A DNA stretch of 64,000 nucleotides from an uncultured Gemmatimonadaceae bacterium (lineage in GTDB: Bacteria; Gemmatimonadota; Gemmatimonadetes; Gemmatimonadales; Gemmatimonadaceae), in assembly GCA_963817955.1 (NCBI GenBank), contig CAWFQK010000001.1, positions 21,675-85,674 of the forward strand. Reading direction: 5' to 3'. This document shows positions 1 through 64,000 of this stretch, one piece after another. The notes beneath the pieces were generated by a model that was not told the DNA's origin, made no database searches, and saw only the letters and a program-made list of their open reading frames with translations. A program made the position numbers and the translations under genes. Position 1 is the first letter of the stretch. Every line of letters begins with the position of its first letter.

Positions 1-126
1 ACCGCCGAGATACTCGGCATACCAGAGGGCACCGTCATGTCGCGACTATCGCGGGCGATGAAGGAACTCGAAGTACAGCTCGCGCCGTACGTGCACCAGA
101 GCGGCGCGCTCCCGGAGGCCATTTGA
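1..126 (+). CDS. ECF-type sigma-70 family sigma factor, C-terminal fragment (5' end lies outside the window)
   Basis: Frame-1 translation TAEILGIPEGTVMSRLSRAMKELEVQLAPYV...* is a sigma region-4 HTH. The stop TGA at 124-126 overlaps the next ATG (TGATG). Confidence 0.7.
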   Translation, partial: TAEILGIPEGTVMSRLSRAMKELEVQLAPYVHQSGALPEAI

Positions 127-461
127 TGATCCCCCACCGACCGGTACCGCAAGAAGCGCTCGAGGCACTCGTTCGCAGTGCCGCGCCCACCGAGTTCACC
201 GGAGGTTTCGCCGATCGCGTGCTGTCGCGGATGCGCGATGAACGCACGATTGCCACGACGCTTCAGCGACAGTTCGTGCGCATCGTGCCCATCGCCGCGG
301 CCGCGTCGCTCCTGCTCGCCGCGCATAACTGGTGGGGGGGACGTCACGTCACCAACTCCACGATCGAGGCGGCGCTCAATCTGCCGCCAGTCACACTGGC
401 CACAGCGTACACGCCAGTCTCGCTCTATGGGACCGTGGTGGTTCCGACGGAGACACCATGA
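126..461 (+). CDS. putative anti-sigma factor / single-pass membrane protein
   Basis: Translationally coupled to the upstream sigma fragment. One hydrophobic helix (IVPIAAAASLLLAAHNWW). No recognisable catalytic motif. Confidence 0.45.
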   Translation: MIPHRPVPQEALEALVRSAAPTEFTGGFADRVLSRMRDERTIATTLQRQFVRIVPIAAAASLLLAAHNWWGGRHVTNSTIEAALNLPPVTLATAYTPVSLYGTVVVPTETP

Positions 462-907
462 CGACGAACACCAAGTCCTTGCTGCTCCTGGCCGCGACAC
501 TGTTCTCCGGTTTCGCGCTCGGGTTATTCACCGACGCAACGCTCGTCCGCGACCGACGCGAACGCATCAGCCAACTGCGGCGACCGCCGGGGTTCGTGGC
601 CCACATGGAGCAGATCATCCAGCCACACAGCGACGCACAGCGTGATTCCATCCGTCCGTTGATCGAGAAGGTGGCAAACCAGAATGCCGCCGTGATTCGC
701 GAGACGAACGCCCGGCTCCATGCCGCCGTCGATTCCCTGCGCATGGCACTCGCACCGATGCTGGATTCCGATCAGCGCGAACGCCTGGCGCGCGATTGGG
801 ACCGAATGCCCGGTCCCTTCCGGCCCGGCGGGCGGGGCGGTCGAGGGGGTCGAGGCGGGCGGGGCGGCCCGCCTGAAGAACTTGACGGAGGACGGCCACC
901 GCTCTGA
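458..907 (+). CDS. Spy/CpxP-like periplasmic protein (LTXXQ-type motif) with a C-terminal GRGG repeat
   Basis: ATG at 458 overlaps the previous stop (ATGA). N-terminal signal/anchor LLLLAATLFSGFALG, an LDSDQRERL motif, and a (GRG)n tail. The track ORF 332..907 was trimmed. Confidence 0.45.
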   Translation: MTTNTKSLLLLAATLFSGFALGLFTDATLVRDRRERISQLRRPPGFVAHMEQIIQPHSDAQRDSIRPLIEKVANQNAAVIRETNARLHAAVDSLRMALAPMLDSDQRERLARDWDRMPGPFRPGGRGGRGGRGGRGGPPEELDGGRPPL

Positions 908-1038
908 ACACGGGCGTGCCTAGCGGACGACCGCGCAGGACCCCAGAATCAGGGGGCAATGCAACGTCATCACGCTCCCGAGCGTTGCATTATGGCGACC
1001 GTTGCCGCTCTCTGCCTCGACCCCCTCAGAGGTTCTTC

Positions 1039-3384
1039 ATGTCTCGCGCTTCCCTTCGTTTCTCCGCCATCGCGATGGCGGCTTTCGCGCTCCCTATCGG
1101 CGCTCAACTTCGGCCGGCGAATCCCCCCCGGATGCCTTCGCCGACCACGCATACCACCGCCTACACGATCGATCAGTTTCTGTCGCCTGCGTCGCCGCTC
1201 GAGGTCAGCGCTGCGCGGAAGACGGACAAGATCGCCTGGGTGTCGTACGAGCGAGGCATGCGGAACGTCTTCGTCGCCGCGGCGCCCGCGTTCAAGCCCG
1301 TTCGCCTGACGAAGTTCATGGACGACGACGGCGTGGACGTCAGCTCGGTGCGCCTCTCGGACGACGGTTCGATCGCCGTGTTCATTCGCGGATCCGGACA
1401 GAATCGCGCCGGATGGGTCGCGAACCCGTCGCACGATCCGGCAGGGGGCGAACGTGCCATCTGGGCCGCGCGCACCGACGGAAGTAGCGCATGGCGGCTT
1501 GCCGTTCTCACTGGCACCGAACTTCCCGGCTTCGGCCGTGGCGGCGGTCCCGAGCTGTCCCCCGACGGCAAGTACGTCGCGTTCGTCAAGGACGGCCAGA
1601 TCTATCGTGTGCGCACGACGCGCGGCGCCACCGCGGCCATGGATACGGGCAGCGTGCCGTTCATCAAGGAGTGGGGACGCCAGAGTAACCCTCAATGGGC
1701 GCCGGACGGCTCCAAGCTCGCCTTCGTCACCACACGCGACAATCACGCGTTCATCGGCGTGTATGACGCAAAGTCGCGCACGGTCAGGTATCTCTCGCCA
1801 AGTGTGGACTTCGACGGGAGCCCGACATGGTCGCCCGACGGAAAGCGAATCGCCTTCGTCCGGCGTCCCGGCACGCCGTTCGGCATGCAGGCACAGCAGG
1901 GCCAAGGTGGCATTGGCAATCCGGCTGGCCCGGCCGCAGGGCGTGGCGCTCCGGGTGGTGGTGGTGGACGGGGCGGGCGCGGTGGCCAGAATGATACGAC
2001 GTCGCAGCGCCCAGACGGTCTCCGTCGCGCTGCGTTCGTCGGCGGCTACACACTGTCGTTCATGGTGGCGGACGTCGCCACCGGCAAGGCGCAGGAGGTC
2101 TGGCACAATCAACCGGCCGACCGCGTCTTCAGCAACATCAACGCGATCACGTGGGCCGGCGATCACCTGGTCTTCTCCGCGACGCCGCCGAACGACGAGT
2201 GGGACCGCTACTACTCGGTGAGCGTGTCCGGTGGGCAGCAGCAGCCAGTGCTGCTCACGACGACGGACGGGCTGATCAATGACAGCGTGGCAGACCGCAC
2301 GTTCGTGACGACCGCCGTGTCGCCCGATGGCAAGACGTTCTACTACTGCACCAACGCGAAGGACATCGAGAAGCGGCACATCTGGGCGGTACCGACGGCC
2401 GGCGGCACGCCGACGCAGATCTCGACGGACGACGGGGTGGAGGTGTCGCCGACGCCGCTCGCATCGGGCAAGCAACTCGCGGTGCTCTACTTCAACGCGA
2501 CGCAGCCGGCGTCGATCGGCCTCGTGCCGGCGAACGGCGGTCAGACAAAGATCGTCTTTCCAACGCTGACGAAGGATTTCCCGCAGGCGGCGCACGTGAC
2601 GCCCGAGATCGTGATCACCCACGCCGCCGACGGCCTGGAGATTCACAACCAACTCTTCCTGCCGAAGGATCTCAAGCCCGGCGAGAAGCGTCCGGCCATC
2701 GTGTTCGTGCACGGCGGACCACAGCGCCAGATGCTGCCGGCGTATCACTACATGCAGTTCTACCACTGGGCGTACGCGTACAATCAGTGGCTGCAGTCGC
2801 AGGGCTACGTGGTGCTGTCGATCAACTACCGCAGCGGCATCGGCTACGGCAACAAATTCCGCCGGGCGCCGAATACCGAGGGGCGTGGCAACTCGGAGTA
2901 TCAGGACGTCGTTGCCGGCGCGAAGTATCTGCAGTCGCGCGCCGACGTCGACACGACACGCATCGGCATCTGGGGATTGTCGTACGGCGGCCTGCTCACG
3001 TCGCAGGCGCTGGCGCGCAATTCCGACATCTTCGTGGCCGGTGTGGACCTCGCAGGCGTACACCTGTACGGCAATTCGGTCGATTCGACGAACCTCGCAT
3101 ATCGGTCCTCGGCCGCGGCACACGTCGACACGTGGAAATCGCCGGTCTTCCTCGAGCAGGGCGACGACGATCGCAACGTGGACTTCTCACAGATGATCGG
3201 ATTGGTCGATCTCCTCCGGACACACGGCGTGTACTTCGACCTGACCGTCATCCCCGATGACGTGCACGAATCGCTGCTGCACAGCCGGTGGATCGACATC
3301 TTCAGCCGGAGCAGCGACTTCCTGCATCGCTTCGTCTGGGACAAGCAGGCGCCGCCCGTGATGACCACGACCGGAGCGAAATGA
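1039..3384 (+). CDS. S9 family serine peptidase (prolyl oligopeptidase / dipeptidyl aminopeptidase-like) with N-terminal beta-propeller
   Basis: Signal peptide MSRASLRFSAIAMAAFALPIGAQ. TolB-like WD40 repeats (SPDGK..AFV). Catalytic motifs GIWGLSYGG, GDDDRNV and PDDVHES. Confidence 0.85.
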   Translation: MSRASLRFSAIAMAAFALPIGAQLRPANPPRMPSPTTHTTAYTIDQFLSPASPLEVSAARKTDKIAWVSYERGMRNVFVAAAPAFKPVRLTKFMDDDGVDVSSVRLSDDGSIAVFIRGSGQNRAGWVANPSHDPAGGERAIWAARTDGSSAWRLAVLTGTELPGFGRGGGPELSPDGKYVAFVKDGQIYRVRTTRGATAAMDTGSVPFIKEWGRQSNPQWAPDGSKLAFVTTRDNHAFIGVYDAKSRTVRYLSPSVDFDGSPTWSPDGKRIAFVRRPGTPFGMQAQQGQGGIGNPAGPAAGRGAPGGGGGRGGRGGQNDTTSQRPDGLRRAAFVGGYTLSFMVADVATGKAQEVWHNQPADRVFSNINAITWAGDHLVFSATPPNDEWDRYYSVSVSGGQQQPVLLTTTDGLINDSVADRTFVTTAVSPDGKTFYYCTNAKDIEKRHIWAVPTAGGTPTQISTDDGVEVSPTPLASGKQLAVLYFNATQPASIGLVPANGGQTKIVFPTLTKDFPQAAHVTPEIVITHAADGLEIHNQLFLPKDLKPGEKRPAIVFVHGGPQRQMLPAYHYMQFYHWAYAYNQWLQSQGYVVLSINYRSGIGYGNKFRRAPNTEGRGNSEYQDVVAGAKYLQSRADVDTTRIGIWGLSYGGLLTSQALARNSDIFVAGVDLAGVHLYGNSVDSTNLAYRSSAAAHVDTWKSPVFLEQGDDDRNVDFSQMIGLVDLLRTHGVYFDLTVIPDDVHESLLHSRWIDIFSRSSDFLHRFVWDKQAPPVMTTTGAK

Positions 3385-3866
3385 GCTGGTTCCTCCAGGG
3401 GGCGATGGTCCTCGTCACGAGCGTCCTGGTATTACAGAACACCAAACAGGCGCTCCTGCCGGCCCGTCAAACCCCGGTGTTGTGGGGCGCGGAGCTCGCC
3501 GTGATCGTCGGCGTCCTCATCCTGCGGTCGGGGTGGGGGCGCGACGCCCACTGGCGCACGGCACAAGCAGAGCTCGGTACCCTGGCGAACGACTACTACG
3601 AGCCACGCCGCGACGCGCTCACCAACGGGTGGGCGATCGGCGTCGGCGTGTTCTGCAGCCTCTGGTGGGCGGTGGCGACATGGGGCGTTGTGTTGACGGG
3701 AATGCGACGTGGCGTCGAATCGAGAGGGCTCCTCGACTTCGAGGTCGCCGCGCTCGTCGGGGCGTTGACGGGCGGCGTGATCGGCGCAGTCATTGGACTC
3801 GCCGTTGGCGAGGTGTGGGAGCGGCGGCATAGGCGTCACCGCCAATCGACCGCCAGCCATGCCTGA
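3381..3866 (+). CDS. hypothetical integral membrane protein
   Basis: ATG at 3381 overlaps the peptidase stop (ATGA). About four hydrophobic helices. Confidence 0.5.
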   Translation: MSWFLQGAMVLVTSVLVLQNTKQALLPARQTPVLWGAELAVIVGVLILRSGWGRDAHWRTAQAELGTLANDYYEPRRDALTNGWAIGVGVFCSLWWAVATWGVVLTGMRRGVESRGLLDFEVAALVGALTGGVIGAVIGLAVGEVWERRHRRHRQSTASHA

Positions 3867-4338
3867 TCCCGGCAGCCGGCGCGCCACCAGCTCGGGACTG
3901 CTGTTGTTCCGGCGGGCGCGCGGAACCCTTGAAGTCTTTCTCGCGCATCCTGGCGGTCCGTTCTGGGCCGGTCGTGACGCAGGCGCGTGGACAATTCCCA
4001 AAGGGGCGGTCGAGGAGGGCGAGGACCTTCTCGAAGGCGCACGACGCGAGTTCGCGGAAGAGACCGGAATCGTCGCACCGGGACCGTTCATCGCACTCGG
4101 CTCGATCAAACAGAAGAGCGGCAAGACCGTGCACGCGTGGGCCTGGGAGGGCGACGCCGATCCCGATCGCACGACGGCCAACACCGCGCGCGTCGAAGTT
4201 CCGCGGGGATCCGGACACTGGCTGACGTACCCGGAAATCGATCGCTGCGAGTGGTTCGACGTGTCGACCGCGCGCGAGAAGATCAACCCGGCTCAGGCAG
4301 AATTGATCGATCGCCTCGTGGCCATCCTCGAGCGGTAG
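3859..4338 (+). CDS. NUDIX hydrolase family protein
   Basis: Nudix box GAVEEGEDLLEGARREFAEETG. The N-terminus GLLLFRRARGTLEVFLAHPGGPFW is typical of the COG4112-type NUDIX group. Confidence 0.8.
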   Translation: MPDPGSRRATSSGLLLFRRARGTLEVFLAHPGGPFWAGRDAGAWTIPKGAVEEGEDLLEGARREFAEETGIVAPGPFIALGSIKQKSGKTVHAWAWEGDADPDRTTANTARVEVPRGSGHWLTYPEIDRCEWFDVSTAREKINPAQAELIDRLVAILER

Positions 4339-4359
4339 CGAGAGATCAGCGCGTTCCCG

Positions 4360-5064
4360 CTACGGCTTCTTCTTGTTCGACGCAACCGACGTAGTGTCGG
4401 TAATGAGAAAGGTGAACTGCTGCTCCACGAGCTGCCGCACCTTGAGTGGGCCGATCTTCGCCGGCCGAAATCGCATGTTCGGCAGGGCCTGGCGCACCGC
4501 CACCACGAAATCCGGATTGGTCGCCTGCATCACGGTGAACGAGCTCGAGTCGGCAAATCCAGTGGTGTCGACCACGTACTGCGCGTTGACGAAGCCGGTG
4601 ATGTGCGCATTGAGCAACTTGAGCGGATACGTCGGCGCGGCACTGATGCTCGATCGCACCACTGCCGTATCCACTTCGAGCACCGAAAAAACGGAGTCGG
4701 GCTTCACTGGAATGGCCGGCAGCCGTTCGCTGCTCACCGTATCCGCGTTGGCACGACCGACGGTCTGGTCGAGGGTCGTCGCCCGGGCGTTCCCCATGAG
4801 TCTCGGACCGTCGCCGCTGCCGGGGCCCTGCAATGCGAGATCGACATAGCGCACCGATTCACGCGTCGGGCGCTGCCCCGGCACCCGGTCAGGCGGTGGA
4901 ATGAAGTACGGCCGATTCTCAATGCCCTTCACCGCGAGATTCGCGGGCGGCAGGGTGCCGTAGACGCACGCGGCGATGACCACCAGATGCGCGGCCACGC
5001 TGAGCATCGCACTCGTGATGACCGGCGTCGATTTCGTGTGCGACTCCACCCACAATCGCATCAT
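4360..5064 (-). CDS. TonB family energy-transducer-like protein
   Basis: N-terminal TM anchor (MLSVAAHLVVIAACVYG), a Pro-rich linker (PYFIPPPDRVPGQRP), and a TonB_C-like end (PTYPLKLLNAHITGFVNAQYVVDTTG...MRFRPAKIGPLKVRQLVEQQFTF). Confidence 0.6.
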   Translation of the reverse strand: MMRLWVESHTKSTPVITSAMLSVAAHLVVIAACVYGTLPPANLAVKGIENRPYFIPPPDRVPGQRPTRESVRYVDLALQGPGSGDGPRLMGNARATTLDQTVGRANADTVSSERLPAIPVKPDSVFSVLEVDTAVVRSSISAAPTYPLKLLNAHITGFVNAQYVVDTTGFADSSSFTVMQATNPDFVVAVRQALPNMRFRPAKIGPLKVRQLVEQQFTFLITDTTSVASNKKKP

Positions 5065-5106
5065 AAGCCCCCCAACCGCCGTACGGAGACGCGCGGCGCG
5101 CTTTCG

Positions 5107-5637
5107 TTACACGACGAAATACCGCTCCTGGAACAACGCGGCGTGATGTCGTTCGTGTCCGGCGATGATATAGAACAACGCGCGCACCGTGACAAAGTTT
5201 CCGCTCACCCTGCCGCGATGTGCCAGCGCCTCCTCGTCAAGGTGCTCGGCGAGAAGCACGGTCGAGGCACGCACCACCTGCAACTCCTCGAGAAGATCCG
5301 CCAGCGTGCGGCGCCCAAAGTTCGCGTTCGCGACGTAGGCGTTCTCGTCGACGCTCGCCAGCTCGGTGGGATCGTTCCGCGCAATGCGCAACGCGCGGTA
5401 GCTGAACACGCGCTCAATATCGATGATGTGGCCGACGACTTCCTTGATCGTCCATTTGCCCGGCGCATAGGCGTAATTCGCACGCTCCGGCGACAGGTCC
5501 TGCAAGAGCGTCACGGTGCTCGTGACCTGTTCGCGAAGCACGGCGACGAGATCGCCGTCCGGTACACGCGCGATGTATGAACGGTAGTGCGGCGCGTATT
5601 CATCAACCTGCGGCCGAACGATTGCTGTGGCTGTCAT
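5107..5637 (-). CDS. DinB superfamily protein
   Basis: DinB_2-like helices with KWTIKEVVGHIIDIERVF and IIAGHERHHAALF (His triad). The start was trimmed to the ATG at 5637. Confidence 0.8.
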   Translation of the reverse strand: MTATAIVRPQVDEYAPHYRSYIARVPDGDLVAVLREQVTSTVTLLQDLSPERANYAYAPGKWTIKEVVGHIIDIERVFSYRALRIARNDPTELASVDENAYVANANFGRRTLADLLEELQVVRASTVLLAEHLDEEALAHRGRVSGNFVTVRALFYIIAGHERHHAALFQERYFVV

Positions 5638-5893
5638 GGAATGGCGGGTGAAGGTGGTGCCGCGATCTGGCCCGTTCTGGGGTCCACTGAAGGAATCAGC
5701 CCCGGCGGGTGCTTCGTCAACCGTCATCGCATTCATTTCGCAGTCGGAATGTGACCCCTGCGGCAATCGCCCTGGCGTTGCTCCAACGTGAGCACCCGTA
5801 CGGAGACCGCCCGAACGCTCTCTAGCGTGGATCCGCCGCCGGGATAGGTTCTGAGGCAGCATAGGTCCACGTCGCTCATCCCCTGGGGTTGTC

Positions 5894-7603
5894 ATGCACC
5901 ATCACCGCACCCTCGCGATCGCCAGCTCGATTGCCCTTCTCGCCCCGCCGCTTGCCGCACAGCAGTCGGACGCACCGGTCAGCTCGCGCCATGGCATGGT
6001 CATCTCGACATCGGCGCCAGCGTCGGACGTCGGCGCCGCAATCCTGCGCAAAGGCGGAAACGCCGTGGACGCCGCAGTCGCGACGGCATTCGCGTTGGCG
6101 GTGACCCACCCGAGCGCCGGTAACATTGGCGGCGGCGGCTTCATGGTCGTTCGTCCAGCGAACGGCGCGGCGGTCACGATCGATTACCGAGAGCGCGCGC
6201 CGCTGAAGTCGACCCAGACCATGTATCTGGACTCGGCGGGAAAGATCGCGCGGCAGCGAACGGCAACGGGCTACCTCGCGCCCGGCGTACCAGGAACCGT
6301 CCGCGGTCTCGCCACAGCGCACAAACGCTACGGCAAGCTCTCGTGGAAGGACGACGTCATGCCTGCGGTGGAGCTGGCGGAGAAAGGGTTCGTGCTGTCG
6401 GACGCGCTCGCACGCTCGCTCAATCGCGAGGTATCGGGGGCCATGGCCCGGTATCCGGCATCGGTGGCAGCGTATGGCAATCCCCGCGGCGGAGACTGGC
6501 ATGGCGGTGATACCATCGTGCTTCGTGATCTGGGACGTACACTACGGGAAATCGCGACGAAGGGACCGAGCGCGTTCTACACCGGGTGGATTGCCGACAG
6601 CATTGCGTCGACGATGGAAAAGAACGGCGGATTGATCAGCAAGCGTGACTTGGCAGCGTACCAGGCGAAGGTTCGCGCACCGATTCGCGGCAACTACCAT
6701 GGCTTCACACTGATCACCATGCCGCCGCCGAGCAGCGGCGGGGTCGCCATGATCGAGATGCTCAATATCCTCGAGCGCTTCGACCTGCCGAAACTCGGCG
6801 CCATGTCGCCACAGGCGCTGCACTACGAGATCGAAGCCATGCGTCGCGGCTACCTCGACCGTGCACGCTACTTGGGCGACCCCGATTTCGTGAAGATGCC
6901 GCTCGAGAAGCTGACGTCAAAGGCCTACGCGAAGACGCTCGCCGCGTCGATCGACCCGAACCACGCGTCGAGCAGCGTCGAACTGGGAAAGGACATCGTA
7001 TCGCAGGTCGCCGCAACCGAACACGATGAGACGACCCAATTCTCCATCGTCGACAAATACGGCAACGCGGTGTCGAACACGTACACACTGGAAGGTGGGT
7101 TCGGGTCGCACGTCGTCGTGCCGGGCGCCGGATTCATTCTCAACAACGAGATGGGCGACTTCAACAAGAAACCTGGCGAGACCAACACTCAGGGTGACAT
7201 CGGTACAGCGGCCAACCTGATCGCGCCGGGCAAGCGCATGCTCAGCTCGATGAGCCCCACGATCATCACGAAGAACGGCAAGCTGTTCATGGTGACCGGA
7301 TCACCAGGCGGTCGCACGATCATCAATACCGTCATGGAGATCGTGCTCAACGCGCTCGACTTCAACATGGACGTGCGGCAAGCCGTGGACGCCCCACGAT
7401 TCCACCATCAGTGGCTGCCCGACGAAGTCACCTTCGAGCGCAACGTGCTTCCCGATTCGACGGCGAAGCGCCTGCAGGCCATGGGCTACACCATCCGGTC
7501 TGCCGGCGTGCAGGGCGACGGCCACTCGATCATTCTGAAGGACGGAGTGGCGTTCGGAGCCAATGATCGGAGAAGTCCCGATTCAAAGGTGAGCGTGCCG
7601 TAG
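5894..7603 (+). CDS. ggt: gamma-glutamyltransferase
   Basis: Signal peptide. N-terminal part GGNAVDAAVATAFALAVTHPSAGNIGGGGFMVV. Autoprocessing/catalytic site ETTQFSIVD. C-terminal SPGGRTIINTV...PRFHHQW. Confidence 0.92.
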   Translation: MHHHRTLAIASSIALLAPPLAAQQSDAPVSSRHGMVISTSAPASDVGAAILRKGGNAVDAAVATAFALAVTHPSAGNIGGGGFMVVRPANGAAVTIDYRERAPLKSTQTMYLDSAGKIARQRTATGYLAPGVPGTVRGLATAHKRYGKLSWKDDVMPAVELAEKGFVLSDALARSLNREVSGAMARYPASVAAYGNPRGGDWHGGDTIVLRDLGRTLREIATKGPSAFYTGWIADSIASTMEKNGGLISKRDLAAYQAKVRAPIRGNYHGFTLITMPPPSSGGVAMIEMLNILERFDLPKLGAMSPQALHYEIEAMRRGYLDRARYLGDPDFVKMPLEKLTSKAYAKTLAASIDPNHASSSVELGKDIVSQVAATEHDETTQFSIVDKYGNAVSNTYTLEGGFGSHVVVPGAGFILNNEMGDFNKKPGETNTQGDIGTAANLIAPGKRMLSSMSPTIITKNGKLFMVTGSPGGRTIINTVMEIVLNALDFNMDVRQAVDAPRFHHQWLPDEVTFERNVLPDSTAKRLQAMGYTIRSAGVQGDGHSIILKDGVAFGANDRRSPDSKVSVP

Positions 7604-7611
7604 GCACCGAC

Positions 7612-8010
7612 TTACTTCTTCTCTTCCAACCTCAACGACGCCGAGTTCACGCAGTACCTCAGGCCCGTTGGCTCTGGCCCGTCCTCGAAGAGGTGCCCGA
7701 GGTGGCAGCCGCACTTGGCACAGTGAATCTCTGTACGACGCATGAAGTGCGTGTCGTCGTTCTCGGCCTCGATGGCATTGGGATCGAGCGGCGCGAAGAA
7801 GCTCGGCCATCCGCTGCCGGATTCGAACTTCGTGGCGGAGTCAAAGAGCGGCTCGCCGCAGCAGACACACCTGTAGACACCCGTGGCGTGGCTGTCCCAG
7901 TATTGTCCAGTGAATGCACGCTCGGTACCCTTTTTCCGCGTGATTCTGAACTGATCCGGCGTGAGCTCCTTGGCCCATTCAGCTTCGGACTTGTCGATCC
8001 GGTCGCCCAT
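7612..8010 (-). CDS. msrB: peptide-methionine (R)-S-oxide reductase
   Basis: SelR/MsrB signature: GVYRCVCCGEPLFDSATKFESGSGWPSF, a second CxxC (CAKCGCHLGHLFEDGP) and RYCVNS. Confidence 0.93.
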   Translation of the reverse strand: MGDRIDKSEAEWAKELTPDQFRITRKKGTERAFTGQYWDSHATGVYRCVCCGEPLFDSATKFESGSGWPSFFAPLDPNAIEAENDDTHFMRRTEIHCAKCGCHLGHLFEDGPEPTGLRYCVNSASLRLEEKK

Positions 8011-8186
8011 CAGAACTCGCGTTTCTTCATCTGCTCAAAGAGTTCCTGCGCTTCATCATCCTTCTCCGTGCGCGGCCGCCGCGTCACGTCGAGGGTCGCA
8101 TCGTAGGTCCGGCGTTGCAGCGACTTGGGCCTGCTGGCCTTTTCCACGGTCTTCTTCACTAGTTTCGCGAGTTGCTTTTCGTCCAT
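8010..8186 (-). CDS. small hypothetical charged protein (58 aa)
   Basis: ORF MDEKQLAKLVKK.... Its TGA shares one nucleotide with the msrB ATG (TGATG), suggesting translational coupling. No recognisable domain. Confidence 0.4.
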   Translation of the reverse strand: MDEKQLAKLVKKTVEKASRPKSLQRRTYDATLDVTRRPRTEKDDEAQELFEQMKKREF

Positions 8187-8374
8187 TGCCCTCGACTCCC
8201 TTCCAGGGGTGCGCGACGTCGTTCCAGATAAGCTATTCTTCGGCATCTCATCCAGACAGACCTCGCGCGCATCAGGGCGGTTTGGGCGCCCCATGGCCGA
8301 ACCCGCTGGGGTGGCGCGCCGCGTCGCCGCTCGTTGTATTCTTCACTTGGGACCCGCGCCGAGAGCGGAGCAAC

Positions 8375-8722
8375 ATGGCACGATTGACACGCAAAAAAGG
8401 CACACCAGCTAGCAAGAAGCCGCGGACGGACAAGTCCGACTACTTCACGCAGCCCGGAAAGCGTGGCGCGATCATCGTGCTGCGGAAGCCGATCGGCAAC
8501 CGTGCGGCGGCCAAGGTCTGCGGCGTCATGCCGAGCCGGGTGCACGCCAAGATGCTGATGACCCAGCTCGAGCGTGCGGAATCCGTGGTCAAAGACCTGT
8601 TCCTCGAGGCGACGGACGACGGCATCGAGGCGCTCGAGGCGGTCCTGGCCGCCTGCTGCAAAGAGGTGCTGGACAAAGGCCCCAAGGTGCGCCAAAGCGA
8701 CAGCTCAGGGGAGAGCGTCTAG
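8375..8722 (+). CDS. hypothetical protein
   Basis: ATG at 8375 is preceded by GGAG (8367-8370). Basic N-terminus and helical C-terminus. The track ORF 7961..8722 was trimmed. Confidence 0.4.
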   Translation: MARLTRKKGTPASKKPRTDKSDYFTQPGKRGAIIVLRKPIGNRAAAKVCGVMPSRVHAKMLMTQLERAESVVKDLFLEATDDGIEALEAVLAACCKEVLDKGPKVRQSDSSGESV

Positions 8723-9663
8723 GCCGGTTCCGTATCGCTCAGCTTCCGCACATCGATACTCACGACACCTTGCTGGTCGATGGGATTGTAGATGTTCACG
8801 AAGCGGTGCCCGAACACGACCTCATCCGGCTTGTACGATGAGCGCGCGTGCACCGTCTGCGCGAACGTTTCGTCCGTGCCGGCCAGCAGGATCATGAACT
8901 CGGCCTCCTTGGCCACGAGATCGGCGAGCGTCAAGCCGAAGAGCGGACTTCGCTCGCTGATCGGGTGAACGATGGTCCAACTCAGCGGAAAGAAGACGAC
9001 GCGTGCGCGCTCGAGGACGAGTTGGTCGTACGTGCGAGACGTCCCCTCGATGCGAGTGAACAACACGCTCGCCTCGAGGTTCAACAGTTGATTGGTCCGC
9101 TCGTTGACGATGCGGAACTCGAAGGCGGTCATGCCGCGGTACGGGGCGACGACCGCGCGGTCGCTGAACACCACGGCGGCGGTGGGTCGGGCAAAACGGG
9201 CGAAGAGGATGCCCGTTCCGAGCGCGAACACGAGCAGACCGGTGAGCGACTCAACGGTCATCACAAAATGCGCAGGCAGCCCATTCGGCGTCACAGTGCC
9301 ATACCCGATCGTGCCCAGCGTTTCGACGCTGAAGAAGAACGCGCGCCAGAACCCGTCGCCCAGTGCAGTACGCGGCGGCCCCATCAGCGATCCAGTCCCG
9401 CAGGCGAGATAGGCCAGCGCGAACACGACATTCGCGCCAACGTAGCCCGCTAGAATCAGCGCAAAGAAGCGCGGCCAACCGATCGTCAGAAAGTAGTGGT
9501 AGAGACTCAGCGACCGAAGAAACGACAGCCCTTTGCGCTGTGGACTGAACGTTCCGTCGCGATTGAGCAGCCGCTTCTCATTGACACCACCAACGACGGT
9601 GCCGAAGCCGAGATCCTGGGGTTCGTCTTGAAAGCCAGGCATTGGGCGCTGGACGTTAGACAT
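8719..9663 (-). CDS. inward-rectifier-type potassium channel (KirBac-like)
   Basis: Two TM helices flank the selectivity filter FFFSVETLGTIGYG. Followed by an IRK-type cytoplasmic beta-rich domain. The start was trimmed to MSNVQRPMPGF. Confidence 0.85.
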   Translation of the reverse strand: MSNVQRPMPGFQDEPQDLGFGTVVGGVNEKRLLNRDGTFSPQRKGLSFLRSLSLYHYFLTIGWPRFFALILAGYVGANVVFALAYLACGTGSLMGPPRTALGDGFWRAFFFSVETLGTIGYGTVTPNGLPAHFVMTVESLTGLLVFALGTGILFARFARPTAAVVFSDRAVVAPYRGMTAFEFRIVNERTNQLLNLEASVLFTRIEGTSRTYDQLVLERARVVFFPLSWTIVHPISERSPLFGLTLADLVAKEAEFMILLAGTDETFAQTVHARSSYKPDEVVFGHRFVNIYNPIDQQGVVSIDVRKLSDTEPA

Positions 9664-9695
9664 TTGACGCTCAATAAAGAGAAAGAACCATGCTG

Positions 9696-9736
9696 CTATG
9701 GAAACGGCACACCGTCTCGGTGTGCCGTTTCCATAG
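9696..9736 (-). terminator. perfect 19-bp stem / 3-nt loop hairpin downstream of the S9 peptidase gene
   Basis: CTATGGAAACGGCACACCG-tct-CGGTGTGCCGTTTCCATAG, about 45 nt after the stop at 9781. On the minus strand it is followed by a T-enriched tract (GGTTCTTTCTCTTTATT). Confidence 0.5.
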
Positions 9737-9780
9737 CCAATCACATTGCCAGCGTCGAACGTCTAACGTTTACACGAGTA

Positions 9781-12700
9781 TCATGGCACCACAGGCGGCA
9801 CCACCGCCGGCTGCGCCGCTTTCAGCTGCTTCCAGTAATCGTCCATCTGGATGCGCGGTATGCCCTTGGTCATCCAGTCCGGGGCCGGCGTGCCCATGAG
9901 GTAATGATCGAACCAGTCCCGCTGGCGCATGGCGTAGTCCTTCTGGTTCACCGGGCGCGCGAGACCGTGATTCTCGCCGACGTACTCGAGCAGGATGACG
10001 TCCTTGCCCATCTGACGGAGCGTGTTGAAGTATGTGATGCCCTGATTGAAATCCACCGCGCCATCCTTGTCATCGTGCAGGATGATGAGCGGCGTCTTCA
10101 CGTTCTTCGCGTGGAAGACCGGCGAGTTCCGAATGTAGGCTTCGTAATTGTCGGCCACGTTGCCCTTGAAGCGGCCCTGGCTCGATTCGAAGATCGCCTG
10201 GTTGGTGCCACCGGAATTCCAGTAGATCGAGCTGTACATGCTCACCATGTCGGTGAGCGGCGCTCCGGCGATCGCGGCCTTGAAGATGTTCGTCTGCGTG
10301 ACCATGAACGCCGTCTGGTAGCCGCCCCACGAATGGCCCCACAGACCCACCTTGGCCGAATCCACGATGCCCGTCGCGACGGCCGCCTTCACGGCCGGGA
10401 CCAGCGCCCAAACGGCCGACATGCCGGGATCATTGATCTTGTACACGATGTCCGGGTCGAGCACCGCATACCCGTGGCTCGTGTAGATGCTGCGGTTTGG
10501 CGTGCTCGTCTCGTTCAGCGTGACGTAGCTGTTCGCCAGGTTTGACCGCTTCTCGTAGATGGTGACGAGCAGTGGGTACTTCTTCCCTGGCTCGTAATTC
10601 GCCGGCAGGTACAGCGCGCCCTGCAGCTTGTCGCCTTTCGCCGTGGTGTAGCTGATCAGCTTGACGCCGCTGGTCCACGCGAAGTCCTTCTGCTGCGGAT
10701 TGGCGTCGGTGATCTGCTGGCCTGGCTTGAACGACGCGTCCGTCACGTAGTAGTTCGGAAAGTCGATTGCCGTCTGCCTCGTGTACACGAACACATCGGC
10801 ATCCTTTGCCTTCTGGTACGCGAGCTTCGCATCGTCCCACACCAGACGCTGCGCCCCAGGCTTGGACGGGTCGACCTTTGACACGCCTTCCTTCTTGGTC
10901 CACTCGCCATACGTGCTGAAGTAGACTGGCTTCGAAAGGTCGATCCCGTTCGCCGCCTGCCCGCCGCGACCACCGCGGCCGCCGCTCACCGCCGGTCGGT
11001 CATTGTCGAACGCGTACACACGCTGGTAGCGGATCTGCTCCTTCTTGCCGTTCCCCGTCAGATTCACCGGCGCGCCGCCGTGGACCGGCACCTTCCAGAC
11101 GTCAAAACCATCTGAGAGAAGCACGGCGCTCCCGTCCTTGGACCAGCCGAGCGGCGGCACCGGGGGCGGCACGAGGTTGTTGTGGTCGTCCGACGTATCA
11201 GCGAACACCGTTGGTGGGTTCTTCATCAGCAGATGCTTCTCACCCGTCGCAACGTCGCCAATCCACCACTTTGCGTCATCGCCCCAGTACAGGAGGTTGC
11301 GACCATCGGGTGACGGCAGCGTCACCGACGCCAGATGCTTCTTGAGCAGCAGCTTGCGCTCGCCTGCCTTGAGGTCGACGGCATAAAGGTCCTCATAGCG
11401 GCGTCCGCTGTAGCTCGCCTGCTGATCGTAATCGTGAGTATCGACGCCATACGCGAAGTGATCGTGGCCAGCCGTTGAAACCGTGCGCAGAGCGTCGTCG
11501 GACAACCGAACGAACTTGTTGTCGGCAACGCGATAGAACGAGAGGTAGTTGAACGCGCGGTCCTGTGCTTCCTGCACGATCTGCTGCGACTGCAGCCGCG
11601 GGTCCTTGGCATTCCAGAGGATCAGCGTCGGATTGTCATCCGGTGTATCGCTGACACGCGGTTGGTTGACGGTTCCACCGACGCCTGGTGCGCCCGCCTG
11701 AATCATGTTGTTGTTCCCGCGACCGTTCGCGGCGACCGTGCGATCATTCGCCGGCGCCTTTTTCGCCTCCCGAATGCCAAAGAACAGGGTGCCCAGGTCG
11801 TCTGAGAAACGCGGCGCACGGTCGGCGACAATCTTCATTCCCTTCGGGAAGTCACTGTGCTGTGCCGGATCGAACACCACTTTCTTGGGCGACGGCACGC
11901 TCACGTTGTTGAAGCTCACGACGGAGAACAGCGTATCGTGCGTCGTCGAGTCGGCCTTGCCGCGCAGCACCACGAGTGCGTATGCGCTGTCGGACCAGAC
12001 GAGATGCCGGTACAGCGCGTGATCGGAATCGACGGCGCGCACGACATCCGTGCGCATGTTACGCAGCTGCACGCCGTTTCCGATCTGGTCCCGCGCGTCG
12101 ATGGTGTATGCGAGCCACTCGCCCGTGTCGTCGAAACTGAACTCGGCCACGTTGCCCACGTTCACGGCATCGCCGCTCGACAGATTGTAGAGCACCACGT
12201 CGCTGCCATCGACGCGAGCCTGTGGCGCGCCACCAGCACCGCCACGACCGCCAGCGGCGGGTGCCGCGGCGCCGGCCGGCGCGGACTGAGCCGGATAGCT
12301 CTGCATCGCCACCCAAGTTGGCTTGTCGCCGTTGAACACGAAACGACGCACCCGGTCGAAGTCTTTCTTCTCGCCCGTGGCGAGGTTGACGAGCGCCATC
12401 TTGTTCTGAGTCGGAGCTGCCGGAGGCGCCGCCGCGGCGCCCGGCGGGCCGCCCCGACCGGCGCCGCGACCGCCGCGACCGTTCGTCGAGGGTGGGTACA
12501 CCGTGAACGCCACCCAGCGCGAGTCGCCGCTGATCGAGAGCGACGCGCTGCCTCCGCCGGCGCCACCACCGGCGCCACCACCACCCGCGTCTCCGATCGG
12601 GAACTTCATCTCCTTCCCATCGGCGCCGGTCGAACGAATGATGACATTGGCGTCGCCTTCGTTGGGCGCCAAGACGTAGGCGAACCATTTGCCATCGTTC

Positions 12701-12885
12701 GACAGCACTGACTGGCGAATGCTCTTCCACGCCTTGAGGTCGGCGGCCTGCAACTGCTTCGTTCCGCGCGACGGCGTTGTCTGCTGGGCCCGCGCGATTG
12801 GCGCGAACGCAAGAAGGAGGGCGGCGGGAGCGCAGGCAAGGCGAATCTGCCAGGCTCGCGCGCGCGGAGGGGGTGCAAGGCGCAT
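9781..12885 (-). CDS. S9 family serine peptidase with large N-terminal beta-propeller region
   Basis: Signal peptide (LLLAFAPIARAQQ). Catalytic motifs GLWGHSWGGYQTAF, HDDKDGAVD and GENHGL. Several G/R-rich insertions. Confidence 0.85.
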   Translation of the reverse strand: MRLAPPPRARAWQIRLACAPAALLLAFAPIARAQQTTPSRGTKQLQAADLKAWKSIRQSVLSNDGKWFAYVLAPNEGDANVIIRSTGADGKEMKFPIGDAGGGGAGGGAGGGSASLSISGDSRWVAFTVYPPSTNGRGGRGAGRGGPPGAAAAPPAAPTQNKMALVNLATGEKKDFDRVRRFVFNGDKPTWVAMQSYPAQSAPAGAAAPAAGGRGGAGGAPQARVDGSDVVLYNLSSGDAVNVGNVAEFSFDDTGEWLAYTIDARDQIGNGVQLRNMRTDVVRAVDSDHALYRHLVWSDSAYALVVLRGKADSTTHDTLFSVVSFNNVSVPSPKKVVFDPAQHSDFPKGMKIVADRAPRFSDDLGTLFFGIREAKKAPANDRTVAANGRGNNNMIQAGAPGVGGTVNQPRVSDTPDDNPTLILWNAKDPRLQSQQIVQEAQDRAFNYLSFYRVADNKFVRLSDDALRTVSTAGHDHFAYGVDTHDYDQQASYSGRRYEDLYAVDLKAGERKLLLKKHLASVTLPSPDGRNLLYWGDDAKWWIGDVATGEKHLLMKNPPTVFADTSDDHNNLVPPPVPPLGWSKDGSAVLLSDGFDVWKVPVHGGAPVNLTGNGKKEQIRYQRVYAFDNDRPAVSGGRGGRGGQAANGIDLSKPVYFSTYGEWTKKEGVSKVDPSKPGAQRLVWDDAKLAYQKAKDADVFVYTRQTAIDFPNYYVTDASFKPGQQITDANPQQKDFAWTSGVKLISYTTAKGDKLQGALYLPANYEPGKKYPLLVTIYEKRSNLANSYVTLNETSTPNRSIYTSHGYAVLDPDIVYKINDPGMSAVWALVPAVKAAVATGIVDSAKVGLWGHSWGGYQTAFMVTQTNIFKAAIAGAPLTDMVSMYSSIYWNSGGTNQAIFESSQGRFKGNVADNYEAYIRNSPVFHAKNVKTPLIILHDDKDGAVDFNQGITYFNTLRQMGKDVILLEYVGENHGLARPVNQKDYAMRQRDWFDHYLMGTPAPDWMTKGIPRIQMDDYWKQLKAAQPAVVPPVVP

Positions 12886-13071
12886 GGTGACTCCCCGTCA
12901 CTGTGAGACGGCACTACAGGGTGAAGTGAAGCCAGGAACGTACGGATTGGGCGCTTACCTGTCCATCTACGGAAAACGCTAAAGCCCCCCACTTTACTGA
13001 CCGATACTTCTTCGTGGAAGGTCTTACCCCCGGCTGAATTCGGTCGGGGTACTCGCATGGCCGGGAGCATT

Positions 13072-13638
13072 ATGCGGAAAACGATCATGGGCGCCGCCGT
13101 CTTTGGCGCCGCGGCGCTGATAAGCTACGGCTGCCACCAGGCGCCGCGCCCGTCGCACATTCCCGACGCGTTGGGTAATGCCGCTCCAATCCGGGACGTG
13201 ACCGCGGAGGCGCACATCCGGGACATTGAAATGGAGCCATACGACGCGGTGGACCATCTCTACCGGAACGCCAAGAGCCAGCTCCCAACTTCGGTGCGCC
13301 TGGCCGTCCTGGACACGGCGGATTGGGATGCGATCTGGAAGCGAATGGTCGGCACGAACCCCCCAGCACCCCTTCCGCCCGTGGATTTCTCGCGTGAAAT
13401 GCTGCTCGTCGTCGGCATGGGTCAGGCGCCTTGCATGGGCTACCAGATCAGCGTCGACACGGTGTTCCGTGACAAGGACAAACGCATCTACGCCGTCGTT
13501 CGCGAGCGGCATCACGGCTCGCGCTGCGGTTGTCTGAACGAAGTCGTCTCGCCAGTAGACGTCGTCCGCGTGCCGCGCACAGTGCGGCCGGTGACCTTCC
13601 TCGAGCGGGCGGAGACGAATGTGTGCGAGGAGCGCTGA
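13072..13638 (+). CDS. putative lipoprotein (possibly PrcB_C-like domain)
   Basis: Lipobox MRKTIMGAAVFGAAALISYGC. The C-terminal part (VGMGQAPCMGYQISVDTV...VVSPVDVVRVPR) resembles protease-complex PrcB C-domains from memory only. Confidence 0.45.
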   Translation: MRKTIMGAAVFGAAALISYGCHQAPRPSHIPDALGNAAPIRDVTAEAHIRDIEMEPYDAVDHLYRNAKSQLPTSVRLAVLDTADWDAIWKRMVGTNPPAPLPPVDFSREMLLVVGMGQAPCMGYQISVDTVFRDKDKRIYAVVRERHHGSRCGCLNEVVSPVDVVRVPRTVRPVTFLERAETNVCEER

Positions 13639-13672
13639 CGGCTGGGCGAGACGCTAGACGCTAGTTGGTCAA

Positions 13673-13701
13673 GAAGGCACACGGGAACCCCGTGTGCCTT
13701 C
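13673..13701. terminator. perfect 13-bp stem / 3-nt loop hairpin between convergent genes
   Basis: GAAGGCACACGGG-aac-CCCGTGTGCCTTC. It lies 3 nt beyond the MFS stop codon and 35 nt after the lipoprotein stop. Confidence 0.55.
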
Positions 13702-13703
13702 TA

Positions 13704-14936
13704 TCATTCGCCCCCGAAAACCACCCCGTGTCGCTCGCGCCCCATCCAGGCGGCAACGGCGCCGAGGCTGAACACCGTGATCGCTGTGAACGCCATCGCG
13801 GTCGCATAGGTCATGTGATCGGCGAACACCGCCTCGATGAACGCCACGGATCCCGCCACCGCCACGCCGCACTGGTAGGCGAATCCCGGCAGGAAGCCGC
13901 GGACGGAATCGGGTGCCAACTCGTTGATGTGGACCGGGATCACGCCCCAGGCGCCCTGCACCATGAACTGCATCACGAATCCACCGACCATCAGCAGCGG
14001 CACCGTTGGGGCAAAGGCCCAGAGCGGAATGGCCACGATGGCCAAACACAGGGCAATCACGATCGATTTTCGCCGCCCAATGCGATCGGAGAAATGGCCG
14101 AATAGAATACCGCCGGTGATCGCGCCCAGGTTGGCGATCATCGTCACGATCGCCACCCGTTGCGGTGTGAAGTGCCAGTCGCGCTTGAGGAAGGTGGGGT
14201 ACATGTCCTGTGTGCCGTGCGACACGAAGTTCATGAGCGCCATGAACACGAACAGATACAGGAACAGCTTCCAGTGCGACGCGAGGCCGCGCACGTACTC
14301 CGACCAGCTCTTGCGGGGCGTCCGCTCCCAGACCTCCGACTCCTGCACGAAGCTGCGTACGTACAGGGCAACGAGTGCGGGAATGCCGCCGATGAAGAAC
14401 ATCGGGCGCCAGCCCCATCGCGGGAACACGAAGAAGTAGCAGATCGCCGCGAGAAGATTTCCGCAGGCGTATCCTTCCTGCAGGAGACCCGAGAAGATGC
14501 CGCGCCTGTGCCGAGGCGCCTTCTCCATTGCGAGCGACGCGCCGACCCCCCACTCGCCGCCCATGCCAATGCCGAAGAGCGCGCGCAGTACGAGGAACGT
14601 CGTGAAGTTGTGCGCAAACCCGGTCGCCACTTCGACCACCGAGTAGAACACGAGGTCGATCATCAGTGGAATCTTCCGACCCCAGCGATCGGCCATCAGG
14701 CCGAAGACGAACGCCCCAACCGGACGGAACATCAGCGTGATCGTCAGCGACAGCGCGATCGCTTTGTCCGTTTGGCCAAAATCTTTGGCGATCGCGGTCA
14801 GCGTGTACGTGACGAGGAAGAAATCGAACGCATCGAGCGTCCAGCCGAGGAAGCTGGCGATCACCGCCGCGCGGTGGCCTTGCGCGACTGGCGCGTCGTA
14901 CGACGCGCCCTTTGGCGGAGTCAAGGTTGCGCCCAC
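13704..14936 (-). CDS. MFS transporter
   Basis: Twelve-TM pattern with MFS motifs (GLMADRWGRKIPLM, LRALFGIGMGGEWG, FGHFSDRIGRRKS). The start is uncertain (GTG 14936 or TTG 14924). The long N-terminal extension of the track ORF is not credible. Confidence 0.8.
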   Translation of the reverse strand: MGATLTPPKGASYDAPVAQGHRAAVIASFLGWTLDAFDFFLVTYTLTAIAKDFGQTDKAIALSLTITLMFRPVGAFVFGLMADRWGRKIPLMIDLVFYSVVEVATGFAHNFTTFLVLRALFGIGMGGEWGVGASLAMEKAPRHRRGIFSGLLQEGYACGNLLAAICYFFVFPRWGWRPMFFIGGIPALVALYVRSFVQESEVWERTPRKSWSEYVRGLASHWKLFLYLFVFMALMNFVSHGTQDMYPTFLKRDWHFTPQRVAIVTMIANLGAITGGILFGHFSDRIGRRKSIVIALCLAIVAIPLWAFAPTVPLLMVGGFVMQFMVQGAWGVIPVHINELAPDSVRGFLPGFAYQCGVAVAGSVAFIEAVFADHMTYATAMAFTAITVFSLGAVAAWMGRERHGVVFGGE

Positions 14937-15096
14937 GCCTAGTTGCCGCCCTTCGGAACCGCGCAGATCGCGACCTGCACGTCGAAGGTGTGATTCTGTG
15001 AACGGCGCATCGGACTCCCTGAGATCCCGTGTGAGTCGGGAATATGATGCGCCGTTCGGCTGCTCGCTACCAGTTGGCGGCTCAAGCGACGTCTCG

Positions 15097-16788
15097 TCAA
15101 TAGCCGGCTGCGTGCCCGTCCTTTCGCGGGTCGGAGCCGGCCACATAGCCCCTCCCCAGCCTGATGATTGCCTGGCTGCCGCCGAACTGCGACGGCCGCG
15201 ACACCACGACATCATGCCCCATGGCGCGAAGCTGTGCCACGACGCTGTCGGCAATGACGGGCTCGACGAGCACGCGCACGCCATCCATGTGGCGGAAACG
15301 GCCAGCGTCCATGGCCTCCTGCACGTTCATCCCGAACACGAGAATGTTGATGAGAAACTGTGCATGACCCTGCGCCTGCATTGCCCCACCCATCAGCCCA
15401 AAGCTCATCCACGGCTCGTCGCCCGTGCCGTCCGGCGCAGAGCGCGGGCCCGGCTTCGTGACGAATCCCGGAATGAGCGTGTGAAACGGACGCTTGCCCG
15501 GCGCAACGGTATTCGGTAGCCCCGGCTCGAGCGTGAATCCCGCTCCGCGATCGTGCAACGCGAACCCGGTCCCCGGCACCACGACACCCGATCCAAACTC
15601 GTCAAACAGGCTGTTGATGAACGACACCATGTTGCCGTCCTTATCGGCAACGGTGAGATACACGGTCTCGCCCGACGTGCGCTCGGGACCCGGCTCAGCA
15701 TGCACCTGCGGCTTATGCTCGTCGACATGCGACCGGCGCTCGGCAATGAATGCATCGCTGAGCAGATAGCTGGGCGGCACCGTGAGATGCTCGGCGTCGC
15801 CCACGTACCGTCCGAGATCGGCGTAGGCGAGCTTCTTGGCCTCGATCAAATGGTGCAGATACGGCGCGGAATTCTGTCCCATGGCCTGCAGGTCATATGG
15901 GTCGAGAATCCGCAGCATCTCCAGCGTGGCAATTCCCTGGTTGTTCGGGGGCAACTCCCAGACGCGGTAGCCCTTGAACATCGTCGAGATGGGCGTGACC
16001 CACGTCGGCTGATTGTTCTTGAGATCATCCAGCGTGAGGAATCCGCCGAGTTTCTGTATGTGCTGCACGATGCGCTGGCCAAGCGCGCCCCCGTACAACG
16101 CGGCTGGTCCTTCCTTGGCCACTTGGCGCAGGGTAGCCGCATAATCAGGGTTTTGGAACCACTGGCCAGCCTTTGGCGTTGCGCCATTCACCAGGAACGT
16201 CGCACGAGCGCCGTCGTCATTCGTGAGTTTGCGTTGCTGGCCGAGCCAGTCGCCGGCAATGACGGGCGTGACGGGGAAACCCGTTTCCGCGTAATCGATC
16301 GCCGGTTGAAGCGCCTGCGCGAGCGTGATCGTGCCGTATTTGCGGAGGAGCTCGTTCCATCCGGCGAGTGCGCCGGGAACGGTCACCGTTTCAATGCCAC
16401 CGGACGGCATGCGCGTGCGGCCGCGTTTGAGCAACGTCTCGCGCGTCATCAGCGATCCCGCACGGCCGCTGGCGTTGAGCGCCACGAGATGCTTCTCCTT
16501 GGCGCTCCAGATCAGCGCGAACATGTCGCCGCCAATGCCGGTCATCATCGGCTCGACCACAGACAGCACCGCCGCCGCGGTCACCGCCGCATCGATCGCA
16601 TTGCCGCCGTGCTGCAGCACGTTGAGCGCCGCGGCCGTGGCGAGCGGCTGGCTCGTTGCGGCCACTCCGTTCGGCGCATATACGGGCGATCGTCCGGCCA
16701 TCGTGGCGGCGCGCTGCGCGTCAGCCGCGGCGGGAATGAGCAACAACGCGGCGGCGCTCACCGCGCGACAGAAGGCAACTCGGGGCAT
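15097..16788 (-). CDS. ggt: gamma-glutamyltransferase family protein (second paralogue)
   Basis: Signal peptide. GGNAIDAAVTAAAVLSVVEPMMTGIGGDMFALIW. Catalytic Thr context GETVYLTVADKDGN. C-terminal GGAMQAQGHAQ...GRFRH. Confidence 0.9.
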   Translation of the reverse strand: MPRVAFCRAVSAAALLLIPAAADAQRAATMAGRSPVYAPNGVAATSQPLATAAALNVLQHGGNAIDAAVTAAAVLSVVEPMMTGIGGDMFALIWSAKEKHLVALNASGRAGSLMTRETLLKRGRTRMPSGGIETVTVPGALAGWNELLRKYGTITLAQALQPAIDYAETGFPVTPVIAGDWLGQQRKLTNDDGARATFLVNGATPKAGQWFQNPDYAATLRQVAKEGPAALYGGALGQRIVQHIQKLGGFLTLDDLKNNQPTWVTPISTMFKGYRVWELPPNNQGIATLEMLRILDPYDLQAMGQNSAPYLHHLIEAKKLAYADLGRYVGDAEHLTVPPSYLLSDAFIAERRSHVDEHKPQVHAEPGPERTSGETVYLTVADKDGNMVSFINSLFDEFGSGVVVPGTGFALHDRGAGFTLEPGLPNTVAPGKRPFHTLIPGFVTKPGPRSAPDGTGDEPWMSFGLMGGAMQAQGHAQFLINILVFGMNVQEAMDAGRFRHMDGVRVLVEPVIADSVVAQLRAMGHDVVVSRPSQFGGSQAIIRLGRGYVAGSDPRKDGHAAGY

Positions 16789-16833
16789 GAGGACAGTCCA
16801 CGGTGTCAGGTGATGAGACTCGACGCGAGCATG

Positions 16834-17406
16834 CTAGCTGCCGAGCGCTCGCAGGTCGTCCGGCGTATCCACGTCGCGCGGCATGGGTGCATCGACATCC
16901 ACATAAGCCACCGAGCGGGCGCTCCGCTCAATGAGCAGGCGCGCGCCGGCGTCGCCGTGCAGCTCGCACAGCGCGGGAAACAGCGCGCGTGCGAACAGCA
17001 CGGGGTGCCCTCCAATACCACGATAGCGCGCGCTCACGATGGGTTTCCCGGTCTCACGCCAGCAAGCGATCACAGCCTGAATCACGCCAGGGTCGATGCT
17101 GGGTTGGTCTCCCATCGCGATCACTGCCGCTTCGGCATCGTCGCCCAACGCAGCAATGCCACGAGCCAGTGAGCCGCCCAGTCCATCTATCCAGTGTGCA
17201 TTCTCGACGATCGACAGATCGAGGCTGGCCAGTGCGGTACGCACCTCATCCGCGGCGCTGCCGACCACAACGATGCATGCGTCGGTCACGCCGCTCAGCG
17301 TTTGCGCAGCATGGCGCACGACCGGCTTGCCGTGGAGCGGCGCGACGAGCTTCTGCGCCCCGAAACGGCGAGCTCCGCCGGCGGCGAGCAGCACGCCGGC
17401 GATCAT
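16834..17406 (-). CDS. MobA-like NTP transferase (molybdenum cofactor cytidylyltransferase-like)
   Basis: N-terminal MIAGVLLAAGGARRFGAQKL nucleotide-binding loop. Its ATG overlaps the upstream stop (ATGA). Sits next to XdhC. Confidence 0.75.
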   Translation of the reverse strand: MIAGVLLAAGGARRFGAQKLVAPLHGKPVVRHAAQTLSGVTDACIVVVGSAADEVRTALASLDLSIVENAHWIDGLGGSLARGIAALGDDAEAAVIAMGDQPSIDPGVIQAVIACWRETGKPIVSARYRGIGGHPVLFARALFPALCELHGDAGARLLIERSARSVAYVDVDAPMPRDVDTPDDLRALGS

Positions 17407-17768
17407 GCGAGCGATGCGATTGCGCGATGCATGGTGTCCAGGGGCAGCGTGGCGCACTTGCGACGCGCCGGCGGCGGCTCGCCTTCCAACGCGTTGGCGA
17501 TCCATGCCGCGTCAATGCCCCGCAGTTCGCTCAGCGACAGGCCCCGCACCTGCTCCGTGAGCAGCGACGCCGATGCAATGCACAGCGCACAGGCGTCGGC
17601 AGTGAATTTCGCATCGGTAATCCGGTCGCCTTCGGTGCGCAGCTGAACTCGAATGCGATCGCCGCAGAGCGGATTTGCGCCCTCGGCTTCGGCCGTCGCG
17701 TTGGCAAGCGGCCCTCGGTTTCGCGGCTGGCGAAAATGCTGGAGCACGACAGCGCGGAATGTCGTCAC
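17403..17768 (-). CDS. NifU/IscU-like Fe-S cluster scaffold domain protein
   Basis: RNRGPL...NPLCGDRIRV..., ...ADACALCIASAS... and a third Cys (RKCATLP), matching the three-Cys IscU/SufU pattern. Overlaps both neighbours by 4 nt. Confidence 0.7.
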   Translation of the reverse strand: MTTFRAVVLQHFRQPRNRGPLANATAEAEGANPLCGDRIRVQLRTEGDRITDAKFTADACALCIASASLLTEQVRGLSLSELRGIDAAWIANALEGEPPPARRKCATLPLDTMHRAIASLA

Positions 17769-18733
17769 ACGCGTTTGCCGTTTCTTATGGCGACGATCTC
17801 TGCGAGAATCGCCAAGGCGACTTCGGCCGATTGTTTGCCGCCGAGGTCCAACCCGATCGGCGTGTGGATACGCGCTATCTCGTCGTCGGAGAACCCTTCA
17901 TCTCGCAACATGTCGCGTACCGCCCCACCGCGCTTGCGACTGCCGAGCAAGCCGAGATAGCCGAGCGGCGTGCGCAACAACTGGCGGAGCACCGGTAACT
18001 CGTACTTATAGTCGTGCGCCACGAGCAGCACCGCCGTGTTCTTTCCCGGCGCGAGCTCGGCGACGATTTCCGATGGCATGCCGACGCGAATGGAGTCCGC
18101 ATCGGGGAAACGCGCCTTGGTGGCATACCGCTCGCGCCCGTCCACGACGATGCTGCGCATGTCGAGTGCGCGCCCGAAGTGTGTCAGCGACATCGCAATC
18201 TCACCGGCGCCAACAATGATCAGCGTGAGCGGCGGCGCGAGATGATCCACGAAGACGCGCTCGTCCACCGCCCCCGCATCGCGCACGGCGTCTTCCGCCA
18301 CGACGCGCGGCGCGGTGCTGCCTTCGAGCGGGGTGATGATCGCCGCGGATTCGCCCCGTGCAAGAAGTGCCGCGGCCTCCTGGTGCGCCACGATCACGGG
18401 ATCAGCCGGGTCCGCGGGACAGACGCGCTCGAGCAGCACGTCGATACGTCCGCCGCAGGTCAAACCGATTTCCCATGCCTCGTCATCGTCGAGCGAAACG
18501 GACAACAGCGTTCGGTTGCCACCGTCGGTCATACGGTCGGCCGCGTCGATGACTTGCGCGTCTACGCATCCGCCAATCGTCACGCCGCCGAGCAGCTTTC
18601 CACTCGCGCCGACGATCATCTTTGCGCCGACCTTCTTGGAGGAGCTACCGCTAGCCGCGACGAGCGTAGCGAGGACGATGCTCGTTTCGCCCCGCAGTGC
18701 CGGATCGGTTGGATCGAGAAGGAAGTGGGACAT
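17765..18733 (-). CDS. XdhC/CoxI family molybdoenzyme maturation protein
   Basis: XdhC_CoxI N-domain (ATLVAASGSSSKKVGAKMIV) plus a Rossmann-like XdhC_C domain (LIIVGAGEIAMSL...VLLVAHDYKYELPVL...IGLDLGG). Confidence 0.85.
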   Translation of the reverse strand: MSHFLLDPTDPALRGETSIVLATLVAASGSSSKKVGAKMIVGASGKLLGGVTIGGCVDAQVIDAADRMTDGGNRTLLSVSLDDDEAWEIGLTCGGRIDVLLERVCPADPADPVIVAHQEAAALLARGESAAIITPLEGSTAPRVVAEDAVRDAGAVDERVFVDHLAPPLTLIIVGAGEIAMSLTHFGRALDMRSIVVDGRERYATKARFPDADSIRVGMPSEIVAELAPGKNTAVLLVAHDYKYELPVLRQLLRTPLGYLGLLGSRKRGGAVRDMLRDEGFSDDEIARIHTPIGLDLGGKQSAEVALAILAEIVAIRNGKRV

Positions 18734-18739
18734 GGTGTC

Positions 18740-19504
18740 TCAAGTCTGCGTCGAAGCCTGAAGAACGTCCAGCCAGAGGTGCCGGAGCTCGCTCGCCCCG
18801 CGTGCGTTCGGCTCGATCAGCGACCGGCGCCAATACCATCGCTCGCCTTCGGGCGCCGTCAGGCCATGTCCGAGAAAATGCGCGTGTGCGTCGGCGAGCA
18901 CCACGTTCGGCGTGCCGCTGGCGAGTGTGCGAATGTGATCGTTCAGGGTGTCCAGCATGTCGATCGGCAGCGGCGCACCGTCGTAGACGCCAGGAATGCA
19001 ACCTGTGCGATCTGAAGGATCGTACGCCGTGGTGAGTAGGACCGTGGCGTTTGAAAAGCGGCTGCGCAGGTTGTCCACGAGAAAGTCATACGCCTCGACG
19101 ATATCAGCGACGAACTTCTCGAGTAGCGGCCGGCGCGGCCGGCTGCCATACGCGCTGAGCAGGTCGTTTCCGCCGACCGTCAGCGTAATGAGCATTGCCT
19201 CGTCGCGGTCCTCGAGTTGCGAGAGCTGCTCGCCGAACACCCCACCGATCGTCGCGTCATCGGTCGTCAGATTCTCGAACGCAATGCCGGGGTACAACGA
19301 CACGAGGTCGTTGCCGAGGTCCTCCGGCCAACGCTCTTCGGCATTGTGATACAACAGTGAGGCCGCGCCGAGCTGCGCCACGCGACCGGCAGCCGGCACG
19401 CGCTCGAGGGCGACCGCCACGTCGATCTCACCGGCATCGAGCGCGGGATAGAGATCGATCGACATCGAATCGCCGAGGGCGATGTAGCGAGTGAAATCAG
19501 TCAT
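18740..19504 (-). CDS. SGNH/GDSL hydrolase family protein
   Basis: Block I YIALGDSMSID, block III TVGGNDL, and a C-terminal D..H-type block. Confidence 0.8.
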   Translation of the reverse strand: MTDFTRYIALGDSMSIDLYPALDAGEIDVAVALERVPAAGRVAQLGAASLLYHNAEERWPEDLGNDLVSLYPGIAFENLTTDDATIGGVFGEQLSQLEDRDEAMLITLTVGGNDLLSAYGSRPRRPLLEKFVADIVEAYDFLVDNLRSRFSNATVLLTTAYDPSDRTGCIPGVYDGAPLPIDMLDTLNDHIRTLASGTPNVVLADAHAHFLGHGLTAPEGERWYWRRSLIEPNARGASELRHLWLDVLQASTQT

Positions 19505-19518
19505 GACGTGCGTAGGCC

Positions 19519-20736
19519 TCAGACGGGCGCCCGCAGTCCCCGCGTCGCCAGGATTCGCCCGACTACGTCGCCGATCATGTTGTTCGGCGTACTCGCACCG
19601 GCGGTGACGCCGATGCGCACCGGACCGGCCGGCAGCCAGTGGGCTGCGTCGGTCTCCACGTGCTTGATCAGGGAGGCGCGGAAATGGATGGACTTCGCGT
19701 CGGGATCAATTGCCGACGAATTCTCGATGTGGTACGTCGGCACCTCGCCGGCACACAGCGCGGCAAGTGAGATGGTGTTGCTCGAATTGAATCCGCCGAT
19801 CACGACCATGACGTCGACGCCTTCACCGAGCAGCTCGCGTACGGCGTCCTGCCGCTCCTGTGTGGCGCTACAGATGGTATCGAAACTACGAAAGCTCGTC
19901 GCGCGTGCCTCTTCCCCGCGCGCCTTGGCGATCGACGCTCCGATCTGCTCGGCGATCGCCAACGACTCGCGCGCCAGCATGGTCGTTTGATTGGCGACGC
20001 CAATTCGCTGGAGGTGCTTGGCAGGATCAAATCCCGGCGATACGGCCTTCGCGAAGGTCGTCATCAGCGACTCGGCGGGCAAGCGACCTTCGATGTAGTC
20101 ACAGACGAGCAGCGCTTCGTCCATGTTGCGCACCACGAGGTAGTGCCCCTCGGGATATTTCTGCACCTGCGATGCCGTGGCGCGCGTCTCCTCGTGGTAG
20201 TACTTGCCATGGATCACGGCCGTGAAGCCGTCGCGCGCGTAGCTGTCCACGCGCTTCCAGACATTGAGCACCGACCCACAGGTCGTATCCACGAGCACGG
20301 ATCCGATCGTGCGTAGCGCCGAGAAGTCCTCGATCGTCACGCCGAACGCGGGCATGATCACCACGTCTTCGGGCGAAATGCCACTGAAGTCGAAGGCGCC
20401 CATCGGGTCGTCCTTCGACAGGATGGTGACGCCCATTTCCTTCAAGCGATCGTTGACGTGCGGGTTATGGATGATCTCGCCAACGAGGAAGATGCGCCGG
20501 TCGGGGAACTTGCGCCGCGTCTGGTATGCGTACTCGACCGCGCGCTCGACGCCATAACAGAAGCCGAATTCCCGCGCCATGCGGATCGTGACGTCCCCGA
20601 CGGTGAGGGTGTGGTCGTTCGACCGAAGGAAATCGACTATCCGTCCATCATAATCGGCTGCCAAGTCGTCCTGAACGGCGGACTGGAGCCCGAAACCCTT
20701 TCGGAAATAAGTAGATGGCTCTCTTGGCGACGTCAT
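19519..20736 (-). CDS. ispH: 4-hydroxy-3-methylbut-2-enyl diphosphate reductase (long form)
   Basis: LytB motifs: FGFCYGVERAV, GEIIHNPHV, VDTTCGSVLNVW, GGFNSSNT. The start was trimmed to the ATG at 20736 so it does not overlap the divergent kinase gene. Confidence 0.9.
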   Translation of the reverse strand: MTSPREPSTYFRKGFGLQSAVQDDLAADYDGRIVDFLRSNDHTLTVGDVTIRMAREFGFCYGVERAVEYAYQTRRKFPDRRIFLVGEIIHNPHVNDRLKEMGVTILSKDDPMGAFDFSGISPEDVVIMPAFGVTIEDFSALRTIGSVLVDTTCGSVLNVWKRVDSYARDGFTAVIHGKYYHEETRATASQVQKYPEGHYLVVRNMDEALLVCDYIEGRLPAESLMTTFAKAVSPGFDPAKHLQRIGVANQTTMLARESLAIAEQIGASIAKARGEEARATSFRSFDTICSATQERQDAVRELLGEGVDVMVVIGGFNSSNTISLAALCAGEVPTYHIENSSAIDPDAKSIHFRASLIKHVETDAAHWLPAGPVRIGVTAGASTPNNMIGDVVGRILATRGLRAPV

Positions 20737-20773
20737 GGTTGTAAATGTAGCGGCGCTCCTGTAGGATAGCGGA

Positions 20774-22702
20774 ATGACCTCCCAATCCGAGCCGCGTCGC
20801 GCCATCGGCAGCGATGCGCTTTCAGTACGCCTTCAGGCGGCGCTCGCCGGAGAGTACTCCATTGAATGCGAGCTCGGCCGCGGTGGAATGGGCGTCGTTT
20901 ATCTGGCGCGTGAGGTGCGCCTGACGCGGGAGGTCGCCATCAAGATCCTCTTGCCCGAGGTGGCGGAACAAGCGGGCATGCGCGAACAGTTCGTTCGCGA
21001 GGCACAGACCGCGGCGCGGCTGTCGCACCCGAACATCGTCGCGATCCATCGCGTGGACGAGGCAGACGGCATCGTCTACTTCGTCATGGCGTACATCGCC
21101 GGCGAGACGCTGGCTCATCGCGTCGCCACACGCGGCGCGCTGCCACCGCATCAGGCAGCGCGCGTGCTGCGCGACGTGGCATGGGCGCTGACGTACGCAC
21201 ACGCGAGTGGGATCGTGCACCGTGACATCAAGGCCGACAACATTCTGATCGAGCAGTCCACGGGACGCGCGGTCGTGACGGACTTCGGCATTGCGGGTGT
21301 GACGAACGCCGTTGCGCGCACCGACAACGGCCAGATCGTTGGCAGCCCCCATTACGCCAGCCCCGAACAGATCTCCGGCCAGCCGCTGGATGCCATGAGC
21401 GATCTGTATTCCCTGGGCGTCGTGGGGTATCTGTCGCTGACCGGTCGCCTGCCCTTCGATGCGCAGACACCGCAGGACGTGTTGATGATGCATCTCAACG
21501 CCCGGCCGGCGGCGATTGCCACGCTCGCGCCCGCGGTGCCGCCCCGACTGACGCAGGTGATAGAACGGTGCCTGGCCAAGCGCCCGGAACATCGCTTCCC
21601 GAGCGCAACCGCCTTTGCCGACGCGCTGGACCAAGCGGTCGATCCGCCGCGTGAAATCCCCGCGCCACTTCGCGTCTGGCTCGCGCGCACGAATCGGAAC
21701 CCCCGCGCAGAGCTGATCGCGGGCGCTTTCCTCACATTGACGATAGGCGTGCCGTTGGCAACAGAGGGGGGCAACCCCTGGGCTGGACTGGCGGTCTCCC
21801 TGGCCTCGATTGTTGGCCTCGGCATCCTCCCGTCGGTGGCGCGGATGCGGCGCGTCGTAAAGGCTGGTTATGAGATCGACGATGTGCGCGTGGCTGTGCG
21901 CGAGTTCTGGATGAGGCGACGTGAAGAAGTCATGTACGAGCTGCAGGAGCGGCCGCGCGCCTTTGGACCACATGGCCTCCGATATCTTTTTGGCGCAAGT
22001 GCGCTGGGAGCGGTCGCGTTTTGGGCACTCGCAAACGAGGGTAGAGTGTTCCCGCTGGTCGCCGCCATCACGTGCGGAGCGGCTGCCGTCGGCTCCGGCT
22101 TGTTGGCGATCGCCGATTCGCAGCGCGCCTGGCGCATCCACAGTATCGGCGGCGCGCAACTCAAGTTCTACGGCGGCAAGTGGGGTGAACGCTTGGTCCG
22201 CGTGGCCGGTTGGGGCGTGAAGAACAAGGGCAAGGCGTCCTCGCTGCCGCAACTCACCGAGGTCGCGCTCGGACGCGCGACCGATGCGCTGTACAACGCA
22301 TTGCCAAAGGCTCTCCGCAAGCAGCTCAAGTCGCTGCCAAATACCGTGCGTCGGCTCGAAGTGGATGCACAGAAACTCCGCACGCAGATCGACCATCTCG
22401 ACGAATCAATGGTTTCGCTCCAAGGCGACGCCGGCTCGGACGCGCGCGATCGCCTGCTCGCCGATCTGCGCCTGACGCGGGAGCGCGGGAGCGACCGTCT
22501 TTCAGCCACCGTCGCGGCACTCGAGAACATCCGGCTGGATCTGATGCGGTTGCAGCTCGGCAACGGCCACATCCAATCCGTCACCGCATCGCTCGAATCG
22601 GCGCAGCAAGTGGCCGCCGATCTCGGTGCGTATGTCGATGCGGCACGCGAAGTGGAGGATCTCCTCGGTGCCGGCCCGTCTCCGGCGGCAGATCCCGCGT
22701 GA
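20774..22702 (+). CDS. membrane Ser/Thr protein kinase with C-terminal coiled-coil module
   Basis: Hanks motifs GRGGMGVVY, AIK, HRDIKADNILI, DFGIA, SPEQ. Followed by TM helices and a helical C-terminus. Confidence 0.85.
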   Translation: MTSQSEPRRAIGSDALSVRLQAALAGEYSIECELGRGGMGVVYLAREVRLTREVAIKILLPEVAEQAGMREQFVREAQTAARLSHPNIVAIHRVDEADGIVYFVMAYIAGETLAHRVATRGALPPHQAARVLRDVAWALTYAHASGIVHRDIKADNILIEQSTGRAVVTDFGIAGVTNAVARTDNGQIVGSPHYASPEQISGQPLDAMSDLYSLGVVGYLSLTGRLPFDAQTPQDVLMMHLNARPAAIATLAPAVPPRLTQVIERCLAKRPEHRFPSATAFADALDQAVDPPREIPAPLRVWLARTNRNPRAELIAGAFLTLTIGVPLATEGGNPWAGLAVSLASIVGLGILPSVARMRRVVKAGYEIDDVRVAVREFWMRRREEVMYELQERPRAFGPHGLRYLFGASALGAVAFWALANEGRVFPLVAAITCGAAAVGSGLLAIADSQRAWRIHSIGGAQLKFYGGKWGERLVRVAGWGVKNKGKASSLPQLTEVALGRATDALYNALPKALRKQLKSLPNTVRRLEVDAQKLRTQIDHLDESMVSLQGDAGSDARDRLLADLRLTRERGSDRLSATVAALENIRLDLMRLQLGNGHIQSVTASLESAQQVAADLGAYVDAAREVEDLLGAGPSPAADPA

Positions 22703-23637
22703 CCACACCGCTCCTCCGACCACCGGCCATCGTGAAGGGCGACTCCATTGGCATCGTGTCGCCCTCCTACGCGCCGAAGCACGCCTGGCTTCAGCGGGGC
22801 ATCAGCGCACTCGAGCGCGCGGGCTTCAACGTGCTCCTCGATCCCAATATCGAAAAGTCGCCGCGCTTCAAACGCGTCGAGGACAAACGGCGCGCCGAGC
22901 AGCTCATGGCCATGTGGCTCAACCCACAGGTGAAGGCGATCATCGCCAGCACCGGCGGGTACGGCGCCGTTCGCCTGCTGCCGCATCTCGATCCCGCGGT
23001 GTTCCGCAACAATCCCAAGTCGTTCGTGGGCTACTCGGACATCACCGCGCTGCATCTGTGGCTCATGCGCCTCGCCAATCTGCGCAGCTTCCATGGCCCC
23101 ACCGTGGACGATCTCATTCCGAGCATGCGCGATCCCACAATGGTGTCGTTGCTTGCTGCCCTCACGACGCCCTGTCCGACGCAGAAGATCGGCCGCGAGC
23201 TGTCGCGCGGCGTCGTGCCGGGACGCGCCACGGGTCGCTTGGTGGGCGGCAATCTCTCGCTGGTGCAGCAGACGATCGGTACGTCGTACCAGGTGGAGAT
23301 CGACCACGCCATCCTGTTCATCGAGGAGACTCGTGACCCCATGTCGGTGGTGGACGAGCGTCTGGTACACATGCGCGCCGCGGGATTGCTCGAGCGCGTC
23401 TCGGGGATCGTCTTCGGTCAGCTCTCGCTCGATCGCTCGGAGGAAGACGAATTCGAGGATTTTCTACTCGACCTCATCTCCGATCTGCACGTGCCCGTGC
23501 TCATGGACTTTCCAGCCGGTCATGAAAACCCTAATCTGACGCTGCCCATCGGCACCGAGGTGGAGTTGGTCGTCGAAGAGCAGCGGGGCTGGATCGTCTA
23601 TCGCGAAGACGCGTTGAGTGCTCCGGTGGGTGTGTAG
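22699..23637 (+). CDS. LD-carboxypeptidase (peptidase S66)
   Basis: GTG at 22699 overlaps the kinase stop (GTGA). Motifs IGIVSPS, GGYGAVRLL, nucleophile context GYSDITALH, and C-terminal FPAGHE. Confidence 0.8.
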   Translation: MTTPLLRPPAIVKGDSIGIVSPSYAPKHAWLQRGISALERAGFNVLLDPNIEKSPRFKRVEDKRRAEQLMAMWLNPQVKAIIASTGGYGAVRLLPHLDPAVFRNNPKSFVGYSDITALHLWLMRLANLRSFHGPTVDDLIPSMRDPTMVSLLAALTTPCPTQKIGRELSRGVVPGRATGRLVGGNLSLVQQTIGTSYQVEIDHAILFIEETRDPMSVVDERLVHMRAAGLLERVSGIVFGQLSLDRSEEDEFEDFLLDLISDLHVPVLMDFPAGHENPNLTLPIGTEVELVVEEQRGWIVYREDALSAPVGV

Positions 23638-23671
23638 CGATGGTCGCCCTCCTTCTGCTGTCGCCGCCGCT

Positions 23672-25132
23672 ATGAGCGAGGCATACGATCTGGTCGTGAT
23701 CGGCGCCGGGCCCGCGGGCGAGAAGGGCGCAGCGCAAGCTGCCTACTTCGGGAAGCGTGTCTGCATCATCGAGCGCGCGCCCAGACCCGGCGGCGCCGCG
23801 ATCAACACCGGCACCGTCCCATCCAAGACCCTGCGCGAAACGGCGCTCTACTTCTCGGGTCTGCGCCAACGCGGCCTGTACGGCGTCGATTATCACGTCA
23901 AGCGCAATATCACGATTAGCGACTTCATGTTCCGCGAGCGCTCGGTGATCGACGCCGAGTGGAAGCTGATCGACGAGAACATCCGCACGCACGGCATTGC
24001 GCAGATCCAGGGCTCGGCAAGGTTCATCGACCAGCAAACTGTGGAGGTCGCGCGCTACGGGACCGAGCCGCGGCAGATAACAGGCCAGGCGTTTCTCATC
24101 GCCACAGGATCGGCGCCGTTGCGGCCGCAAGGGGTCGTTGTGGACGGTAGCGTGATCGTGGACAGCGACTCGTTGCTCCGACTCGAGAAGATTCCGGCGT
24201 CGATGATCGTCGTGGGCGGGGGCGTGGTCGGATGCGAGTACGCGTGCATCTTCGCCGCACTCGGCGTGCACGTGTCGATCATCACGTCTCGCCCGCGACT
24301 GTTGGCGCATCTCGACGCCGAGGTCAGCGACGCGCTACGACAGCAGATGACGTCGCGGCTCGGCGTTCAGGTGCACGTCGGCACCGATATCGCCCAACTG
24401 GCGGTGGAGAATGGGCGCGCCGTGATCACGCTCGCCGGCGGCGATCAACTGAACGGCGATTGCGCGCTGTACTGCGCGGGACGCACTGGCGCATCGAACG
24501 GACTTGGTCTGACAGAACTTGGTGTCCACACCAATTCGCGCGGCTTCATCGAAGTCGATGAGCATTATCGCACCGCCGTGCCGGGGATCTACGCGGCCGG
24601 CGACGTGGTCGGCTTCCCGACGCTTGCGTCCACGTCCATGGAACAGGCACGCGTTGCGATCTGTCACGCCTTCGATCTGCGGTACAAGCAGGCAATGGCG
24701 AACGTGATTCCCTACGCCGTCTACACGATCCCGGAGATTGCCACGGTCGGCATGACGGAAGAGCAGCTCAGAAGCAGAGGCATCGATTACGAGATCGGCC
24801 GCGCGTCGTTCCGCAACAACGCACGCGGCCAGATCATTGGAGATCTCGACGGATTCGTGAAGCTGCTGTTCCGGTCCGAGGATCAGAGCCTGTTGGGCGC
24901 ATCGATCGTCGGCGAGTCCGCGGCCGAATTGATCCACGTCGCGATGGCCTGCCTGTCGTTCGGCGGAACGATCGACTTCTTCATACAAAGCGTATTCAAC
25001 TATCCATCGCTCTCAGAGACGTACAAGTACGCGGCGTACGACGGACTGCAGGCGCTGGCGCGCCGTCACGCCAGGCAGCCGGGGCTGCCGAGCGAGGACA
25101 GGCACAATGTGGATTGGACTCCGGATCTCTGA
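23672..25132 (+). CDS. sthA: soluble pyridine nucleotide transhydrogenase-like flavoprotein
   Basis: FAD motif YDLVVIGAGPAGEKGA. It has GGAAINTGTVPSK in place of the Lpd redox disulfide CxxxxC, as in SthA. NAD fold VVGGGVVGCEYA. Dimerisation domain present. Confidence 0.8.
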   Translation: MSEAYDLVVIGAGPAGEKGAAQAAYFGKRVCIIERAPRPGGAAINTGTVPSKTLRETALYFSGLRQRGLYGVDYHVKRNITISDFMFRERSVIDAEWKLIDENIRTHGIAQIQGSARFIDQQTVEVARYGTEPRQITGQAFLIATGSAPLRPQGVVVDGSVIVDSDSLLRLEKIPASMIVVGGGVVGCEYACIFAALGVHVSIITSRPRLLAHLDAEVSDALRQQMTSRLGVQVHVGTDIAQLAVENGRAVITLAGGDQLNGDCALYCAGRTGASNGLGLTELGVHTNSRGFIEVDEHYRTAVPGIYAAGDVVGFPTLASTSMEQARVAICHAFDLRYKQAMANVIPYAVYTIPEIATVGMTEEQLRSRGIDYEIGRASFRNNARGQIIGDLDGFVKLLFRSEDQSLLGASIVGESAAELIHVAMACLSFGGTIDFFIQSVFNYPSLSETYKYAAYDGLQALARRHARQPGLPSEDRHNVDWTPDL

Positions 25133-25161
25133 CTGGCCGGATGTCGCCGGCTGCGCCGTAG

Positions 25162-25728
25162 TCAGTACAGCTCCTCAGACAGAAACGGCGCCAGCGCGTA
25201 GCTGACGAGCACTTCGTACGCGCGCTGCCGGTCGACGAGTCCGCGGGTGAGAATGCCGACCGCGCCCTTGCCGCGTTTCGTGTCATGCTCGCCGATCAGG
25301 CGATCCATTGCATGGCCGAGTTCCATGCCACCGCGAATCAGCCCGGCGACGGCCGGCGGGAGCGGGACGCACAGGGATCCACCTACCCCTTGGCGTCCGT
25401 CGCGCGACACGATTGCGGCCCAGGCACAGGTGCGCATCGAACCATCGGGCTGCTCCACGACGCCACCTTCAATGCCGACGCCGAGGTCCGCGTCGAGGGC
25501 TTCGCGTGCAGCGATGGCGCGGGCGAGTGCGCCTCGGATCGTTTGCTCGTCACCAACCGGTTGCTCCGGTACACCCGACGCGACGTTCAGGCCCTGGACC
25601 ACGGCCAGCGGCGCGACGGCGCCGAGCACGGCGCGCACCGCGCCAATCTTCACCGGGTTGGTGGAACCCACTACGATCGTCTTGTGCGATGCGAGCGGCG
25701 GTGGCGGAACGTCAGCAGTCACAATCAA
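25162..25728 (-). CDS. inosine/xanthosine triphosphatase (YjjX/DUF84 NTPase family)
   Basis: IVVGSTNPVKIGAVRAV...GVPEQP...GIEGGV pattern. The start codon is non-ATG (TTG 25728 or GTG 25722). Confidence 0.7.
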   Translation of the reverse strand: MIVTADVPPPPLASHKTIVVGSTNPVKIGAVRAVLGAVAPLAVVQGLNVASGVPEQPVGDEQTIRGALARAIAAREALDADLGVGIEGGVVEQPDGSMRTCAWAAIVSRDGRQGVGGSLCVPLPPAVAGLIRGGMELGHAMDRLIGEHDTKRGKGAVGILTRGLVDRQRAYEVLVSYALAPFLSEELY

Positions 25729-25896
25729 TAAGTATCGTTTCGTTCACAATTCACGTTGCGACGGGCGAGAAATGTACCTCGCGTCGTCACACTCCGTTAG
25801 ATGGCGACGTAAGAACCGTAAACGGTCGTGCCGCCGCCGGCTTCGCTTGCTGCGAGTCCGTCCGCGAGATATGCTTGACGTCCCTTGTCGAACACG

Positions 25897-26562
25897 ATGC
25901 TGACGATCACTCCGTCCTCCGACTCCGCCGCGGTACCACTCGCCGGTTCCCATTCGACGACCGACCAGTCGCCGTTTGTGTTCATCGGAGAACGCCTCTG
26001 GCTGGATTTCGTAAACTGTGAATACGGGCTGCGTCGCCGGGACGCGCTGAATGATTTCGAGACGCTCGTGCGCTGGCTCGAGGTCGCCGGGGTGCTCGAC
26101 GTGGATCGCGCCAGTGGAATCCGCCGGAGGGCCGAGCAGCAGCCGGCTGGTGCAGGAGTGGCGCTCATCGAAGCACGGCGCGTGCGCACCGCCCTTCGGT
26201 CGCTCGCCGAGCGCGGCCCAATGAGCGAGCGGATGCGCAACGAAGGACTCGTCGAGATCAATCGGGTGCTGGGCCGTAGCGCGGGTACGCGCCGCGTCGA
26301 CCTGCGCCAGGACGGCACGTTCATCCGCTCCTTCGTACCGGTGGGCGATGCGTTCGCCGGTCTCATGATCCCCATCGTCGAGTCGGCCGCCGACGCACTC
26401 ATTCTCGGCGAGCTGTCGCGCGTACACATCTGTGCGGACCCACGCTGTCAACGCGTGTTCTTCGATGGCACCAAGAATGGACGCCGCCGCTGGTGCGACA
26501 TGGCCACCTGTGGCAACCGCGCCAAGGCGGCACGCCACCGGGAGAAGCTGAAGTCGCAGTGA
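25897..26562 (+). CDS. CGNR zinc-finger (ABATE domain) protein
   Basis: C-terminal C..RCQRVFFDGTKNGRRRWCDMATCGNRAKAARHR is the CGNR Zn-finger signature. Confidence 0.8.
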   Translation: MLTITPSSDSAAVPLAGSHSTTDQSPFVFIGERLWLDFVNCEYGLRRRDALNDFETLVRWLEVAGVLDVDRASGIRRRAEQQPAGAGVALIEARRVRTALRSLAERGPMSERMRNEGLVEINRVLGRSAGTRRVDLRQDGTFIRSFVPVGDAFAGLMIPIVESAADALILGELSRVHICADPRCQRVFFDGTKNGRRRWCDMATCGNRAKAARHREKLKSQ

Positions 26563-27074
26563 GCCCGGTTGTCGAAGTCCTGCGGACCTACCTCGAGCTG
26601 CGCTCGCTCGATCAACTCCACGGTACGCCCGCCCGCGACGACATCCGATTCGTGCAGCGCGTTGGCATTTCCGTAACGGAATACCGGCGGCTCTATCTGC
26701 TGGTCGGCGACCAGTGGTATTGGCACGATCGCAATCGCTGGTCAGACGATAAGCTCGCGGCGTATCTGGCTGATCCCAGTGTCTCTGTCTGGGAGGCGCT
26801 GGTCGGCGACGACAGTGCTGGCTATTTCGAGATTCAGCGCGACAGCGACGACTCGGCGGAGATCGCGTACTTCGGCCTTGCGAGCGAGTTCATTGGCCGC
26901 GGACTCGGCAAGGTCATGCTGGCACGGGCCGTTGAAGAGGCATTCGCGCTGGGCGTGCCGCGCGTCTGGCTGCACACGTGTACACTCGACTCTCCGCACG
27001 CACTACCGAACTACCTGGCGCGAGGGTTCGAGCCGTTCAGGCAGGAGACGTTCGTGGTGCAGCTTCCGGAGTGA
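26559..27074 (+). CDS. GNAT family N-acetyltransferase
   Basis: GTG overlaps the previous stop (GTGA). Acetyl-CoA loop EFIGRGLGKVML and C-terminal YLARGFEPF. Confidence 0.8.
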   Translation: MSPVVEVLRTYLELRSLDQLHGTPARDDIRFVQRVGISVTEYRRLYLLVGDQWYWHDRNRWSDDKLAAYLADPSVSVWEALVGDDSAGYFEIQRDSDDSAEIAYFGLASEFIGRGLGKVMLARAVEEAFALGVPRVWLHTCTLDSPHALPNYLARGFEPFRQETFVVQLPE

Positions 27075-27201
27075 TCGGGGGCAGCGGTTGGGGCTACGCA
27101 ACATCCAATGTGCGACTTCACATGTCGTCGGTGCTACGCTGCAAGCGTCGCGGTTGTTTTGCGCGCTTCCGCAGCGTATAGTGACCACCTCTTGCCGTTA
27201 G

Positions 27202-27666
27202 ATGTCACCAGATGATCGTGCGATGGCAGAAACTCCATTCGGTTTCAATCCCCAATCGGACGCGGGCTCCGGCGACGCGCTCTTGCAGCTTCGTCGCGAG
27301 GATGTCGCCGCCCTCGCCGCGGTCTACCTCCGGGATAGTCGTGCCCCGCGCCAATGGGCGGGAGTTGCTGCCGGTCTTGGCGGCCTTGCTCTTGGTCCGC
27401 TCCTCATGACGCTGGGCGCGCATCTGGGATGGCCGGCCACCCTTGAGCCGTATTTCTTCTTTGGCGGCTGGGCGATCATGCTGACTTGCGGAGTAGCCGT
27501 CTGGCGGCGGGAACGGGTGCTACGCTTGCGCTACCGGTTTCAGTGCCCGTCGTGCGATACCGCACTTCTCAACGGCATCCGCGACCAAGCCGGGCTCGCA
27601 CGTGTTGAGTTGATCATCGCCACAAGCACGTGCCCGCATTGTGGTTCACGGATTCTCGCGCCGTGA
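27202..27666 (+). CDS. hypothetical membrane protein with C-terminal zinc-ribbon
   Basis: Two TM helices, then CPSC...CPHC. The ATG lies inside a GTTAGATG core-like motif. Confidence 0.5.
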   Translation: MSPDDRAMAETPFGFNPQSDAGSGDALLQLRREDVAALAAVYLRDSRAPRQWAGVAAGLGGLALGPLLMTLGAHLGWPATLEPYFFFGGWAIMLTCGVAVWRRERVLRLRYRFQCPSCDTALLNGIRDQAGLARVELIIATSTCPHCGSRILAP

Positions 27667-27669
27667 CAT

Positions 27670-27686
27670 CTAACGAGGATGTAGAA
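27670..27686 (+). repeat. conserved post-stop motif CTAACGAGGATGTAGAA (copy 1 of 3)
   Basis: Starts 4 nt after the stop at 27666. GATGTAGAAT (27678-27687) pairs with ATTCTACATC (27820-27829). Confidence 0.9.
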
Positions 27687-27915
27687 TTGGTCCCATCGCT
27701 AGTTCTGCGATCGCGATGTTGAAAACTCGACGTCGCCCGAAGCTACAGGATCGACGATCCTCACCTCGGGAATGATCTGACGACAGCCAAATTCGGAGGT
27801 CGCGGAATGGTGGGGACATATTCTACATCGTCAACATACGCTGAAGCCGACCGCGTTAGACAACACTCCAAGCATCGCGACAACGAAGGGACTGCCGGGC
27901 CGAGGCCCTCTCTCG

Positions 27916-28368
27916 ATGACCGTTGAGCGCATTGAAGGCGAGGCGATCCAAGCGCTGCTCCCCCACCGCTATCCGTTCCTTCTCGTTGACCGCATCGATG
28001 TCATCGAGCGCGGCCGGCATGTCGTCGGATCGAAACAACTCTCGGCTGGGGAGTGGTGGTGCGCGGGAGCAGCGCAGACTTCCATCTTTCCATTCGGTTT
28101 GGTCGTCGAGGCGCTCGCGCAGACGAGCGGCGCAATCGTCCGGGATCTAACCGATGGCGAGGGCGGCGCCATTGCTTACTTCATGGGCGCGAACCGCGTT
28201 CGGCTACGCCGACCTGCGCATCCGGGCGAGGAACTCACGATGACCGTTGTCCTTCGTCAGTGGCGTCGCGGACTCTGTCGCGCATATGGTGAGGCAACCG
28301 TTCATGGCCACCTCGTGGCGGCCGCGACACTGACAACGATGGTGCGCGTGTTGTCCGACGAAGGCTGA
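27916..28368 (+). CDS. FabZ/FabA-like beta-hydroxyacyl-ACP dehydratase (hotdog fold)
   Basis: LLPHRYPFLLVDRI signature, then VVEALAQTSG. About 150 aa. Confidence 0.8.
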   Translation: MTVERIEGEAIQALLPHRYPFLLVDRIDVIERGRHVVGSKQLSAGEWWCAGAAQTSIFPFGLVVEALAQTSGAIVRDLTDGEGGAIAYFMGANRVRLRRPAHPGEELTMTVVLRQWRRGLCRAYGEATVHGHLVAAATLTTMVRVLSDEG

Positions 28369-28387
28369 ACTTGTCGAGCGATTTATG

Positions 28388-28440
28388 GAAGCTCGCTACG
28401 CTCGCATTCAATTGAGCTCGCTTGCGAGTTAGCTCGGGCG
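28388..28440 (+). repeat. ~53-nt GCTCGC-rich repeat ending GTTAGCTCGGGC (copy a)
   Basis: GAAGCTCGCTACGCTCGCATTCAATTGAGCTCGCTTGCGAGTTAGCTCGGGCG aligns with 31038-31090. Confidence 0.85.
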
Positions 28441-29397
28441 TCAGGCACCTACCAATACTTCAATCGCGATTGGAGATCCTGTTGCGTCGAGGTCGTACGG
28501 CCTTGCTCGTCCTGCTCTGGACTGCCGTACAGTTGGGCTGTCGGGCGGGCCACCTAAACAACAGCAGCGGTCTGCCGGCTGGCGAGGCGCCATCCTACCG
28601 CATCGACAGCGGGTCGGTGCGCGTCAATGGCACGCGTCTCTTCTACGAGGCAGCCGGGAGCGGATCGGTCGTCGTCCTCCTTCACGGCGGGAACCTCGAC
28701 CGCCGCATGTGGGACCCGCAGTTCCTGCCGCTCGCGCGCGAGCACCGGGTCATCCGCTACGACCTGCGCGGCTACGGGAAGTCGGGACCGGCGGACGCGC
28801 CCTTCCAGCCACGAAGACCTGCGCGCCCTGCTCGAAGCCCTCGGCGTCGTGCGCGCGTCCCTCGTCGGCCTCTCGGGTGGTGGGCGCATCGCCATCGACT
28901 TCGCGCTGGCCCACCCGGAGATGGTGAATCGCCTGGTGCTGGCCGCGCCCGGGCTCAGCGGCTGGCAGTACTCCACGAGTGACACGGCGTATTTCCCGGA
29001 GGCACGGCGCGCGCGCGACCGCGGCGACGCGGCGGGCCTAGGTCTCGCATGGCTCGGGAGCGCCTATCTGCTGCCCGCGATGGAGCACCCCGAGCTGGTG
29101 TGGCGGCTCCGGGAAATGGCGGCCGACAACGGCGGGAACTGGATGGGCCTATTGAAGCACGGCGACCTCGAGCGCGTCGCCGACCCGTCTGCGCTCCATC
29201 AGACGGCCATGCTTCGGGCGCCGACCCTGCTCGTGGTCGGCACCCGGGACGTGCCAGACATTCAGGCCATCGCCGACACCCTGACGGCCCACGTCCCCGG
29301 TTTGCGGCGCGAGACCTTCGTCGGAGTCGGGCACCTCGTGAACATGGAGCAGCCCGAGCGCTTCACGACGCTGGTCCTTGACTTCCTGCGCCGGTAG
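28422..29397 (+). pseudogene. alpha/beta hydrolase (lipoprotein-type N-terminus) disrupted by a +1 frameshift near 28805
   Basis: Frame A reads ...[19 protein letters not shown]...[16 protein letters not shown]. Frame B continues [29 protein letters not shown]...HLVNMEQPERF. One extra C in the CCTTCC run joins them. Confidence 0.7.
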
Positions 29398-29593
29398 CTG
29401 CCTCCCAGGAGGCGTCATCTGTCACGTCCGTTAGAAAAGACTCGTTGAGGGGCACGATCAATAACACGGCCCCTCGCTGTTACATCTCCCGCCACCATTC
29501 CCACGTCGAGCGTCTGGAGCACGCGGGCCGGCATGGTCCGCACGCGCCTTGATTTGACTCGTTCGCAGCTGAACTCGGGCGCGAGCTAGCCGC

Positions 29594-29632
29594 ATAGTAA
29601 CGCTTGACGTTATGGTCGCGACGCGTTACTAT
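29594..29632 (+). promoter_or_regulatory. sigma-70-type promoter TTGACG-N17-TACTAT embedded in a 10-bp perfect inverted repeat (putative HigA operator)
   Basis: -35 at 29604-29609, -10 at 29627-29632. Inverted repeat ATAGTAACGC (29594-29603) / GCGTTACTAT (29623-29632). The higB GTG lies 6 nt after the -10. Confidence 0.6.
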
Positions 29633-29637
29633 TCGTT

Positions 29638-29919
29638 GTGATCAAGAGCTTCGCCGCCCACGACACCGAACGCCTCTTTGGACGGGAGCCCGTCCGGCGC
29701 TATCCGGCCGAGCTTCAGCGCACCATGCTCCGCAAACTCATTGTCGTGGACGCGGCGGAGCAGCTCGAGGATCTCCGGAGCCCGCCGGGGAATCGCCTGG
29801 AAAAGCTCCACGGCGACCGGGCCGGCCAGCACAGCATTCGCATCAATGACCAATGGCGGATCTGCTTCCGCTGGAAGGATGGCAATGCGTACGACGTCGA
29901 GGTCGTTGATTACCACTGA
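29638..29919 (+). CDS. higB: type II toxin HigB (RelE/ParE superfamily killer protein)
   Basis: MIKSF..HDTERLF...LEDLRSPPGNRLEKLHGDRAGQHSIRINDQWRICFRW.DGNAYDVEVVDYH is the canonical HigB pattern. GTG start. Confidence 0.85.
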   Translation: MIKSFAAHDTERLFGREPVRRYPAELQRTMLRKLIVVDAAEQLEDLRSPPGNRLEKLHGDRAGQHSIRINDQWRICFRWKDGNAYDVEVVDYH

Positions 29920-29926
29920 GGCCCAC

Positions 29927-30232
29927 ATGGCGCACCGCAAACTGACTCCCATCCATCCCGGCGAGGTACTGGCTGCCGACTTCCTCGAGCCGCTGGGCTT
30001 GTCGCAGTATCGCTTGGCCAAGGATATCAGCGTGCCCGCGCGACGTGTCAACGAGATCGTGCATGGCACGCGGGCGATCAGCGCCGACACCGCGCTGCGG
30101 CTCGCGCGGTATTTTGGCACGAGCGATCGCTTCTGGCTGAACCTCCAAGCCCGATATGATCTTGAAGTCGAACGCGATCACCTGGGTGCCCGCCTCGAAA
30201 AGGAAGTTCGAGTGTTCGACCGAGCTGGCTAG
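29927..30232 (+). CDS. higA: type II antitoxin HigA (XRE-family HTH)
   Basis: IHPGEVLAADFLEPLGLSQYRLAKDISVPARRVNEIVHGTRAISADTALRLARYFGTSDRFWLNLQ. Confidence 0.9.
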   Translation: MAHRKLTPIHPGEVLAADFLEPLGLSQYRLAKDISVPARRVNEIVHGTRAISADTALRLARYFGTSDRFWLNLQARYDLEVERDHLGARLEKEVRVFDRAG

Positions 30233-30236
30233 CGAG

Positions 30237-30255
30237 CTAACGAGGATGTAGGAAA
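30237..30255 (+). repeat. conserved post-stop motif CTAACGAGGATGTAGGAAA (copy 2 of 3)
   Basis: Starts 5 nt after the higA stop. Preceded by GAG, giving GAGCTAAC, the exact complement of GTTAGCTC at 28428. Confidence 0.9.
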
Positions 30256-30385
30256 GGCCGTTCGGAGGTGATGGCGCGCGGCCGCGGAGATGCCGTCGGA
30301 CGTCGGAACCTTCGGCGGCTACGGTTCGGTGTGGGAGGGTTCTAATCCGCGCCGGGCGGGCATTAAGTTGAAGTCGGAGGGTCGA

Positions 30386-30583
30386 ATGAAATACAAAGTT
30401 GCGGTGCGCCACGACGAGGAAGGCTACAGTGTCTCCGTCCCAGGCTTGCCCGGTTGCTGGTCGCAAGGCGCCACCGAAGCGGAAGCCGTGGACAACATCG
30501 CCGATGCGATTCGGGAATACCTGGCCGCGCGCGACGAGATGATCGGCGGCAGTGACGTGCGCGAGATCGAGGTTGCCGTCTAG
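30386..30583 (+). CDS. hicB: type II antitoxin HicB family (UPF0150)
   Basis: GGAGG RBS at 30376-30380. YKVAVRHDEEGYSVSVPGLPGCWSQGATEAEAVDNIADAIREYL. Confidence 0.8.
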   Translation: MKYKVAVRHDEEGYSVSVPGLPGCWSQGATEAEAVDNIADAIREYLAARDEMIGGSDVREIEVAV

Positions 30584-30586
30584 CGC

Positions 30587-30799
30587 GTGGGAAAGATTCC
30601 CGGCGTCAATCATCTCCACGCCATCCGTGCGCTCGAGAAAGCGGGCTTCCGCATCGTTCGGGAAGGCAAGCATACCGTGATGTCGGACGGTGAGCGTATC
30701 CTCACTATCCCTCGGCACAACCCCGTCAATGCCTTCACGATGGGCGGTATCGTACGCGATGCCGGGTTGACCGCCGACGAGTTTCGCAAGCTCCTCTGA
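30587..30799 (+). CDS. hicA: type II toxin HicA (mRNA interferase)
   Basis: GTG start 3 nt after the hicB stop. HAIRALEKAGFRIVREGKHTVMS...TIPRHNPVNAFTMGGIVRDAGLTADEF. Confidence 0.85.
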   Translation: MGKIPGVNHLHAIRALEKAGFRIVREGKHTVMSDGERILTIPRHNPVNAFTMGGIVRDAGLTADEFRKLL

Positions 30800-30807
30800 G
30801 CGGCCGG

Positions 30808-30827
30808 CTAACGAGGATGTAGGAAAA
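30808..30827 (+). repeat. conserved post-stop motif CTAACGAGGATGTAGGAAAA (copy 3 of 3)
   Basis: Starts 9 nt after the hicA stop. Confidence 0.9.
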
Positions 30828-30894
30828 CCCCAATTGGCCGGCGAGCCGACCGCGCCGCGTCGTCGATGCCCGGCGGCGGCGGAACTGGTCACGC

Positions 30895-31037
30895 GTGTGG
30901 CGGCGCCCGGAGGGCAAGACGCTGGAGTTCAAGCGCGATCTCTCCTCCCCTGACGACGCCTTGAAGACCCTAGTCGCCTCCGCGAATACGGCCGGCGGCA
31001 CGTTGCTCGTGGGAGGGGTGCATGCGAGCCAACTTCC
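30895..31037 (+). pseudogene. AlbA_2 (Schlafen-type putative DNA-binding) domain fragment, truncated
   Basis: PEGKTLEFKRDLSSPDDALKTLVASANTAGGTLLVGG matches only the first ~45 residues of AlbA_2 domains. The similarity stops where the 53-nt repeat begins. Confidence 0.5.
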
Positions 31038-31090
31038 GGAGCTCGCTGCGCTCGCATTTTGTTGGATGTGCTCGCAGGCTAGCTCGGGCA
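31038..31090 (+). repeat. ~53-nt GCTCGC-rich repeat ending GGCTAGCTCGGGC (copy b)
   Basis: GGAGCTCGCTGCGCTCGCATTTTGTTGGATGTGCTCGCAGGCTAGCTCGGGCA aligns with 28388-28440. Confidence 0.85.
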
Positions 31091-31188
31091 TTTGGCGGAC
31101 AACAGCCACGCACGACAGGTCCGACCAGCCGAGGGCGCCGAGCCCCGCGCCGTGGCCTCGGGTTCGACCCGGCATTATACCTCCAAGC

Positions 31189-31407
31189 ATGACAAAGCTG
31201 ATGGAACAAGCGCTGCGCGCCGTCGCCGAGCTGCCCGAGGCTGAGCAGGACGCGCTTGCCGTTTCGATTCTAGCCGAAGTGAAGGGCGAGGAGGCGTGGG
31301 ATCGCCAGTTTCAGGACTCCGCGCGGCAGCTCGAGCACCTAGCCGACGAGGCGCTCAGCGAACACGGCGAAGGTCGCTCCACGCCGCTCGACCCTGACGC
31401 GCTGTAA
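31189..31407 (+). CDS. putative orphan antitoxin-like protein (addiction-module-component style)
   Basis: MTKLMEQALRAVAELPEAEQDALAVSILAEV...EALSEHGEGRSTPLDPDAL resembles small helical antitoxins that precede RelE/ParE toxins. No toxin ORF follows and there is no clear RBS. Confidence 0.4.
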   Translation: MTKLMEQALRAVAELPEAEQDALAVSILAEVKGEEAWDRQFQDSARQLEHLADEALSEHGEGRSTPLDPDAL

Positions 31408-31501
31408 CGCCCGATCGGTCCGCTCATCTCGCACTCGCGGACGACCACGCGGTTTCGTGAGCGGACTACGACCGTTTGCTGGCGACCTTGCGCTAGGTTC
31501 G

Positions 31502-31612
31502 GAATCACGAGCCGCTCGCGGGCAAACGGAACCGCTCGCCGGCAAGCACGAATCCCTCGCGGTCAAAGACGAATCCTCGCAAGCGACACGGGACCTCGCG
31601 GCCGTGTCGGAG
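31502..31612. repeat. tandem ~21-bp repeats GAAyCnCTCGCnGnCAAnnAC (4-5 units)
   Basis: Units at 31529, 31550, 31571 and 31592, plus a 27-nt variant at 31502. Confidence 0.85.
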
Positions 31613-31783
31613 GTTTCACGGCTCGTCTAGCTCGGATGCCGGCGTGCTCACGATCAAGGGCTCGCCGTGCCGGAGGGATCCAGCCGTTCAGGCAGCAGAC
31701 CCTCCCCGTAAAGCGCCGTAAAGGCAGAACGACTCACCTACACGCCCCCCAGCCTCCCAAATCCCCCCCGCAGCCCGCCGAAA

Positions 31784-32203
31784 AACACCCGTGGTCTTGC
31801 GGATTGCAAACGTAACCCGCCGGAACGCCCCCGTAGACCAGCTGATCGCGCCCGTAGGTCGCCGGAACACAAAAGTATCGCTAAAATCTGCTCCGATATG
31901 ACGCAAATCGACACAAGGATGCGCCCGGAACGTCCCCGTGGTGCGCCTGTTCGTGCCCGTAGGTCGCCTGTGCGTGCCCGTGGTGCGCCTGTTCGTGCCC
32001 GTAGGTCGCCTGATCGACTCCGTCATGTTGCAAATTGCGAAAAGTATGGGCCGAATCGAGGTGAGGGAGCAACTGTTCGCCCCCGTGGGGCGACTGAACG
32101 GGGTGCACGGGCACCTGTTCGACCCTATCGAGTACCGAGGCGAGGCGAGCTTGCCGCGGAACAAGGTGCAGGCCCGCCTGATCAGCCCTATTGGGCAGCT
32201 GGC
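31784..32203. repeat. phased 21-bp repeat array (about 20 unit lengths; 4 near-perfect core units at 31931-32014)
   Basis: Core units alternate CGTsCCCGTGGTGCGCCTGTT and CGTGCCCGTAGGTCGCCTGTG. Degenerate CCCGTRG copies at 31788, 31830, 31851 and 32082 all sit at multiples of 21 bp from the core. Confidence 0.9.
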
Positions 32204-32240
32204 AGTCGTTCCAGACCGACTATCCTCGAACTAAGCGCGA

Positions 32241-34976
32241 CTAACCGCGCCGCCCCCCGCCCTTGCGCCCCTTACCGCCCGGCGCACTGAACCGACCGCC
32301 CGACTTTTTTCGCCGACCGGGGAACTCGGAGCCTGTGGCCTGGCGATGGTCTTTCAACTCTCCGCCCGCTTGGCGGGTGTGTCGCCCGCGCTTGCGATCG
32401 AGACGGTCGCGACGGTGATCATCCTGCGTCCGTTCGAGTTCGGAGATCTCCTGCGCCGTGAAGGGCCGGTCGAGTTCGGCCTGTAGTTCATCGAGTGTCG
32501 CCGCCCGCGCCGCGCCGCGGGCGCCGCGGGTCACGATGAACCGGAGCGGCCGATCGAGTTGCGGAAGCTCCTCGGGCGCCAGCGTGCGAGCCAGTTTCTC
32601 GGGAAGGCGCAGCCGCACCACGCCAATGTTCCCGTCCGGGGTCTCTTCGACCTCGTAATGGATCTCGACGTCGCGATCGCGAATGGACGTCGACGTCGGC
32701 AGCGAGGCATAGCGGTCGCGCACTTCGCGCGGCACGATCTCGTCTACATCCACATGGACCGCCGTCTGACGGAACTCCGTCATCGAGCCTACAGCCGCGA
32801 GCTGTTGCTCGTAGAGTGCGGTCAGGTCGGCAAGGTTCAGCCTGGGCGTCTGTCCGCCCGACCGGCGATACGTCTCGCGCACTGCCTCGATCGCATCCTG
32901 ATTCCGCTTCGCGCCCGGGTGTCGCGCGTCGCCCCGGGCCAGCGCTTCGGCGAGTACGTGGCGCGCGCGATCGGCAAGCTCCGGCGGAAATTCATCGATC
33001 GGTTCGATCTCGCGCTCGAGCTCGAATCCGTGATACTGCACGCGGCGCCTGAGCACGAGCGGCGAGCGGCGACTCTCCGGATTGTAGACCAGCTCTCCTT
33101 CCATCACTACCGCGTGCTGGCGGAGCAGCTCGAACGGGATCTGCGTTCCCTCGATCGACGCGCGCGGGTTGCCGAACTTGTCGGCGAAGTAGCGTAGCTC
33201 GCCGGTAATCGGCCCCCAACTTCCACAAACGCTCGTCTTCGATACGCGTGCGTCGTCGCCCGAGAGGGTCTGCTCGTCGATGACGAGTGTGAACGGCAGG
33301 TACGCGGCGAGCAGTTCCTGGAATGTGCGCAGCACGTCGTCGCCGCCGTTTGCCATGCGCGCGGGCAATGGCACTCCGATCGACCGATAGATGCTCGCCA
33401 TGCCCAGCGCCGCGTCCTCGATCGATTTCACGAGCGCGCCGCGGCGGTCCGCCCACCGCTGGATCTTCTCTTCGTCGAACAGATGCCGCGGCAGGCCGTA
33501 CACTGTTCCCATGCGACCGGCGTGCCGGTAGGCCTCCGCATACAGATTGTACGCGGTGAGGTGGTCGCTGCCGGGCACGATCAAACCAGTGAGATCGCGC
33601 TCTTCGCGCGTCATGCGGTGCAACGACTCCACGGAGCTCATCACGGCCAGGAAGGGCAGCAGCTCGTCACTGCCGTGCACCAGCAATTCGGCCCACGCGC
33701 GTTCCACCGGCATGGCTTCCACCGCCTTGCCATAACCCGTGAGCCGTCCGTGCTCCACGATGCCGCGCTCTTCCAGCAGCGCCAGCGCCTGCCGGTACGC
33801 CAGCTTGTCGAGTGGCACCGGGAGATCCAGCTCGTCGGCGCGCACGCCCAGCGCCGCACAGGTGATGGCGACGCGCTCCGAGTCGCCCGCGAGCTGGAAC
33901 TCCGGCTCGGTGGGCTGGAGGTGCTCGAACTGGATGTCGCGATCGGACAGGATGAAGACGCGTCCGCCTTCCACTCGGCCGTGCACGCGCCCCGCCATCT
34001 GCAGGATCTCGTTGGCGCCGAGGTGCTCCTGTGAGAGCACATTGCGCCCGCGGTCGATGGCGTTGAAGAACTTCTTGTCGTCGATGATCACCGTGTCCAG
34101 GCCGTGCACGTTGAGTGCGCTCTGGCCGGCCGCGGTCATGGCGAGGAAGTACGGTTTCTGCTCGCCGCCGTCGAGAAATGGGCGCAGGATGCGAATCGGC
34201 TCACCGCCATGATAGAACGCGGTGTTGATTCGCGGCGCCAGGTGCCGCACGTGCTCGGCGGCATCCTCGACACCGCGGCGCGTGGGGACGAACAACGCCA
34301 CGCCGCGCTTCTGTTTCACGAGCTGGCGCAGAAACGCTTCATCGAGGAACGCCGGCGCCTGCTTGCGAATGACGCGCACCTGCGCCGCCTTCTTCGGGTC
34401 GAACTCGTAGACCTCGAGGACGTCCGCCGAGTTTAGATATTTGGCATAGAACGCCGGATTCACGGTTGCCGAGAGCCAGATGTAGCGGCAGCCGACCCGC
34501 TTGCCGAGGGCGAGGCACAGCTCGAGCTCCGCCGACGTCTGGTGGATCTCGTCGACGACGATGGTGTCGGTGGTGAGGATGTCGCCTTCCTCGAACCAGC
34601 GGCGCGCAATGCCCGTCGTGACGATGATGACATTCCACGTGGGCGTCTCCGGCGTCGCCTCGCGCTCCCGATTCACGACGCCCACCTTGAGCTCCGTCGT
34701 GCCGAGGATCTCCTCGGCGATTGGCCGAATGGCGAGGGTCTTTCCCGTGCCAGTGCCGGCGACGATGCCGAAGCCTCGGCCGGAGCGCGCGAGCGCTCGC
34801 ACGCGCGGGCCGTGGTGCTGTTCGAGATAGGTATTGATGTGGAGTCCCACCGCGAGCTCAATGGTCTCGCAGGCCGCGCGCGTGGGCGCGATCACGATCA
34901 CGCGGCCGGTGGCCGGCTCGCTCTGAACGAAGGAATCGTGATCGGGGAGGTATGGATCGCGGACGTTTCGAATCAC
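32241..34976 (-). CDS. DEAH-box (HrpA/HrpB-like) ATP-dependent helicase with basic R/K/G-rich C-terminal tail
   Basis: Motif I GTGTGKT, motif II VVDEIHQ, motif III LSAT, motif VI QMAGRVHGR. HA2-like segment (SDHLTAYNLYAEAY). Tail GRRKKSGGRFSAPGGKGRKGGGRRG. Confidence 0.85.
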   Translation of the reverse strand: MIRNVRDPYLPDHDSFVQSEPATGRVIVIAPTRAACETIELAVGLHINTYLEQHHGPRVRALARSGRGFGIVAGTGTGKTLAIRPIAEEILGTTELKVGVVNREREATPETPTWNVIIVTTGIARRWFEEGDILTTDTIVVDEIHQTSAELELCLALGKRVGCRYIWLSATVNPAFYAKYLNSADVLEVYEFDPKKAAQVRVIRKQAPAFLDEAFLRQLVKQKRGVALFVPTRRGVEDAAEHVRHLAPRINTAFYHGGEPIRILRPFLDGGEQKPYFLAMTAAGQSALNVHGLDTVIIDDKKFFNAIDRGRNVLSQEHLGANEILQMAGRVHGRVEGGRVFILSDRDIQFEHLQPTEPEFQLAGDSERVAITCAALGVRADELDLPVPLDKLAYRQALALLEERGIVEHGRLTGYGKAVEAMPVERAWAELLVHGSDELLPFLAVMSSVESLHRMTREERDLTGLIVPGSDHLTAYNLYAEAYRHAGRMGTVYGLPRHLFDEEKIQRWADRRGALVKSIEDAALGMASIYRSIGVPLPARMANGGDDVLRTFQELLAAYLPFTLVIDEQTLSGDDARVSKTSVCGSWGPITGELRYFADKFGNPRASIEGTQIPFELLRQHAVVMEGELVYNPESRRSPLVLRRRVQYHGFELEREIEPIDEFPPELADRARHVLAEALARGDARHPGAKRNQDAIEAVRETYRRSGGQTPRLNLADLTALYEQQLAAVGSMTEFRQTAVHVDVDEIVPREVRDRYASLPTSTSIRDRDVEIHYEVEETPDGNIGVVRLRLPEKLARTLAPEELPQLDRPLRFIVTRGARGAARAATLDELQAELDRPFTAQEISELERTQDDHRRDRLDRKRGRHTRQAGGELKDHRQATGSEFPGRRKKSGGRFSAPGGKGRKGGGRRG

Positions 34977-35005
34977 GCGATCACTGGAGACTTTGACAGT
35001 GCGCT

Positions 35006-35374
35006 CTACTCCGGAGGTCGTTTCGGAAAGAATGTCTGCGGCGGCCGCTTCACATCGGTGAATCCCTTGATGTTCGGGGGCAGCTTGGTCTTGTCGTCGC
35101 CCTTCGCCTTGGTCGAGTCGGAATAATCATCCCCGAAGATCACGCGCGCATTTGCCGGACGGTTCTTCACTGCCGTCGGGCAGTCTGTTGCAGCGGGCTG
35201 CTGCGCCGCGGGCACATCATCGATCCAGATCCGGCACATGCCCTTTGGCGGCCGGGAGTCGGCCGGGATGGCCGGTTTTCGGGCGCTCTCCTTGAACGTC
35301 CGCTGCTGCGCCATGGCGGGCGCTGCAGTCGCGACGATCAGGCCAAATGTGAGTACCGTGCTGAACCGCGTCAT
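35006..35374 (-). CDS. hypothetical secreted protein
   Basis: GGAGG RBS before the ATG at 35374. Signal peptide MTRFSTVLTFGLIVATAAPAMAQQ. Confidence 0.5.
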   Translation of the reverse strand: MTRFSTVLTFGLIVATAAPAMAQQRTFKESARKPAIPADSRPPKGMCRIWIDDVPAAQQPAATDCPTAVKNRPANARVIFGDDYSDSTKAKGDDKTKLPPNIKGFTDVKRPPQTFFPKRPPE

Positions 35375-35552
35375 CTCCCCTCCATCTACTTCCCGAACAC
35401 TGGGTGCGCTGACCAGTAAGGCAGAGCCAATGCCAATCCCCGACGCAGATCGCGCGGTTGGAAGACTAACGATTTCAAGCACTTAGGGGAAACAGTGTAT
35501 ACATATATCGTAGACGGCTGTCTCTGTCGAGGGAAAAGGGTGTCCGTTCAGA

Positions 35553-35612
35553 GGGACACGAGACACGGGACACGGGACACGGGACACGGGACAACGGGAC
35601 AACGGGACAACG
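35553..35612. repeat. tandem heptamer/octamer array (GGACACG)x5 then (GGACAACG)x3
   Basis: Lies directly 3' of the pfkA stop. On the minus strand, GTGTCC-ctctgaac-GGACAC plus CCTTTTCCC forms a terminator-like hairpin (35537-35559). Confidence 0.9.
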
Positions 35613-35615
35613 GCA

Positions 35616-36695
35616 TCAGTCGCCAAAGCTGATGCCCGTCGCTCTTGCGGTCAGCACAATGTCGTGGGATGGATCGACTCGCTTGGGCTGGCGGAGCGCC
35701 TCCTCGATCGGGATCGTCACGATGTGCGGCGATTGTAGGGCGACCATCTGTCCCCATTTCTCGTCGGCCACCGCACGTACCGCAGCCCCGCCAAAGCGTG
35801 TGGCGAGCAGACGATCGTAACCAGTCGGCATTCCGCCGCGCTGCAGATGGCCGAGCACGAGCGAGCGCGTCTCCTTGCCGCTGATGCGCTGGATCTCCCG
35901 CGCCACCGTCTCGCACACGCCGCCAAGGCGGCGTGATTCACCGGGCAACGAGTCGCCGATGAGCGATACTTTGCCGCCCGCGGGAAAAGCGCCCTCGGCG
36001 ACGACGACGATGGAGAAGTGCCGGCCCGCGCGATCGCGGGCCATGATCTTCTCACACACCTTCTCGATGCTGTACGGAATCTCAGGAATGAGAATGACGT
36101 CGGCAGTCCCGGCAACGCCAGCGTTCAGCGCAATGAAGCCCGTGTCACGCCCCATCACCTCTATCACGATCACGCGATCGTGCGACTCGGCGGTGGTGTG
36201 CAGCTTGTCGATGGCGTCGATGGCGGTGTTGACGGCCGTGTCGAACCCGAACGTCGTGATCGTGCCGCTGACGTCATTGTCGATCGTCTTCGGCACGCCG
36301 ACGATCTTCATCCCCTTGTCGCAGAGCAACTTGGCGATGGTCAGCGAGCCGTCACCGCCAATGGCAATGAGTGCATCGATACCGAGTCGCCGCGCGTTTG
36401 CGATCAGTTCGTCCGAACGATCCTCCTCCACCACGCTGCCATCGGCGCACTTGCGCGGGTAATGGAACGGGTTGCCCCGATTCGTCGTCCGCAGGATCGT
36501 GCCGCCGAGGTGCGCGATGCCGCGCACGGAGTCCTTGGTGAGCGGCACGACTTCGTCTTCGCCCATCAACCCGGCGTAGCCACGCTTGATCCCGAGCACG
36601 TCCCAGCCGCAATTGATGGCGGAGAGCACGGCGGCGCGAATGACAGCATTGAGCCCGGGAGCGTCGCCGCCGCCGGTGGAAATGGCAATTCTCAT
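35616..36695 (-). CDS. pfkA: 6-phosphofructokinase
   Basis: MRIAISTGGGDAPGLNAVIR, IGGDGS, GVPKTIDND, MGRDTGF, LGHLQRGG. Confidence 0.9.
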   Translation of the reverse strand: MRIAISTGGGDAPGLNAVIRAAVLSAINCGWDVLGIKRGYAGLMGEDEVVPLTKDSVRGIAHLGGTILRTTNRGNPFHYPRKCADGSVVEEDRSDELIANARRLGIDALIAIGGDGSLTIAKLLCDKGMKIVGVPKTIDNDVSGTITTFGFDTAVNTAIDAIDKLHTTAESHDRVIVIEVMGRDTGFIALNAGVAGTADVILIPEIPYSIEKVCEKIMARDRAGRHFSIVVVAEGAFPAGGKVSLIGDSLPGESRRLGGVCETVAREIQRISGKETRSLVLGHLQRGGMPTGYDRLLATRFGGAAVRAVADEKWGQMVALQSPHIVTIPIEEALRQPKRVDPSHDIVLTARATGISFGD

Positions 36696-36741
36696 GGCAG
36701 AAACTTCGGCGGCAGCGACGTCAGATCCAAGGGCTGACAGT

Positions 36742-36969
36742 TCACCATCGCTGTTCCAGCAGCCGAACGATCTCTCCCGGCTCGGCGTGCCGTTTGGCCT
36801 TCGATTTCTCGAATACGGGTTCGCCGTCGGCGAGCACCTCGAACCGCCCGCCGCTTGACGGAATCATCTCGATCTGGGCTTCGGGAAAGCGTTCACGAAT
36901 CTCGGCCGCCAGCCTGGAGGCCCGAGGTTCGTAGTTTCATATGGTGCAGTATTCAATGGAGAGATGCAT
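36742..36969 (-). CDS. SelW/Rdx-family selenoprotein (in-frame TGA = Sec at codon 11)
   Basis: Hand translation gives MHLSIEYCTI-U-NYEPRASRLAAEIRERFPEAQIEMIPSSGGRFEVLADGEPVFEKSKAKRHAEPGEIVRLLEQRW*. It has a CxxU redox motif and the Rdx core (G.FEV..DG...fSK). Missed by the ORF track because of the TGA at 36937-36939. Confidence 0.8.
36897..36930 (-). promoter_or_regulatory. bacterial SECIS-like hairpin
   Basis: Starts 6 nt after the UGA. GAAcCUCGG-GCC[UCCAGGCU]GGC-gg-CCGAGaUUC: an ~11-bp interrupted stem, a GG bulge, and an 8-nt apical loop containing GG. Confidence 0.55.
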
Positions 36970-37027
36970 AGGTAGCTCGTGGTTGATTGTTCGGTGCGTC
37001 TGCGTCTGGAGCGTCTACGTCCGGTCC

Positions 37028-37261
37028 CTACTTGGTCGGAATGTGGTTCACTTCGGCGATTCGCGCGATGACCGTATCCTGGTGGGCGACGACCTGGCGA
37101 AGGGAATCGACGTTCGCCTGGACCTGCGCGACGTCGTTCTTCAGGTCGCCGATCTGGGTAGCGGCGTCGTTGAGGGCCTGGATCATGTTGGCCTCAGCGC
37201 GCGGATTGGTGCAGGCCGAGAGCAGCAGTGCGGCAGAGAGCAGTAGGCGCGTTGGGCGCAT
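37028..37261 (-). CDS. small coiled-coil lipoprotein (Lpp-like)
   Basis: Lipobox MRPTRLLLSAALLLSAC followed by heptad-like helical sequence (DLKNDVAQVQANVDSLRQVV). Confidence 0.6.
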   Translation of the reverse strand: MRPTRLLLSAALLLSACTNPRAEANMIQALNDAATQIGDLKNDVAQVQANVDSLRQVVAHQDTVIARIAEVNHIPTK

Positions 37262-37344
37262 GGCGAGCGAAAGTGAAAGTGAAAGAGGTTGCTCGATGCA
37301 AAATGGTGCTGAGTTATAGCCCCGTCGAGCTTCTTTTGCGACGC

Positions 37345-37764
37345 ATGCGCCGGGCATTCACACTTCTCGAGCTCACCGTTGTCACCACGATCGCCGGCCT
37401 GCTCATGGCGATGGCCTTGCCGCACCTTGCCGGGCTCCGCAACAGTGCGGCGGTTCGCAGCGCCATGAGCGATCTGGGCGCCACGTTCTTCCAGGCACGG
37501 CAGCTGGCGATGGGGCGGCGGCTGGCTGTGGCGGTGGTGTTCGACACGGCCCACGGCACCGTCGAGCTCAGGGCAAATCGCCGACTTCTTGTCCGGCGAA
37601 CCCTGAAGTCGACATACGGGATCAGTCTTGGTGCCAACCGCGATTCGGCGGTGTATGACGCGAGGGGACTGGGCTATGGTGTGTCTAATATCACCGTTAC
37701 GGTTCGGCGCGGTGAATACACCGACACGTTGACCATGGCGCGGCTCGGCCGCGTGAGGTGGTGA
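37345..37764 (+). CDS. GspH/FimT-family pseudopilin (prepilin-type N-terminal methylation domain)
   Basis: MRRAFTLLELTVVTTIAGLLMAMALP prepilin motif. Confidence 0.7.
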   Translation: MRRAFTLLELTVVTTIAGLLMAMALPHLAGLRNSAAVRSAMSDLGATFFQARQLAMGRRLAVAVVFDTAHGTVELRANRRLLVRRTLKSTYGISLGANRDSAVYDARGLGYGVSNITVTVRRGEYTDTLTMARLGRVRW

Positions 37765-37884
37765 CAAGTGCTTATTCTGCCGATGTTTCGTCCCATATTT
37801 CGGATGGGATAGCACCACAGCCGATCACCGCGGGCAAAGCCCGATGTGACGTTCGCCGGACGGGGGTGGGTTATAGAGCCAGAG

Positions 37885-38424
37885 ATGAGCGACGATGCAG
37901 CCGACGTTCAACGCGTGTTGGCGGGAGACGCTGATGCATACGCCGCACTCGTTGACCGGTATTACGATCGGTGTGCTCGATTCGCGGTTCGCATGTTGGG
38001 AAGCCGCGACGACGCGGAAGATGCGCTGCAAGCCACCTTCTTGCGGGCGTATCGGGCACTTGATCGGTATCAGGAGCGCGATCGATTCAGTGCGTGGCTG
38101 TATCGGATTCTGGTGAATCAGTGCCGGAGCGTCGCCGCGCGCCGCGCGCATCGTGATCGGGTGTTTGTACGCGAGGAAGCATTGCTGCTGAATGCACCGG
38201 ATCTGTCGGTGTCGTGGTCAGCGGAAGACGAGGAATATGTTCAGCGCGTGCTCAATGAGTTGGACCCGTTGTTGCGAGAAGCATTTCTGCTGAAGCACAT
38301 CGAAGAGTTGAGTTACGAGGAGATGTCGGCGTTGACCGGTGTTGGAGTCTCCGCGTTGAAGATGCGTGTCAAGCGCGCGTGCGATCGGCTGCGCGAAAGG
38401 TGGGAGCGGATCAAGGATGATTGA
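37885..38424 (+). CDS. ECF sigma factor (sigma-70 family)
   Basis: Region 2 DAEDALQATFLRAYRALDRYQERDRFSAWLYRILVNQCRS. Region 4 LSYEEMSALTGVGVSALKMRVKRA. Confidence 0.85.
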   Translation: MSDDAADVQRVLAGDADAYAALVDRYYDRCARFAVRMLGSRDDAEDALQATFLRAYRALDRYQERDRFSAWLYRILVNQCRSVAARRAHRDRVFVREEALLLNAPDLSVSWSAEDEEYVQRVLNELDPLLREAFLLKHIEELSYEEMSALTGVGVSALKMRVKRACDRLRERWERIKDD

Positions 38425-39013
38425 CTCGAATCAGGACTCGCAGGACACATATATCGAATGGCTCGCCCGTGAGGCACGCCGCCCGGTCGCAACTGACCCT
38501 GCGGCGCGTGCGCGCATCATGGCGGCTGTTCGCATGGAGCCCGTCCCGCATCGCCACCACGGCTTCTGGGCGCGGCTCGGCGAGCCACGCGCGTTCTCCT
38601 TGAGTCCCGTCGGCAGCGTGTTGCTCGCGGCCGGCCTCGTCGGCATCGGAGTCGTTGTCGGCGGGATCACGAATAACCGGGACGGCCGTCAGGCCGGGCA
38701 ACCTTCGGTTGCTGTTGCTCCGCAGCTCCCGGTTTCTGACACGGTCGTCAAGTTTGTCTTCATCGCTCCGCAAGCCGGACAAGTCTCGGTGGTTGGTGAT
38801 TTCAACGGCTGGGATGCGACGAAGACGCCCATGGTTCGCGCAGCAAACAGCGGACTGTGGACGGTGGCATTGCCACTGACGGCTGGTCGCCATGTGTACG
38901 CGTACGTCGTTGATGGTTCCTGGAGTGCCGATCCGAGCGCGCCGCTCGCGCCCGATGATGGGTTCGGCCATGCCAATTCCGTCAAGATCGTTCGGAAAGG
39001 ATCTGCGCTGTGA
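38417..39013 (+). CDS. putative anti-sigma factor with extracytoplasmic CBM48/AMPK-beta-like glycogen-binding domain
   Basis: ATGA overlap with the sigma gene. One TM helix (VLLAAGLVGIGVVVGG). C-terminal VSVVGDFNGWDATKTPM...GLWTVALPLTAGRHVYAYVVDGSWSADP. Confidence 0.65.
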   Translation: MIDSNQDSQDTYIEWLAREARRPVATDPAARARIMAAVRMEPVPHRHHGFWARLGEPRAFSLSPVGSVLLAAGLVGIGVVVGGITNNRDGRQAGQPSVAVAPQLPVSDTVVKFVFIAPQAGQVSVVGDFNGWDATKTPMVRAANSGLWTVALPLTAGRHVYAYVVDGSWSADPSAPLAPDDGFGHANSVKIVRKGSAL

Positions 39014-39702
39014 TTCCCGACGTCGGACTCTTTCGGATCCCCTCATTCTTCCGCCGCACGGTGGGACTGTCCATTCCCACAGTCGCCTTCGTGTTGGCGA
39101 CTGCGTTACCGCTCGCGGCGCAAGACCCCGATCCGTTCGCTCGCCTCGAGCCGAACGTGCGGTTCTCCATCGAGTTGCTCATGGACTCGGCGGCCTCCTC
39201 GGGGCTTCCCGCGCAGGCGCTGCGGTCCATGGCGCTTCAAGGCATCGCCAAGAAGGCGGATGGCAAGGACATCCTCAGGGCGGTGCACAAGGAATTCATT
39301 CTGCTGCGCGTCGCCCACGCCACGCTTGGCTCGGTGGACGCGGGAGAGCTCTCGGCGGCGGCGGCCGTTCTGCAGGCAGGCGCCAAGCAGAACCAGCTCG
39401 CGGCGTTCAAGGGCCGGCAGAAGGGTCGCAACGATCTCGAGGCATTCACCGTGTGGGCCGACCTGATCACACGGGGAGTTCCCAGTGAAGATGCGTCCTC
39501 AGCCATTACCAAGCTCTGGCAGGACGGGGCCGATGACGAAACGTTCCTCAGCTTGTGGAAGAACGTACAATCGGACATACTCCAAGGATTGAATCCGGGC
39601 GCTGCACTGCAGAACCGGATCCGGGAGACCCCCACCCCCGGGCGGACACCACCAAAAGTTTCGCCGCCCGCGGGGCAGCAGGAGAACCAAAGCTCGAGAT
39701 AA
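39010..39702 (+). CDS. hypothetical secreted protein
   Basis: GTGA overlap with the upstream gene. Signal-like TVAFVLATALPLAAQ. Helical. Confidence 0.5.
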   Translation: MIPDVGLFRIPSFFRRTVGLSIPTVAFVLATALPLAAQDPDPFARLEPNVRFSIELLMDSAASSGLPAQALRSMALQGIAKKADGKDILRAVHKEFILLRVAHATLGSVDAGELSAAAAVLQAGAKQNQLAAFKGRQKGRNDLEAFTVWADLITRGVPSEDASSAITKLWQDGADDETFLSLWKNVQSDILQGLNPGAALQNRIRETPTPGRTPPKVSPPAGQQENQSSR

Positions 39703-39703
39703 A

Positions 39704-40990
39704 ATGGACGAGCCGAAGGTCGCCATCCTGATACTTGCTGCAGCGCTGCTGGTTCCCGTGAGAGGGGAGCTTGCAGCGCAGATTGTCTCCAAGGTGGAGG
39801 CCGGGCAGTACACAGTATCGAGCGGTGCCCTTCCGGTGAGTGCGTTGCGCTTTGCGCCCACCGTCCAATTCGAGGCGCCCTATACCAAGATCACGGCGCA
39901 CGGCTCCGCGCTCGTCACGGAGCAGAATCTCCAGCTCGCCGATGGCATTGTTTCCGGCACGTTCACGTCGCCTACTGTTTACGGTGTCCGCGCCGAGATG
40001 ATCGGCAATGCTAGCCGAGCGATGGATGATCGCTCGCTGGGCACCGATCAGGTGGACGTCCAGACACGCGTGCATGTGCTCTTTCACCAACACGGCGGCG
40101 TCTGGTTCGGCGGCGGAGTGGCGCGGCCCTGGCGTGTTGCCGTGATCTCGTCGGCCGACCTGACCGACGCCGGTGCCTGGGCAAAAATGGGCGGCGCAAC
40201 GTCCAGATTCGGCGCTGCTACGTTGACCGCCACATTCACGAATTTCTCGTTCACGAAAGTGGCTTCGGTCACTGACAGCGGAATTACATCGTTGTCGTGC
40301 GCGACTGGTTCCCTGACGCCCGATGTCAGCAGCAACAGTGTCCGTCCGCTGTTCGTCGAAAGCGTCAATCCGAGTGCGTGCGAGCGGCAGTCTCGATTCG
40401 GCGACCTCGAGGGGTCGGTCCATTGGGAGATCGGCGTCATCGAGCTGAATGCCCAGGTCGGCCGACGCTTCGGCGACTCATACGACGTGACGCCAGACTC
40501 CCGTGAGTGGAGCGCCGCGAGCGCGACGATCTGGCTCAACGACCGAATCGCAATCGTCGGCGGCGGTGGCCGTCAGCCCGCACTACCCTTGCGCGGACTT
40601 CCCGCGCGGAGCTACGCCATGGGCGGCATCGAGCTCGCCTACTGGCCGATATCGAGGCCAGCGAGCGTTCCAGTTTCCCTGCCGCGCGCAGCGTTGTTGA
40701 AGAGCTTCGAGGTACGCCCTGCTGCGATGGGCATGCAGAAGCTCACCATTCGCGTGGGCGGTGTGGAGACGGTAGACGTCATGGGCGACTTCAGCGATTG
40801 GAGCCCGCTCACACTGGCCCGCAAGGGACGCGACCTGTGGGAGCTGTCTATCCCCCTGTCAGCTGGCATGCACCAAATCAACGTGCGCGTCGATGGCGGT
40901 CCGTGGATGGCCCCGCCGGGAATCCCGTTGATGCACGACAACTTCAATGGTGATGTGGGGCTGATCGTGGTGACCGGGGATAGGCTGTAA
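39704..40990 (+). CDS. hypothetical exported protein with C-terminal CBM48-like domain
   Basis: Signal peptide. Beta-rich body. C-terminal VDVMGDFSDWSPLTLARKGRDLWELSIPLSAGMHQINVRVDGGPWMAPP. Confidence 0.55.
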   Translation: MDEPKVAILILAAALLVPVRGELAAQIVSKVEAGQYTVSSGALPVSALRFAPTVQFEAPYTKITAHGSALVTEQNLQLADGIVSGTFTSPTVYGVRAEMIGNASRAMDDRSLGTDQVDVQTRVHVLFHQHGGVWFGGGVARPWRVAVISSADLTDAGAWAKMGGATSRFGAATLTATFTNFSFTKVASVTDSGITSLSCATGSLTPDVSSNSVRPLFVESVNPSACERQSRFGDLEGSVHWEIGVIELNAQVGRRFGDSYDVTPDSREWSAASATIWLNDRIAIVGGGGRQPALPLRGLPARSYAMGGIELAYWPISRPASVPVSLPRAALLKSFEVRPAAMGMQKLTIRVGGVETVDVMGDFSDWSPLTLARKGRDLWELSIPLSAGMHQINVRVDGGPWMAPPGIPLMHDNFNGDVGLIVVTGDRL

Positions 40991-41007
40991 GGCCTGGACG
41001 AGGTTCG

Positions 41008-41382
41008 TTACCGTCCATCGCCCGTCAGTTCCGACCAGCGATCCACCGCTCGCCGCATGTGCGGAATGACGATCGACCCACCGACGATCAAGCCGATGGA
41101 CAGCGTTTCGAAAATGGCGTCGCGAGCCACTCCCTCCTCGGCGCAACGCACCAGGTGATACGTCACGCAATCGTCGCAGCGTAGCACCAGGGATGCGACG
41201 AGTCCCAGCAGCTCCTTCGTCTTCACGTCCAACGCGCCCGCCTCATAGGCACGGCCGTCGAGTGCGAAGAAGCGGTTGATCACGAGATTGTCTTCGCCGA
41301 GTATCTCGGCGTTCATCCGCTCCCGATACGCGCGAAATTCGGAGAGTGCGTTGCCATGGGCGTGATCGGTGGTATCGCTCAT
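41008..41382 (-). CDS. carboxymuconolactone decarboxylase / AhpD-like family protein
   Basis: CMD domain with the CDDCVTYH CxxC motif. Confidence 0.8.
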   Translation of the reverse strand: MSDTTDHAHGNALSEFRAYRERMNAEILGEDNLVINRFFALDGRAYEAGALDVKTKELLGLVASLVLRCDDCVTYHLVRCAEEGVARDAIFETLSIGLIVGGSIVIPHMRRAVDRWSELTGDGR

Positions 41383-41960
41383 TGTTTCCAGCTCCTCAGG
41401 GTGTCGAGCGTCTGTTCGACTGCCAGCCGCTGTGCCGGGTGCTCTGCCTCGGCGAGCAAGCCTTCGTACGTGGCAATGGCCAGTTCGAGCGCCACCGGAT
41501 CCTCCTCGTCGTTCGCCAGGCTGGTGGCGTTGTCAGCCAGCGCCGCGCGCGCCAGCTGATCGGCGGGAAAGTGCTTCGTCACCTCCCGCCAGCGATCGAC
41601 GCGCTTACGCAGATCGCTTTCCGCGAGTGCCCACATGTGCCAGGCGCCCCGGTTCTCAGGGTCGATCTGCTTGGCCCGCGCAGCGAGTTGCCCGACGACA
41701 GCCGGGCCGCGCCCCGTGAGCCAGTACGAATTTGCCAATACCACCATCGCCTGCGCGTCGTTCGGCAACTCGCCAACGATCCGCTCGTACAACGGAATGA
41801 TGACTTCGGGCATCTCGCGGTACGACTGTGCAGCCGTCTCGAGGGCCTCCGGTGCTGTTCGACTGGCGAGCGCCTTGAGCCGGTCGAGGAGAATTCCCAG
41901 GTCGCCGGAACGTTGGTATTCCTCCACGTAGGAGGTCAGTTCGTGCGAGGGATCAGACAC
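41379..41960 (-). CDS. hypothetical helical (TPR-like) protein
   Basis: 4-nt overlap with the downstream CMD gene. The start is uncertain (GTG at 41993, 41960 or 41927), and the 5' end runs into the heptamer repeat. Confidence 0.5.
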   Translation of the reverse strand: MSDPSHELTSYVEEYQRSGDLGILLDRLKALASRTAPEALETAAQSYREMPEVIIPLYERIVGELPNDAQAMVVLANSYWLTGRGPAVVGQLAARAKQIDPENRGAWHMWALAESDLRKRVDRWREVTKHFPADQLARAALADNATSLANDEEDPVALELAIATYEGLLAEAEHPAQRLAVEQTLDTLRSWKQ

Positions 41961-42185
41961 GGGATCGAGATACGGGATTGAGACACGGGACACGGGACAC
42001 GGGACACGGGAAACTCACAACGCATAACGCACCACTGGAAACTCGAAACTCGCCGACCGGCGGGCCGGTCGGTACGGAGCAGCCAGCGACATCCAGCCAG
42101 ACTAGAGGCCGGAGTCCAATCTCGCTGTACCGGCCGGCGGGAGTGGCCGGCAAACCACGCCCCCCCGCGCGACGATTATGGAGTC
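41955..42185. repeat. solo copy of the heptamer-tipped repeat element
   Basis: Degenerate then perfect GGACACG heptamers (41955-42015) followed by GAAACTCACAACGCA..ACTGGAAACTCGAAACTCGCCGACCGG..TACGGAGCAGCCAGCGACA.CCAGCC..CCGGAGTCCAATC. About 85% identical to the right arm of the 51.7-52.1 kb element (reverse complement). Confidence 0.85.
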
Positions 42186-42188
42186 GCG

Positions 42189-42383
42189 TTAGCCATCGCG
42201 GAGCTTGTCGCGCAGCGCATCTACGCGCGCCAGGAGGGCCTTGGGGTCGGGTGGTGTGGCCGCCACGACCTGTTCGAGGGCCACGAGGATCTCGCTGTTC
42301 AAGCTGCGGCGATGCTCGGCGGGGCGTTCCTTGAGTCGCAAGTAGAGGGCGTCGGGCATCCCCTTTATGGTCAGGGTCGGCAT
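42189..42383 (-). CDS. Arc/FitA-type ribbon-helix-helix antitoxin-like protein (orphan)
   Basis: MPTLTIKGMPDALYLRLKERPAEHRRSLNSEILVALEQ is the RHH pattern of FitA/VapB-type antitoxins. No PIN toxin lies downstream. Confidence 0.7.
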   Translation of the reverse strand: MPTLTIKGMPDALYLRLKERPAEHRRSLNSEILVALEQVVAATPPDPKALLARVDALRDKLRDG

Positions 42384-42538
42384 GTGGTCTCGGCAGAGAA
42401 ATCCATTGTGGTACCACTCTGGAGCCTATCATTGGTGGCAGTCGATGGCCAAGGACCAGTAGACGCCCTCAGCGACCTCCGCCGTAACAGCCTTCTTCGC
42501 CGTCGCGGCAACCAGCTTTCGACAGTCCCAGGAACCCA

Positions 42539-42863
42539 TCAATTTGCCCACTCATTTCCGCGATGGCCCAAAAATAGGCACACGGCACGAAGTTCGCAGC
42601 GCCGGGTATCAAGGGAAAGGGAGAATCCAGGGTTGCGCCAGACGCGATAGTTGGCGATACTCTTGGCGTACCGCCGGTACGACCGCGACGTCGTCCCTCC
42701 GGCCCGCACACCCAGGGTCCCGGGTCGCTTGCTGATTGAGCAACCAGGGTTGGGCGTCGAGAGCCGCGCCGTAGCGCCAGCATCGTTGAATTCGCGTGAG
42801 GTGTCCGCGCGCCGACGATTCCGACAGCAGAACATACGTCGCGTCGATTTTTTTATCCGTCAT
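42539..42863 (-). pseudogene. possible decayed ParE/RelE-like toxin gene (frameshifted)
   Basis: Frame A gives MTDKKIDATYVLLSESSARGHLTRIQ...PGCAGRRDDV. Frame B continues SYRRYAKSIANYRVW. Together they resemble ParE (A..DL..I ... RDD ... YRR......YRV), but no single frame is intact. Confidence 0.3.
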
Positions 42864-43020
42864 TGATCGCGTTTCTTCGCCCGCAGAGCGTTAGCCGCGA
42901 GCGATCCCGACGAGCGTAGTCCATGAGTGCGCACATGCGTTGGACACGACTCGAGCAGAGGCAGGGCCCGCGCAGCGCGGGCGCATCCGAAACAGATTCA
43001 CCTTTTTACCCAACAGTAGC

Positions 43021-44727
43021 ATGAACGAACGTCGACGCCCCCCTCGTCGTGGACGCGGGCAACGTCCGCCTCGCTCCAATGGAGAGGCTGGTGACAACCC
43101 GTATCGCGAGGAAACGGAGGGTGCCGGTGGCGGCGAGGCTGTAGCCGAGCGCGTCACTCAGACCGAAGCGGAACCGGATTCTGCACCGAAAGCAGAGCGG
43201 TACGCACCCGCCGAAGCGCCACTGCCTGAGGCGACGGAGAGCCGAGACGAGCCGCGCACCCGTCCTAACCGCGACGAGAACGGAGCGGATTCCGGAACCA
43301 ACACCAGAGCCGACGGCGGCGAAACTTCCCCCGTTGGTCAGAGTCAGTCGACGCCCGTTGCCCCACGCGACCGCGCTGAACGACTGGACCGCGGGGACCG
43401 CGGAGATCGCGGAGACCGCGGAGATCGCGGAGACCGCGGAGACCGCGGAGATCGCGGAGACCGTGGAGATCGCGGAGACCGCGGAGATCGTGGAGACCGG
43501 GGCGACGGACGCAATGGACGCCGTCATCGTCGCGGTCGTGGACGCGGTGGTCCGCGCACCAGAGAGGCGGTTCAGCCGCAGGCGCCGCAACAGACCGTCC
43601 AGATCACCGCAACAGGTGAGATGCGCGGCTGGTTCGAGGGCGCCCGCGACGCCGGCTTCATTCGCCGGCCGGGCAATAGTTATCTCGCCGACGCCGGCGA
43701 TGCGTACGTTCCACCCCAGATCGTCCGCCAGTACGCGCTCCGTCGCGCCGATCTCATTGACGCGACCATCGGCATTGATCCGCGTGGCCGGCCAACCGTG
43801 GTCGAGATCCGTTCGATCAACGATGTCGATCCGGAGCTCGCAGCCAAACGTCCGGACTTCAACTCGCTCCCGGCATCCTACCCCGAGCGTAAGCTGTACA
43901 TGGAGACGGGACGTCCCGCCAAAGGCGGCCCGGAACTCACGCGCCGCGCCATCGACCTCATCGCGCCAATCGGATATGGCCAGCGGGCGCTGATCGTCGC
44001 GCCAGCCCGTGCCGGCAAGACCACCATATTGCACGCCATCACAGAAGGCGTCGCGATCAACCATCCCAACGCAACGCTGCTCATTCTGCTCGTCGACGAG
44101 CGTCCTGAGGAAGTCAGCGAGGCCATCTCGTGGGGTGTCGGCGAGGTTGTGTCATCAAGCTTCGACCAGCCAGCCCAGCGTCATGTGGAAGTGACGGAAA
44201 TGGTGCTCAACCGTGCTCACCGTCTCGTGGAGATGGGCAAGGACGTGGTCATCGTACTCGACTCGCTCACCCGCATGGCCCGCGCGCACAACACGGCGGA
44301 ACGCGGCACGGGGCGCACCCTCTCGGGCGGCCTCGATGCGACGGCAATGGCGAAGCCAAAGGCGTTCTTTGGATCCGCTCGCTCCATTCCCGATTCATCG
44401 GGTGGTGGTTCCCTCACGATCATCGCCACGGCGCTCGTCGAAACCGGCTCGCGCATGGATGACGTAATCTTCGAAGAGTTCAAGGGCACCGGGAACTGCG
44501 AGATAAAGCTCGATCGTGGCCTGGCGGAAAAGCGCATCTATCCGGCGATCGACATCGGGACGAGCGGCACGCGTCGCGAAGAGAAGCTCTTTCGCCCCGA
44601 CCAGATCGACAGTGTCTTCACGCTCCGCCGCGGCCTGAGCCAGATGCCGCCGCAATCGGCAATGGAGTGGTTGATCAAGCGGATCGCGGCGACGCCGAGC
44701 AATGACGCCCTCCTGGCAGGTTTGTAG
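43021..44727 (+). CDS. rho: transcription termination factor Rho with long R/D/G-rich N-terminal insertion
   Basis: Rho RNA-binding and ATPase motifs: GFIRRP, ALIVAPARAGKTTIL, LLVDERPEEV, DSLTRMARAHN, GGGSLTIIATALVETGSRMD, and KRIYPAIDI. Confidence 0.93.
   Translation: MNERRRPPRRGRGQRPPRSNGEAGDNPYREETEGAGGGEAVAERVTQTEAEPDSAPKAERYAPAEAPLPEATESRDEPRTRPNRDENGADSGTNTRADGGETSPVGQSQSTPVAPRDRAERLDRGDRGDRGDRGDRGDRGDRGDRGDRGDRGDRGDRGDRGDGRNGRRHRRGRGRGGPRTREAVQPQAPQQTVQITATGEMRGWFEGARDAGFIRRPGNSYLADAGDAYVPPQIVRQYALRRADLIDATIGIDPRGRPTVVEIRSINDVDPELAAKRPDFNSLPASYPERKLYMETGRPAKGGPELTRRAIDLIAPIGYGQRALIVAPARAGKTTILHAITEGVAINHPNATLLILLVDERPEEVSEAISWGVGEVVSSSFDQPAQRHVEVTEMVLNRAHRLVEMGKDVVIVLDSLTRMARAHNTAERGTGRTLSGGLDATAMAKPKAFFGSARSIPDSSGGGSLTIIATALVETGSRMDDVIFEEFKGTGNCEIKLDRGLAEKRIYPAIDIGTSGTRREEKLFRPDQIDSVFTLRRGLSQMPPQSAMEWLIKRIAATPSNDALLAGL
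43387..43506 (+). repeat. tandem 9-bp coding repeat GACCGCGGA/GATCGCGGA encoding (DRG)n inside rho
   Basis: About 13 units, translating to DRGDRGDRGDRGD.... Confidence 0.9.
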
Positions 44728-44835
44728 ACATCGGGTATAAGGCAAACTCTTCTGGCCTTGGGCGGCCGGCCGAGTCAGCCATTCCCCGCCTGTAGCGACC
44801 AAGCGGTCTAGGCCTTGCTGGTTCGCGGCAGCGCC

Positions 44836-47067
44836 ATGCGCTGCCCACTACTCATGCGGGCGCTCGTCGCGTGGGTGGGCCTGGCCTGCGTGCCAGCCCT
44901 CCATGCCCAGAGCGGCCATAGTCAAAACGAATCACCCGACGTTCGAAAGCTCACCCTGGCCGGGGTCAAACAGGTTGACGTGGTTGACCTCGCCAAGAGC
45001 ATTTCGACGCAGGCCTCCAGGTGCAGAAGTCTGCTCCTGGAGCCATTCTGCCTGTTCAGCCACTCGCCCACGTTCGAGGAAAAGCACTACCTGAACCACG
45101 ACGAGTTGCGACGGGACGTCCTGCGCATACGGCTGTACTACTGGAAGCGCGGCTATCGCGAGGCGGAGGCCGATACCAGCGTCGAGCGCATAGGGGAGAA
45201 CCAGGTCGCCGTCACCTTCAATATCCGGGAAGGACGGCCAACGCTCGTTCGCAAGATCGCCATTACGTACGACTCGGCGCTGATCAGCCCGAAAGTGCGC
45301 GATCGCTTGACGCTGCTGCACGCCAACGACCCCCTCGACCTCATCGTGCTCGACTCGATGCGCGTCTTGTTCCAGAACGAGATCTGGGACCAAGGCTTCG
45401 GCGACGCGGTCGCCGATACCAGCGTCACGATAGACCAACCGGCCTATCTCGCCGACGTCCACCTCACGGTCACACCGAACCGGCGCACCACCATCGGCCG
45501 CATCACCGTGAGCGGCAATCAGAAGGTGGATCTGCAGACCATCAAGACCTTCATCACGTTCACGACCGGCGATCTCTACCGGCAATCGAGCATTCTCGAA
45601 AGTCAGCGCAACCTCTACGAGTCGAATCTGTTCCGGCTGGCCGCCATCGACGTGCCGCCGCAGTACGACACAGTCAAGAACGTCAACATCGACCTGACGG
45701 AGGCGCCGCTGCACGAAGCACGCGTCGGCCCAGGCCTGACGAACGTCGATTTCGTTCAATTCCAGACCCACTACACCAGCTACAACCTGTTCGGCGGCGC
45801 ACGGCGGCTCGACGTCGATGGTACGGTCGGCAACCTGTTCGCGCCGTCGCTGCAGGGGCGGGGCATCTTCCGCAACGTGCGCGCCGACGTTCCGGACAGC
45901 AACCTGGCGCCCTATCTACAACCGACATACACCGCCAGCATCGACTTCAAGCAGCCGGCGTTTCTGGGGCGGACGGCCGACCAGGCGGGCATCGGCACGT
46001 TCACGCACCGGACGATCAACCCCGGCGTGTTCATCGACCGCGGCTATGGCGGTCAGGCAACGTTCACACATCTCCTGAGTAGTCGTGCGCCGCTGAGCCT
46101 CAACTACCGCTACGAGCTCAACCGCGTTGACGCCAGCGACGTGTATTTCTGCGTGAACTTCGGTGTGTGCGACCCGCTGACGATCGGCGCGCTGCGCTCG
46201 CATCAGTCGTTGTCGCCACTCACGTTGACGGGCTTCATCGACCGGACGGACCAACCGTTCGAGCCAACAAAGGGCTACGTGGCCCGCCTCGACCTCGAGA
46301 ATGCGTCGGCATATACGGGTTCCGACTACCGGTACAATCGCATCTTCCTGGACGTGTCTGCGTACACGCATCGCAGCCGAACAAAGGACGTTTTCTCGGC
46401 GCACCTTCGGGTTGGGTGGGTCCGAGCGCTGGCGAGCGGCACAGACAGCGGCGTGCTCCATCCGCGAAAACGGTTCTACGCGGGCGGAGCGAACTCCGTG
46501 CGCGGCTACGCGGAGAACCAACTCGGACCACGCATTCTGACGATCGATGACTCGACGCTCGCGAAAGCGTCGAGCATTGGCGGCGGCGTGTGCGCGCCAA
46601 CGTTCGACGGAATCAAGTTCTGCGACCCCAACTCGCCAGCGCTGGCGCGCAGCGATTTCCTGCCGCAGCCACTCGGCGGCACGTCGCTGCTCGAGGGAGG
46701 AATCGAGTATCGATTCCCGCTCGCGCTGGGACCGACCCTCCGCAATTTCGTCGGCGCGGTGTTCCTCGACGGCGGCATCGTGGGCTCGGCCAACATCCGG
46801 GGCCTGCGAACGATCACCAATATCGTCAAGGGTACGGGCGCCATTACGCCTGGCTTCGGCGTTCGCTACGAATCGGCCGTCGGCCCCATCCGCGTCGATT
46901 TCGGCATCAATCCCAACCGCGCCGAAATTCTCGGCGTCGTCACCGCGGTGCGTGACAGCACGGGCGTGACGCGGATCGTACCGCTGCCGACACCAAAGCG
47001 CTACACGCAAGGCTCGACGCTGCTCAGTCGTCTGACACTGCACTTCTCGATCGGCGAGGCCTACTGA
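44836..47067 (+). CDS. tamA: Omp85-family outer-membrane protein (TamA/BamA-like)
   Basis: Signal peptide MRCPLLMRALVAWVGLACVPALHAQ. POTRA-like repeats. C-terminal surface-antigen barrel (RFYAGGANSVRGY...). Its stop overlaps the tamB ATG. Confidence 0.8.
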   Translation: MRCPLLMRALVAWVGLACVPALHAQSGHSQNESPDVRKLTLAGVKQVDVVDLAKSISTQASRCRSLLLEPFCLFSHSPTFEEKHYLNHDELRRDVLRIRLYYWKRGYREAEADTSVERIGENQVAVTFNIREGRPTLVRKIAITYDSALISPKVRDRLTLLHANDPLDLIVLDSMRVLFQNEIWDQGFGDAVADTSVTIDQPAYLADVHLTVTPNRRTTIGRITVSGNQKVDLQTIKTFITFTTGDLYRQSSILESQRNLYESNLFRLAAIDVPPQYDTVKNVNIDLTEAPLHEARVGPGLTNVDFVQFQTHYTSYNLFGGARRLDVDGTVGNLFAPSLQGRGIFRNVRADVPDSNLAPYLQPTYTASIDFKQPAFLGRTADQAGIGTFTHRTINPGVFIDRGYGGQATFTHLLSSRAPLSLNYRYELNRVDASDVYFCVNFGVCDPLTIGALRSHQSLSPLTLTGFIDRTDQPFEPTKGYVARLDLENASAYTGSDYRYNRIFLDVSAYTHRSRTKDVFSAHLRVGWVRALASGTDSGVLHPRKRFYAGGANSVRGYAENQLGPRILTIDDSTLAKASSIGGGVCAPTFDGIKFCDPNSPALARSDFLPQPLGGTSLLEGGIEYRFPLALGPTLRNFVGAVFLDGGIVGSANIRGLRTITNIVKGTGAITPGFGVRYESAVGPIRVDFGINPNRAEILGVVTAVRDSTGVTRIVPLPTPKRYTQGSTLLSRLTLHFSIGEAY

Positions 47068-50000
47068 TGGCGGAGCGGGGCCCGTCCGGCGCACCGGAAG
47101 ATTTGCCCACACCAGGCAAACACGACCGGAATCGCGTCGTGGCCCCTCACCAGAATCCGGAGGCGCTGCACTGGACGCGCGGCATCGTCGTGGGCGTGTC
47201 CATGATTGCAGGGTTCATTCTGCTCGCGATGGGCGTCGTGCTCGTGCTCACCGGTACCGATTGGGGCCGCGAACGCATGCGGCGATTGGCACAGAATAGC
47301 CTCAACAGCTATCTCCACGGAACGACCAGAATAGGCCGCCTCTCGGGCAACTTGCTCGTCGGCGTGACCGTACACGACTTCGTGATCACGGACAGCGCCG
47401 GCAAGCCGTTCATCGCGATCGAGTCGTTCAGGGCGAACTATTCGATCATGGGGTTGCTACGGAAGCGCGTGTGGATCGATGGTGCGGTGGCCGTACGCCC
47501 CCTGGTGGTACTCGACCGACCGGAGGGCCAGCCGTGGAATTGGCAACGCATCTTCGCGCGCATCACGGCACCAAAGCCACCGACGCAGCGGCCAGGATGG
47601 GGCGACTGGATCCGATTCACCAATGCGACGGTGGTCGACGGTGAGCTCATCGTCCGGACCCCGTGGCGCCCAAGCGAACGTCTCTCGGCGACAGCTCGTG
47701 ACAGCGTGATTCGCGATGTGCTCGGCGGCGGCTCGCGGCTTCTGGTGCACCGCGTCACCGGAGGGTTCGAGAAGGTTGTGCAACTCGATTCCATCACGGG
47801 GACCATCCCGTTGCTGCGTCTTTCGCAGCCCGGGCTGAAGGACCGACTGCTCGAGATATCCGCGCTGACCATGACGGCGTACCCGTTCCGTCCGCCTGCC
47901 GCGAACGTGCGCGACATGAAGGCCGTGATTTCCTTCAACAACGACTCGGCGTGGTGGCATGGCGCCTACGTCGCCCTGCCGCAGTCGCGCGCCACCGGCG
48001 ATGGCAGTTACGCGTTTGCCAGCGGTGACATGACCTTGACGGTGCACAGCGATCCGGCAGACCTCGGCGACATGCGCTGGGTGTATCCGCGTCTCCTGGC
48101 CAATGGTCGCGGCAAGTTCGATTTGCGGCTCGAGTGGCGCGGAGCCCTCCAGGATTATCAGTTCGCGAACGCCGACATCACCATGGGCCCGTCGCATGTG
48201 ACGGGTACGTTCGGCATCATGCTCGGCGACACGATCACCATCCACGACGCCGACCTCCGGTTCGCGGGGCTCGACACGCGAACGCTCGAGCAGCTCATTC
48301 CGCACTTTTCGTCGCCCCGCCGCGGCACGTTCGCGGGCCACGGGATCGTGCACGGTGGACGGCACGCGCTCGCCGTGAACGGCGATGTGCGTTTCGACGA
48401 CCAGCGAGCCGGACCGAGCCGTGTCATCGCCAACGGCGAGATTGGGTTTCTCGACCAGGGCGGTATTCGCGCGCGCAATCTTCGCTTGCAACTTCTGCCC
48501 GTGCAGGTGGACATGGCGCGCACCTGGATGCCGACGCTGCCGATCAGCGGCGTGGTGTCCGGCGCCGCCACCATCAACGGATCCACCACGACACAACTCG
48601 ACGTAGCGGCAAACGTGGAGCACCTGGATCGCGGGGCACGATCCGCACTGGACGGCACGGCGTCAATCCGACTCACCGGTGCCAAGTACTTCGACGTGAA
48701 CGTCGTCGCTCGGCCAGTGTCGCTGGTGGAAGTGGGACGATTCGTTCCAGCAGTGGGACTGCAGGGCAACGCGGCTGGACCCGCGCACATTTCGGGGACA
48801 CTCACCAACCTGCGAGTCGTTGCCACGCTCGCACTGCCGGAAGGCGGCCGGTTCGAGACTCGGGGAACGCTCGATCTGGCGAGCCGCGACAAGAGCTACG
48901 ATTTGACGTCGCGGCTGTACACCGTGAATCTCCGAACGATCGACGGGAAGGCGCCGGTCACGTCGCTCACCGCGCTCACCACGGTACGCGGCCGCGGCAC
49001 TCAGCTCGCCACCATGCGCACCGTCATCGCCGCCGATCTTTCCACCTCGCGCTGGGATACCGTCGCCGTGGATACCGCCTCCGTGCGCGTGACACTGGCG
49101 AACGGGCTTGCGGACGTGCAGCGGCTGTCCGCCGTCGGCGCACACACCACGGTATCAGCATCGGGAAGCTTCGGGTTGACCCGCGAGCGCAGCGGTCAGC
49201 TCACCTATCGCCTCCGTATGGATTCGCTTGGCGCCTTCAACCGGTGGCTGCCGCGTCTCACGGGAGCCCCGCCGCCCGTGGCGCCACGGCCAATGGTCGT
49301 CGCGCGCGCACTCCAGCAGGCCAGGGCCGACTCCATACGCGTCGCACGCGCCACGGAGATGGGGCGGTTATTGAGCGGCGCACCGGGTCCGCGCCTCGTC
49401 GTGCATGCGCCGCAGCCAGTGCCGGCGGATACCCTCGCGGGATCGATGTACGCGTCGGGTACGCTCAGCGGCAATCTCTACGACTTCGACCTCCGCGGGC
49501 GCGCGGGCGGTGACAACGTGGTAGCGCGCGGAAACTTCATCCGCCACTTCCAGAGCGAATACATCTGGCGCCACGCGCGCACATCTGCTTCGACGCTCGC
49601 CGTCGGCCTCGACGCCGACAGCGTCAGTGCCATGGGGTTTGCGTTCGACACGCTGAACGCGAGACTCACGTACAACTCTCCCGGCGGGCACATGGAGCTC
49701 GCCGTGACGCAAGGTGGCAACCGACAGTACGGAGCGAACGGCGACTACGCGTTCTATCCCGACTACAAGGAATTGCGTTTCGTGGACATGACCTTCCGCT
49801 TCGACACGGCCTTGTGGTCCATGCCGCACCCCGGACTCATCCGGTGGGGAGGGCCTGGCATTCGCGTCACCAATTTCGAGCTGCGCAATCGCGGGAATGG
49901 CCGAGTGTACGCGAACGGGTTGCTTCCGACGACCGGCGTGGCGGATTTCGTTTTCGACGTGGACAACCTGCCCGTCGCCAACATCGTCGACCTCACACAG

Positions 50001-51722
50001 AGCGACGTCGAGCTGACCGGCACGATGACGCTGCACGGCCAAATGAGCGGCACGTTGAGCGCTCCGTCGTTCAGCGGCGCGTTCGGGCTGGCGCAGGGCA
50101 CGTACAATAAGGTGCTGGTACCCGAGCTCCATGGCCGGTTCGGATACGCCGATCGTCTGCTGGTCACGCATATCGACGCGCTTCACGGTAGCGGCCAGCC
50201 CATGACCACCATCGATGGACGCATTCCGATCAATCTCGCATTCACGGGCGTCACCGGCAGCCGTTTACTCCCCAATCCAATAGCGGTGGATCTTGCGGCG
50301 GACAGTCTACCGCTCGAGCTCATTCCGCAGATGACCAGTGTCGTCTCCGAACTTCATGGGCGGGCAGCGGGCAAGATGACGATGCGCGGGACCCTCGAGC
50401 GGCCATCACTCGTCGGCGCATTCACGTGGGCGCAGGGTTCGGTGAAAATCACGTCCACGGGCGCCATGATCGAGAGCGTCGGTGCCACGGTGCGAATGGC
50501 CAACGATACCGTCTATGTGGACTCGCTCGCGGGTTGGGCGAAAGGGCCGGTACGCGTGCGCGGCACGCTGGCAGTCGGCAATTGGCGTGAGCCGTCGTTC
50601 AACCTGTTTCTCGTGTCGCAGAACGCCGAGTTGATCGACAACGACTCGGCGCGCGTACGCATCGACGCCGGGCTCGCGCTGACTGGTCCGTACCGTTCGG
50701 CGTACTTGAGCGGAGCCGTCACGATCACCCAAGGGGTGATCTACGCCCCCGAGCCGGAGGGACGGCACGTGATTGGCGCCGGCGATCCCGCGCTCTTCAA
50801 TGTGCTCGATACGGCGACCGCAAGCGACCGCCAGCTGTTCCCTCCGACGTCACCATTGCTCGCCAACTTGCGTGTACAGATCGCCCTGAACGTCAACCAC
50901 GATACGTGGGTACGCAATCGCGAAACGAACGTCGAGATCTACACAGACGATCCGATCACCGTGTACGACGAACAGCAGGCGCTCTCGCTGACCGGCGTCA
51001 TCACGACTGATCGTGGCGAATACGATTTCATGAGTAAACGCTTCCAGATAAAACGTGGCTCGGCAACGTTCATCGGCAATCCCGATATGAATCCCACCCT
51101 GCAAGTGACTGGCGAGTACCAGGTGCAGTTGGCGGCGCACGGCGCGGTCAACATTCGCGTGGTGATTGGCGGCACGCTCAGGCGGCCGAAGTTGTCGCTG
51201 GAGAGTGACGCTCAGCCGCCGCGGACGCAGTCAGAGCTTCTCAGCCTGTTGGCCTTTGGACAGTCCAGCACGTCACTGTTGGCGTTCGGATCGACAAGCA
51301 TTGCCGGAACGGCAGCGACCTCGGATCTGTTCGGCGTGGGTGCGCAGTTCGCCGTGCGCCGCCTGGCCGGCGTCGCGCTCGGCGTAGCGGTTCAGCAAGT
51401 CGAGATACAAGCCGGCCGGACGTTCGGCACCGACGTGTTCGACATCACGCCTGCGGATGTGCCGACGACCAATGCGATCGGCAGTTTCCTCACGCAAACC
51501 AAGTTTGAGGCCGGCAAGTACATCAACGGCCGCACCTTCGTGAGTGCGCAGGAGCAGGCCGGCCGTCTTGGCGTAGGCATCGAGCACCGCACCGCGGACG
51601 GCTGGCATATTCAGACAAGCATCGAGCCTCGCGTCGTGCTGCTCGAGCCAACATTGAGCAGCCAGCCGTTCCGGACGATGACGACGTACGGTGGGTACGT
51701 GATTCGGGAGTGGCGGTTTTAG
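47067..51722 (+). CDS. tamB: translocation and assembly module protein TamB-like (DUF490/AsmA-like)
   Basis: 1551 aa. N-terminal TM anchor, a long beta-rich body, and a C-terminal DUF490-like end. 1-nt overlap with the Omp85 gene. Confidence 0.85.
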   Translation: MAERGPSGAPEDLPTPGKHDRNRVVAPHQNPEALHWTRGIVVGVSMIAGFILLAMGVVLVLTGTDWGRERMRRLAQNSLNSYLHGTTRIGRLSGNLLVGVTVHDFVITDSAGKPFIAIESFRANYSIMGLLRKRVWIDGAVAVRPLVVLDRPEGQPWNWQRIFARITAPKPPTQRPGWGDWIRFTNATVVDGELIVRTPWRPSERLSATARDSVIRDVLGGGSRLLVHRVTGGFEKVVQLDSITGTIPLLRLSQPGLKDRLLEISALTMTAYPFRPPAANVRDMKAVISFNNDSAWWHGAYVALPQSRATGDGSYAFASGDMTLTVHSDPADLGDMRWVYPRLLANGRGKFDLRLEWRGALQDYQFANADITMGPSHVTGTFGIMLGDTITIHDADLRFAGLDTRTLEQLIPHFSSPRRGTFAGHGIVHGGRHALAVNGDVRFDDQRAGPSRVIANGEIGFLDQGGIRARNLRLQLLPVQVDMARTWMPTLPISGVVSGAATINGSTTTQLDVAANVEHLDRGARSALDGTASIRLTGAKYFDVNVVARPVSLVEVGRFVPAVGLQGNAAGPAHISGTLTNLRVVATLALPEGGRFETRGTLDLASRDKSYDLTSRLYTVNLRTIDGKAPVTSLTALTTVRGRGTQLATMRTVIAADLSTSRWDTVAVDTASVRVTLANGLADVQRLSAVGAHTTVSASGSFGLTRERSGQLTYRLRMDSLGAFNRWLPRLTGAPPPVAPRPMVVARALQQARADSIRVARATEMGRLLSGAPGPRLVVHAPQPVPADTLAGSMYASGTLSGNLYDFDLRGRAGGDNVVARGNFIRHFQSEYIWRHARTSASTLAVGLDADSVSAMGFAFDTLNARLTYNSPGGHMELAVTQGGNRQYGANGDYAFYPDYKELRFVDMTFRFDTALWSMPHPGLIRWGGPGIRVTNFELRNRGNGRVYANGLLPTTGVADFVFDVDNLPVANIVDLTQSDVELTGTMTLHGQMSGTLSAPSFSGAFGLAQGTYNKVLVPELHGRFGYADRLLVTHIDALHGSGQPMTTIDGRIPINLAFTGVTGSRLLPNPIAVDLAADSLPLELIPQMTSVVSELHGRAAGKMTMRGTLERPSLVGAFTWAQGSVKITSTGAMIESVGATVRMANDTVYVDSLAGWAKGPVRVRGTLAVGNWREPSFNLFLVSQNAELIDNDSARVRIDAGLALTGPYRSAYLSGAVTITQGVIYAPEPEGRHVIGAGDPALFNVLDTATASDRQLFPPTSPLLANLRVQIALNVNHDTWVRNRETNVEIYTDDPITVYDEQQALSLTGVITTDRGEYDFMSKRFQIKRGSATFIGNPDMNPTLQVTGEYQVQLAAHGAVNIRVVIGGTLRRPKLSLESDAQPPRTQSELLSLLAFGQSSTSLLAFGSTSIAGTAATSDLFGVGAQFAVRRLAGVALGVAVQQVEIQAGRTFGTDVFDITPADVPTTNAIGSFLTQTKFEAGKYINGRTFVSAQEQAGRLGVGIEHRTADGWHIQTSIEPRVVLLEPTLSSQPFRTMTTYGGYVIREWRF

Positions 51723-52072
51723 CGGGACACGGGACACGGGACACGAGACACGAGACACGAGAAACTCACCACTCACAACTCACAACTGGAAACTCGAACC
51801 TCGCCGACCGGCGATAGTGGCCTGCGAGCCAGGCGCCCTGGTGCGCATGACCCGTATACTGACAACTGACAACTGACAACTGGCAACTGATCACGGTACC
51901 CGCGACGGCCTGTCCTCCTGAGCGAAGGACCTGGGTGATCGGATTGGACTCCGGGTATTGACCGGCTGGTTGTCGCTGGCTGCTCCGTAGCGGTCAGCCC
52001 ACCGGTCGGCGAGTTTCGAGTTTCCAGTTGTGAGTCGTGCGTTGTGAGTTCCCCGTGTCTCGTGTCCCGCCC
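51723..52072. repeat. complete MITE-like element: ~85-bp imperfect terminal inverted repeats tipped with GGACACG heptamers, plus an internal (GACAACT)x4 array
   Basis: Left arm 51725-51812, right arm 52000-52068 (33/35 identical in the inner part). It fills the entire gap between convergent tamB and the DEAD-box helicase gene. No ORF with a transposase-like translation. Confidence 0.8.
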
Positions 52073-53275
52073 TCAGTCCGCCGCGACGGTACCGAAATCG
52101 AACCCGGGTACCGAAATCCGTTCGATTGGCTGACCGATGATTCGCTCGATCTGGCGGACCATCGCGATCTCGTCGGGTGACATGAAGGTGAACGCATCGC
52201 CTTCCTTTGCTGCACGACCGGTGCGGCCGATGCGGTGCACGTAATCCTCGGCCTGCTGCGGCACATCGTAGTTCACGACGTGCGTGATGCCGGAGATGTC
52301 GAGCCCGCGCTGCGCGATGTCGGTGGCGACGAGTACGCGCACCTTGCCCTGCCGAAAGTCCTCGAGTGCGCGCGTGCGCTGCGGTTGCGTCTTGTCGGCG
52401 TGCATCGCGGTGGCCGCGATGTTCTCACGCTCGAGATGCCGCACGACGCGATCGGCGCCATGCTTGGTGCGCGTGAACACGAGCACCGAGTCCACCTTCT
52501 CGTCGCGTAGCAGCTGCGCCAGGAGTGCGCTCTTGCGCTCGCGCGGCACGGGATACACCGCATGCGTCACCGTGCTCGCCGCGCCCGAACGACGCCCAAC
52601 CTGCACCACCACGGGCTTGCGCAGGTACTTGCGAGCCAGCGCCTCGACTTCCGGCGGCATGGTGGCGCTGAACAATAGTGTCTGCCGGTACTTCGGAACT
52701 TCGGCGACGATGCGGTTGATCTGCGGCGCGAAGCCCATGTCGAGCATGCGATCCGCTTCGTCGAGCACGAGCACTTCGAGGTCGTCGAACACGACGTTCT
52801 GGCGCTCGAGGTGATCGATCAGGCGGCCCGGCGTCGCCACGACAATGTCCACCCCAGCACGCAGCTTTCTCTGCTGCGGATCGAGGGGCACTCCGCCGTA
52901 CACAGATACCACCGTCAGATCAGAGTGTCTGGCGTACTTCTGCACGCTCTCTTCCACCTGCACGCACAACTCGCGTGTCGGTGTGAGCACCAACGCCCTC
53001 GTGCGGCGCGGACCGTCGATGAGTCGATCGACGATTGGAAGGGTGAACGCGGCCGTCTTGCCGGTGCCGGTTTGCGCGAGTCCCATGACATCGCGCCCCT
53101 TGAGGATCAGGGGGATTGCTTCGGCCTGAATCGGCGTCGGCGTCAGGTAGCCTGCGTCCTTTACTGCCTCGAGCGCTCCCGCTGAAAGACCGATTTCTAA
53201 AAACGTGGGAACGTGTGCGGCTTCACTGATGTCCTGCAGTCCTACAACAATCGTCTCGGTAACCATGATGTCCAT
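52073..53275 (-). CDS. DEAD-box ATP-dependent RNA helicase (RhlE-like)
   Basis: Q motif TPIQ, AQTGTGKTAAF, PTRELC, VLDEADRMLDMGF, SAT, HRIGRTGRA. The start was trimmed to the ATG at 53275. Confidence 0.88.
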   Translation of the reverse strand: MDIMVTETIVVGLQDISEAAHVPTFLEIGLSAGALEAVKDAGYLTPTPIQAEAIPLILKGRDVMGLAQTGTGKTAAFTLPIVDRLIDGPRRTRALVLTPTRELCVQVEESVQKYARHSDLTVVSVYGGVPLDPQQRKLRAGVDIVVATPGRLIDHLERQNVVFDDLEVLVLDEADRMLDMGFAPQINRIVAEVPKYRQTLLFSATMPPEVEALARKYLRKPVVVQVGRRSGAASTVTHAVYPVPRERKSALLAQLLRDEKVDSVLVFTRTKHGADRVVRHLERENIAATAMHADKTQPQRTRALEDFRQGKVRVLVATDIAQRGLDISGITHVVNYDVPQQAEDYVHRIGRTGRAAKEGDAFTFMSPDEIAMVRQIERIIGQPIERISVPGFDFGTVAAD

Positions 53276-53525
53276 CGCTGCGCACCGGGGCCGCCACCCA
53301 GGACCATCCCGGGACCGGTGTCTCTCGAAGTGCCGGTGAGCAGAGGGCGCACCGGCCAAATCAGCGAAGCATCCGGCTTCGCTTACGCGAGGGGCGTTGC
53401 GGCCCACGCACCAATTTTGATGCGCGCCGTCCCCCACGGCTGCGACCGTCCTGGCATCGCCGATCCACTCCTGGCAACCCTGCCGCAGCTGATCATGTAA
53501 ATCTAACTCATTGTGGCACTTAGCG

Positions 53526-54395
53526 CTACCGAACGAAGTCACCCACAGCAGCGTACACATCGTCGGGAAATTCTTCGTGCGCGCAGTGCCCGCCTTCCAC
53601 TTGGAGCACCACGGCGTCGTGCAACCGGGTGGCTACACGCACTGGGGTACGTATCAGACGATCCTGTCGCCCAAGTATCACCAGGCTCGGGACCGCCAAG
53701 CCGGCGGCCTCTTTGTCTCCGACCGGGCTGAAGTCGAACTGCCGGAGCGTATCGCGAGCCGCGCGCACGTGCCCGGGGAGCTGAACCGGCGCCCAGTATT
53801 CGTCGATGTCGCGCGGCGTCACGCGGCGTGGGTCGCCATACGCGATCGTCTTGAGTATGGCGCCGATCATCCACCGCGGCACGAGCCGAGGACCAATCAG
53901 CTCAGTCATCTTCGGTGGCGCGACGCGCAGCAGCAGCACGAGAAAGGACAGCTCGCTGAGGCTCGTTGGATTGATCAATACGAGTTTGCGTACACGCTCC
54001 GGCCGCCGGAGCGCGTAGTGTAGGGACACTCCACCGCCCATCGACTGACCAAGCAGATTCGCGCGCGGCAGCATGAGCGCGTCGAGCAATGCATCGAGAT
54101 CCGCGCAGTACGACTCGAGGGAATACGCATTGGGCCCGAGCGGCACGTCCGACAATCCGAACCCGCGCAGATCCACGGCAATCACGCGGATGGCATAGCG
54201 GGATAGCCGTGCGAACGCGTGCCGGTAGGTGTAGATCGACGCACCCCAACCATGCAGCAGCACGAGCGGCGTACCATTCGCCGGCCCCTGTTCGGCAATG
54301 CGGACACGCACGCCGGTGGACAGCGCCAGAAACCGCGTCGTGATGTGGGGTTCGTGCGCGGGGAAGATCGCGTCTGGCGGTAGCGGCTGTGACAC
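53526..54395 (-). CDS. alpha/beta hydrolase
   Basis: LVLLHGWGAS, nucleophile elbow GQSMGGG, C-terminal GGHCAHEE. GTG start 5 nt after the upstream stop. The track's N-terminal extension would overlap the upstream gene by 165 nt. Confidence 0.8.
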   Translation of the reverse strand: MSQPLPPDAIFPAHEPHITTRFLALSTGVRVRIAEQGPANGTPLVLLHGWGASIYTYRHAFARLSRYAIRVIAVDLRGFGLSDVPLGPNAYSLESYCADLDALLDALMLPRANLLGQSMGGGVSLHYALRRPERVRKLVLINPTSLSELSFLVLLLRVAPPKMTELIGPRLVPRWMIGAILKTIAYGDPRRVTPRDIDEYWAPVQLPGHVRAARDTLRQFDFSPVGDKEAAGLAVPSLVILGRQDRLIRTPVRVATRLHDAVVLQVEGGHCAHEEFPDDVYAAVGDFVR

Positions 54396-54400
54396 GGCGT

Positions 54401-55558
54401 TCAGACGATCTCGATCACCCTCCCACTCAGCCGGCCGATGAGTCCGAGGCGGAACGTAGCGTCCGTCCAACGCTCGTCGCCGCTCGTGTGATCTTCGAGC
54501 GGATACATCGGCCAGAGAAACGGGTTCGGACTCTTGGGCGTGGTCAGGCCTTTGTGCGGATGCCACACGCCGTCGGCGTCGCGATCGTCGAGGAAGCGGT
54601 CATACAGCTTGCACCAATTCTCGTTCTTCTTGAGATAACCGAGGCGCGCCATCAGCTCCAGCCAGGCCATGGCGAGCACCACGTCTACGTCGGCTACACT
54701 GCGGTTCGCCAGCAGGTCGCCGAGCACGAGGTGCGGCTGCGGAACGACGTTATTGCCGCACAGTTGCACGACTTCCTGGCGCGGCAGCGCTTGCGAGAGA
54801 TGGTGGTACAGCAGCGCCATCGCGTCGTGATGCTCGGTTCGAAAAAGCGGCATGTACGCGAGCATGTGCAGCGCGTAGATCGAAGGCGGTGCGGCTTCGG
54901 GAGGCAGCACGTGCTGGTTGCCGACACGCACGAATGGCTTGGCCGCGTGCGGCGAGCGCAGATAGGACGCGACACGCTCAACGATGCGGCGCGCCGCGCC
55001 CCGCAAACGCGGATCGCCCTCATAACCAGCCTGGGCGAGCGTAGCGGCGGCTGCCTCGCGCAGAATGACCCGCGCCCGCCGTGAAGAATCATCGTCGGGC
55101 GCGAGCTTGCCGCCCAGCTCGAATAGGTACTCCGGATCATCGTCTTCCGCGAGCAGCCGGAACAGCACACGGCGCGCGTGCATGAGTGGCGGAGTGTTCT
55201 TGTCCCAGCCGTACTCGAGCAGTCGCCGCACCGCGTTGATGGTTCCGATCCCTTCGAAGTGCTCGCCACGCGCTGAGGGAAGCGTGAGCATCGTACGTCC
55301 CCAGGTGCCATCCACACCCTGCATCAGCGCCAACGTCAGCGCGGGGCGATGCGTAAATGGTAGAGATACCGTTTTGTCGGCAATAGCGGCGGGAAGCCTC
55401 GCGACCTCGACAATTGCCCGGTACTTGATCGGCGCTGCGGCATGTTCCATCAGCCAGGTCAGCGGAAATGCGATAGCCGGTGACGCCGGCGGCGCAGCCG
55501 GAGTCGGTGGCGGTGCGGTCGGAGTGGAACTGGCTGGTAACAGTGGCGGCAGGGTCAC
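54401..55558 (-). CDS. hypothetical protein (all-helical)
   Basis: Long ORF with consistent GC3 and a Pro/Ala-rich N-terminus. No motif I can name. Confidence 0.5.
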   Translation of the reverse strand: MTLPPLLPASSTPTAPPPTPAAPPASPAIAFPLTWLMEHAAAPIKYRAIVEVARLPAAIADKTVSLPFTHRPALTLALMQGVDGTWGRTMLTLPSARGEHFEGIGTINAVRRLLEYGWDKNTPPLMHARRVLFRLLAEDDDPEYLFELGGKLAPDDDSSRRARVILREAAAATLAQAGYEGDPRLRGAARRIVERVASYLRSPHAAKPFVRVGNQHVLPPEAAPPSIYALHMLAYMPLFRTEHHDAMALLYHHLSQALPRQEVVQLCGNNVVPQPHLVLGDLLANRSVADVDVVLAMAWLELMARLGYLKKNENWCKLYDRFLDDRDADGVWHPHKGLTTPKSPNPFLWPMYPLEDHTSGDERWTDATFRLGLIGRLSGRVIEIV

Positions 55559-55643
55559 TAGGCGCTCATTTCGGGCCTTAAAGTCCAGCGAAGTGTCTCG
55601 TTGGCAACAACGTCCTGCAGTTGGCCGCGTAAGAATATCAGTT

Positions 55644-55672
55644 TTGAGGCTTTGCGCTAGAGGGCGTATACT
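55644..55672 (+). promoter_or_regulatory. candidate sigma-70 promoter TTGAGG-N17-TATACT
   Basis: -35 at 55644-55649, -10 at 55667-55672. About 145 nt upstream of the 55817 ORF. Confidence 0.35.
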
Positions 55673-55816
55673 AAGTTGTTGCGTCCACGAAGTTTGCCGT
55701 TACGCGGGTCTTGGCGCGCCCGTAGCTGATGTCGCACTCCTGTGGTCATGGTGCCCAGGCAGGCGTCTGATGCGCGAACGGCTGTTGCACTTCACACTCC
55801 TTTGGGGGCACAAGCA

Positions 55817-56179
55817 ATGAACAAGAAGATCCGGATGGCAGTGATGGCAGCCGTGATGTTTACGGCGGTTGGGACGGTTGCTCAGGCGCAGGGCCGTGGT
55901 GGCCCGAATGTCGTTTCGATCCTCAAGGACTCGCTCAAGGTGTCCGACGCCGTTGCGGCGAAGGCCGACTCGATCATCAAGTCGTACGCGGCGCTGAATG
56001 CGCCGTTGATGGAAGCCATGCGCGGTGGCGATGCCGACGCGCGCGCCAAGATGACCGAGAACCGCGCCAAGCAGACCGAAGCCATCAAGGCGCTCCTCAC
56101 AGACGAGCAGAAGGCAGCGTACGACAAGCTCATGCCCGCTCGTGGTGGCCGCCGCGGTGGTCCGCCGCCAACCCGCTAA
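55817..56179 (+). CDS. Spy/CpxP-like periplasmic protein (LTXXQ motif)
   Basis: Signal peptide MNKKIRMAVMAAVMFTAVGTVAQAQ. LLTDEQKAAYDKL motif. RGGRRGGPPP tail. Confidence 0.5.
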   Translation: MNKKIRMAVMAAVMFTAVGTVAQAQGRGGPNVVSILKDSLKVSDAVAAKADSIIKSYAALNAPLMEAMRGGDADARAKMTENRAKQTEAIKALLTDEQKAAYDKLMPARGGRRGGPPPTR

Positions 56180-56224
56180 GCAGACTGATCGCAGCACAGC
56201 ACCGTACATCGTAGGGCAGTAACG

Positions 56225-56259
56225 AACGCGGGCCGTCACCCTAAGTGACGGCCCGCGTT
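56225..56259 (+). terminator. perfect 15-bp stem / 5-nt loop hairpin
   Basis: AACGCGGGCCGTCAC-cctaa-GTGACGGCCCGCGTT followed by AGTTT. Lies 45 nt after the stop at 56179. Confidence 0.6.
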
Positions 56260-56273
56260 AGTTTCCACCACCA

Positions 56274-57101
56274 ATGCGCGGTGAATTCCTCGACCTTTCC
56301 GGTGCCAGGCTGTACTACTACGCGGCAGGCTCACGTGGCACCGGCGAGCCGGTGGTATTCATCCACGGATTCCCCACATCCAGCCACTTATGGGGCGACG
56401 TGGTGCCCCTCATGCCTCGCGGGCACCGGCTGGTCGTACTCGATCTGCTTGGCTATGGCCGCAGCGACCGGCCGGCGCGCCACGCGGTGGATGTACGCGC
56501 CCACGCCATGCGCATGGTCGAGCTGCTCGACGAACTGCGGATACAACGTGCCTGCATGGTTGGGCACGGCATAGGCGGCGGTATCGCGCAGTCGCTGGCG
56601 ATCCGGTACCCGGAGCGCGTGTCGCACCTCGCACTCATCGACAGCGTCGCATTCGATGAATGGCCGACGCTCGAGGCCAGCGTCGCTCGCGCCACCCTGC
56701 CCGTGACCCGCTTTCTTCCAGCCGGCGTCATCACGCGCGTCCTGCGCCGTGACATGCAGCGCGGCTACAGCGATCCCGATCGCGCCGCGCGGTCGATCGA
56801 TCTCTATCTTCGCCCCTTCGGGACTCCTGAAGGCCGAGATGCGCTCGTCTCACATGTCCGCGCCCTCACCAACCGCGAGACGCGCAAGCTCGGTCGTCAG
56901 CTCGGCAAGATCCACGCACCAACGGCGATCCTCTGGGCACAACACGATCGCGTGCTCCCGGTGGCCGTGGGCCGCCGCCTACAACGGGCGATCCCGCGCG
57001 CGACGCTCGAGGTGATTGCCGGCGCCAGGCATTTTCTACCGGAGGAAGCGCCGCGGCAGGTGGCGAATGGGATCGCGGCGTTGCTGGAGCGGAAGGAATA
57101 G
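56274..57101 (+). CDS. alpha/beta hydrolase (haloalkane-dehalogenase-like fold)
   Basis: VVFIHGFPTSSHLW, GHGIGGG, C-terminal GARHFLPEEAP. Confidence 0.85.
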   Translation: MRGEFLDLSGARLYYYAAGSRGTGEPVVFIHGFPTSSHLWGDVVPLMPRGHRLVVLDLLGYGRSDRPARHAVDVRAHAMRMVELLDELRIQRACMVGHGIGGGIAQSLAIRYPERVSHLALIDSVAFDEWPTLEASVARATLPVTRFLPAGVITRVLRRDMQRGYSDPDRAARSIDLYLRPFGTPEGRDALVSHVRALTNRETRKLGRQLGKIHAPTAILWAQHDRVLPVAVGRRLQRAIPRATLEVIAGARHFLPEEAPRQVANGIAALLERKE

Positions 57102-57104
57102 CGC

Positions 57105-59081
57105 TCACAACCTCTTCATGTCCTCGGCTGCCTCGATGACATGGCCAATGTCCCGCGACAGCGCGCTTGCTTCCTGGGTCGCGCTCGTCTGATCCTCGAT
57201 CGCCGAGCCGATCCCCGAGGACCGTAGCTTCAGCAAATCGAACTTCAGATTCTGTAACATCAGGCTGGTGCTTTCGAGCTGGTTGGCCAGCGTGCGCCGG
57301 CGTTCGAGCAGATCGTGCAACGACGCCCGCTGCCGCTGGAGCAGCGACAAGCGCCGTTCCCGCTCCGCCGTTTCCGGCTCCGTCCCCATCGACGCAATGC
57401 GCGTGTCCAGGGCACCGAGCGATGCGCCGGACACGTCTGCGTCCAGCCGGTGCAGCGTCGTGGCCAATGACGCGGCGCGTTGCATCAGCGCATCCACCGT
57501 TGGGCGAACGTCCGGAATCATCTCGCGCTCGATCGGGCCCAGCGCGGCAACCATCTCGTGCACCATCGCGCGGTCCGACGCGACGCGACGCACTGTCTCG
57601 CCGAATGCGCCGGTCAGGACCTCGGCGGGCACCACCTCGGCGGCGAGCTGGTCGGGCGACTTCTGCACGCGCTGCGGTGCCGACGCCAATGCCAACGCAC
57701 CACCTGACCCGTCCGGCGGCGACTCGCCGCGCTCGGCGCGTTCCAACCGCAGTTTCTTGCGAATTCCCTTCTTGAACGCGTCAATCGGCCCTATGCCGTC
57801 CGACCAGATCGATCCGCCTTTCCGCAACACGCTGACGAACATGAACGCACTGGGGAAGACGAACCAGGGACCTGGGCCATGCGTGGCGACGTTGATCCCG
57901 AAAAAGAGTGTCGTCCAGGCCATCCAGCTGAACACGCTGCGTCGAAAGGCGACGACGCGATCATCCAGCGGACGATCATCGAAGTCCTTGTACCTGGTCG
58001 GCCAGACGACCTTGTCGTCCATCCCGAGCCCCATGCCGCCCACCGCCGCCCATCGCTGGCGAATGAGCAATTTGCGTTGCGTCCGGTACCAATGGCGCAA
58101 TTCACGTTTTCCCAGTCCGGGCGGGGGCGACGGAAACATCGCCGGCACGGGCGCAGGCGACTCCGACAGAGCCGGGAGCAGTGGCGGAGACAGATCCTGA
58201 GGCACCGACGACAATCTGTGCCCGCGTGACGAGACTTGCGCGCCCGCCAGCGCATCGCGGAACTCGGCTGCGTCTGCCCAGCGGTCTTCCGGCCGCTTGG
58301 CGAGCGCGCGATCGATTGCCAGGGCGAGATAGGCCGGTACTTCCGGTCGTCGCTCGCGAATGGGCCGCGGCCGTTCCGACACGTGCTTCACCAACATTGC
58401 CGGCGTGTTTGCCGCCTTGAACGGCGTGTCGCCGGCGAGCATGTGATAGCCGACGACGGCAAGCGAGTACAGGTCGCTGCGGCCGTCCACCTCGCGTTCG
58501 CCCAATGCCTGTTCCGGCGACATGTACGCCGGCGTTCCCACGGCCACACCCGTTACGGTGAGCCGCGTCTCGCCCGCCGCCGCGCGCGCGATGCCAAAAT
58601 CGGTGACCATCGGCCGCCCGCTGGCGCGATCGATGAGAATATTGTCAGGCTTGATGTCCCGGTGCACCACGCCGCGCGCATGCGCGTACGCCAGCGCATC
58701 GGCGACGTCACGCAGCACACGCACGGTCTTGTCCACCGACCACGCACCTTCGCGCGCCAGACGCACGCCGAGGCTCTCGCCGTCCACGTATGCCATGACG
58801 AAATACACGAGACTCTCACCATCCTGCTCGTCCACACTGTAGATCGGGACGATGTTCGGATGATTGAGTTGCGCAGCCGTCTGCGCCTCGCGAATGAATC
58901 GCGTGCGCACGTCGCCGTTGAATGCGACGTCGGGCGGCAGGACCTTGATCGCCACCGGCCGGTGCAGCCGCAGATCGGTGGCATGATACACCACCGCCAT
59001 ACCGCCGCGTCCGATCTCGTGTTCGATCAGGTACTGCGTGCCCACCGCGACAGTGATGCGGTCGCGCAGGTAATCGTTCAC
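57105..59081 (-). CDS. membrane Ser/Thr protein kinase with 2TM-like segment and C-terminal coiled-coil module
   Basis: GRGGMAVVY, AIK, HRDIKPDNILI, DFGIA, SPEQ. Then FRRSVFSWMAWTTLFFGINV... and a conserved LQNLKFDLLKLR motif. Confidence 0.85.
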   Translation of the reverse strand: MNDYLRDRITVAVGTQYLIEHEIGRGGMAVVYHATDLRLHRPVAIKVLPPDVAFNGDVRTRFIREAQTAAQLNHPNIVPIYSVDEQDGESLVYFVMAYVDGESLGVRLAREGAWSVDKTVRVLRDVADALAYAHARGVVHRDIKPDNILIDRASGRPMVTDFGIARAAAGETRLTVTGVAVGTPAYMSPEQALGEREVDGRSDLYSLAVVGYHMLAGDTPFKAANTPAMLVKHVSERPRPIRERRPEVPAYLALAIDRALAKRPEDRWADAAEFRDALAGAQVSSRGHRLSSVPQDLSPPLLPALSESPAPVPAMFPSPPPGLGKRELRHWYRTQRKLLIRQRWAAVGGMGLGMDDKVVWPTRYKDFDDRPLDDRVVAFRRSVFSWMAWTTLFFGINVATHGPGPWFVFPSAFMFVSVLRKGGSIWSDGIGPIDAFKKGIRKKLRLERAERGESPPDGSGGALALASAPQRVQKSPDQLAAEVVPAEVLTGAFGETVRRVASDRAMVHEMVAALGPIEREMIPDVRPTVDALMQRAASLATTLHRLDADVSGASLGALDTRIASMGTEPETAERERRLSLLQRQRASLHDLLERRRTLANQLESTSLMLQNLKFDLLKLRSSGIGSAIEDQTSATQEASALSRDIGHVIEAAEDMKRL

Positions 59082-59084
59082 CGA

Positions 59085-61022
59085 TTAGCGCGCCGCCGGA
59101 CGGGAGGCCGGGCGCGTCCCCGTGTTTCGGCTTCCACCCATCTCGTCCGACACGTACAACGCGCTATCCACGCTGTCGGCAAGATTGAGGGCGTCCATCG
59201 CCAGCGACGTGATGTGCTGCGGAGTCTGCGAGCCGGCGTTGAGGCGGATGAGATCGAGCTTGATGTTCTGCAACGCCACCACGCACGTCTCGAGCTTGGC
59301 CGCGACCGAGTCACGTTTCGCGACGATGTCGGACATCGCCCGCCGCTGCCGCTTCAGATACGCCAACCGGCGTACCCGCTCATCGCTCCCCGTCTCGTCT
59401 AGCGGATTGGCGGCGTCCTCGAGGCGTACGATCTCCGCCTCCAGCGCCTCGGACCCGCCGGGCGTCACATTCCGCTCGAGATCGGACATCGTGATCGCCA
59501 GATGTCTCACCTTCTCGGCGAGCAGGTCCGCGGACCGTCCGACGTCGGGAATCCGCGAACGCTCAGCGGCTGACATTCGGGCGAGCAGTCTGAGGATCTC
59601 GTTGCGGTCCGCTTCGGCGCGCCGAATGCGATCGCCAAAGTTGCCGGCCGCTCCCACCACGTCGTCGGTGCTCGCACCGGCCGCCGGCAACGCCGTTGCT
59701 CCGCTGGTTCGGCTGAGCCGCTGACGCCGCTGCTGACGCATCGCCTTGCGTTCATCGCGGTTGAATAGCGCGCGCGTGTAGGTGAGCGCGTCGTCGGCGA
59801 CGTCGATCAGATCGCGATCTCGCGGCTGGCGAAAGACGTCGCGCCAGTCGTATCCGTCGGCCCAGAGCTTGGCGTAGCGAAACGCCAGGTAGATGCTCCA
59901 CAGCACCGTTAGACTGAACAAGTCGCTGCCGCCAACCACCGACGCGATCACGATTACGGCATTCACGAACAGGTACGGCGCGAGCTTGCGCCTGAACTTC
60001 ACCACCGGCTCTTGGTCCCAGCGGCGCAACTCTTCCGACGTCGGCGCGCGCGTCTCCATGGAATCCACCGAGCCTGCGGCGCGACTTGGCGTCAGCATCT
60101 GCGGCGTGGAGGGCGCGAACGCTGCCTGGTCCTGCGTCGAGGAACGCTCGGGCACTCGACCCGTGTCCAGTGCCGCGACCGTGGCAGCCGCCGACGGGAG
60201 GCGGTTCGCGGGATCCTTCTCCAGCAGGATCATGATGATGCGCGCCAGATCCTGCGGTACATCGGCTCGGCGCTGGTCCACCGGAATCGGACGCTCGGAG
60301 ATATGCTTGACCAGGATTGCCGGCGTGCTGTTGGCGATGAACGGCGGCTCGCCGGTCAGCATCTGGTAGCCCAGGATGCCAAGCGAGTACAGATCGCTGC
60401 GGCCGTCGATCGTCCGTTCGCCTGCGGCCTGTTCCGGCGACATGTACGTAGGCGTACCGATCGCAATGCCCGTAGCGGTGAGCCGCGAATCGCTATCGCT
60501 CACCGCGCGCGCGATGCCGAAGTCGGTCACCATGGGGCGGCCGCTTTGCGCATCGATGAGAATATTGTCGGGCTTGATGTCGCGGTGGACGACGCCGCGC
60601 TCATGGGCATAGGCGAGCGCGTCGGCTACGTCGCGCATCGTGCGGCGCGTCTCATCCACCGAGAGCGCACCGTGATCATGAAGCCGCTTTGCGAGGTTGT
60701 CGCCCGTGATGTATGCCATCACGAAGTAGACGATGCCTTCGGCTTCGTCTACCGCGTAGATGTCAACGATGTTCGGGTGATTGAGCTGCGCGGCGGTTTC
60801 CGCTTCGCGCAGAAAGCGCGTCTTGATGTCGCTGCGGAACGCCAACTCTGGTGGCAGTACTTTGATGGCGACCGTGCGCTTGAGGCGACGATCCTTCGCC
60901 CGGTACACGACTCCCATGCCCCCACGCCCAATCTCCTGGTCCAATTCATAATGGGGGCTGAGCACGCGATCCACATGCGCGCGCAGCTCCGAATCCGAAG
61001 ATGGGACGACAGGATCCGACAA
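59085..61022 (-). CDS. membrane Ser/Thr protein kinase, paralogue of the downstream gene
   Basis: GRGGMGVVY, AIK, HRDIKPDNILI, DFGIA. KFRRKLAPYLFVNAVIVIASVV (2TM-like). C-terminal ALQNIKLDLIRL motif. Its stop lies 3 nt before the next kinase's start. Confidence 0.85.
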   Translation of the reverse strand: MSDPVVPSSDSELRAHVDRVLSPHYELDQEIGRGGMGVVYRAKDRRLKRTVAIKVLPPELAFRSDIKTRFLREAETAAQLNHPNIVDIYAVDEAEGIVYFVMAYITGDNLAKRLHDHGALSVDETRRTMRDVADALAYAHERGVVHRDIKPDNILIDAQSGRPMVTDFGIARAVSDSDSRLTATGIAIGTPTYMSPEQAAGERTIDGRSDLYSLGILGYQMLTGEPPFIANSTPAILVKHISERPIPVDQRRADVPQDLARIIMILLEKDPANRLPSAAATVAALDTGRVPERSSTQDQAAFAPSTPQMLTPSRAAGSVDSMETRAPTSEELRRWDQEPVVKFRRKLAPYLFVNAVIVIASVVGGSDLFSLTVLWSIYLAFRYAKLWADGYDWRDVFRQPRDRDLIDVADDALTYTRALFNRDERKAMRQQRRQRLSRTSGATALPAAGASTDDVVGAAGNFGDRIRRAEADRNEILRLLARMSAAERSRIPDVGRSADLLAEKVRHLAITMSDLERNVTPGGSEALEAEIVRLEDAANPLDETGSDERVRRLAYLKRQRRAMSDIVAKRDSVAAKLETCVVALQNIKLDLIRLNAGSQTPQHITSLAMDALNLADSVDSALYVSDEMGGSRNTGTRPASRPAAR

Positions 61023-61314
61023 GCGATTAGCTCTGGTCTATGGTCGGCGGGCAGGAATGACGCATTTTAGCACGCGTTCAATGATCCGGAAAGGATACGC
61101 CGGAGCGGCAGTGTCAAGACGACAGTAAAACCGGTTTCAATCGCGAAATGCTGCCAGCGTGACACATTTGGGCGAGCGCGTGATATGCACAATGCTTTAT
61201 CAGCAATTGCCCGCCGCACGTAAACTTCAGCAGCCACAAGGCTTAGTGTACAGCTTGGCCGAATGGAATGGAGTGTGCGACGAGCTCTTTCGTTCTCTTA
61301 CTTACGAGACCCAA

Positions 61315-63918
61315 ATGGCAACACGCCAGACACTTCCAGTCCTCCCGCTTCGGGGGACTGTCATCTTCCCGGGCCTCACCGCGCCAATCGCGGCGGGACG
61401 GCCGGGTACGCTGCGCGCGATCGAGTCGGCCCTCAAGGGCGAGCGGCTCGTCTTTGCCGTCGCACAGCGCGATAATACCGACGAACCCACGCCCGACATC
61501 CTCTATTCCATGGGCGTCATCGCGCGGATCGGCCAGATTCAGCGCGGACTGGGCGGCGTGCAGCTCCTGCTCCAGGGTGAGGAGCGCGCCACGTCGCTCC
61601 AGTACACGACCACTGAGGGGTTCCTGAGTGCGGTCGTCATGCCCGTCGAAGAGATGAAGCCGGTCAGCGAGAATGATCCGGCGTTCGTCGCTCTGCACAA
61701 GGAATTGCGTGAGCGCGCCGCGGAGCTCGGCGAGCGACGCGGGCTTCCCGAAGAAGTCGTGCACCAGGTGCTCGACGCCGTTACCGATCCGGGCCGGTTC
61801 GCCGACCTCGTGGCCGGCTACATCGAGCTCCAGCCCGCCGAAAAGCAGGGGCTGCTCGAGACACTCAGCGTCGAAGAGCGCCTCCGCCGTGTTCTCGTGC
61901 ATGTTCAGAAGCAGATCGGCATGCTCGAGATGCAAGAGGAGATCAAATCGCAGGTCCAGGAGGAGTTGGGCGAACGGCAGCGCGAGATGTACCTCCGCGA
62001 GCAAATGAAGGCCATTCAAAAAGAGCTCGGCGACGACGATCAATCCAAGGAGATCGGCGAGCTGCGCGAGAAGTTGCTCAAGCTCGATCTGCCCAAGGAT
62101 GCGCGCACCGAAGTGGAGCGCGAAATCGGACGCCTCGAACGGTCCGGTCGTGAGTCCATGGAGGCACAGGTCATTCGTACCTACCTCGAGTGGATCGCCG
62201 AGTTGCCGTGGAGCAACCGCTCCGACGACAATCTCGACCTCACGCACGCACAGACGGTCCTCGACGATGATCACTACGGGCTACCCGATGTAAAAGACCG
62301 GGTGCTGGAGTTCCTCGCGGTGCGTCAGTTGCGCGCGCAGCAGATGGCAGACGAGCTCAAACAGACGGGCGAGATGTCCATCTCGAAGCTGCGCGCCACG
62401 AAGGAAGACGCGACGCCGCAGCTCGGCAACAGCGCCGTCGGAGACAAGCCAATCACCGACCCGAAAGAAGCCAAGGCTCGCGCCATGGCCAAGGGTCCGA
62501 TCCTGCTCTTCGTCGGCCCGCCAGGTGTCGGCAAGACGTCGATCGCCAAGTCCATTGCTCGCTCGCTCGGACGCAATTACGTACGTGTCGCTCTTGGCGG
62601 CGCCCGCGACGAAGCGGACATTCGCGGTCATCGGCGTACCTATGTCGGCGCCATGCCCGGCCGCATCATCCAGGGCATGAAGCAGGGAGGCAGCAAGAAC
62701 CCCGTGTTCCTGCTCGACGAAGTAGACAAACTGGGTGTGTCGTTTCAGGGCGACCCGGCGAGCGCGCTCCTCGAGGTCCTCGATCCGGCGCAGAACGACA
62801 ACTTCACCGATCACTATCTCGGTATTCCGTTCGATCTGAGCGAAGTGTTGTTCATCGCGACCGCAAATTTCCTTCAGCCCATTCCTGGGCCGCTGCTCGA
62901 CCGGATGGAGGTGGTCGAATTCGCCGGGTACACGGAGCGCGAAAAGGCGGAGATCGCCAAGAAGTACCTGATTCCGCGTCAGCTGGAGGAGTCTGGGCTC
63001 GGCGACAAGAATGTGGCGTTCACCGACGAGGCGGTGGCCGCGGTCATCAGCAAGTACACGCGTGAAGCCGGCGTGCGGCAGCTCGAGCGGCAGGTGGGCG
63101 CGGTGGCGCGGAAGGTTGCTCGCCGCATCGCCAGCGGCGACAGCAAGATGATCGACGACGGGACGATCGACGCTGACGAGATACGCGAGTTACTCGGCCG
63201 TCCGAAGGTGCATCCGGAGCACGCCGCCGAGGAGAACGAAGTGGGCGTCGCGACGGGTATGTATTACACGCCGGCCGGCGGCGACATCATGTTCGTCGAG
63301 GCCGCTATTCGCCGGCTGTACAATTACGGCCAGCGCTCGTCGGACGACGAGAAGACTCAGGTGAGCGGGTGGGGCAATGTGTCGCTCATTCTCACCGGCC
63401 AACTCGGCGACGTGATGAAGGAATCGGCACGCGCGGCAATGACGTACGCAGCGACCCATGCATCCACGTTGAACATTCCCGAGGATCGCCTTGGATCCAT
63501 CGAGGTGCACATCCACGTGCCGCAGGGCGCCGTGCCCAAAGATGGTCCGTCCGCCGGCACCACGATGTCAACAGCGCTCGTCAGCGCCATGTCCGGGCGC
63601 CCCGTGCGGAAGGATGTGGCGATGACCGGGGAGATTACGCTGCGTGGCCGGGTGCTCCCGATCGGCGGGGTGAAGGAGAAAGTGCTTGGCGCGCATCGGG
63701 CCGGCATCTCTACCATCATACTGCCCAAGGACAATGAGGCGGACATGGAGGACATACCGGAGGACGTTCGCAATCAGCTCACGTTCCATTGCGTCAGCAC
63801 GCTGGACGAGGTGTTCCAGATAGCGCTCATGCCGGTCGAGGAGTCCGCCAACGCGCATCCGACCATGATGGAGACGATGGAGGAGAACGCAGGGTCGATG
63901 GTGGCGCAACACGCGTAA
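61315..63918 (+). CDS. lon: ATP-dependent Lon protease (endopeptidase La)
   Basis: LON N-domain LPVLPLRGTVIFPG. Walker A GPPGVGKTS, Walker B FLLDEVDK. Protease catalytic site PKDGPSAGTTM...K. The start was trimmed to the ATG at 61315. Confidence 0.95.
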   Translation: MATRQTLPVLPLRGTVIFPGLTAPIAAGRPGTLRAIESALKGERLVFAVAQRDNTDEPTPDILYSMGVIARIGQIQRGLGGVQLLLQGEERATSLQYTTTEGFLSAVVMPVEEMKPVSENDPAFVALHKELRERAAELGERRGLPEEVVHQVLDAVTDPGRFADLVAGYIELQPAEKQGLLETLSVEERLRRVLVHVQKQIGMLEMQEEIKSQVQEELGERQREMYLREQMKAIQKELGDDDQSKEIGELREKLLKLDLPKDARTEVEREIGRLERSGRESMEAQVIRTYLEWIAELPWSNRSDDNLDLTHAQTVLDDDHYGLPDVKDRVLEFLAVRQLRAQQMADELKQTGEMSISKLRATKEDATPQLGNSAVGDKPITDPKEAKARAMAKGPILLFVGPPGVGKTSIAKSIARSLGRNYVRVALGGARDEADIRGHRRTYVGAMPGRIIQGMKQGGSKNPVFLLDEVDKLGVSFQGDPASALLEVLDPAQNDNFTDHYLGIPFDLSEVLFIATANFLQPIPGPLLDRMEVVEFAGYTEREKAEIAKKYLIPRQLEESGLGDKNVAFTDEAVAAVISKYTREAGVRQLERQVGAVARKVARRIASGDSKMIDDGTIDADEIRELLGRPKVHPEHAAEENEVGVATGMYYTPAGGDIMFVEAAIRRLYNYGQRSSDDEKTQVSGWGNVSLILTGQLGDVMKESARAAMTYAATHASTLNIPEDRLGSIEVHIHVPQGAVPKDGPSAGTTMSTALVSAMSGRPVRKDVAMTGEITLRGRVLPIGGVKEKVLGAHRAGISTIILPKDNEADMEDIPEDVRNQLTFHCVSTLDEVFQIALMPVEESANAHPTMMETMEENAGSMVAQHA

Positions 63919-63942
63919 CACGCCATAGCCACGTTGGCCGCC

Positions 63943-63976
63943 GAGGGACCCGGGTGCTCGCGCAACCGGGTCCCTC
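63943..63976 (+). terminator. 11-bp perfect stem hairpin after lon
   Basis: GAGGGACCCGG-(12 nt)-CCGGGTCCCTC, 25 nt after the lon stop. No clear U-tract. Confidence 0.45.
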
Positions 63977-64000
63977 GCTGCACATTTAATGTCTTCCTCG

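Follow-up and report, generated by a model that had tools for sequence, protein, structure and literature searches.

A probable decaying integron gene-cassette array without a nearby integrase in a Gemmatimonadaceae lineage

The superintegron of Vibrio cholerae is a sedentary chromosomal integron, and the recombination of attC sites takes place at their conserved GTT triplet. CALINs, as described in 2016 and summarised in PMC8618304, are chromosomal, are composed of small co-oriented cassettes of unrelated function with attC sites, have no intI nearby and differ in cassette content between relatives. We have analysed a window of 64 kb from an uncultured Gemmatimonadaceae bacterium, a member of a phylum for which reports of integrons exist but descriptions are few (coordinates are window positions, and the genes, sites and repeats located by them are on the plus strand). 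The region 27.1-31.1 kb is very probably a decaying gene-cassette array without nearby integrase, that is to say a fossil CALIN, in one Gemmatimonadaceae lineage. It shares all the features listed above with CALINs. Unlike them, it contains a single attC detectable with a covariance model (44 bits, above the model threshold), the others being core-mutated, internally deleted or interrupted by a MITE, which points to a late stage of decay. These other sites are represented by a consensus match, a homologous remnant and an internally deleted site. Under the usual operational rule, a CALIN needs two or more detected attC sites; since a standard tool might see a single one here, it might leave the locus uncalled. 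As in the V. cholerae superintegron, attC sites resemble each other within the array (here by the spacer CTCGGGC, 31040-31096 compared with 28390-28446) and toxin-antitoxin cassettes are scattered between others of unknown function. Contrary to the superintegron, the window displays no visible intI, attI or Pc, and the array has about six units with degenerate cores. With recombination sites that carry mutations or deletions or are split by a small transposon specific for such sites, the locus appears as a common type of element in the course of decay.

The synteny comparison with three relatives (L036, L037 and L038) delimits a strain-specific insert of 5.17 kb at positions 27075-32240, between the stop codons of a GNAT gene and of a helicase gene that are convergent. 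This insert is absent in L036, L037 and L038, where the GNAT-helicase gap is of 82, 23 and 7 nt, respectively, and where the helicase is 80-84% identical to that of the window. The gene order helicase / GNAT / CGNR / yjjX is kept in all three, and the attC model gives no match in their syntenic loci. The content therefore varies between fixed yjjX and helicase flanks, as the initial annotation had predicted. That annotation had extended the array from 25.7 to 31.1 kb, with a start at 25729. An array is present, but its true span is about 27.1-31.1 kb and the proposed start is not borne out: the CGNR/ABATE regulator and the GNAT acetyltransferase (25885-27074) were rejected as cassettes, being syntenic core genes conserved in the three relatives (79-81% identity for CGNR and 61-67% for GNAT). 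The motif CCGTTAGATG at 25794, which had been taken for a core, is located in the yjjX-CGNR spacer that the cassette-free relatives also possess; at the same place L036 has GGTTAGATGCC and L038 has CGTTAGTCC, and the spacer is shorter in L037. Local alignment detected a partial copy of the GNAT 3' end (27022-27049) at positions 31673-31700, with 25 of 28 nt identical and a score of 41 (shuffles: 22 +/- 2.2, maximum 31). This 28-nt direct repeat brackets most of the insert.

The attC covariance model was trained only on other loci, namely metagenomic arrays, with 12 and then 34 sites. It displays a strong covariation (87.5% of cells paired vs 69.8% in shuffles), 17 of the 22 pairs being changed on both sides, and the models detect same-strand arrays in loci carrying the repeat described below or a cassette homologue. 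In the window, both models recognize over their full length a structurally complete attC at positions 28353-28446, with 43.6 bits (E=1.7e-10) for R1 and 44.2 bits (E=6.6e-10) for R2. It is the sole significant match: the next-best one in the window reaches 17 bits and the minus strand of the same site only 7.4 bits. The R'' box GTCCGAC (28353-28359) is included in the last codons of a FabA-like ORF, and the R' box is GTCAGGC (28440-28446). The whole stem and the extrahelical bases are kept, whereas the AAC/GTT triplets conserved in functional attC sites read GAC and GTC. The sequence GTTAGCT at 28428, previously proposed as a core, is located inside the L' arm of this attC and is not the R' box. 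No match to the attC models was obtained in the spacers 27075-27201, 30233-30385 and 30800-30894.

Two units of the array have homologues in other arrays. Cassette A (27198-27855) is composed of a Zn-ribbon-like membrane ORF (27202-27666) and a damaged attC. Its ORF is 90% identical to P0241, found in the four soil contigs L044-L047, where it is bracketed by attC matches of 47-63 bits and has different neighbours. The homology with these contigs begins at GTTAGATGTCACC, exactly at the G^TT core 27197 (^ marks the boundary), and a perfect inverted repeat of 13 bp (27196-27208 / 27663-27675) joins the start of the cassette to its own R''. By comparison with the intact homologous attC of L044-47, GTGACATCTAAC GAACG CTGCAGCCGAC ... 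GCAGCTGAGC TCAGGC GTTAGGT, the damaged site (27668-27861) has lost its loop and L' by deletion and has a MITE within R''; what remains is R'' ATCTAAC (27668-27674), R' GTTAGAC (27855-27861) and, for the spacer and L'' half, ATACG CTGAAGCCGAC (27836-27851). Cassette B (27856-28440) contains the FabA/FabZ-like hotdog ORF (27916-28368) and the complete attC. The protein P0121 from soil contigs L039-41 is 92% identical to this ORF; the attC upstream of it is a different one, and the attC downstream is homologous to that of the window and has the canonical GTTAGGC. The homology starts at G^TTAG(A/C)CAACAC (core 27855) and ends at R'. Both units thus have G^TT boundaries and occur in different arrays; judged from these sequence boundaries, the Zn-ribbon and FabA-like ORFs are genuine mobile cassettes delimited at G^TT cores.

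Outside these two cassettes, the sites are more degraded. At positions 29486-29587, a decayed attC obtains the best L'+spacer PWM score of the whole window, but only 10 bits with the model of the whole site. Its 3' end (29564-29585, CGCAGCTGAACTCGGGC GCGAG) corresponds to the family consensus: the 22-mer consensus derived from other loci has this unique match in the window, with 3 mismatches, a result equalled in none of 100 shuffles. The core GTT is replaced by GCG (29581). An attC remnant at 31027-31096, homologous to 28390-28446, includes an R''-like AGCCAAC, L' and spacer GCAGGCTAGC TCGGGC, and ATTTGGC at the R' position, where ATT replaces GTT (31090). It has no significant match to the covariance model, and its positions 31040-31058 are identical to 28390-28408 for 18 of 19 nt. 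Two further sites are limited to an R''-like box followed by the left end of the MITE, both recognized by an exact 18-mer match: GAGCTAAC with about 16-20 nt of this end at 30234-30257, 1 nt after the higA stop, and GGCTAAC at 30806-30830, 6 nt after the hicA stop. At the former, repeat comparison and the attC model show the remainder of the attC and of the MITE to be missing or unrecognisable. One attC is structurally complete and three to four others persist as fragments.

The pentamers GTTAG/CTAAC occur 8 times in 27075-31110 whereas 0.74 are expected from the rest of the window (about 10-fold, P about 1e-6). Every motif quoted in the initial annotation is present at its coordinate. Among the proposed cores, two do mark cassette boundaries, since homology starts there (GTTAGAT at 27197 and GTTAGAC at 27855), but several others are not real R'/R'' boxes. 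The "inverse cores" that follow the stops at 27666, 30232 and 30799 are confirmed and belong to the repeated 18-mer CTAACGAGGATGTAGGAA, with 3 occurrences for 0.01 expected. Upstream of the first verified cassette, an imperfect palindrome (27104-27203) contains an R''-like ATCCAAT (27104-27110), an inner stem (about 27135-27178) and the R' core GTTAGAT (27197-27203). The attC-like fold suggested for the spacer 27103-27203 holds for the inner stem with its CC bulge, but neither attC model has a match there on either strand, and the bulge lies in the 3' arm, the extrahelical bases of the model attC sites being in the 5' arm. This palindrome may be a decayed attC.

The ORF identities proposed earlier are upheld by Pfam for CGNR/ABATE, GNAT, FabA-like, the frameshifted alpha/beta hydrolase, HigB, HigA, HicB, HicA and the AlbA_2 fragment. 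The Zn-ribbon-like membrane ORF has only sub-threshold Pfam matches, and the "orphan antitoxin" (31189-31407) matches no family. The alpha/beta-hydrolase pseudogene (28470-29397), with a lipoprotein-type signal and a start at 28470 or 28482 as read from the sequence, has its Pfam Abhydrolase matches divided between two reading frames by a frameshift near 28800. The higBA module (29595-30232) comprises higB (29638-29919, HigB-like_toxin 3e-20) and higA (29927-30232, HTH_3 3e-9), with its own putative promoter and a predicted palindromic operator at 29595-29632; this promoter is the sole sigma-70-like site of the insert. A higBA module of 52% identity, followed by an attC, is present in the array L002. 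The hicBA module (30386-30799) comprises hicB (30386-30583, HicB_lk_antitox 2e-8) and hicA (30587-30799, HicA_toxin 3e-8). In both modules adjacent genes of matching families exceed the Pfam cut-offs, and they are predicted to be type II toxin-antitoxin systems. Complementarity is lacking between the R''-like box of the putative hicBA cassette and the start of this cassette. Finally, an N-terminal fragment of an AlbA_2 (Schlafen-type) gene (30895-31020) matches only positions 1-38 of the 118 of PF04326 (27.9 bits). Only A and B are demonstrated cassettes; the hydrolase, higBA, hicBA and the AlbA_2 fragment are putative ones, judged by their context.

The proposal of a cassette array without an integrase in view is supported by three independent lines, namely the attC model, the cassette homologues and the absence of the insert in relatives. 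A tblastn search with an IntI1 query sequence gave a best E value of 3.7 in the 64 kb, in agreement with the reported absence of a tyrosine recombinase; no integron integrase was detected within about 4 kb of the array or in the rest of the window, nor was a complete integron (intI, attI and Pc). The array could nevertheless still be a working part of an integron, its cassettes being excised and reshuffled by an integrase from another part of the genome. The contig measures at least 559 kb, of which the search covered 64 kb, Gemmatimonadota integrons have been reported (PMC8618304), the R' cores at 27197 and 27855 are canonical and the attC at 28353-28446 retains its entire stem and extrahelical bases. 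This explanation is improbable in view of the sites themselves: the sole complete attC has GTC for GTT, the site lying between the two canonical cores is missing its loop and L' and harbours a MITE, the remaining ones either show GCG or ATT as their core or consist of no more than an R'' box, and tblastn detects no IntI within 25 kb on either side.

Less credible still, and largely refuted, is a generic islet of toxin-antitoxin and accessory genes acquired by a non-integron route, with GTTAG/CTAAC reflecting chance or the target preference of the MITE. Toxin-antitoxin modules and pseudogenes are common across island types, the attC model fails on most spacers and the repeat of the GNAT 3' end could signal a recombination unrelated to IntI. 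Against this stand the exact G^TT boundaries that two units have in common with cassettes of model-verified arrays, the 44-bit attC, the unique 3'-consensus match at 29564 and the fact that the MITE target is itself an attC core in at least 14 other loci. For the decaying array that we favour, the cassettes would have been assembled by an IntI encoded elsewhere, at present or in an ancestor or donor, and may have arrived by secondary-site insertion or by recombination. From its sequence, the array would no longer be shuffleable, because GTT is mutated in three attC sites (GTC, GCG and ATT), because one attC is devoid of loop and L' arm and because three R'' boxes are interrupted by the MITE of about 158 nt or its left end. 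The modules higBA, with its own putative promoter, and hicBA probably help the segment to persist, while the other cargo would decay, the hydrolase being frameshifted and the AlbA_2 gene truncated.

The IS1111-attC insertion sequences and the group IIC-attC introns are known parasites of attC sites (PMC3001079 and PMC11187229). The repeated CTAAC-GAGGATGTAGGAA, which follows three stop codons, consists of an R'' box and, fused to it, the end of a MITE of about 158 nt. The copy at 27675-27832 (158 nt) has the TIRs GAGGATGTAGAAT / ATTCTACATCGTC, a central ATCGACGATC and a 3-bp target duplication, AAC, at 27672-27674 and 27833-27835. It is a member of a family of elements of about 157-159 nt present in at least 15 other loci; this family has the TIR GAGGATGTAGRAA and at least 15 full copies of 142-168 nt. 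Of 19 MITE copies in other loci, 14 lie directly against the R' GTT of an attC that the model detects and show a duplication of 3 bp, whereas in the window the MITE is at R'' boxes. L003, L019 and L023 contain full IS1182-family copies whose flank is the same and whose TIR is similar, and their transposase matches NF033551 IS1182 and DUF772 + DDE_Tnp_1_6. With TIRs, a duplication, many copies and a full-length relative encoding a transposase, the MITE is derived from an element of the IS1182 family. Copies are present in Gemmatimonadota, Omnitrophota and an Ectothiorhodospiraceae MAG, and a related IS end in a Pseudoalteromonas chromid. Like those known parasites, this element inserts site-specifically into attC; it differs from them in being an IS1182-family DDE transposon with MITE derivatives, having TIRs and duplicating 3 bp (AAC/GTT) inside the R'/R'' core. 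IS1272, an IS1182-family member from Staphylococcus, replaces its stem-loop target without duplication (PMC5678879). It has the same taste for hairpin-forming inverted repeats, but the present element has a single conserved target, CTAAC^G at the base of the attC stem, with 3 bp duplicated. No report of an IS1182-family element targeting the attC core with a 3-bp duplication was found in the searchable literature. We tentatively propose that CTAAC-GAGGATGTAGGAA could represent an undescribed lineage, an IS1182-family IS and its MITE, homing to the conserved core of attC. If this is true, IS1182-type elements would form a third class of parasites specific to attC, besides IS1111-attC elements and group IIC-attC introns, and the splitting of R'/R'' boxes by such IS and MITE could freeze cassettes in place, driving the decay of arrays into fossils.

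Covariance models of attC (parts in order R'', L'', loop, L', R') were built, beginning with a seed of 12 reconstructed sites, none of them from the window. The seed alignment displays a stem of 15 pairs between L'' and L', two bases of the 5' arm being extrahelical and 10 pairs having compensatory changes. The model R1 comprises this stem and the R''/R' pairs; the model R2 is broader. On the other loci, taken from public genomes and metagenomes, R1 recovered 34 sites (26-73 bits) in 17 loci, forming same-strand arrays with a spacing of 0.5-1.3 kb. In the alignment of these 34 sites, 87.5% of the cells are paired versus 69.8% in shuffles and 26-51% in slid controls, and both sides change in 17 of the 22 pairs.

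The 64 kb of the window were scanned with R1 and R2, filters off. Each model gave a single significant match, at 28353-28446 on the + strand and over the full model length (R1, 43.6 bits, E 1.7e-10; R2, 44.2 bits, E 6.6e-10), the runners-up being at other positions with 14 and 17 bits, respectively. The R'' box of this site, GTCCGAC, lies within the final codons of the FabA-like ORF, and its 3' end is GTCAGGC (28440-28446), with GTC where GTT is conserved. Given these limits, the GTTAGCT at 28428, proposed as a core in the initial annotation, falls within L'. An inverted array on the minus strand is rejected, because the + strand match of 44 bits compares with 7 bits on the minus strand and because intact homologous attCs in four soil contigs (L044-47) are co-oriented with their ORF.

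Two further positions resemble this site. The segment 29564-29585 is the sole window match to a 22-mer consensus of the attC 3' end, built from loci other than the window; two of its three mismatches change GTT to GCG, and this level of matching was reached by none of 100 shuffles. It is also the top window match to a position weight matrix of L' plus spacer. The segment 31027-31096, with the core ATT, shows homology to the 28353 site over the 3' two-thirds of the latter. The CTCGGGC spacer of this attC family is common to the three sites, and both segments appear to be of the same attC type as 28353-28446. The spacer 27104-27203, previously described as attC-like, does contain an attC-like palindrome but is matched by neither R1 nor R2 on either strand.

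The window has a G+C content of about 64%. The Pfam searches upheld the + strand ORF calls of the region. They comprise a CGNR/ABATE protein (25885-26562), a GNAT protein (ending at 27074), a Zn-ribbon-like membrane protein of 154 aa (27202-27666, sub-threshold matches only), the FabA-like ORF (27916-28368), an alpha/beta hydrolase in two frames, HigB and HigA (29638-30232), HicB and HicA (30386-30799) and an AlbA_2 fragment limited to positions 1-38 of the 118 in the profile. Neither Pfam nor NCBIfam gave a match for the ORF at 31189-31407, called an orphan antitoxin, with E allowed up to 10. Scanned for Rfam families and tRNAs, the window yielded none, and an exact-protein look-up of yjjX returned no record. 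The motifs quoted initially are all present at the coordinates given, and they cluster beyond chance: 27075-31110 contains 8 GTTAG/CTAAC pentamers, where the frequency in the remainder of the window predicts 0.74 (P ~1e-6).

The order helicase, GNAT, CGNR/ABATE, yjjX is kept in three relatives (L036, L037 and L038), whose helicases are 80-84% identical and whose helicase-GNAT gaps are of 82, 23 and 7 nt, respectively. Helicase homologues at this identity come from sources named Gemmatimonadaceae, which assigns the window to that family. The comparison of synteny proposed at the outset thus separates fixed flanks from a variable segment, 27075-32240, and CGNR and GNAT, which had been counted among the cassettes, are core genes. 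No R1 site was found in the syntenic loci of the relatives. The supposed core at 25794 is part of the spacer between yjjX and CGNR; at this position L036 and L038, both free of cassettes, have GGTTAGATGCC and CGTTAGTCC, respectively. The motif is no integron site. Most of the insert is bracketed by a direct repeat of the GNAT 3' end (27022-27049), of which 31673-31700 is a 25/28-nt copy (score 41 versus 22 +/- 2.2 in shuffles); this repeat hints that the arrival of the array involved a duplication or recombination. The 830 nt of 31408-32240, adjoining the helicase stop, are absent from the relatives and have no supported ORF. They contain two tandem arrays with a 21-nt unit, 31515-31580 and 31931-32016, and less regular copies at 31811-31868 and 32078-32100; these repeats would be RPTGTNR heptads in a minus-strand ORF (31688-32164), which has no family match.

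Three "inverse cores" had been noted after stop codons. They are a real repeat and belong to a longer 18-mer, CTAACGAGGATGTAGGAA, present in 3 copies versus 0.01 expected in the window. Scanned against public genomes and metagenomes, the 18-mer was found in six Gemmatimonadota MAG contigs, one Ectothiorhodospiraceae MAG, one Omnitrophota MAG and numerous contigs from soil and fresh water. On first reading it was taken as a conserved R''-L'' arm of attC. Full copies led us to reject this: they are elements of 108-168 nt (most 157-159 nt) with the terminal inverted repeats GAGGATGTAG(G/A)AA, a conserved centre GATCGNCGATC and an apparent 3-bp duplication, AAC, at the flank. Moreover, full-length relatives occur in L003, L019 and L023, where CTAAC is again the flank, the terminal repeat is similar and the adjacent transposase (starting MARYKYIDTNP) matches DUF772, DDE_Tnp_1_6 and NCBIfam IS1182. 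Finally, when the element is taken out together with one AAC, about 16 loci regain a canonical attC, in the order R'' YYTAAC, 4-7-nt spacer, L'' (e.g. TTGGTGCTGAC), loop, L' (e.g. GCAGCACAAC), spacer and GTTAGRC. On account of these full-length relatives, the short elements are MITEs of an IS1182-family IS.

In 14 of 19 copies, the MITE adjoins the R' GTT of an attC detected by the model. The three insertions of the window are all at R'', those elsewhere at R'; one is full-length (27675-27832) and two retain only about 20 nt (30242-30257 and 30813-30830). MITE or IS1182 elements inserted in the CTAAC/GTTAG core of attC, with a 3-bp AAC/GTT duplication, are seen in several phyla (L002-L004, L006, L009, L011, L012, L014, L017, L019-L021, L023, L025, L028, L031 and L032). 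In L013/L035 and L018/L030 unrelated sequence follows the 18-mer, as at 30242 and 30813; such solo left ends are either truncated MITEs or a different element with the same end. A possible further fragment at 29475-29501 (70% complementary to 27804-27830) was dropped, this complementarity being too weak. On the chromid pNC201 of Pseudoalteromonas sp. NC201 (L050, 103775-112692), an IS1182-like element ends ...TTCTACAGGCTC|GTTAGAG; an ORF follows after 20 nt, and the attC model has matches 0.9 and 2 kb downstream. The left part of the element is apparently split by a second IS, whose C-terminal residues look like those of an IS110-type transposase.

The Zn-ribbon ORF has only 10 homologues among 5.8 billion proteins. 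The closest, P0241 (90% identical), occurs in the four contigs L044-47, bracketed by attC matches of 47-63 bits and with differing neighbours. The window and these contigs become homologous precisely at GTTAGATGTCACC (27197); upstream of this point the four contigs contain three different attCs. The intact attC of this cassette reads GTGACATCTAAC GAACG CTGCAGCCGAC ...loop... GCAGCTGAGC TCAGGC GTTAGGT, and the window copy reads ATCTAAC, MITE (27675-27832), AAC ATACG CTGAAGCCGAC CGC GTTAGAC. By this comparison, the window copy has lost the loop and L' and has the MITE in its R'' box. A 58% identical homologue is found in L048 (ENA ERZ26871208 contig_260240, 13.7 kb), a large array of environmental cassettes whose small ORFs, about 28, lie mostly on the same strand, with at least six attC model matches; the attC of this homologue stops right after ...GAAGCCGAC, the same breakpoint as in the window. 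For the FabA-like ORF, the 92% identical P0121 (L039-41) is preceded by a differing attC and followed by a homologous one (25.7 bits) with the canonical GTTAGGC, homology to the window extending from G|TTAG(A/C)CAACAC (27855) to R'. The first bases of the two cassettes are complementary to their own R'' regions (13/13 and 10/12, respectively). The array L002 contains a higBA of 52% identity, after which comes an attC of 57.6 bits.

The sole sigma-70-like promoter of the insert is that of higBA, TTGACG-17-TACTAT. The perfect palindrome TAGTAACGC...GCGTTACTA (29595-29632), just upstream of higB, overlaps it and is probably the HigA operator. Toxin-antitoxin cassettes are known to stabilise arrays, a role that this arrangement fits.

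As initially stated, no integron integrase was found in the 64 kb (tblastn with an IntI1 query, no hit better than E=3.7). Beside the related arrays, the only candidates were the C-terminal part of a tyrosine recombinase at the L021 edge and weak generic matches in L016 and L026, which are not diagnostic. The attC model, the cassette homologues and the synteny bear out the proposal of an array lacking an integrase, and the locus is very probably a decaying integron cassette array. The attC positions number about seven. One retains its complete structure but has a mutated core; a second has an internal deletion and is split by the MITE; at 30234-30257 and 30806-30830, an R'' box plus the left end of the MITE is all that is left; two more are 3' remnants whose cores are destroyed; and the last is the palindrome at 27104-27203. 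This advanced decay is paralleled in the cargo by the frameshifted hydrolase and the truncated AlbA_2 gene. With GTT/AAC triplets mutated and arms missing, the array is predicted to be no longer able to recombine.

To our knowledge, integrons are barely described in Gemmatimonadaceae, members of a soil phylum. Integrase-less arrays are common, so that the locus itself is unsurprising. It belongs to a described category, since integrons have been reported in Gemmatimonadota and arrays of this kind are known as CALINs (PMC8618304). The attC-homing IS1182-type IS and MITE are a less expected result. Other attC-specific elements are known, IS1111-attC and group IIC-attC introns (PMC3001079 and PMC11187229), which, unlike the present element, are not of IS1182 type; stem-loops are the targets of some members of the IS1182 family, among them IS1272 (PMC5678879), whereas the element here targets the attC core. 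Full-text literature on attC with IS1182 or MITE gave no description of an attC-homing lineage, which does not in itself prove novelty.

The array is a clear example of how integrase-less arrays die, combining core mutations, internal deletion of an attC, a transposon in recombination boxes, retained toxin-antitoxin modules and pseudogenised cargo. The 18-mer is a useful marker for finding environmental cassette arrays. If true, a family of IS1182 elements and MITEs that homes to attC would matter for integron dynamics and, as sites split by a MITE are probably missed by attC search tools, for attC annotation; it may outweigh the locus in importance.

Follow-up and report, generated by a model that had tools for sequence, protein, structure and literature searches.

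A minus-strand gene of 75 codons very probably encodes a selenoprotein W-like (SelW-like) protein of the Rdx family, with a thioredoxin fold and with selenocysteine (Sec), specified by a UGA at codon 11, as its second redox residue. Direct support for this reading comes from the reading frame, the family assignment, the fold, the conservation of the TGA codon, and the conservation and covariation of an RNA hairpin just downstream of it. Throughout, 'the window' denotes the whole 64,000-nt stretch of DNA that was analysed, which has a G+C content of 62–66 per cent.

The reading frame and its protein family

The frame runs from 36969 to 36742 and comprises 75 codons followed by a terminal TGA, with a further, in-frame TGA as codon 11. 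Its main features are the following.

36742..36969, minus strand: coding sequence of the SelW-like/Rdx-family selenoprotein, with predicted Sec at codon 11 (translation, HMM matches and 80 orthologous loci)
36967..36969, minus strand: ATG start codon (ATG or GTG at the aligned position in 78 of 81 sequences)
36946..36948, minus strand: Cys8 codon TGC, for the first redox position in CxxU (Cys in 81 of 81 sequences)
36937..36939, minus strand: in-frame TGA (UGA), predicted Sec codon 11 (TGA in the window and in 80 of the 80 best related loci)
36742..36744, minus strand: TGA that ends the gene (read from the sequence)

A mechanical list of open reading frames retains a 41-aa remnant alone at this locus (36742–36867). 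An earlier sequence-only reading had proposed translation through the TGA, and our translation of the 75-residue product is identical to the proposed one, letter for letter. It had also placed the TGA at the second redox position of a C-x-x-U motif, which agrees with the local peptide I-E-Y-C8-T-I-U11. The terminal stop of the gene is likewise TGA in 50 of 81 orthologues. A Shine–Dalgarno-like motif is found in 27 of the 81 sequences only.

When U was entered as C, the product matched three family models over nearly its whole length, each above the curated cut-off: Pfam Rdx (PF10262; 71.6 bits, E = 6e-20, cut-off 22.6), NCBIfam TIGR02174 'CXXU_selWTH' (60.7 bits, cut-off 34.2) and NCBIfam NF041051 'SelT/SelW/SelH family (seleno)protein' (99.1 bits, cut-off 88). 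The Rdx assignment that had been made from the residue pattern is thus borne out by the models. Because of the family match (E = 6e-20) and the retention of the TGA in all of the 80 best related loci, a chance origin of the frame can be regarded as excluded on sequence grounds.

Bacterial Rdx proteins of the Cys form were retrieved from the PDB, namely 2FA8 (E = 7.8e-9), 3DEX, 2P0G, 2OBK, 2OJL and 2OKA, and their CxxC motif aligns exactly on C8-T-I-U11. The fold was assessed on an AlphaFold model of the closest Cys-form homolog (P0002; 76 aa, 64 per cent identical) in place of the window protein. That model (pLDDT 92.5) has a thioredoxin-like beta-alpha-beta-beta-beta-alpha topology (E2–8, H14–27, E32–38, E43–47, E50–54 and H66–75), in which the CxxC sits between beta1 (residues 2–8) and alpha1 (residues 14–27). 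It superposes on 2FA8, 2OBK, 2OKA, 3DEX and 2OJL with TM scores of 0.85–0.90 and rmsd values of 1.2–1.7 Å, on mouse SelW with a TM score of 0.69, and on thioredoxins with TM scores of about 0.5–0.6.

Conservation of the TGA codon in Gemmatimonadota

A scan of bacterial and archaeal contigs, with one genome per species, yielded 517 confirmed loci, of which the best 80 were analysed. All of these 80 come from metagenome-assembled genomes (MAGs) of Gemmatimonadota, mostly Gemmatimonadaceae, with one locus per species and 51–76 per cent identity. Read directly from the DNA, the aligned codon is TGA in every one of the best 80 of the 517 loci, and an open frame of 72–90 codons passes through it in each. 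The sequence-only reading had named termination at the equivalent position, or loss of the downstream frame, as the outcomes among orthologues that would count against it; neither occurs in the best 80 loci, and the peptide is conserved on both sides of the codon. As for which residue occupies this column, the codon is TGA in all 80 of these loci and encodes Cys (TGT or TGC) in rare relatives.

In the alignment of the 81 sequences (the window plus the best 80 loci), Ile5, Cys8 and Tyr13 are invariant. The entropies of the three codon positions are 0.68, 0.45 and 1.11 bits ahead of the TGA (codons 2–10), and 0.71, 0.53 and 1.27 bits past it (codons 12–66). No constraint is seen in the 30 nt that precede the ATG (about 1.9 bits in each phase), and coding periodicity begins at codon 2. 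Since the entropies match on either side of the TGA and the 5' flank is unconstrained, both sides appear to be translated as one protein.

A conserved hairpin downstream of the UGA

The RNA just 3' of the UGA can form a stem-loop, in which two nested elements are distinguished.

36904..36922, minus strand: conserved core of the predicted SECIS element, an 8-bp upper stem with a 3-nt apical loop, GGC, at 36914..36912 (pairing and covariation)
36894..36933, minus strand: extended stem-loop as folded in this genome, with a lineage-specific lower stem (minimum free energy [MFE] −19.8 to −20.8 kcal/mol)

The extended 40-nt stem-loop (36933..36894) encloses a 34-nt hairpin (36930..36897) that had been put forward earlier as a SECIS-like element. 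The 34-nt hairpin does fold, its spacing from the UGA suits a SECIS element and its apical 19 nt are conserved, but its lower stem is not. With only 64.4 per cent of its cells paired across relatives, the lower stem (36930–36923 / 36903–36897) was rejected as a conserved feature. Taken by itself, the window hairpin is unremarkable (z = −1.79; 11 of 200 shuffles are equally stable), and it gains significance only by comparison, through conservation and covariation of the apical 19 nt (36922..36904).

The comparison used an ungapped alignment of the 81 sequences (A2; column n is position 36946 − n of the window), where the core occupies columns 24–42. RNAalifold and a manual count delimit the same 19-nt core. 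Across the 81 sequences, the stem cells of the core are 94.1 per cent paired. Pairing over the whole tested structure is 81 per cent and falls to 24–44 per cent when the 3' partners are slid by 1–3 columns, and the observed covariation score was reached by none of 500 shuffles. In this genome, the core stem (36922–36915 / 36911–36904) contains one U × C mismatch. Two pairs covary: 36922/36904 (columns 24–42) is GC in 57 sequences, AU in 12, CG in 4, UA in 2 and UG in 1, and 36919/36907 (columns 27–39) is CG in 70, UG in 6, GC in 3 and UA in 1. The former pair links the third positions of Arg16 (CGN) and Ala22 (GCN), and the latter those of Ala17 and Ala21. Both pairs therefore lie at synonymous sites, and their covariation does not arise from constraint on the protein. 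The entropy of third codon positions is 0–0.65 bits within the stem vs. 1.5–1.96 bits just outside it. The loop opens with G in all 81 sequences; at its second position, 71 have U and 10 have G.

A published model of the bacterial SECIS (bSECIS) element (PMC13188914, Fig. 2) has an apical loop of 3–9 nt, an upper stem of 4–16 bp, a G within the first two loop positions that is usually followed by G or U, a distance of 16–37 nt from the UGA to the loop, and an MFE of −7.5 kcal/mol or lower. The window hairpin has a 3-nt loop (GGC) with G at its first position and an 8-bp stem. The spacing from UGA to loop is 22 nt (alignment columns 10–31) in all 81 sequences, which is within the range of the model. 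The MFE is −9.5 kcal/mol for the 19-nt core and −19.8 kcal/mol for the 40-nt element; for the 81 cores, it has a median of −12.6 kcal/mol. In every respect, 78 of the 81 sequences, that of the window included, conform to the model. Rfam returned no match, either to the window at the gathering threshold or to 36700–37030 at E ≤ 10, a result that may be uninformative, as a bacterial SECIS model is possibly absent from Rfam.

Relatives with a Cys codon (TGT or TGC) in place of the TGA serve as a control for this evidence. Such relatives from metagenomes (L083–L087; four distinct sequences) keep 7–8 of the 8 stem pairs. Either, therefore, a GC-rich genome that encodes the conserved peptide R-A-x-x-L-A-A is partly compatible with the stem, or the stem is a fossil, and the Cys-form stems may be fossil SECIS elements left by a recent conversion of Sec to Cys. 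The independent evidence for a SECIS element that stands after this control, judged from the aligned sequences, consists of the covariation at synonymous sites and the invariant loop G of the predicted Sec forms.

Selenocysteine machinery and the reading of the UGA

Pfam scans detected no selA, selB or selD gene among 40 open reading frames of the window, and tblastn searches with the Escherichia coli SelA, SelB and SelD proteins (NC_000913.3) gave no match in 1.29 Mb comprising the window and Gemmatimonadota flanks. ARAGORN reported no tRNA-Sec in the window and 60 related loci, and no tRNA gene of any kind was found in the 64-kb window. The lack of sel genes in 64 kb is expected by chance, since these genes may be unlinked to the gene described here. 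From the purifying selection on the UGA and the SECIS element across the phylum, we infer that the host genome has a Sec-decoding trait, which the sequence-only reading had stated as an implication of its proposal. The literature searched, the supplements to Peng et al. 2016 among it, contained no record of a Sec trait in Gemmatimonadota.

The absence of sel genes and tRNA-Sec from the window and the related loci searched would also agree with a different, improbable reading, in which the Sec machinery has been lost, a suppressor or near-cognate tRNA places Cys or Trp at the UGA and the hairpin is a relic. The fossil stem of the Cys-form relatives indicates that a stem can outlast its function for a time. 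The loop G argues against a relic, as it is present in 81 of 81 TGA-bearing sequences yet has been lost in two of the four distinct Cys forms. So does the covariation at synonymous sites, which indicates that the RNA structure is still under selection throughout the phylum, and the window hairpin itself still has every property of the bSECIS model.

Thirteen further candidates for TGA read-through in the window were all ordinary gene ends or adjacent genes in the same frame, barring one antisense artifact. This last candidate, a second TGA-interrupted open reading frame at 37825–38298 (minus strand), was rejected: it is antisense to the gene of an ECF sigma factor, and in relatives its stops fall at varying positions.

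Public annotation of the orthologs and remaining alternatives

A search of protein databases returned 441 relatives, the best 120 of which were inspected. Among these 120, 110 are only 52–63 aa long, cover about 70 per cent of the query and begin at 'LAAEI', just past the Sec column (for example, an NCBI 'Rdx family protein' of 57 aa and 'hypothetical protein HOQ11_07705' of 56 aa), 5 carry W at the Sec column, and 5 are true CxxC forms. One of the entries with W (P0001) was traced to its contig, where the codon is TGA; because of this, and because the record is not reproduced by translation table 11, we regard its W as an artifact of the gene caller. Shortened or W-bearing gene calls are as expected of a Sec codon that has not been recognized, and the public gene calls for this group of orthologs are systematically wrong.

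The 54–62-aa products of automatic gene calls, together with the 41-aa open reading frame that begins with ATG in the window, could be taken to mean that translation stops at the UGA and that the protein functions as a shorter Rdx fragment, starting either with that frame (36742–36867) or at 'LAAEI'. We consider this even less probable than read-through without Sec. Such a fragment would lack beta1 and the entire CxxU redox center, and the ten codons ahead of the TGA are under coding selection in the same frame and Ile5, Tyr/Phe7 and Cys8 are conserved. Moreover, the 'LAAEI' starts are CTG, TTG or ATG codons chosen by gene callers within a conserved helix.

The two remaining alternatives have a negligible probability. 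A pseudogene or sequencing error confined to this genome would require a single-base change of a Cys codon (TGC or TGT) to TGA, and true Cys forms exist; it is effectively refuted by the 80 independent assemblies of different species (the best 80 of 517 loci), all of which have TGA at this codon and an intact frame downstream. A genome-wide reassignment of TGA to Trp or Gly (genetic codes 4 or 25), which the W in some database translations might suggest, is refuted by the window itself, in which TGA is the most frequent ordinary stop and ends 13 of the 22 Pfam-supported genes, the SelW-like gene among them, and the W of P0001 is itself encoded by TGA. The frequent ordinary use of TGA as a stop and the conservation of the in-frame TGA therefore exclude a reassigned code, a pseudogene and a sequencing error.

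Proposed mechanism of decoding and function

For the favored reading, in which the UGA at codon 11 specifies Sec, we infer SelB-dependent insertion by the established bacterial pathway. A ribosome arriving at this UGA would meet the hairpin just downstream in the coding sequence, with a loop that starts with G 22 nt past the UGA. The hairpin would recruit the complex of SelB, GTP and Sec-tRNA(Sec), and Sec would be inserted where translation would otherwise end. No such hairpin accompanies the UGA at codon 76, which would act as a stop. A single mRNA would thus carry one recoded and one terminating UGA, told apart by the hairpin. The mature protein would have a Cys8-x-x-Sec11 pair between beta1 and alpha1 and would most likely be a thiol-dependent oxidoreductase that cycles between the selenolate/thiol and selenenylsulfide states.

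Genomic neighborhood

The gene downstream of the SelW-like gene encodes 6-phosphofructokinase.

35616..36695, minus strand: pfkA, 6-phosphofructokinase (PF00365, E = 7e-103), 46 nt downstream of the SelW-like gene

As had been noted from the sequence, the SelW-like frame ends 46 nt ahead of pfkA, which lies on the same strand and starts at 36695. The pfkA gene is directly downstream of the SelW-like gene in 56 of the 77 loci with enough sequence, and a 158-aa open reading frame and a 911-aa helicase-like gene come next in about 50–60 loci. The SelW-like gene and pfkA are probably co-transcribed. Upstream, a weakly pilin-like open reading frame (37228–37764, plus strand) and the gene of an ECF sigma factor (37846–38424, plus strand) run in the opposite direction, and the SelW–pfkA unit therefore probably has its own promoter at 37.0–37.3 kb. 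No sigma-70-type consensus was found in this region, and a scan of 35400–38000 for promoters and terminators revealed nothing in excess of the expectation from shuffles. The sole terminator-like hairpin in 35400–38000 (35540–35559, minus strand) is located 57 nt past the pfkA stop, in a scan whose hairpin count is not above that of shuffles, and is consistent with the SelW–pfkA unit ending there.

Several other features of the window were recorded. The pilin-like character of the open reading frame at 37228–37764 consists of a weak N-terminal methylation motif, and a divergent N_methyl gene likewise lies upstream in one Cys-form relative (L084). For a minus-strand open reading frame at 37028–37357, coiled-coil-like in sequence, tblastn gave matches in syntenic position at 17 loci. 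Either strand of 37028–37818 may thus be the coding one. The ECF sigma factor has Sigma70_r2 and r4_2 domains. Right after its gene, two plus-strand genes (38366–39013 and 39704–40990) encode proteins with C-terminal glycogen-binding-type modules (CBM48/AMPK1_CBM), at the position where an anti-sigma factor would be expected; for the protein encoded at 39704–40990, the match is to AMPK1_CBM only and is under the Pfam curated cut-off.

Farther away, two gamma-glutamyltranspeptidase paralogs and two large proteins of the S9 prolyl-oligopeptidase family are encoded within 17 kb (5894–7603, plus strand; 15097–16788, minus strand; 916–3384, plus strand; 9781–12885, minus strand), and this cluster may represent a neighborhood for the scavenging of glutathione or peptides. 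A KirBac-like, inward-rectifier-type K+ channel is encoded at 8719–9744 (minus strand; IRK_C cytoplasmic domain, E = 9e-20). The Rho termination factor (42940–44727, plus strand; 595 aa) has a long N-terminal extension, with a weak collagen-repeat-like match at residues 152–195, and its RNA-binding domain begins at about residue 230. Three eukaryotic-type Ser/Thr protein kinases of about 640–660 aa are encoded at 20774–22702 (plus strand), 57105–59081 (minus strand) and 59085–61022 (minus strand), the last two being adjacent.

Significance

The gene represents neither a new mechanism nor a new family; it is a SelW-like gene in a lineage where such genes are apparently undescribed. Its immediate value lies in the correction of annotation. 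Most public orthologs are stored as 54–62-aa fragments from which the active site is missing, or else show W in the Sec column, so that a selenoprotein conserved throughout an entire soil phylum escapes automated pipelines. The source organism is a probable selenium user. The 81 aligned sequences, as natural variants of one bacterial SECIS element with covariation at synonymous sites, would also be useful for modeling recognition by SelB.

Gemmatimonadota are a largely aerobic soil phylum. A bolder reading, which we hold to be doubtful, is that the phylum keeps the Sec trait almost universally, with the SelW-like protein fixed and never replaced, and that the adjacency of pfkA marks a functional link, such as redox control of phosphofructokinase, and hence of glycolytic flux, by the selenoprotein.

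Comparison with known systems

Bacterial SelW-like proteins with a CxxU motif have been known since 2004–2005. The family is abundant and mostly Sec-containing (PMC1088965, PMC1794560, PMC2398784), with few Cys homologs in Sec-using organisms (PMC1794560), and the use of TGA in all of the best 80 of the 517 loci fits this known preference for Sec. In a 2026 review, the prokaryotic SelW-like proteins (PF10262) are classed as 'predicted with high confidence' and not as experimentally shown (PMC13188914).

Among proteins of known structure, the closest counterparts are the Cys-form Rdx proteins 2FA8 (Atu0228), 3DEX (SAV_2001), 2P0G, 2OBK, 2OKA and 2OJL, which share an aligned redox motif and, judging from the homolog model, the same fold. 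They differ in having CxxC, in being about 25–30 residues longer and in their identity of only 21–33 per cent. Mammalian selenoprotein W (2NPB) and MIEN1 (2LJK) also have a thioredoxin-like Rdx fold with CxxU or CxxC after beta1 but are distant (phmmer E = 0.37; TM score of 0.69 for the homolog model).

The RNA element resembles bSECIS elements of the E. coli fdhF type, in which a hairpin lies just 3' of the UGA within the open reading frame and has a small loop with G followed by G or U. Compared to the fdhF element, its sequence is unrelated, its loop of only 3 nt (G-[U/G]-[U/C]) sits on a weak closing pair, A-U or G-U, and no conserved bulged U was identified in it. Eukaryotic SECIS elements, by contrast, are located in the 3' untranslated region and are recognized by SBP2 and eEFSec, not by SelB within the coding region.

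The gene is most similar to those of the known prokaryotic SelW-like proteins, with which it shares a product of about 75 aa, a CxxU motif right after beta1 and a predicted SECIS element within the gene with G in a small loop. The family model NF041051 is named after Campylobacter-type proteins, and the window sequence still scores above its equivalog cut-off. What sets the gene apart from the known prokaryotic examples is its host, a member of the Gemmatimonadota, and its conserved position beside pfkA.
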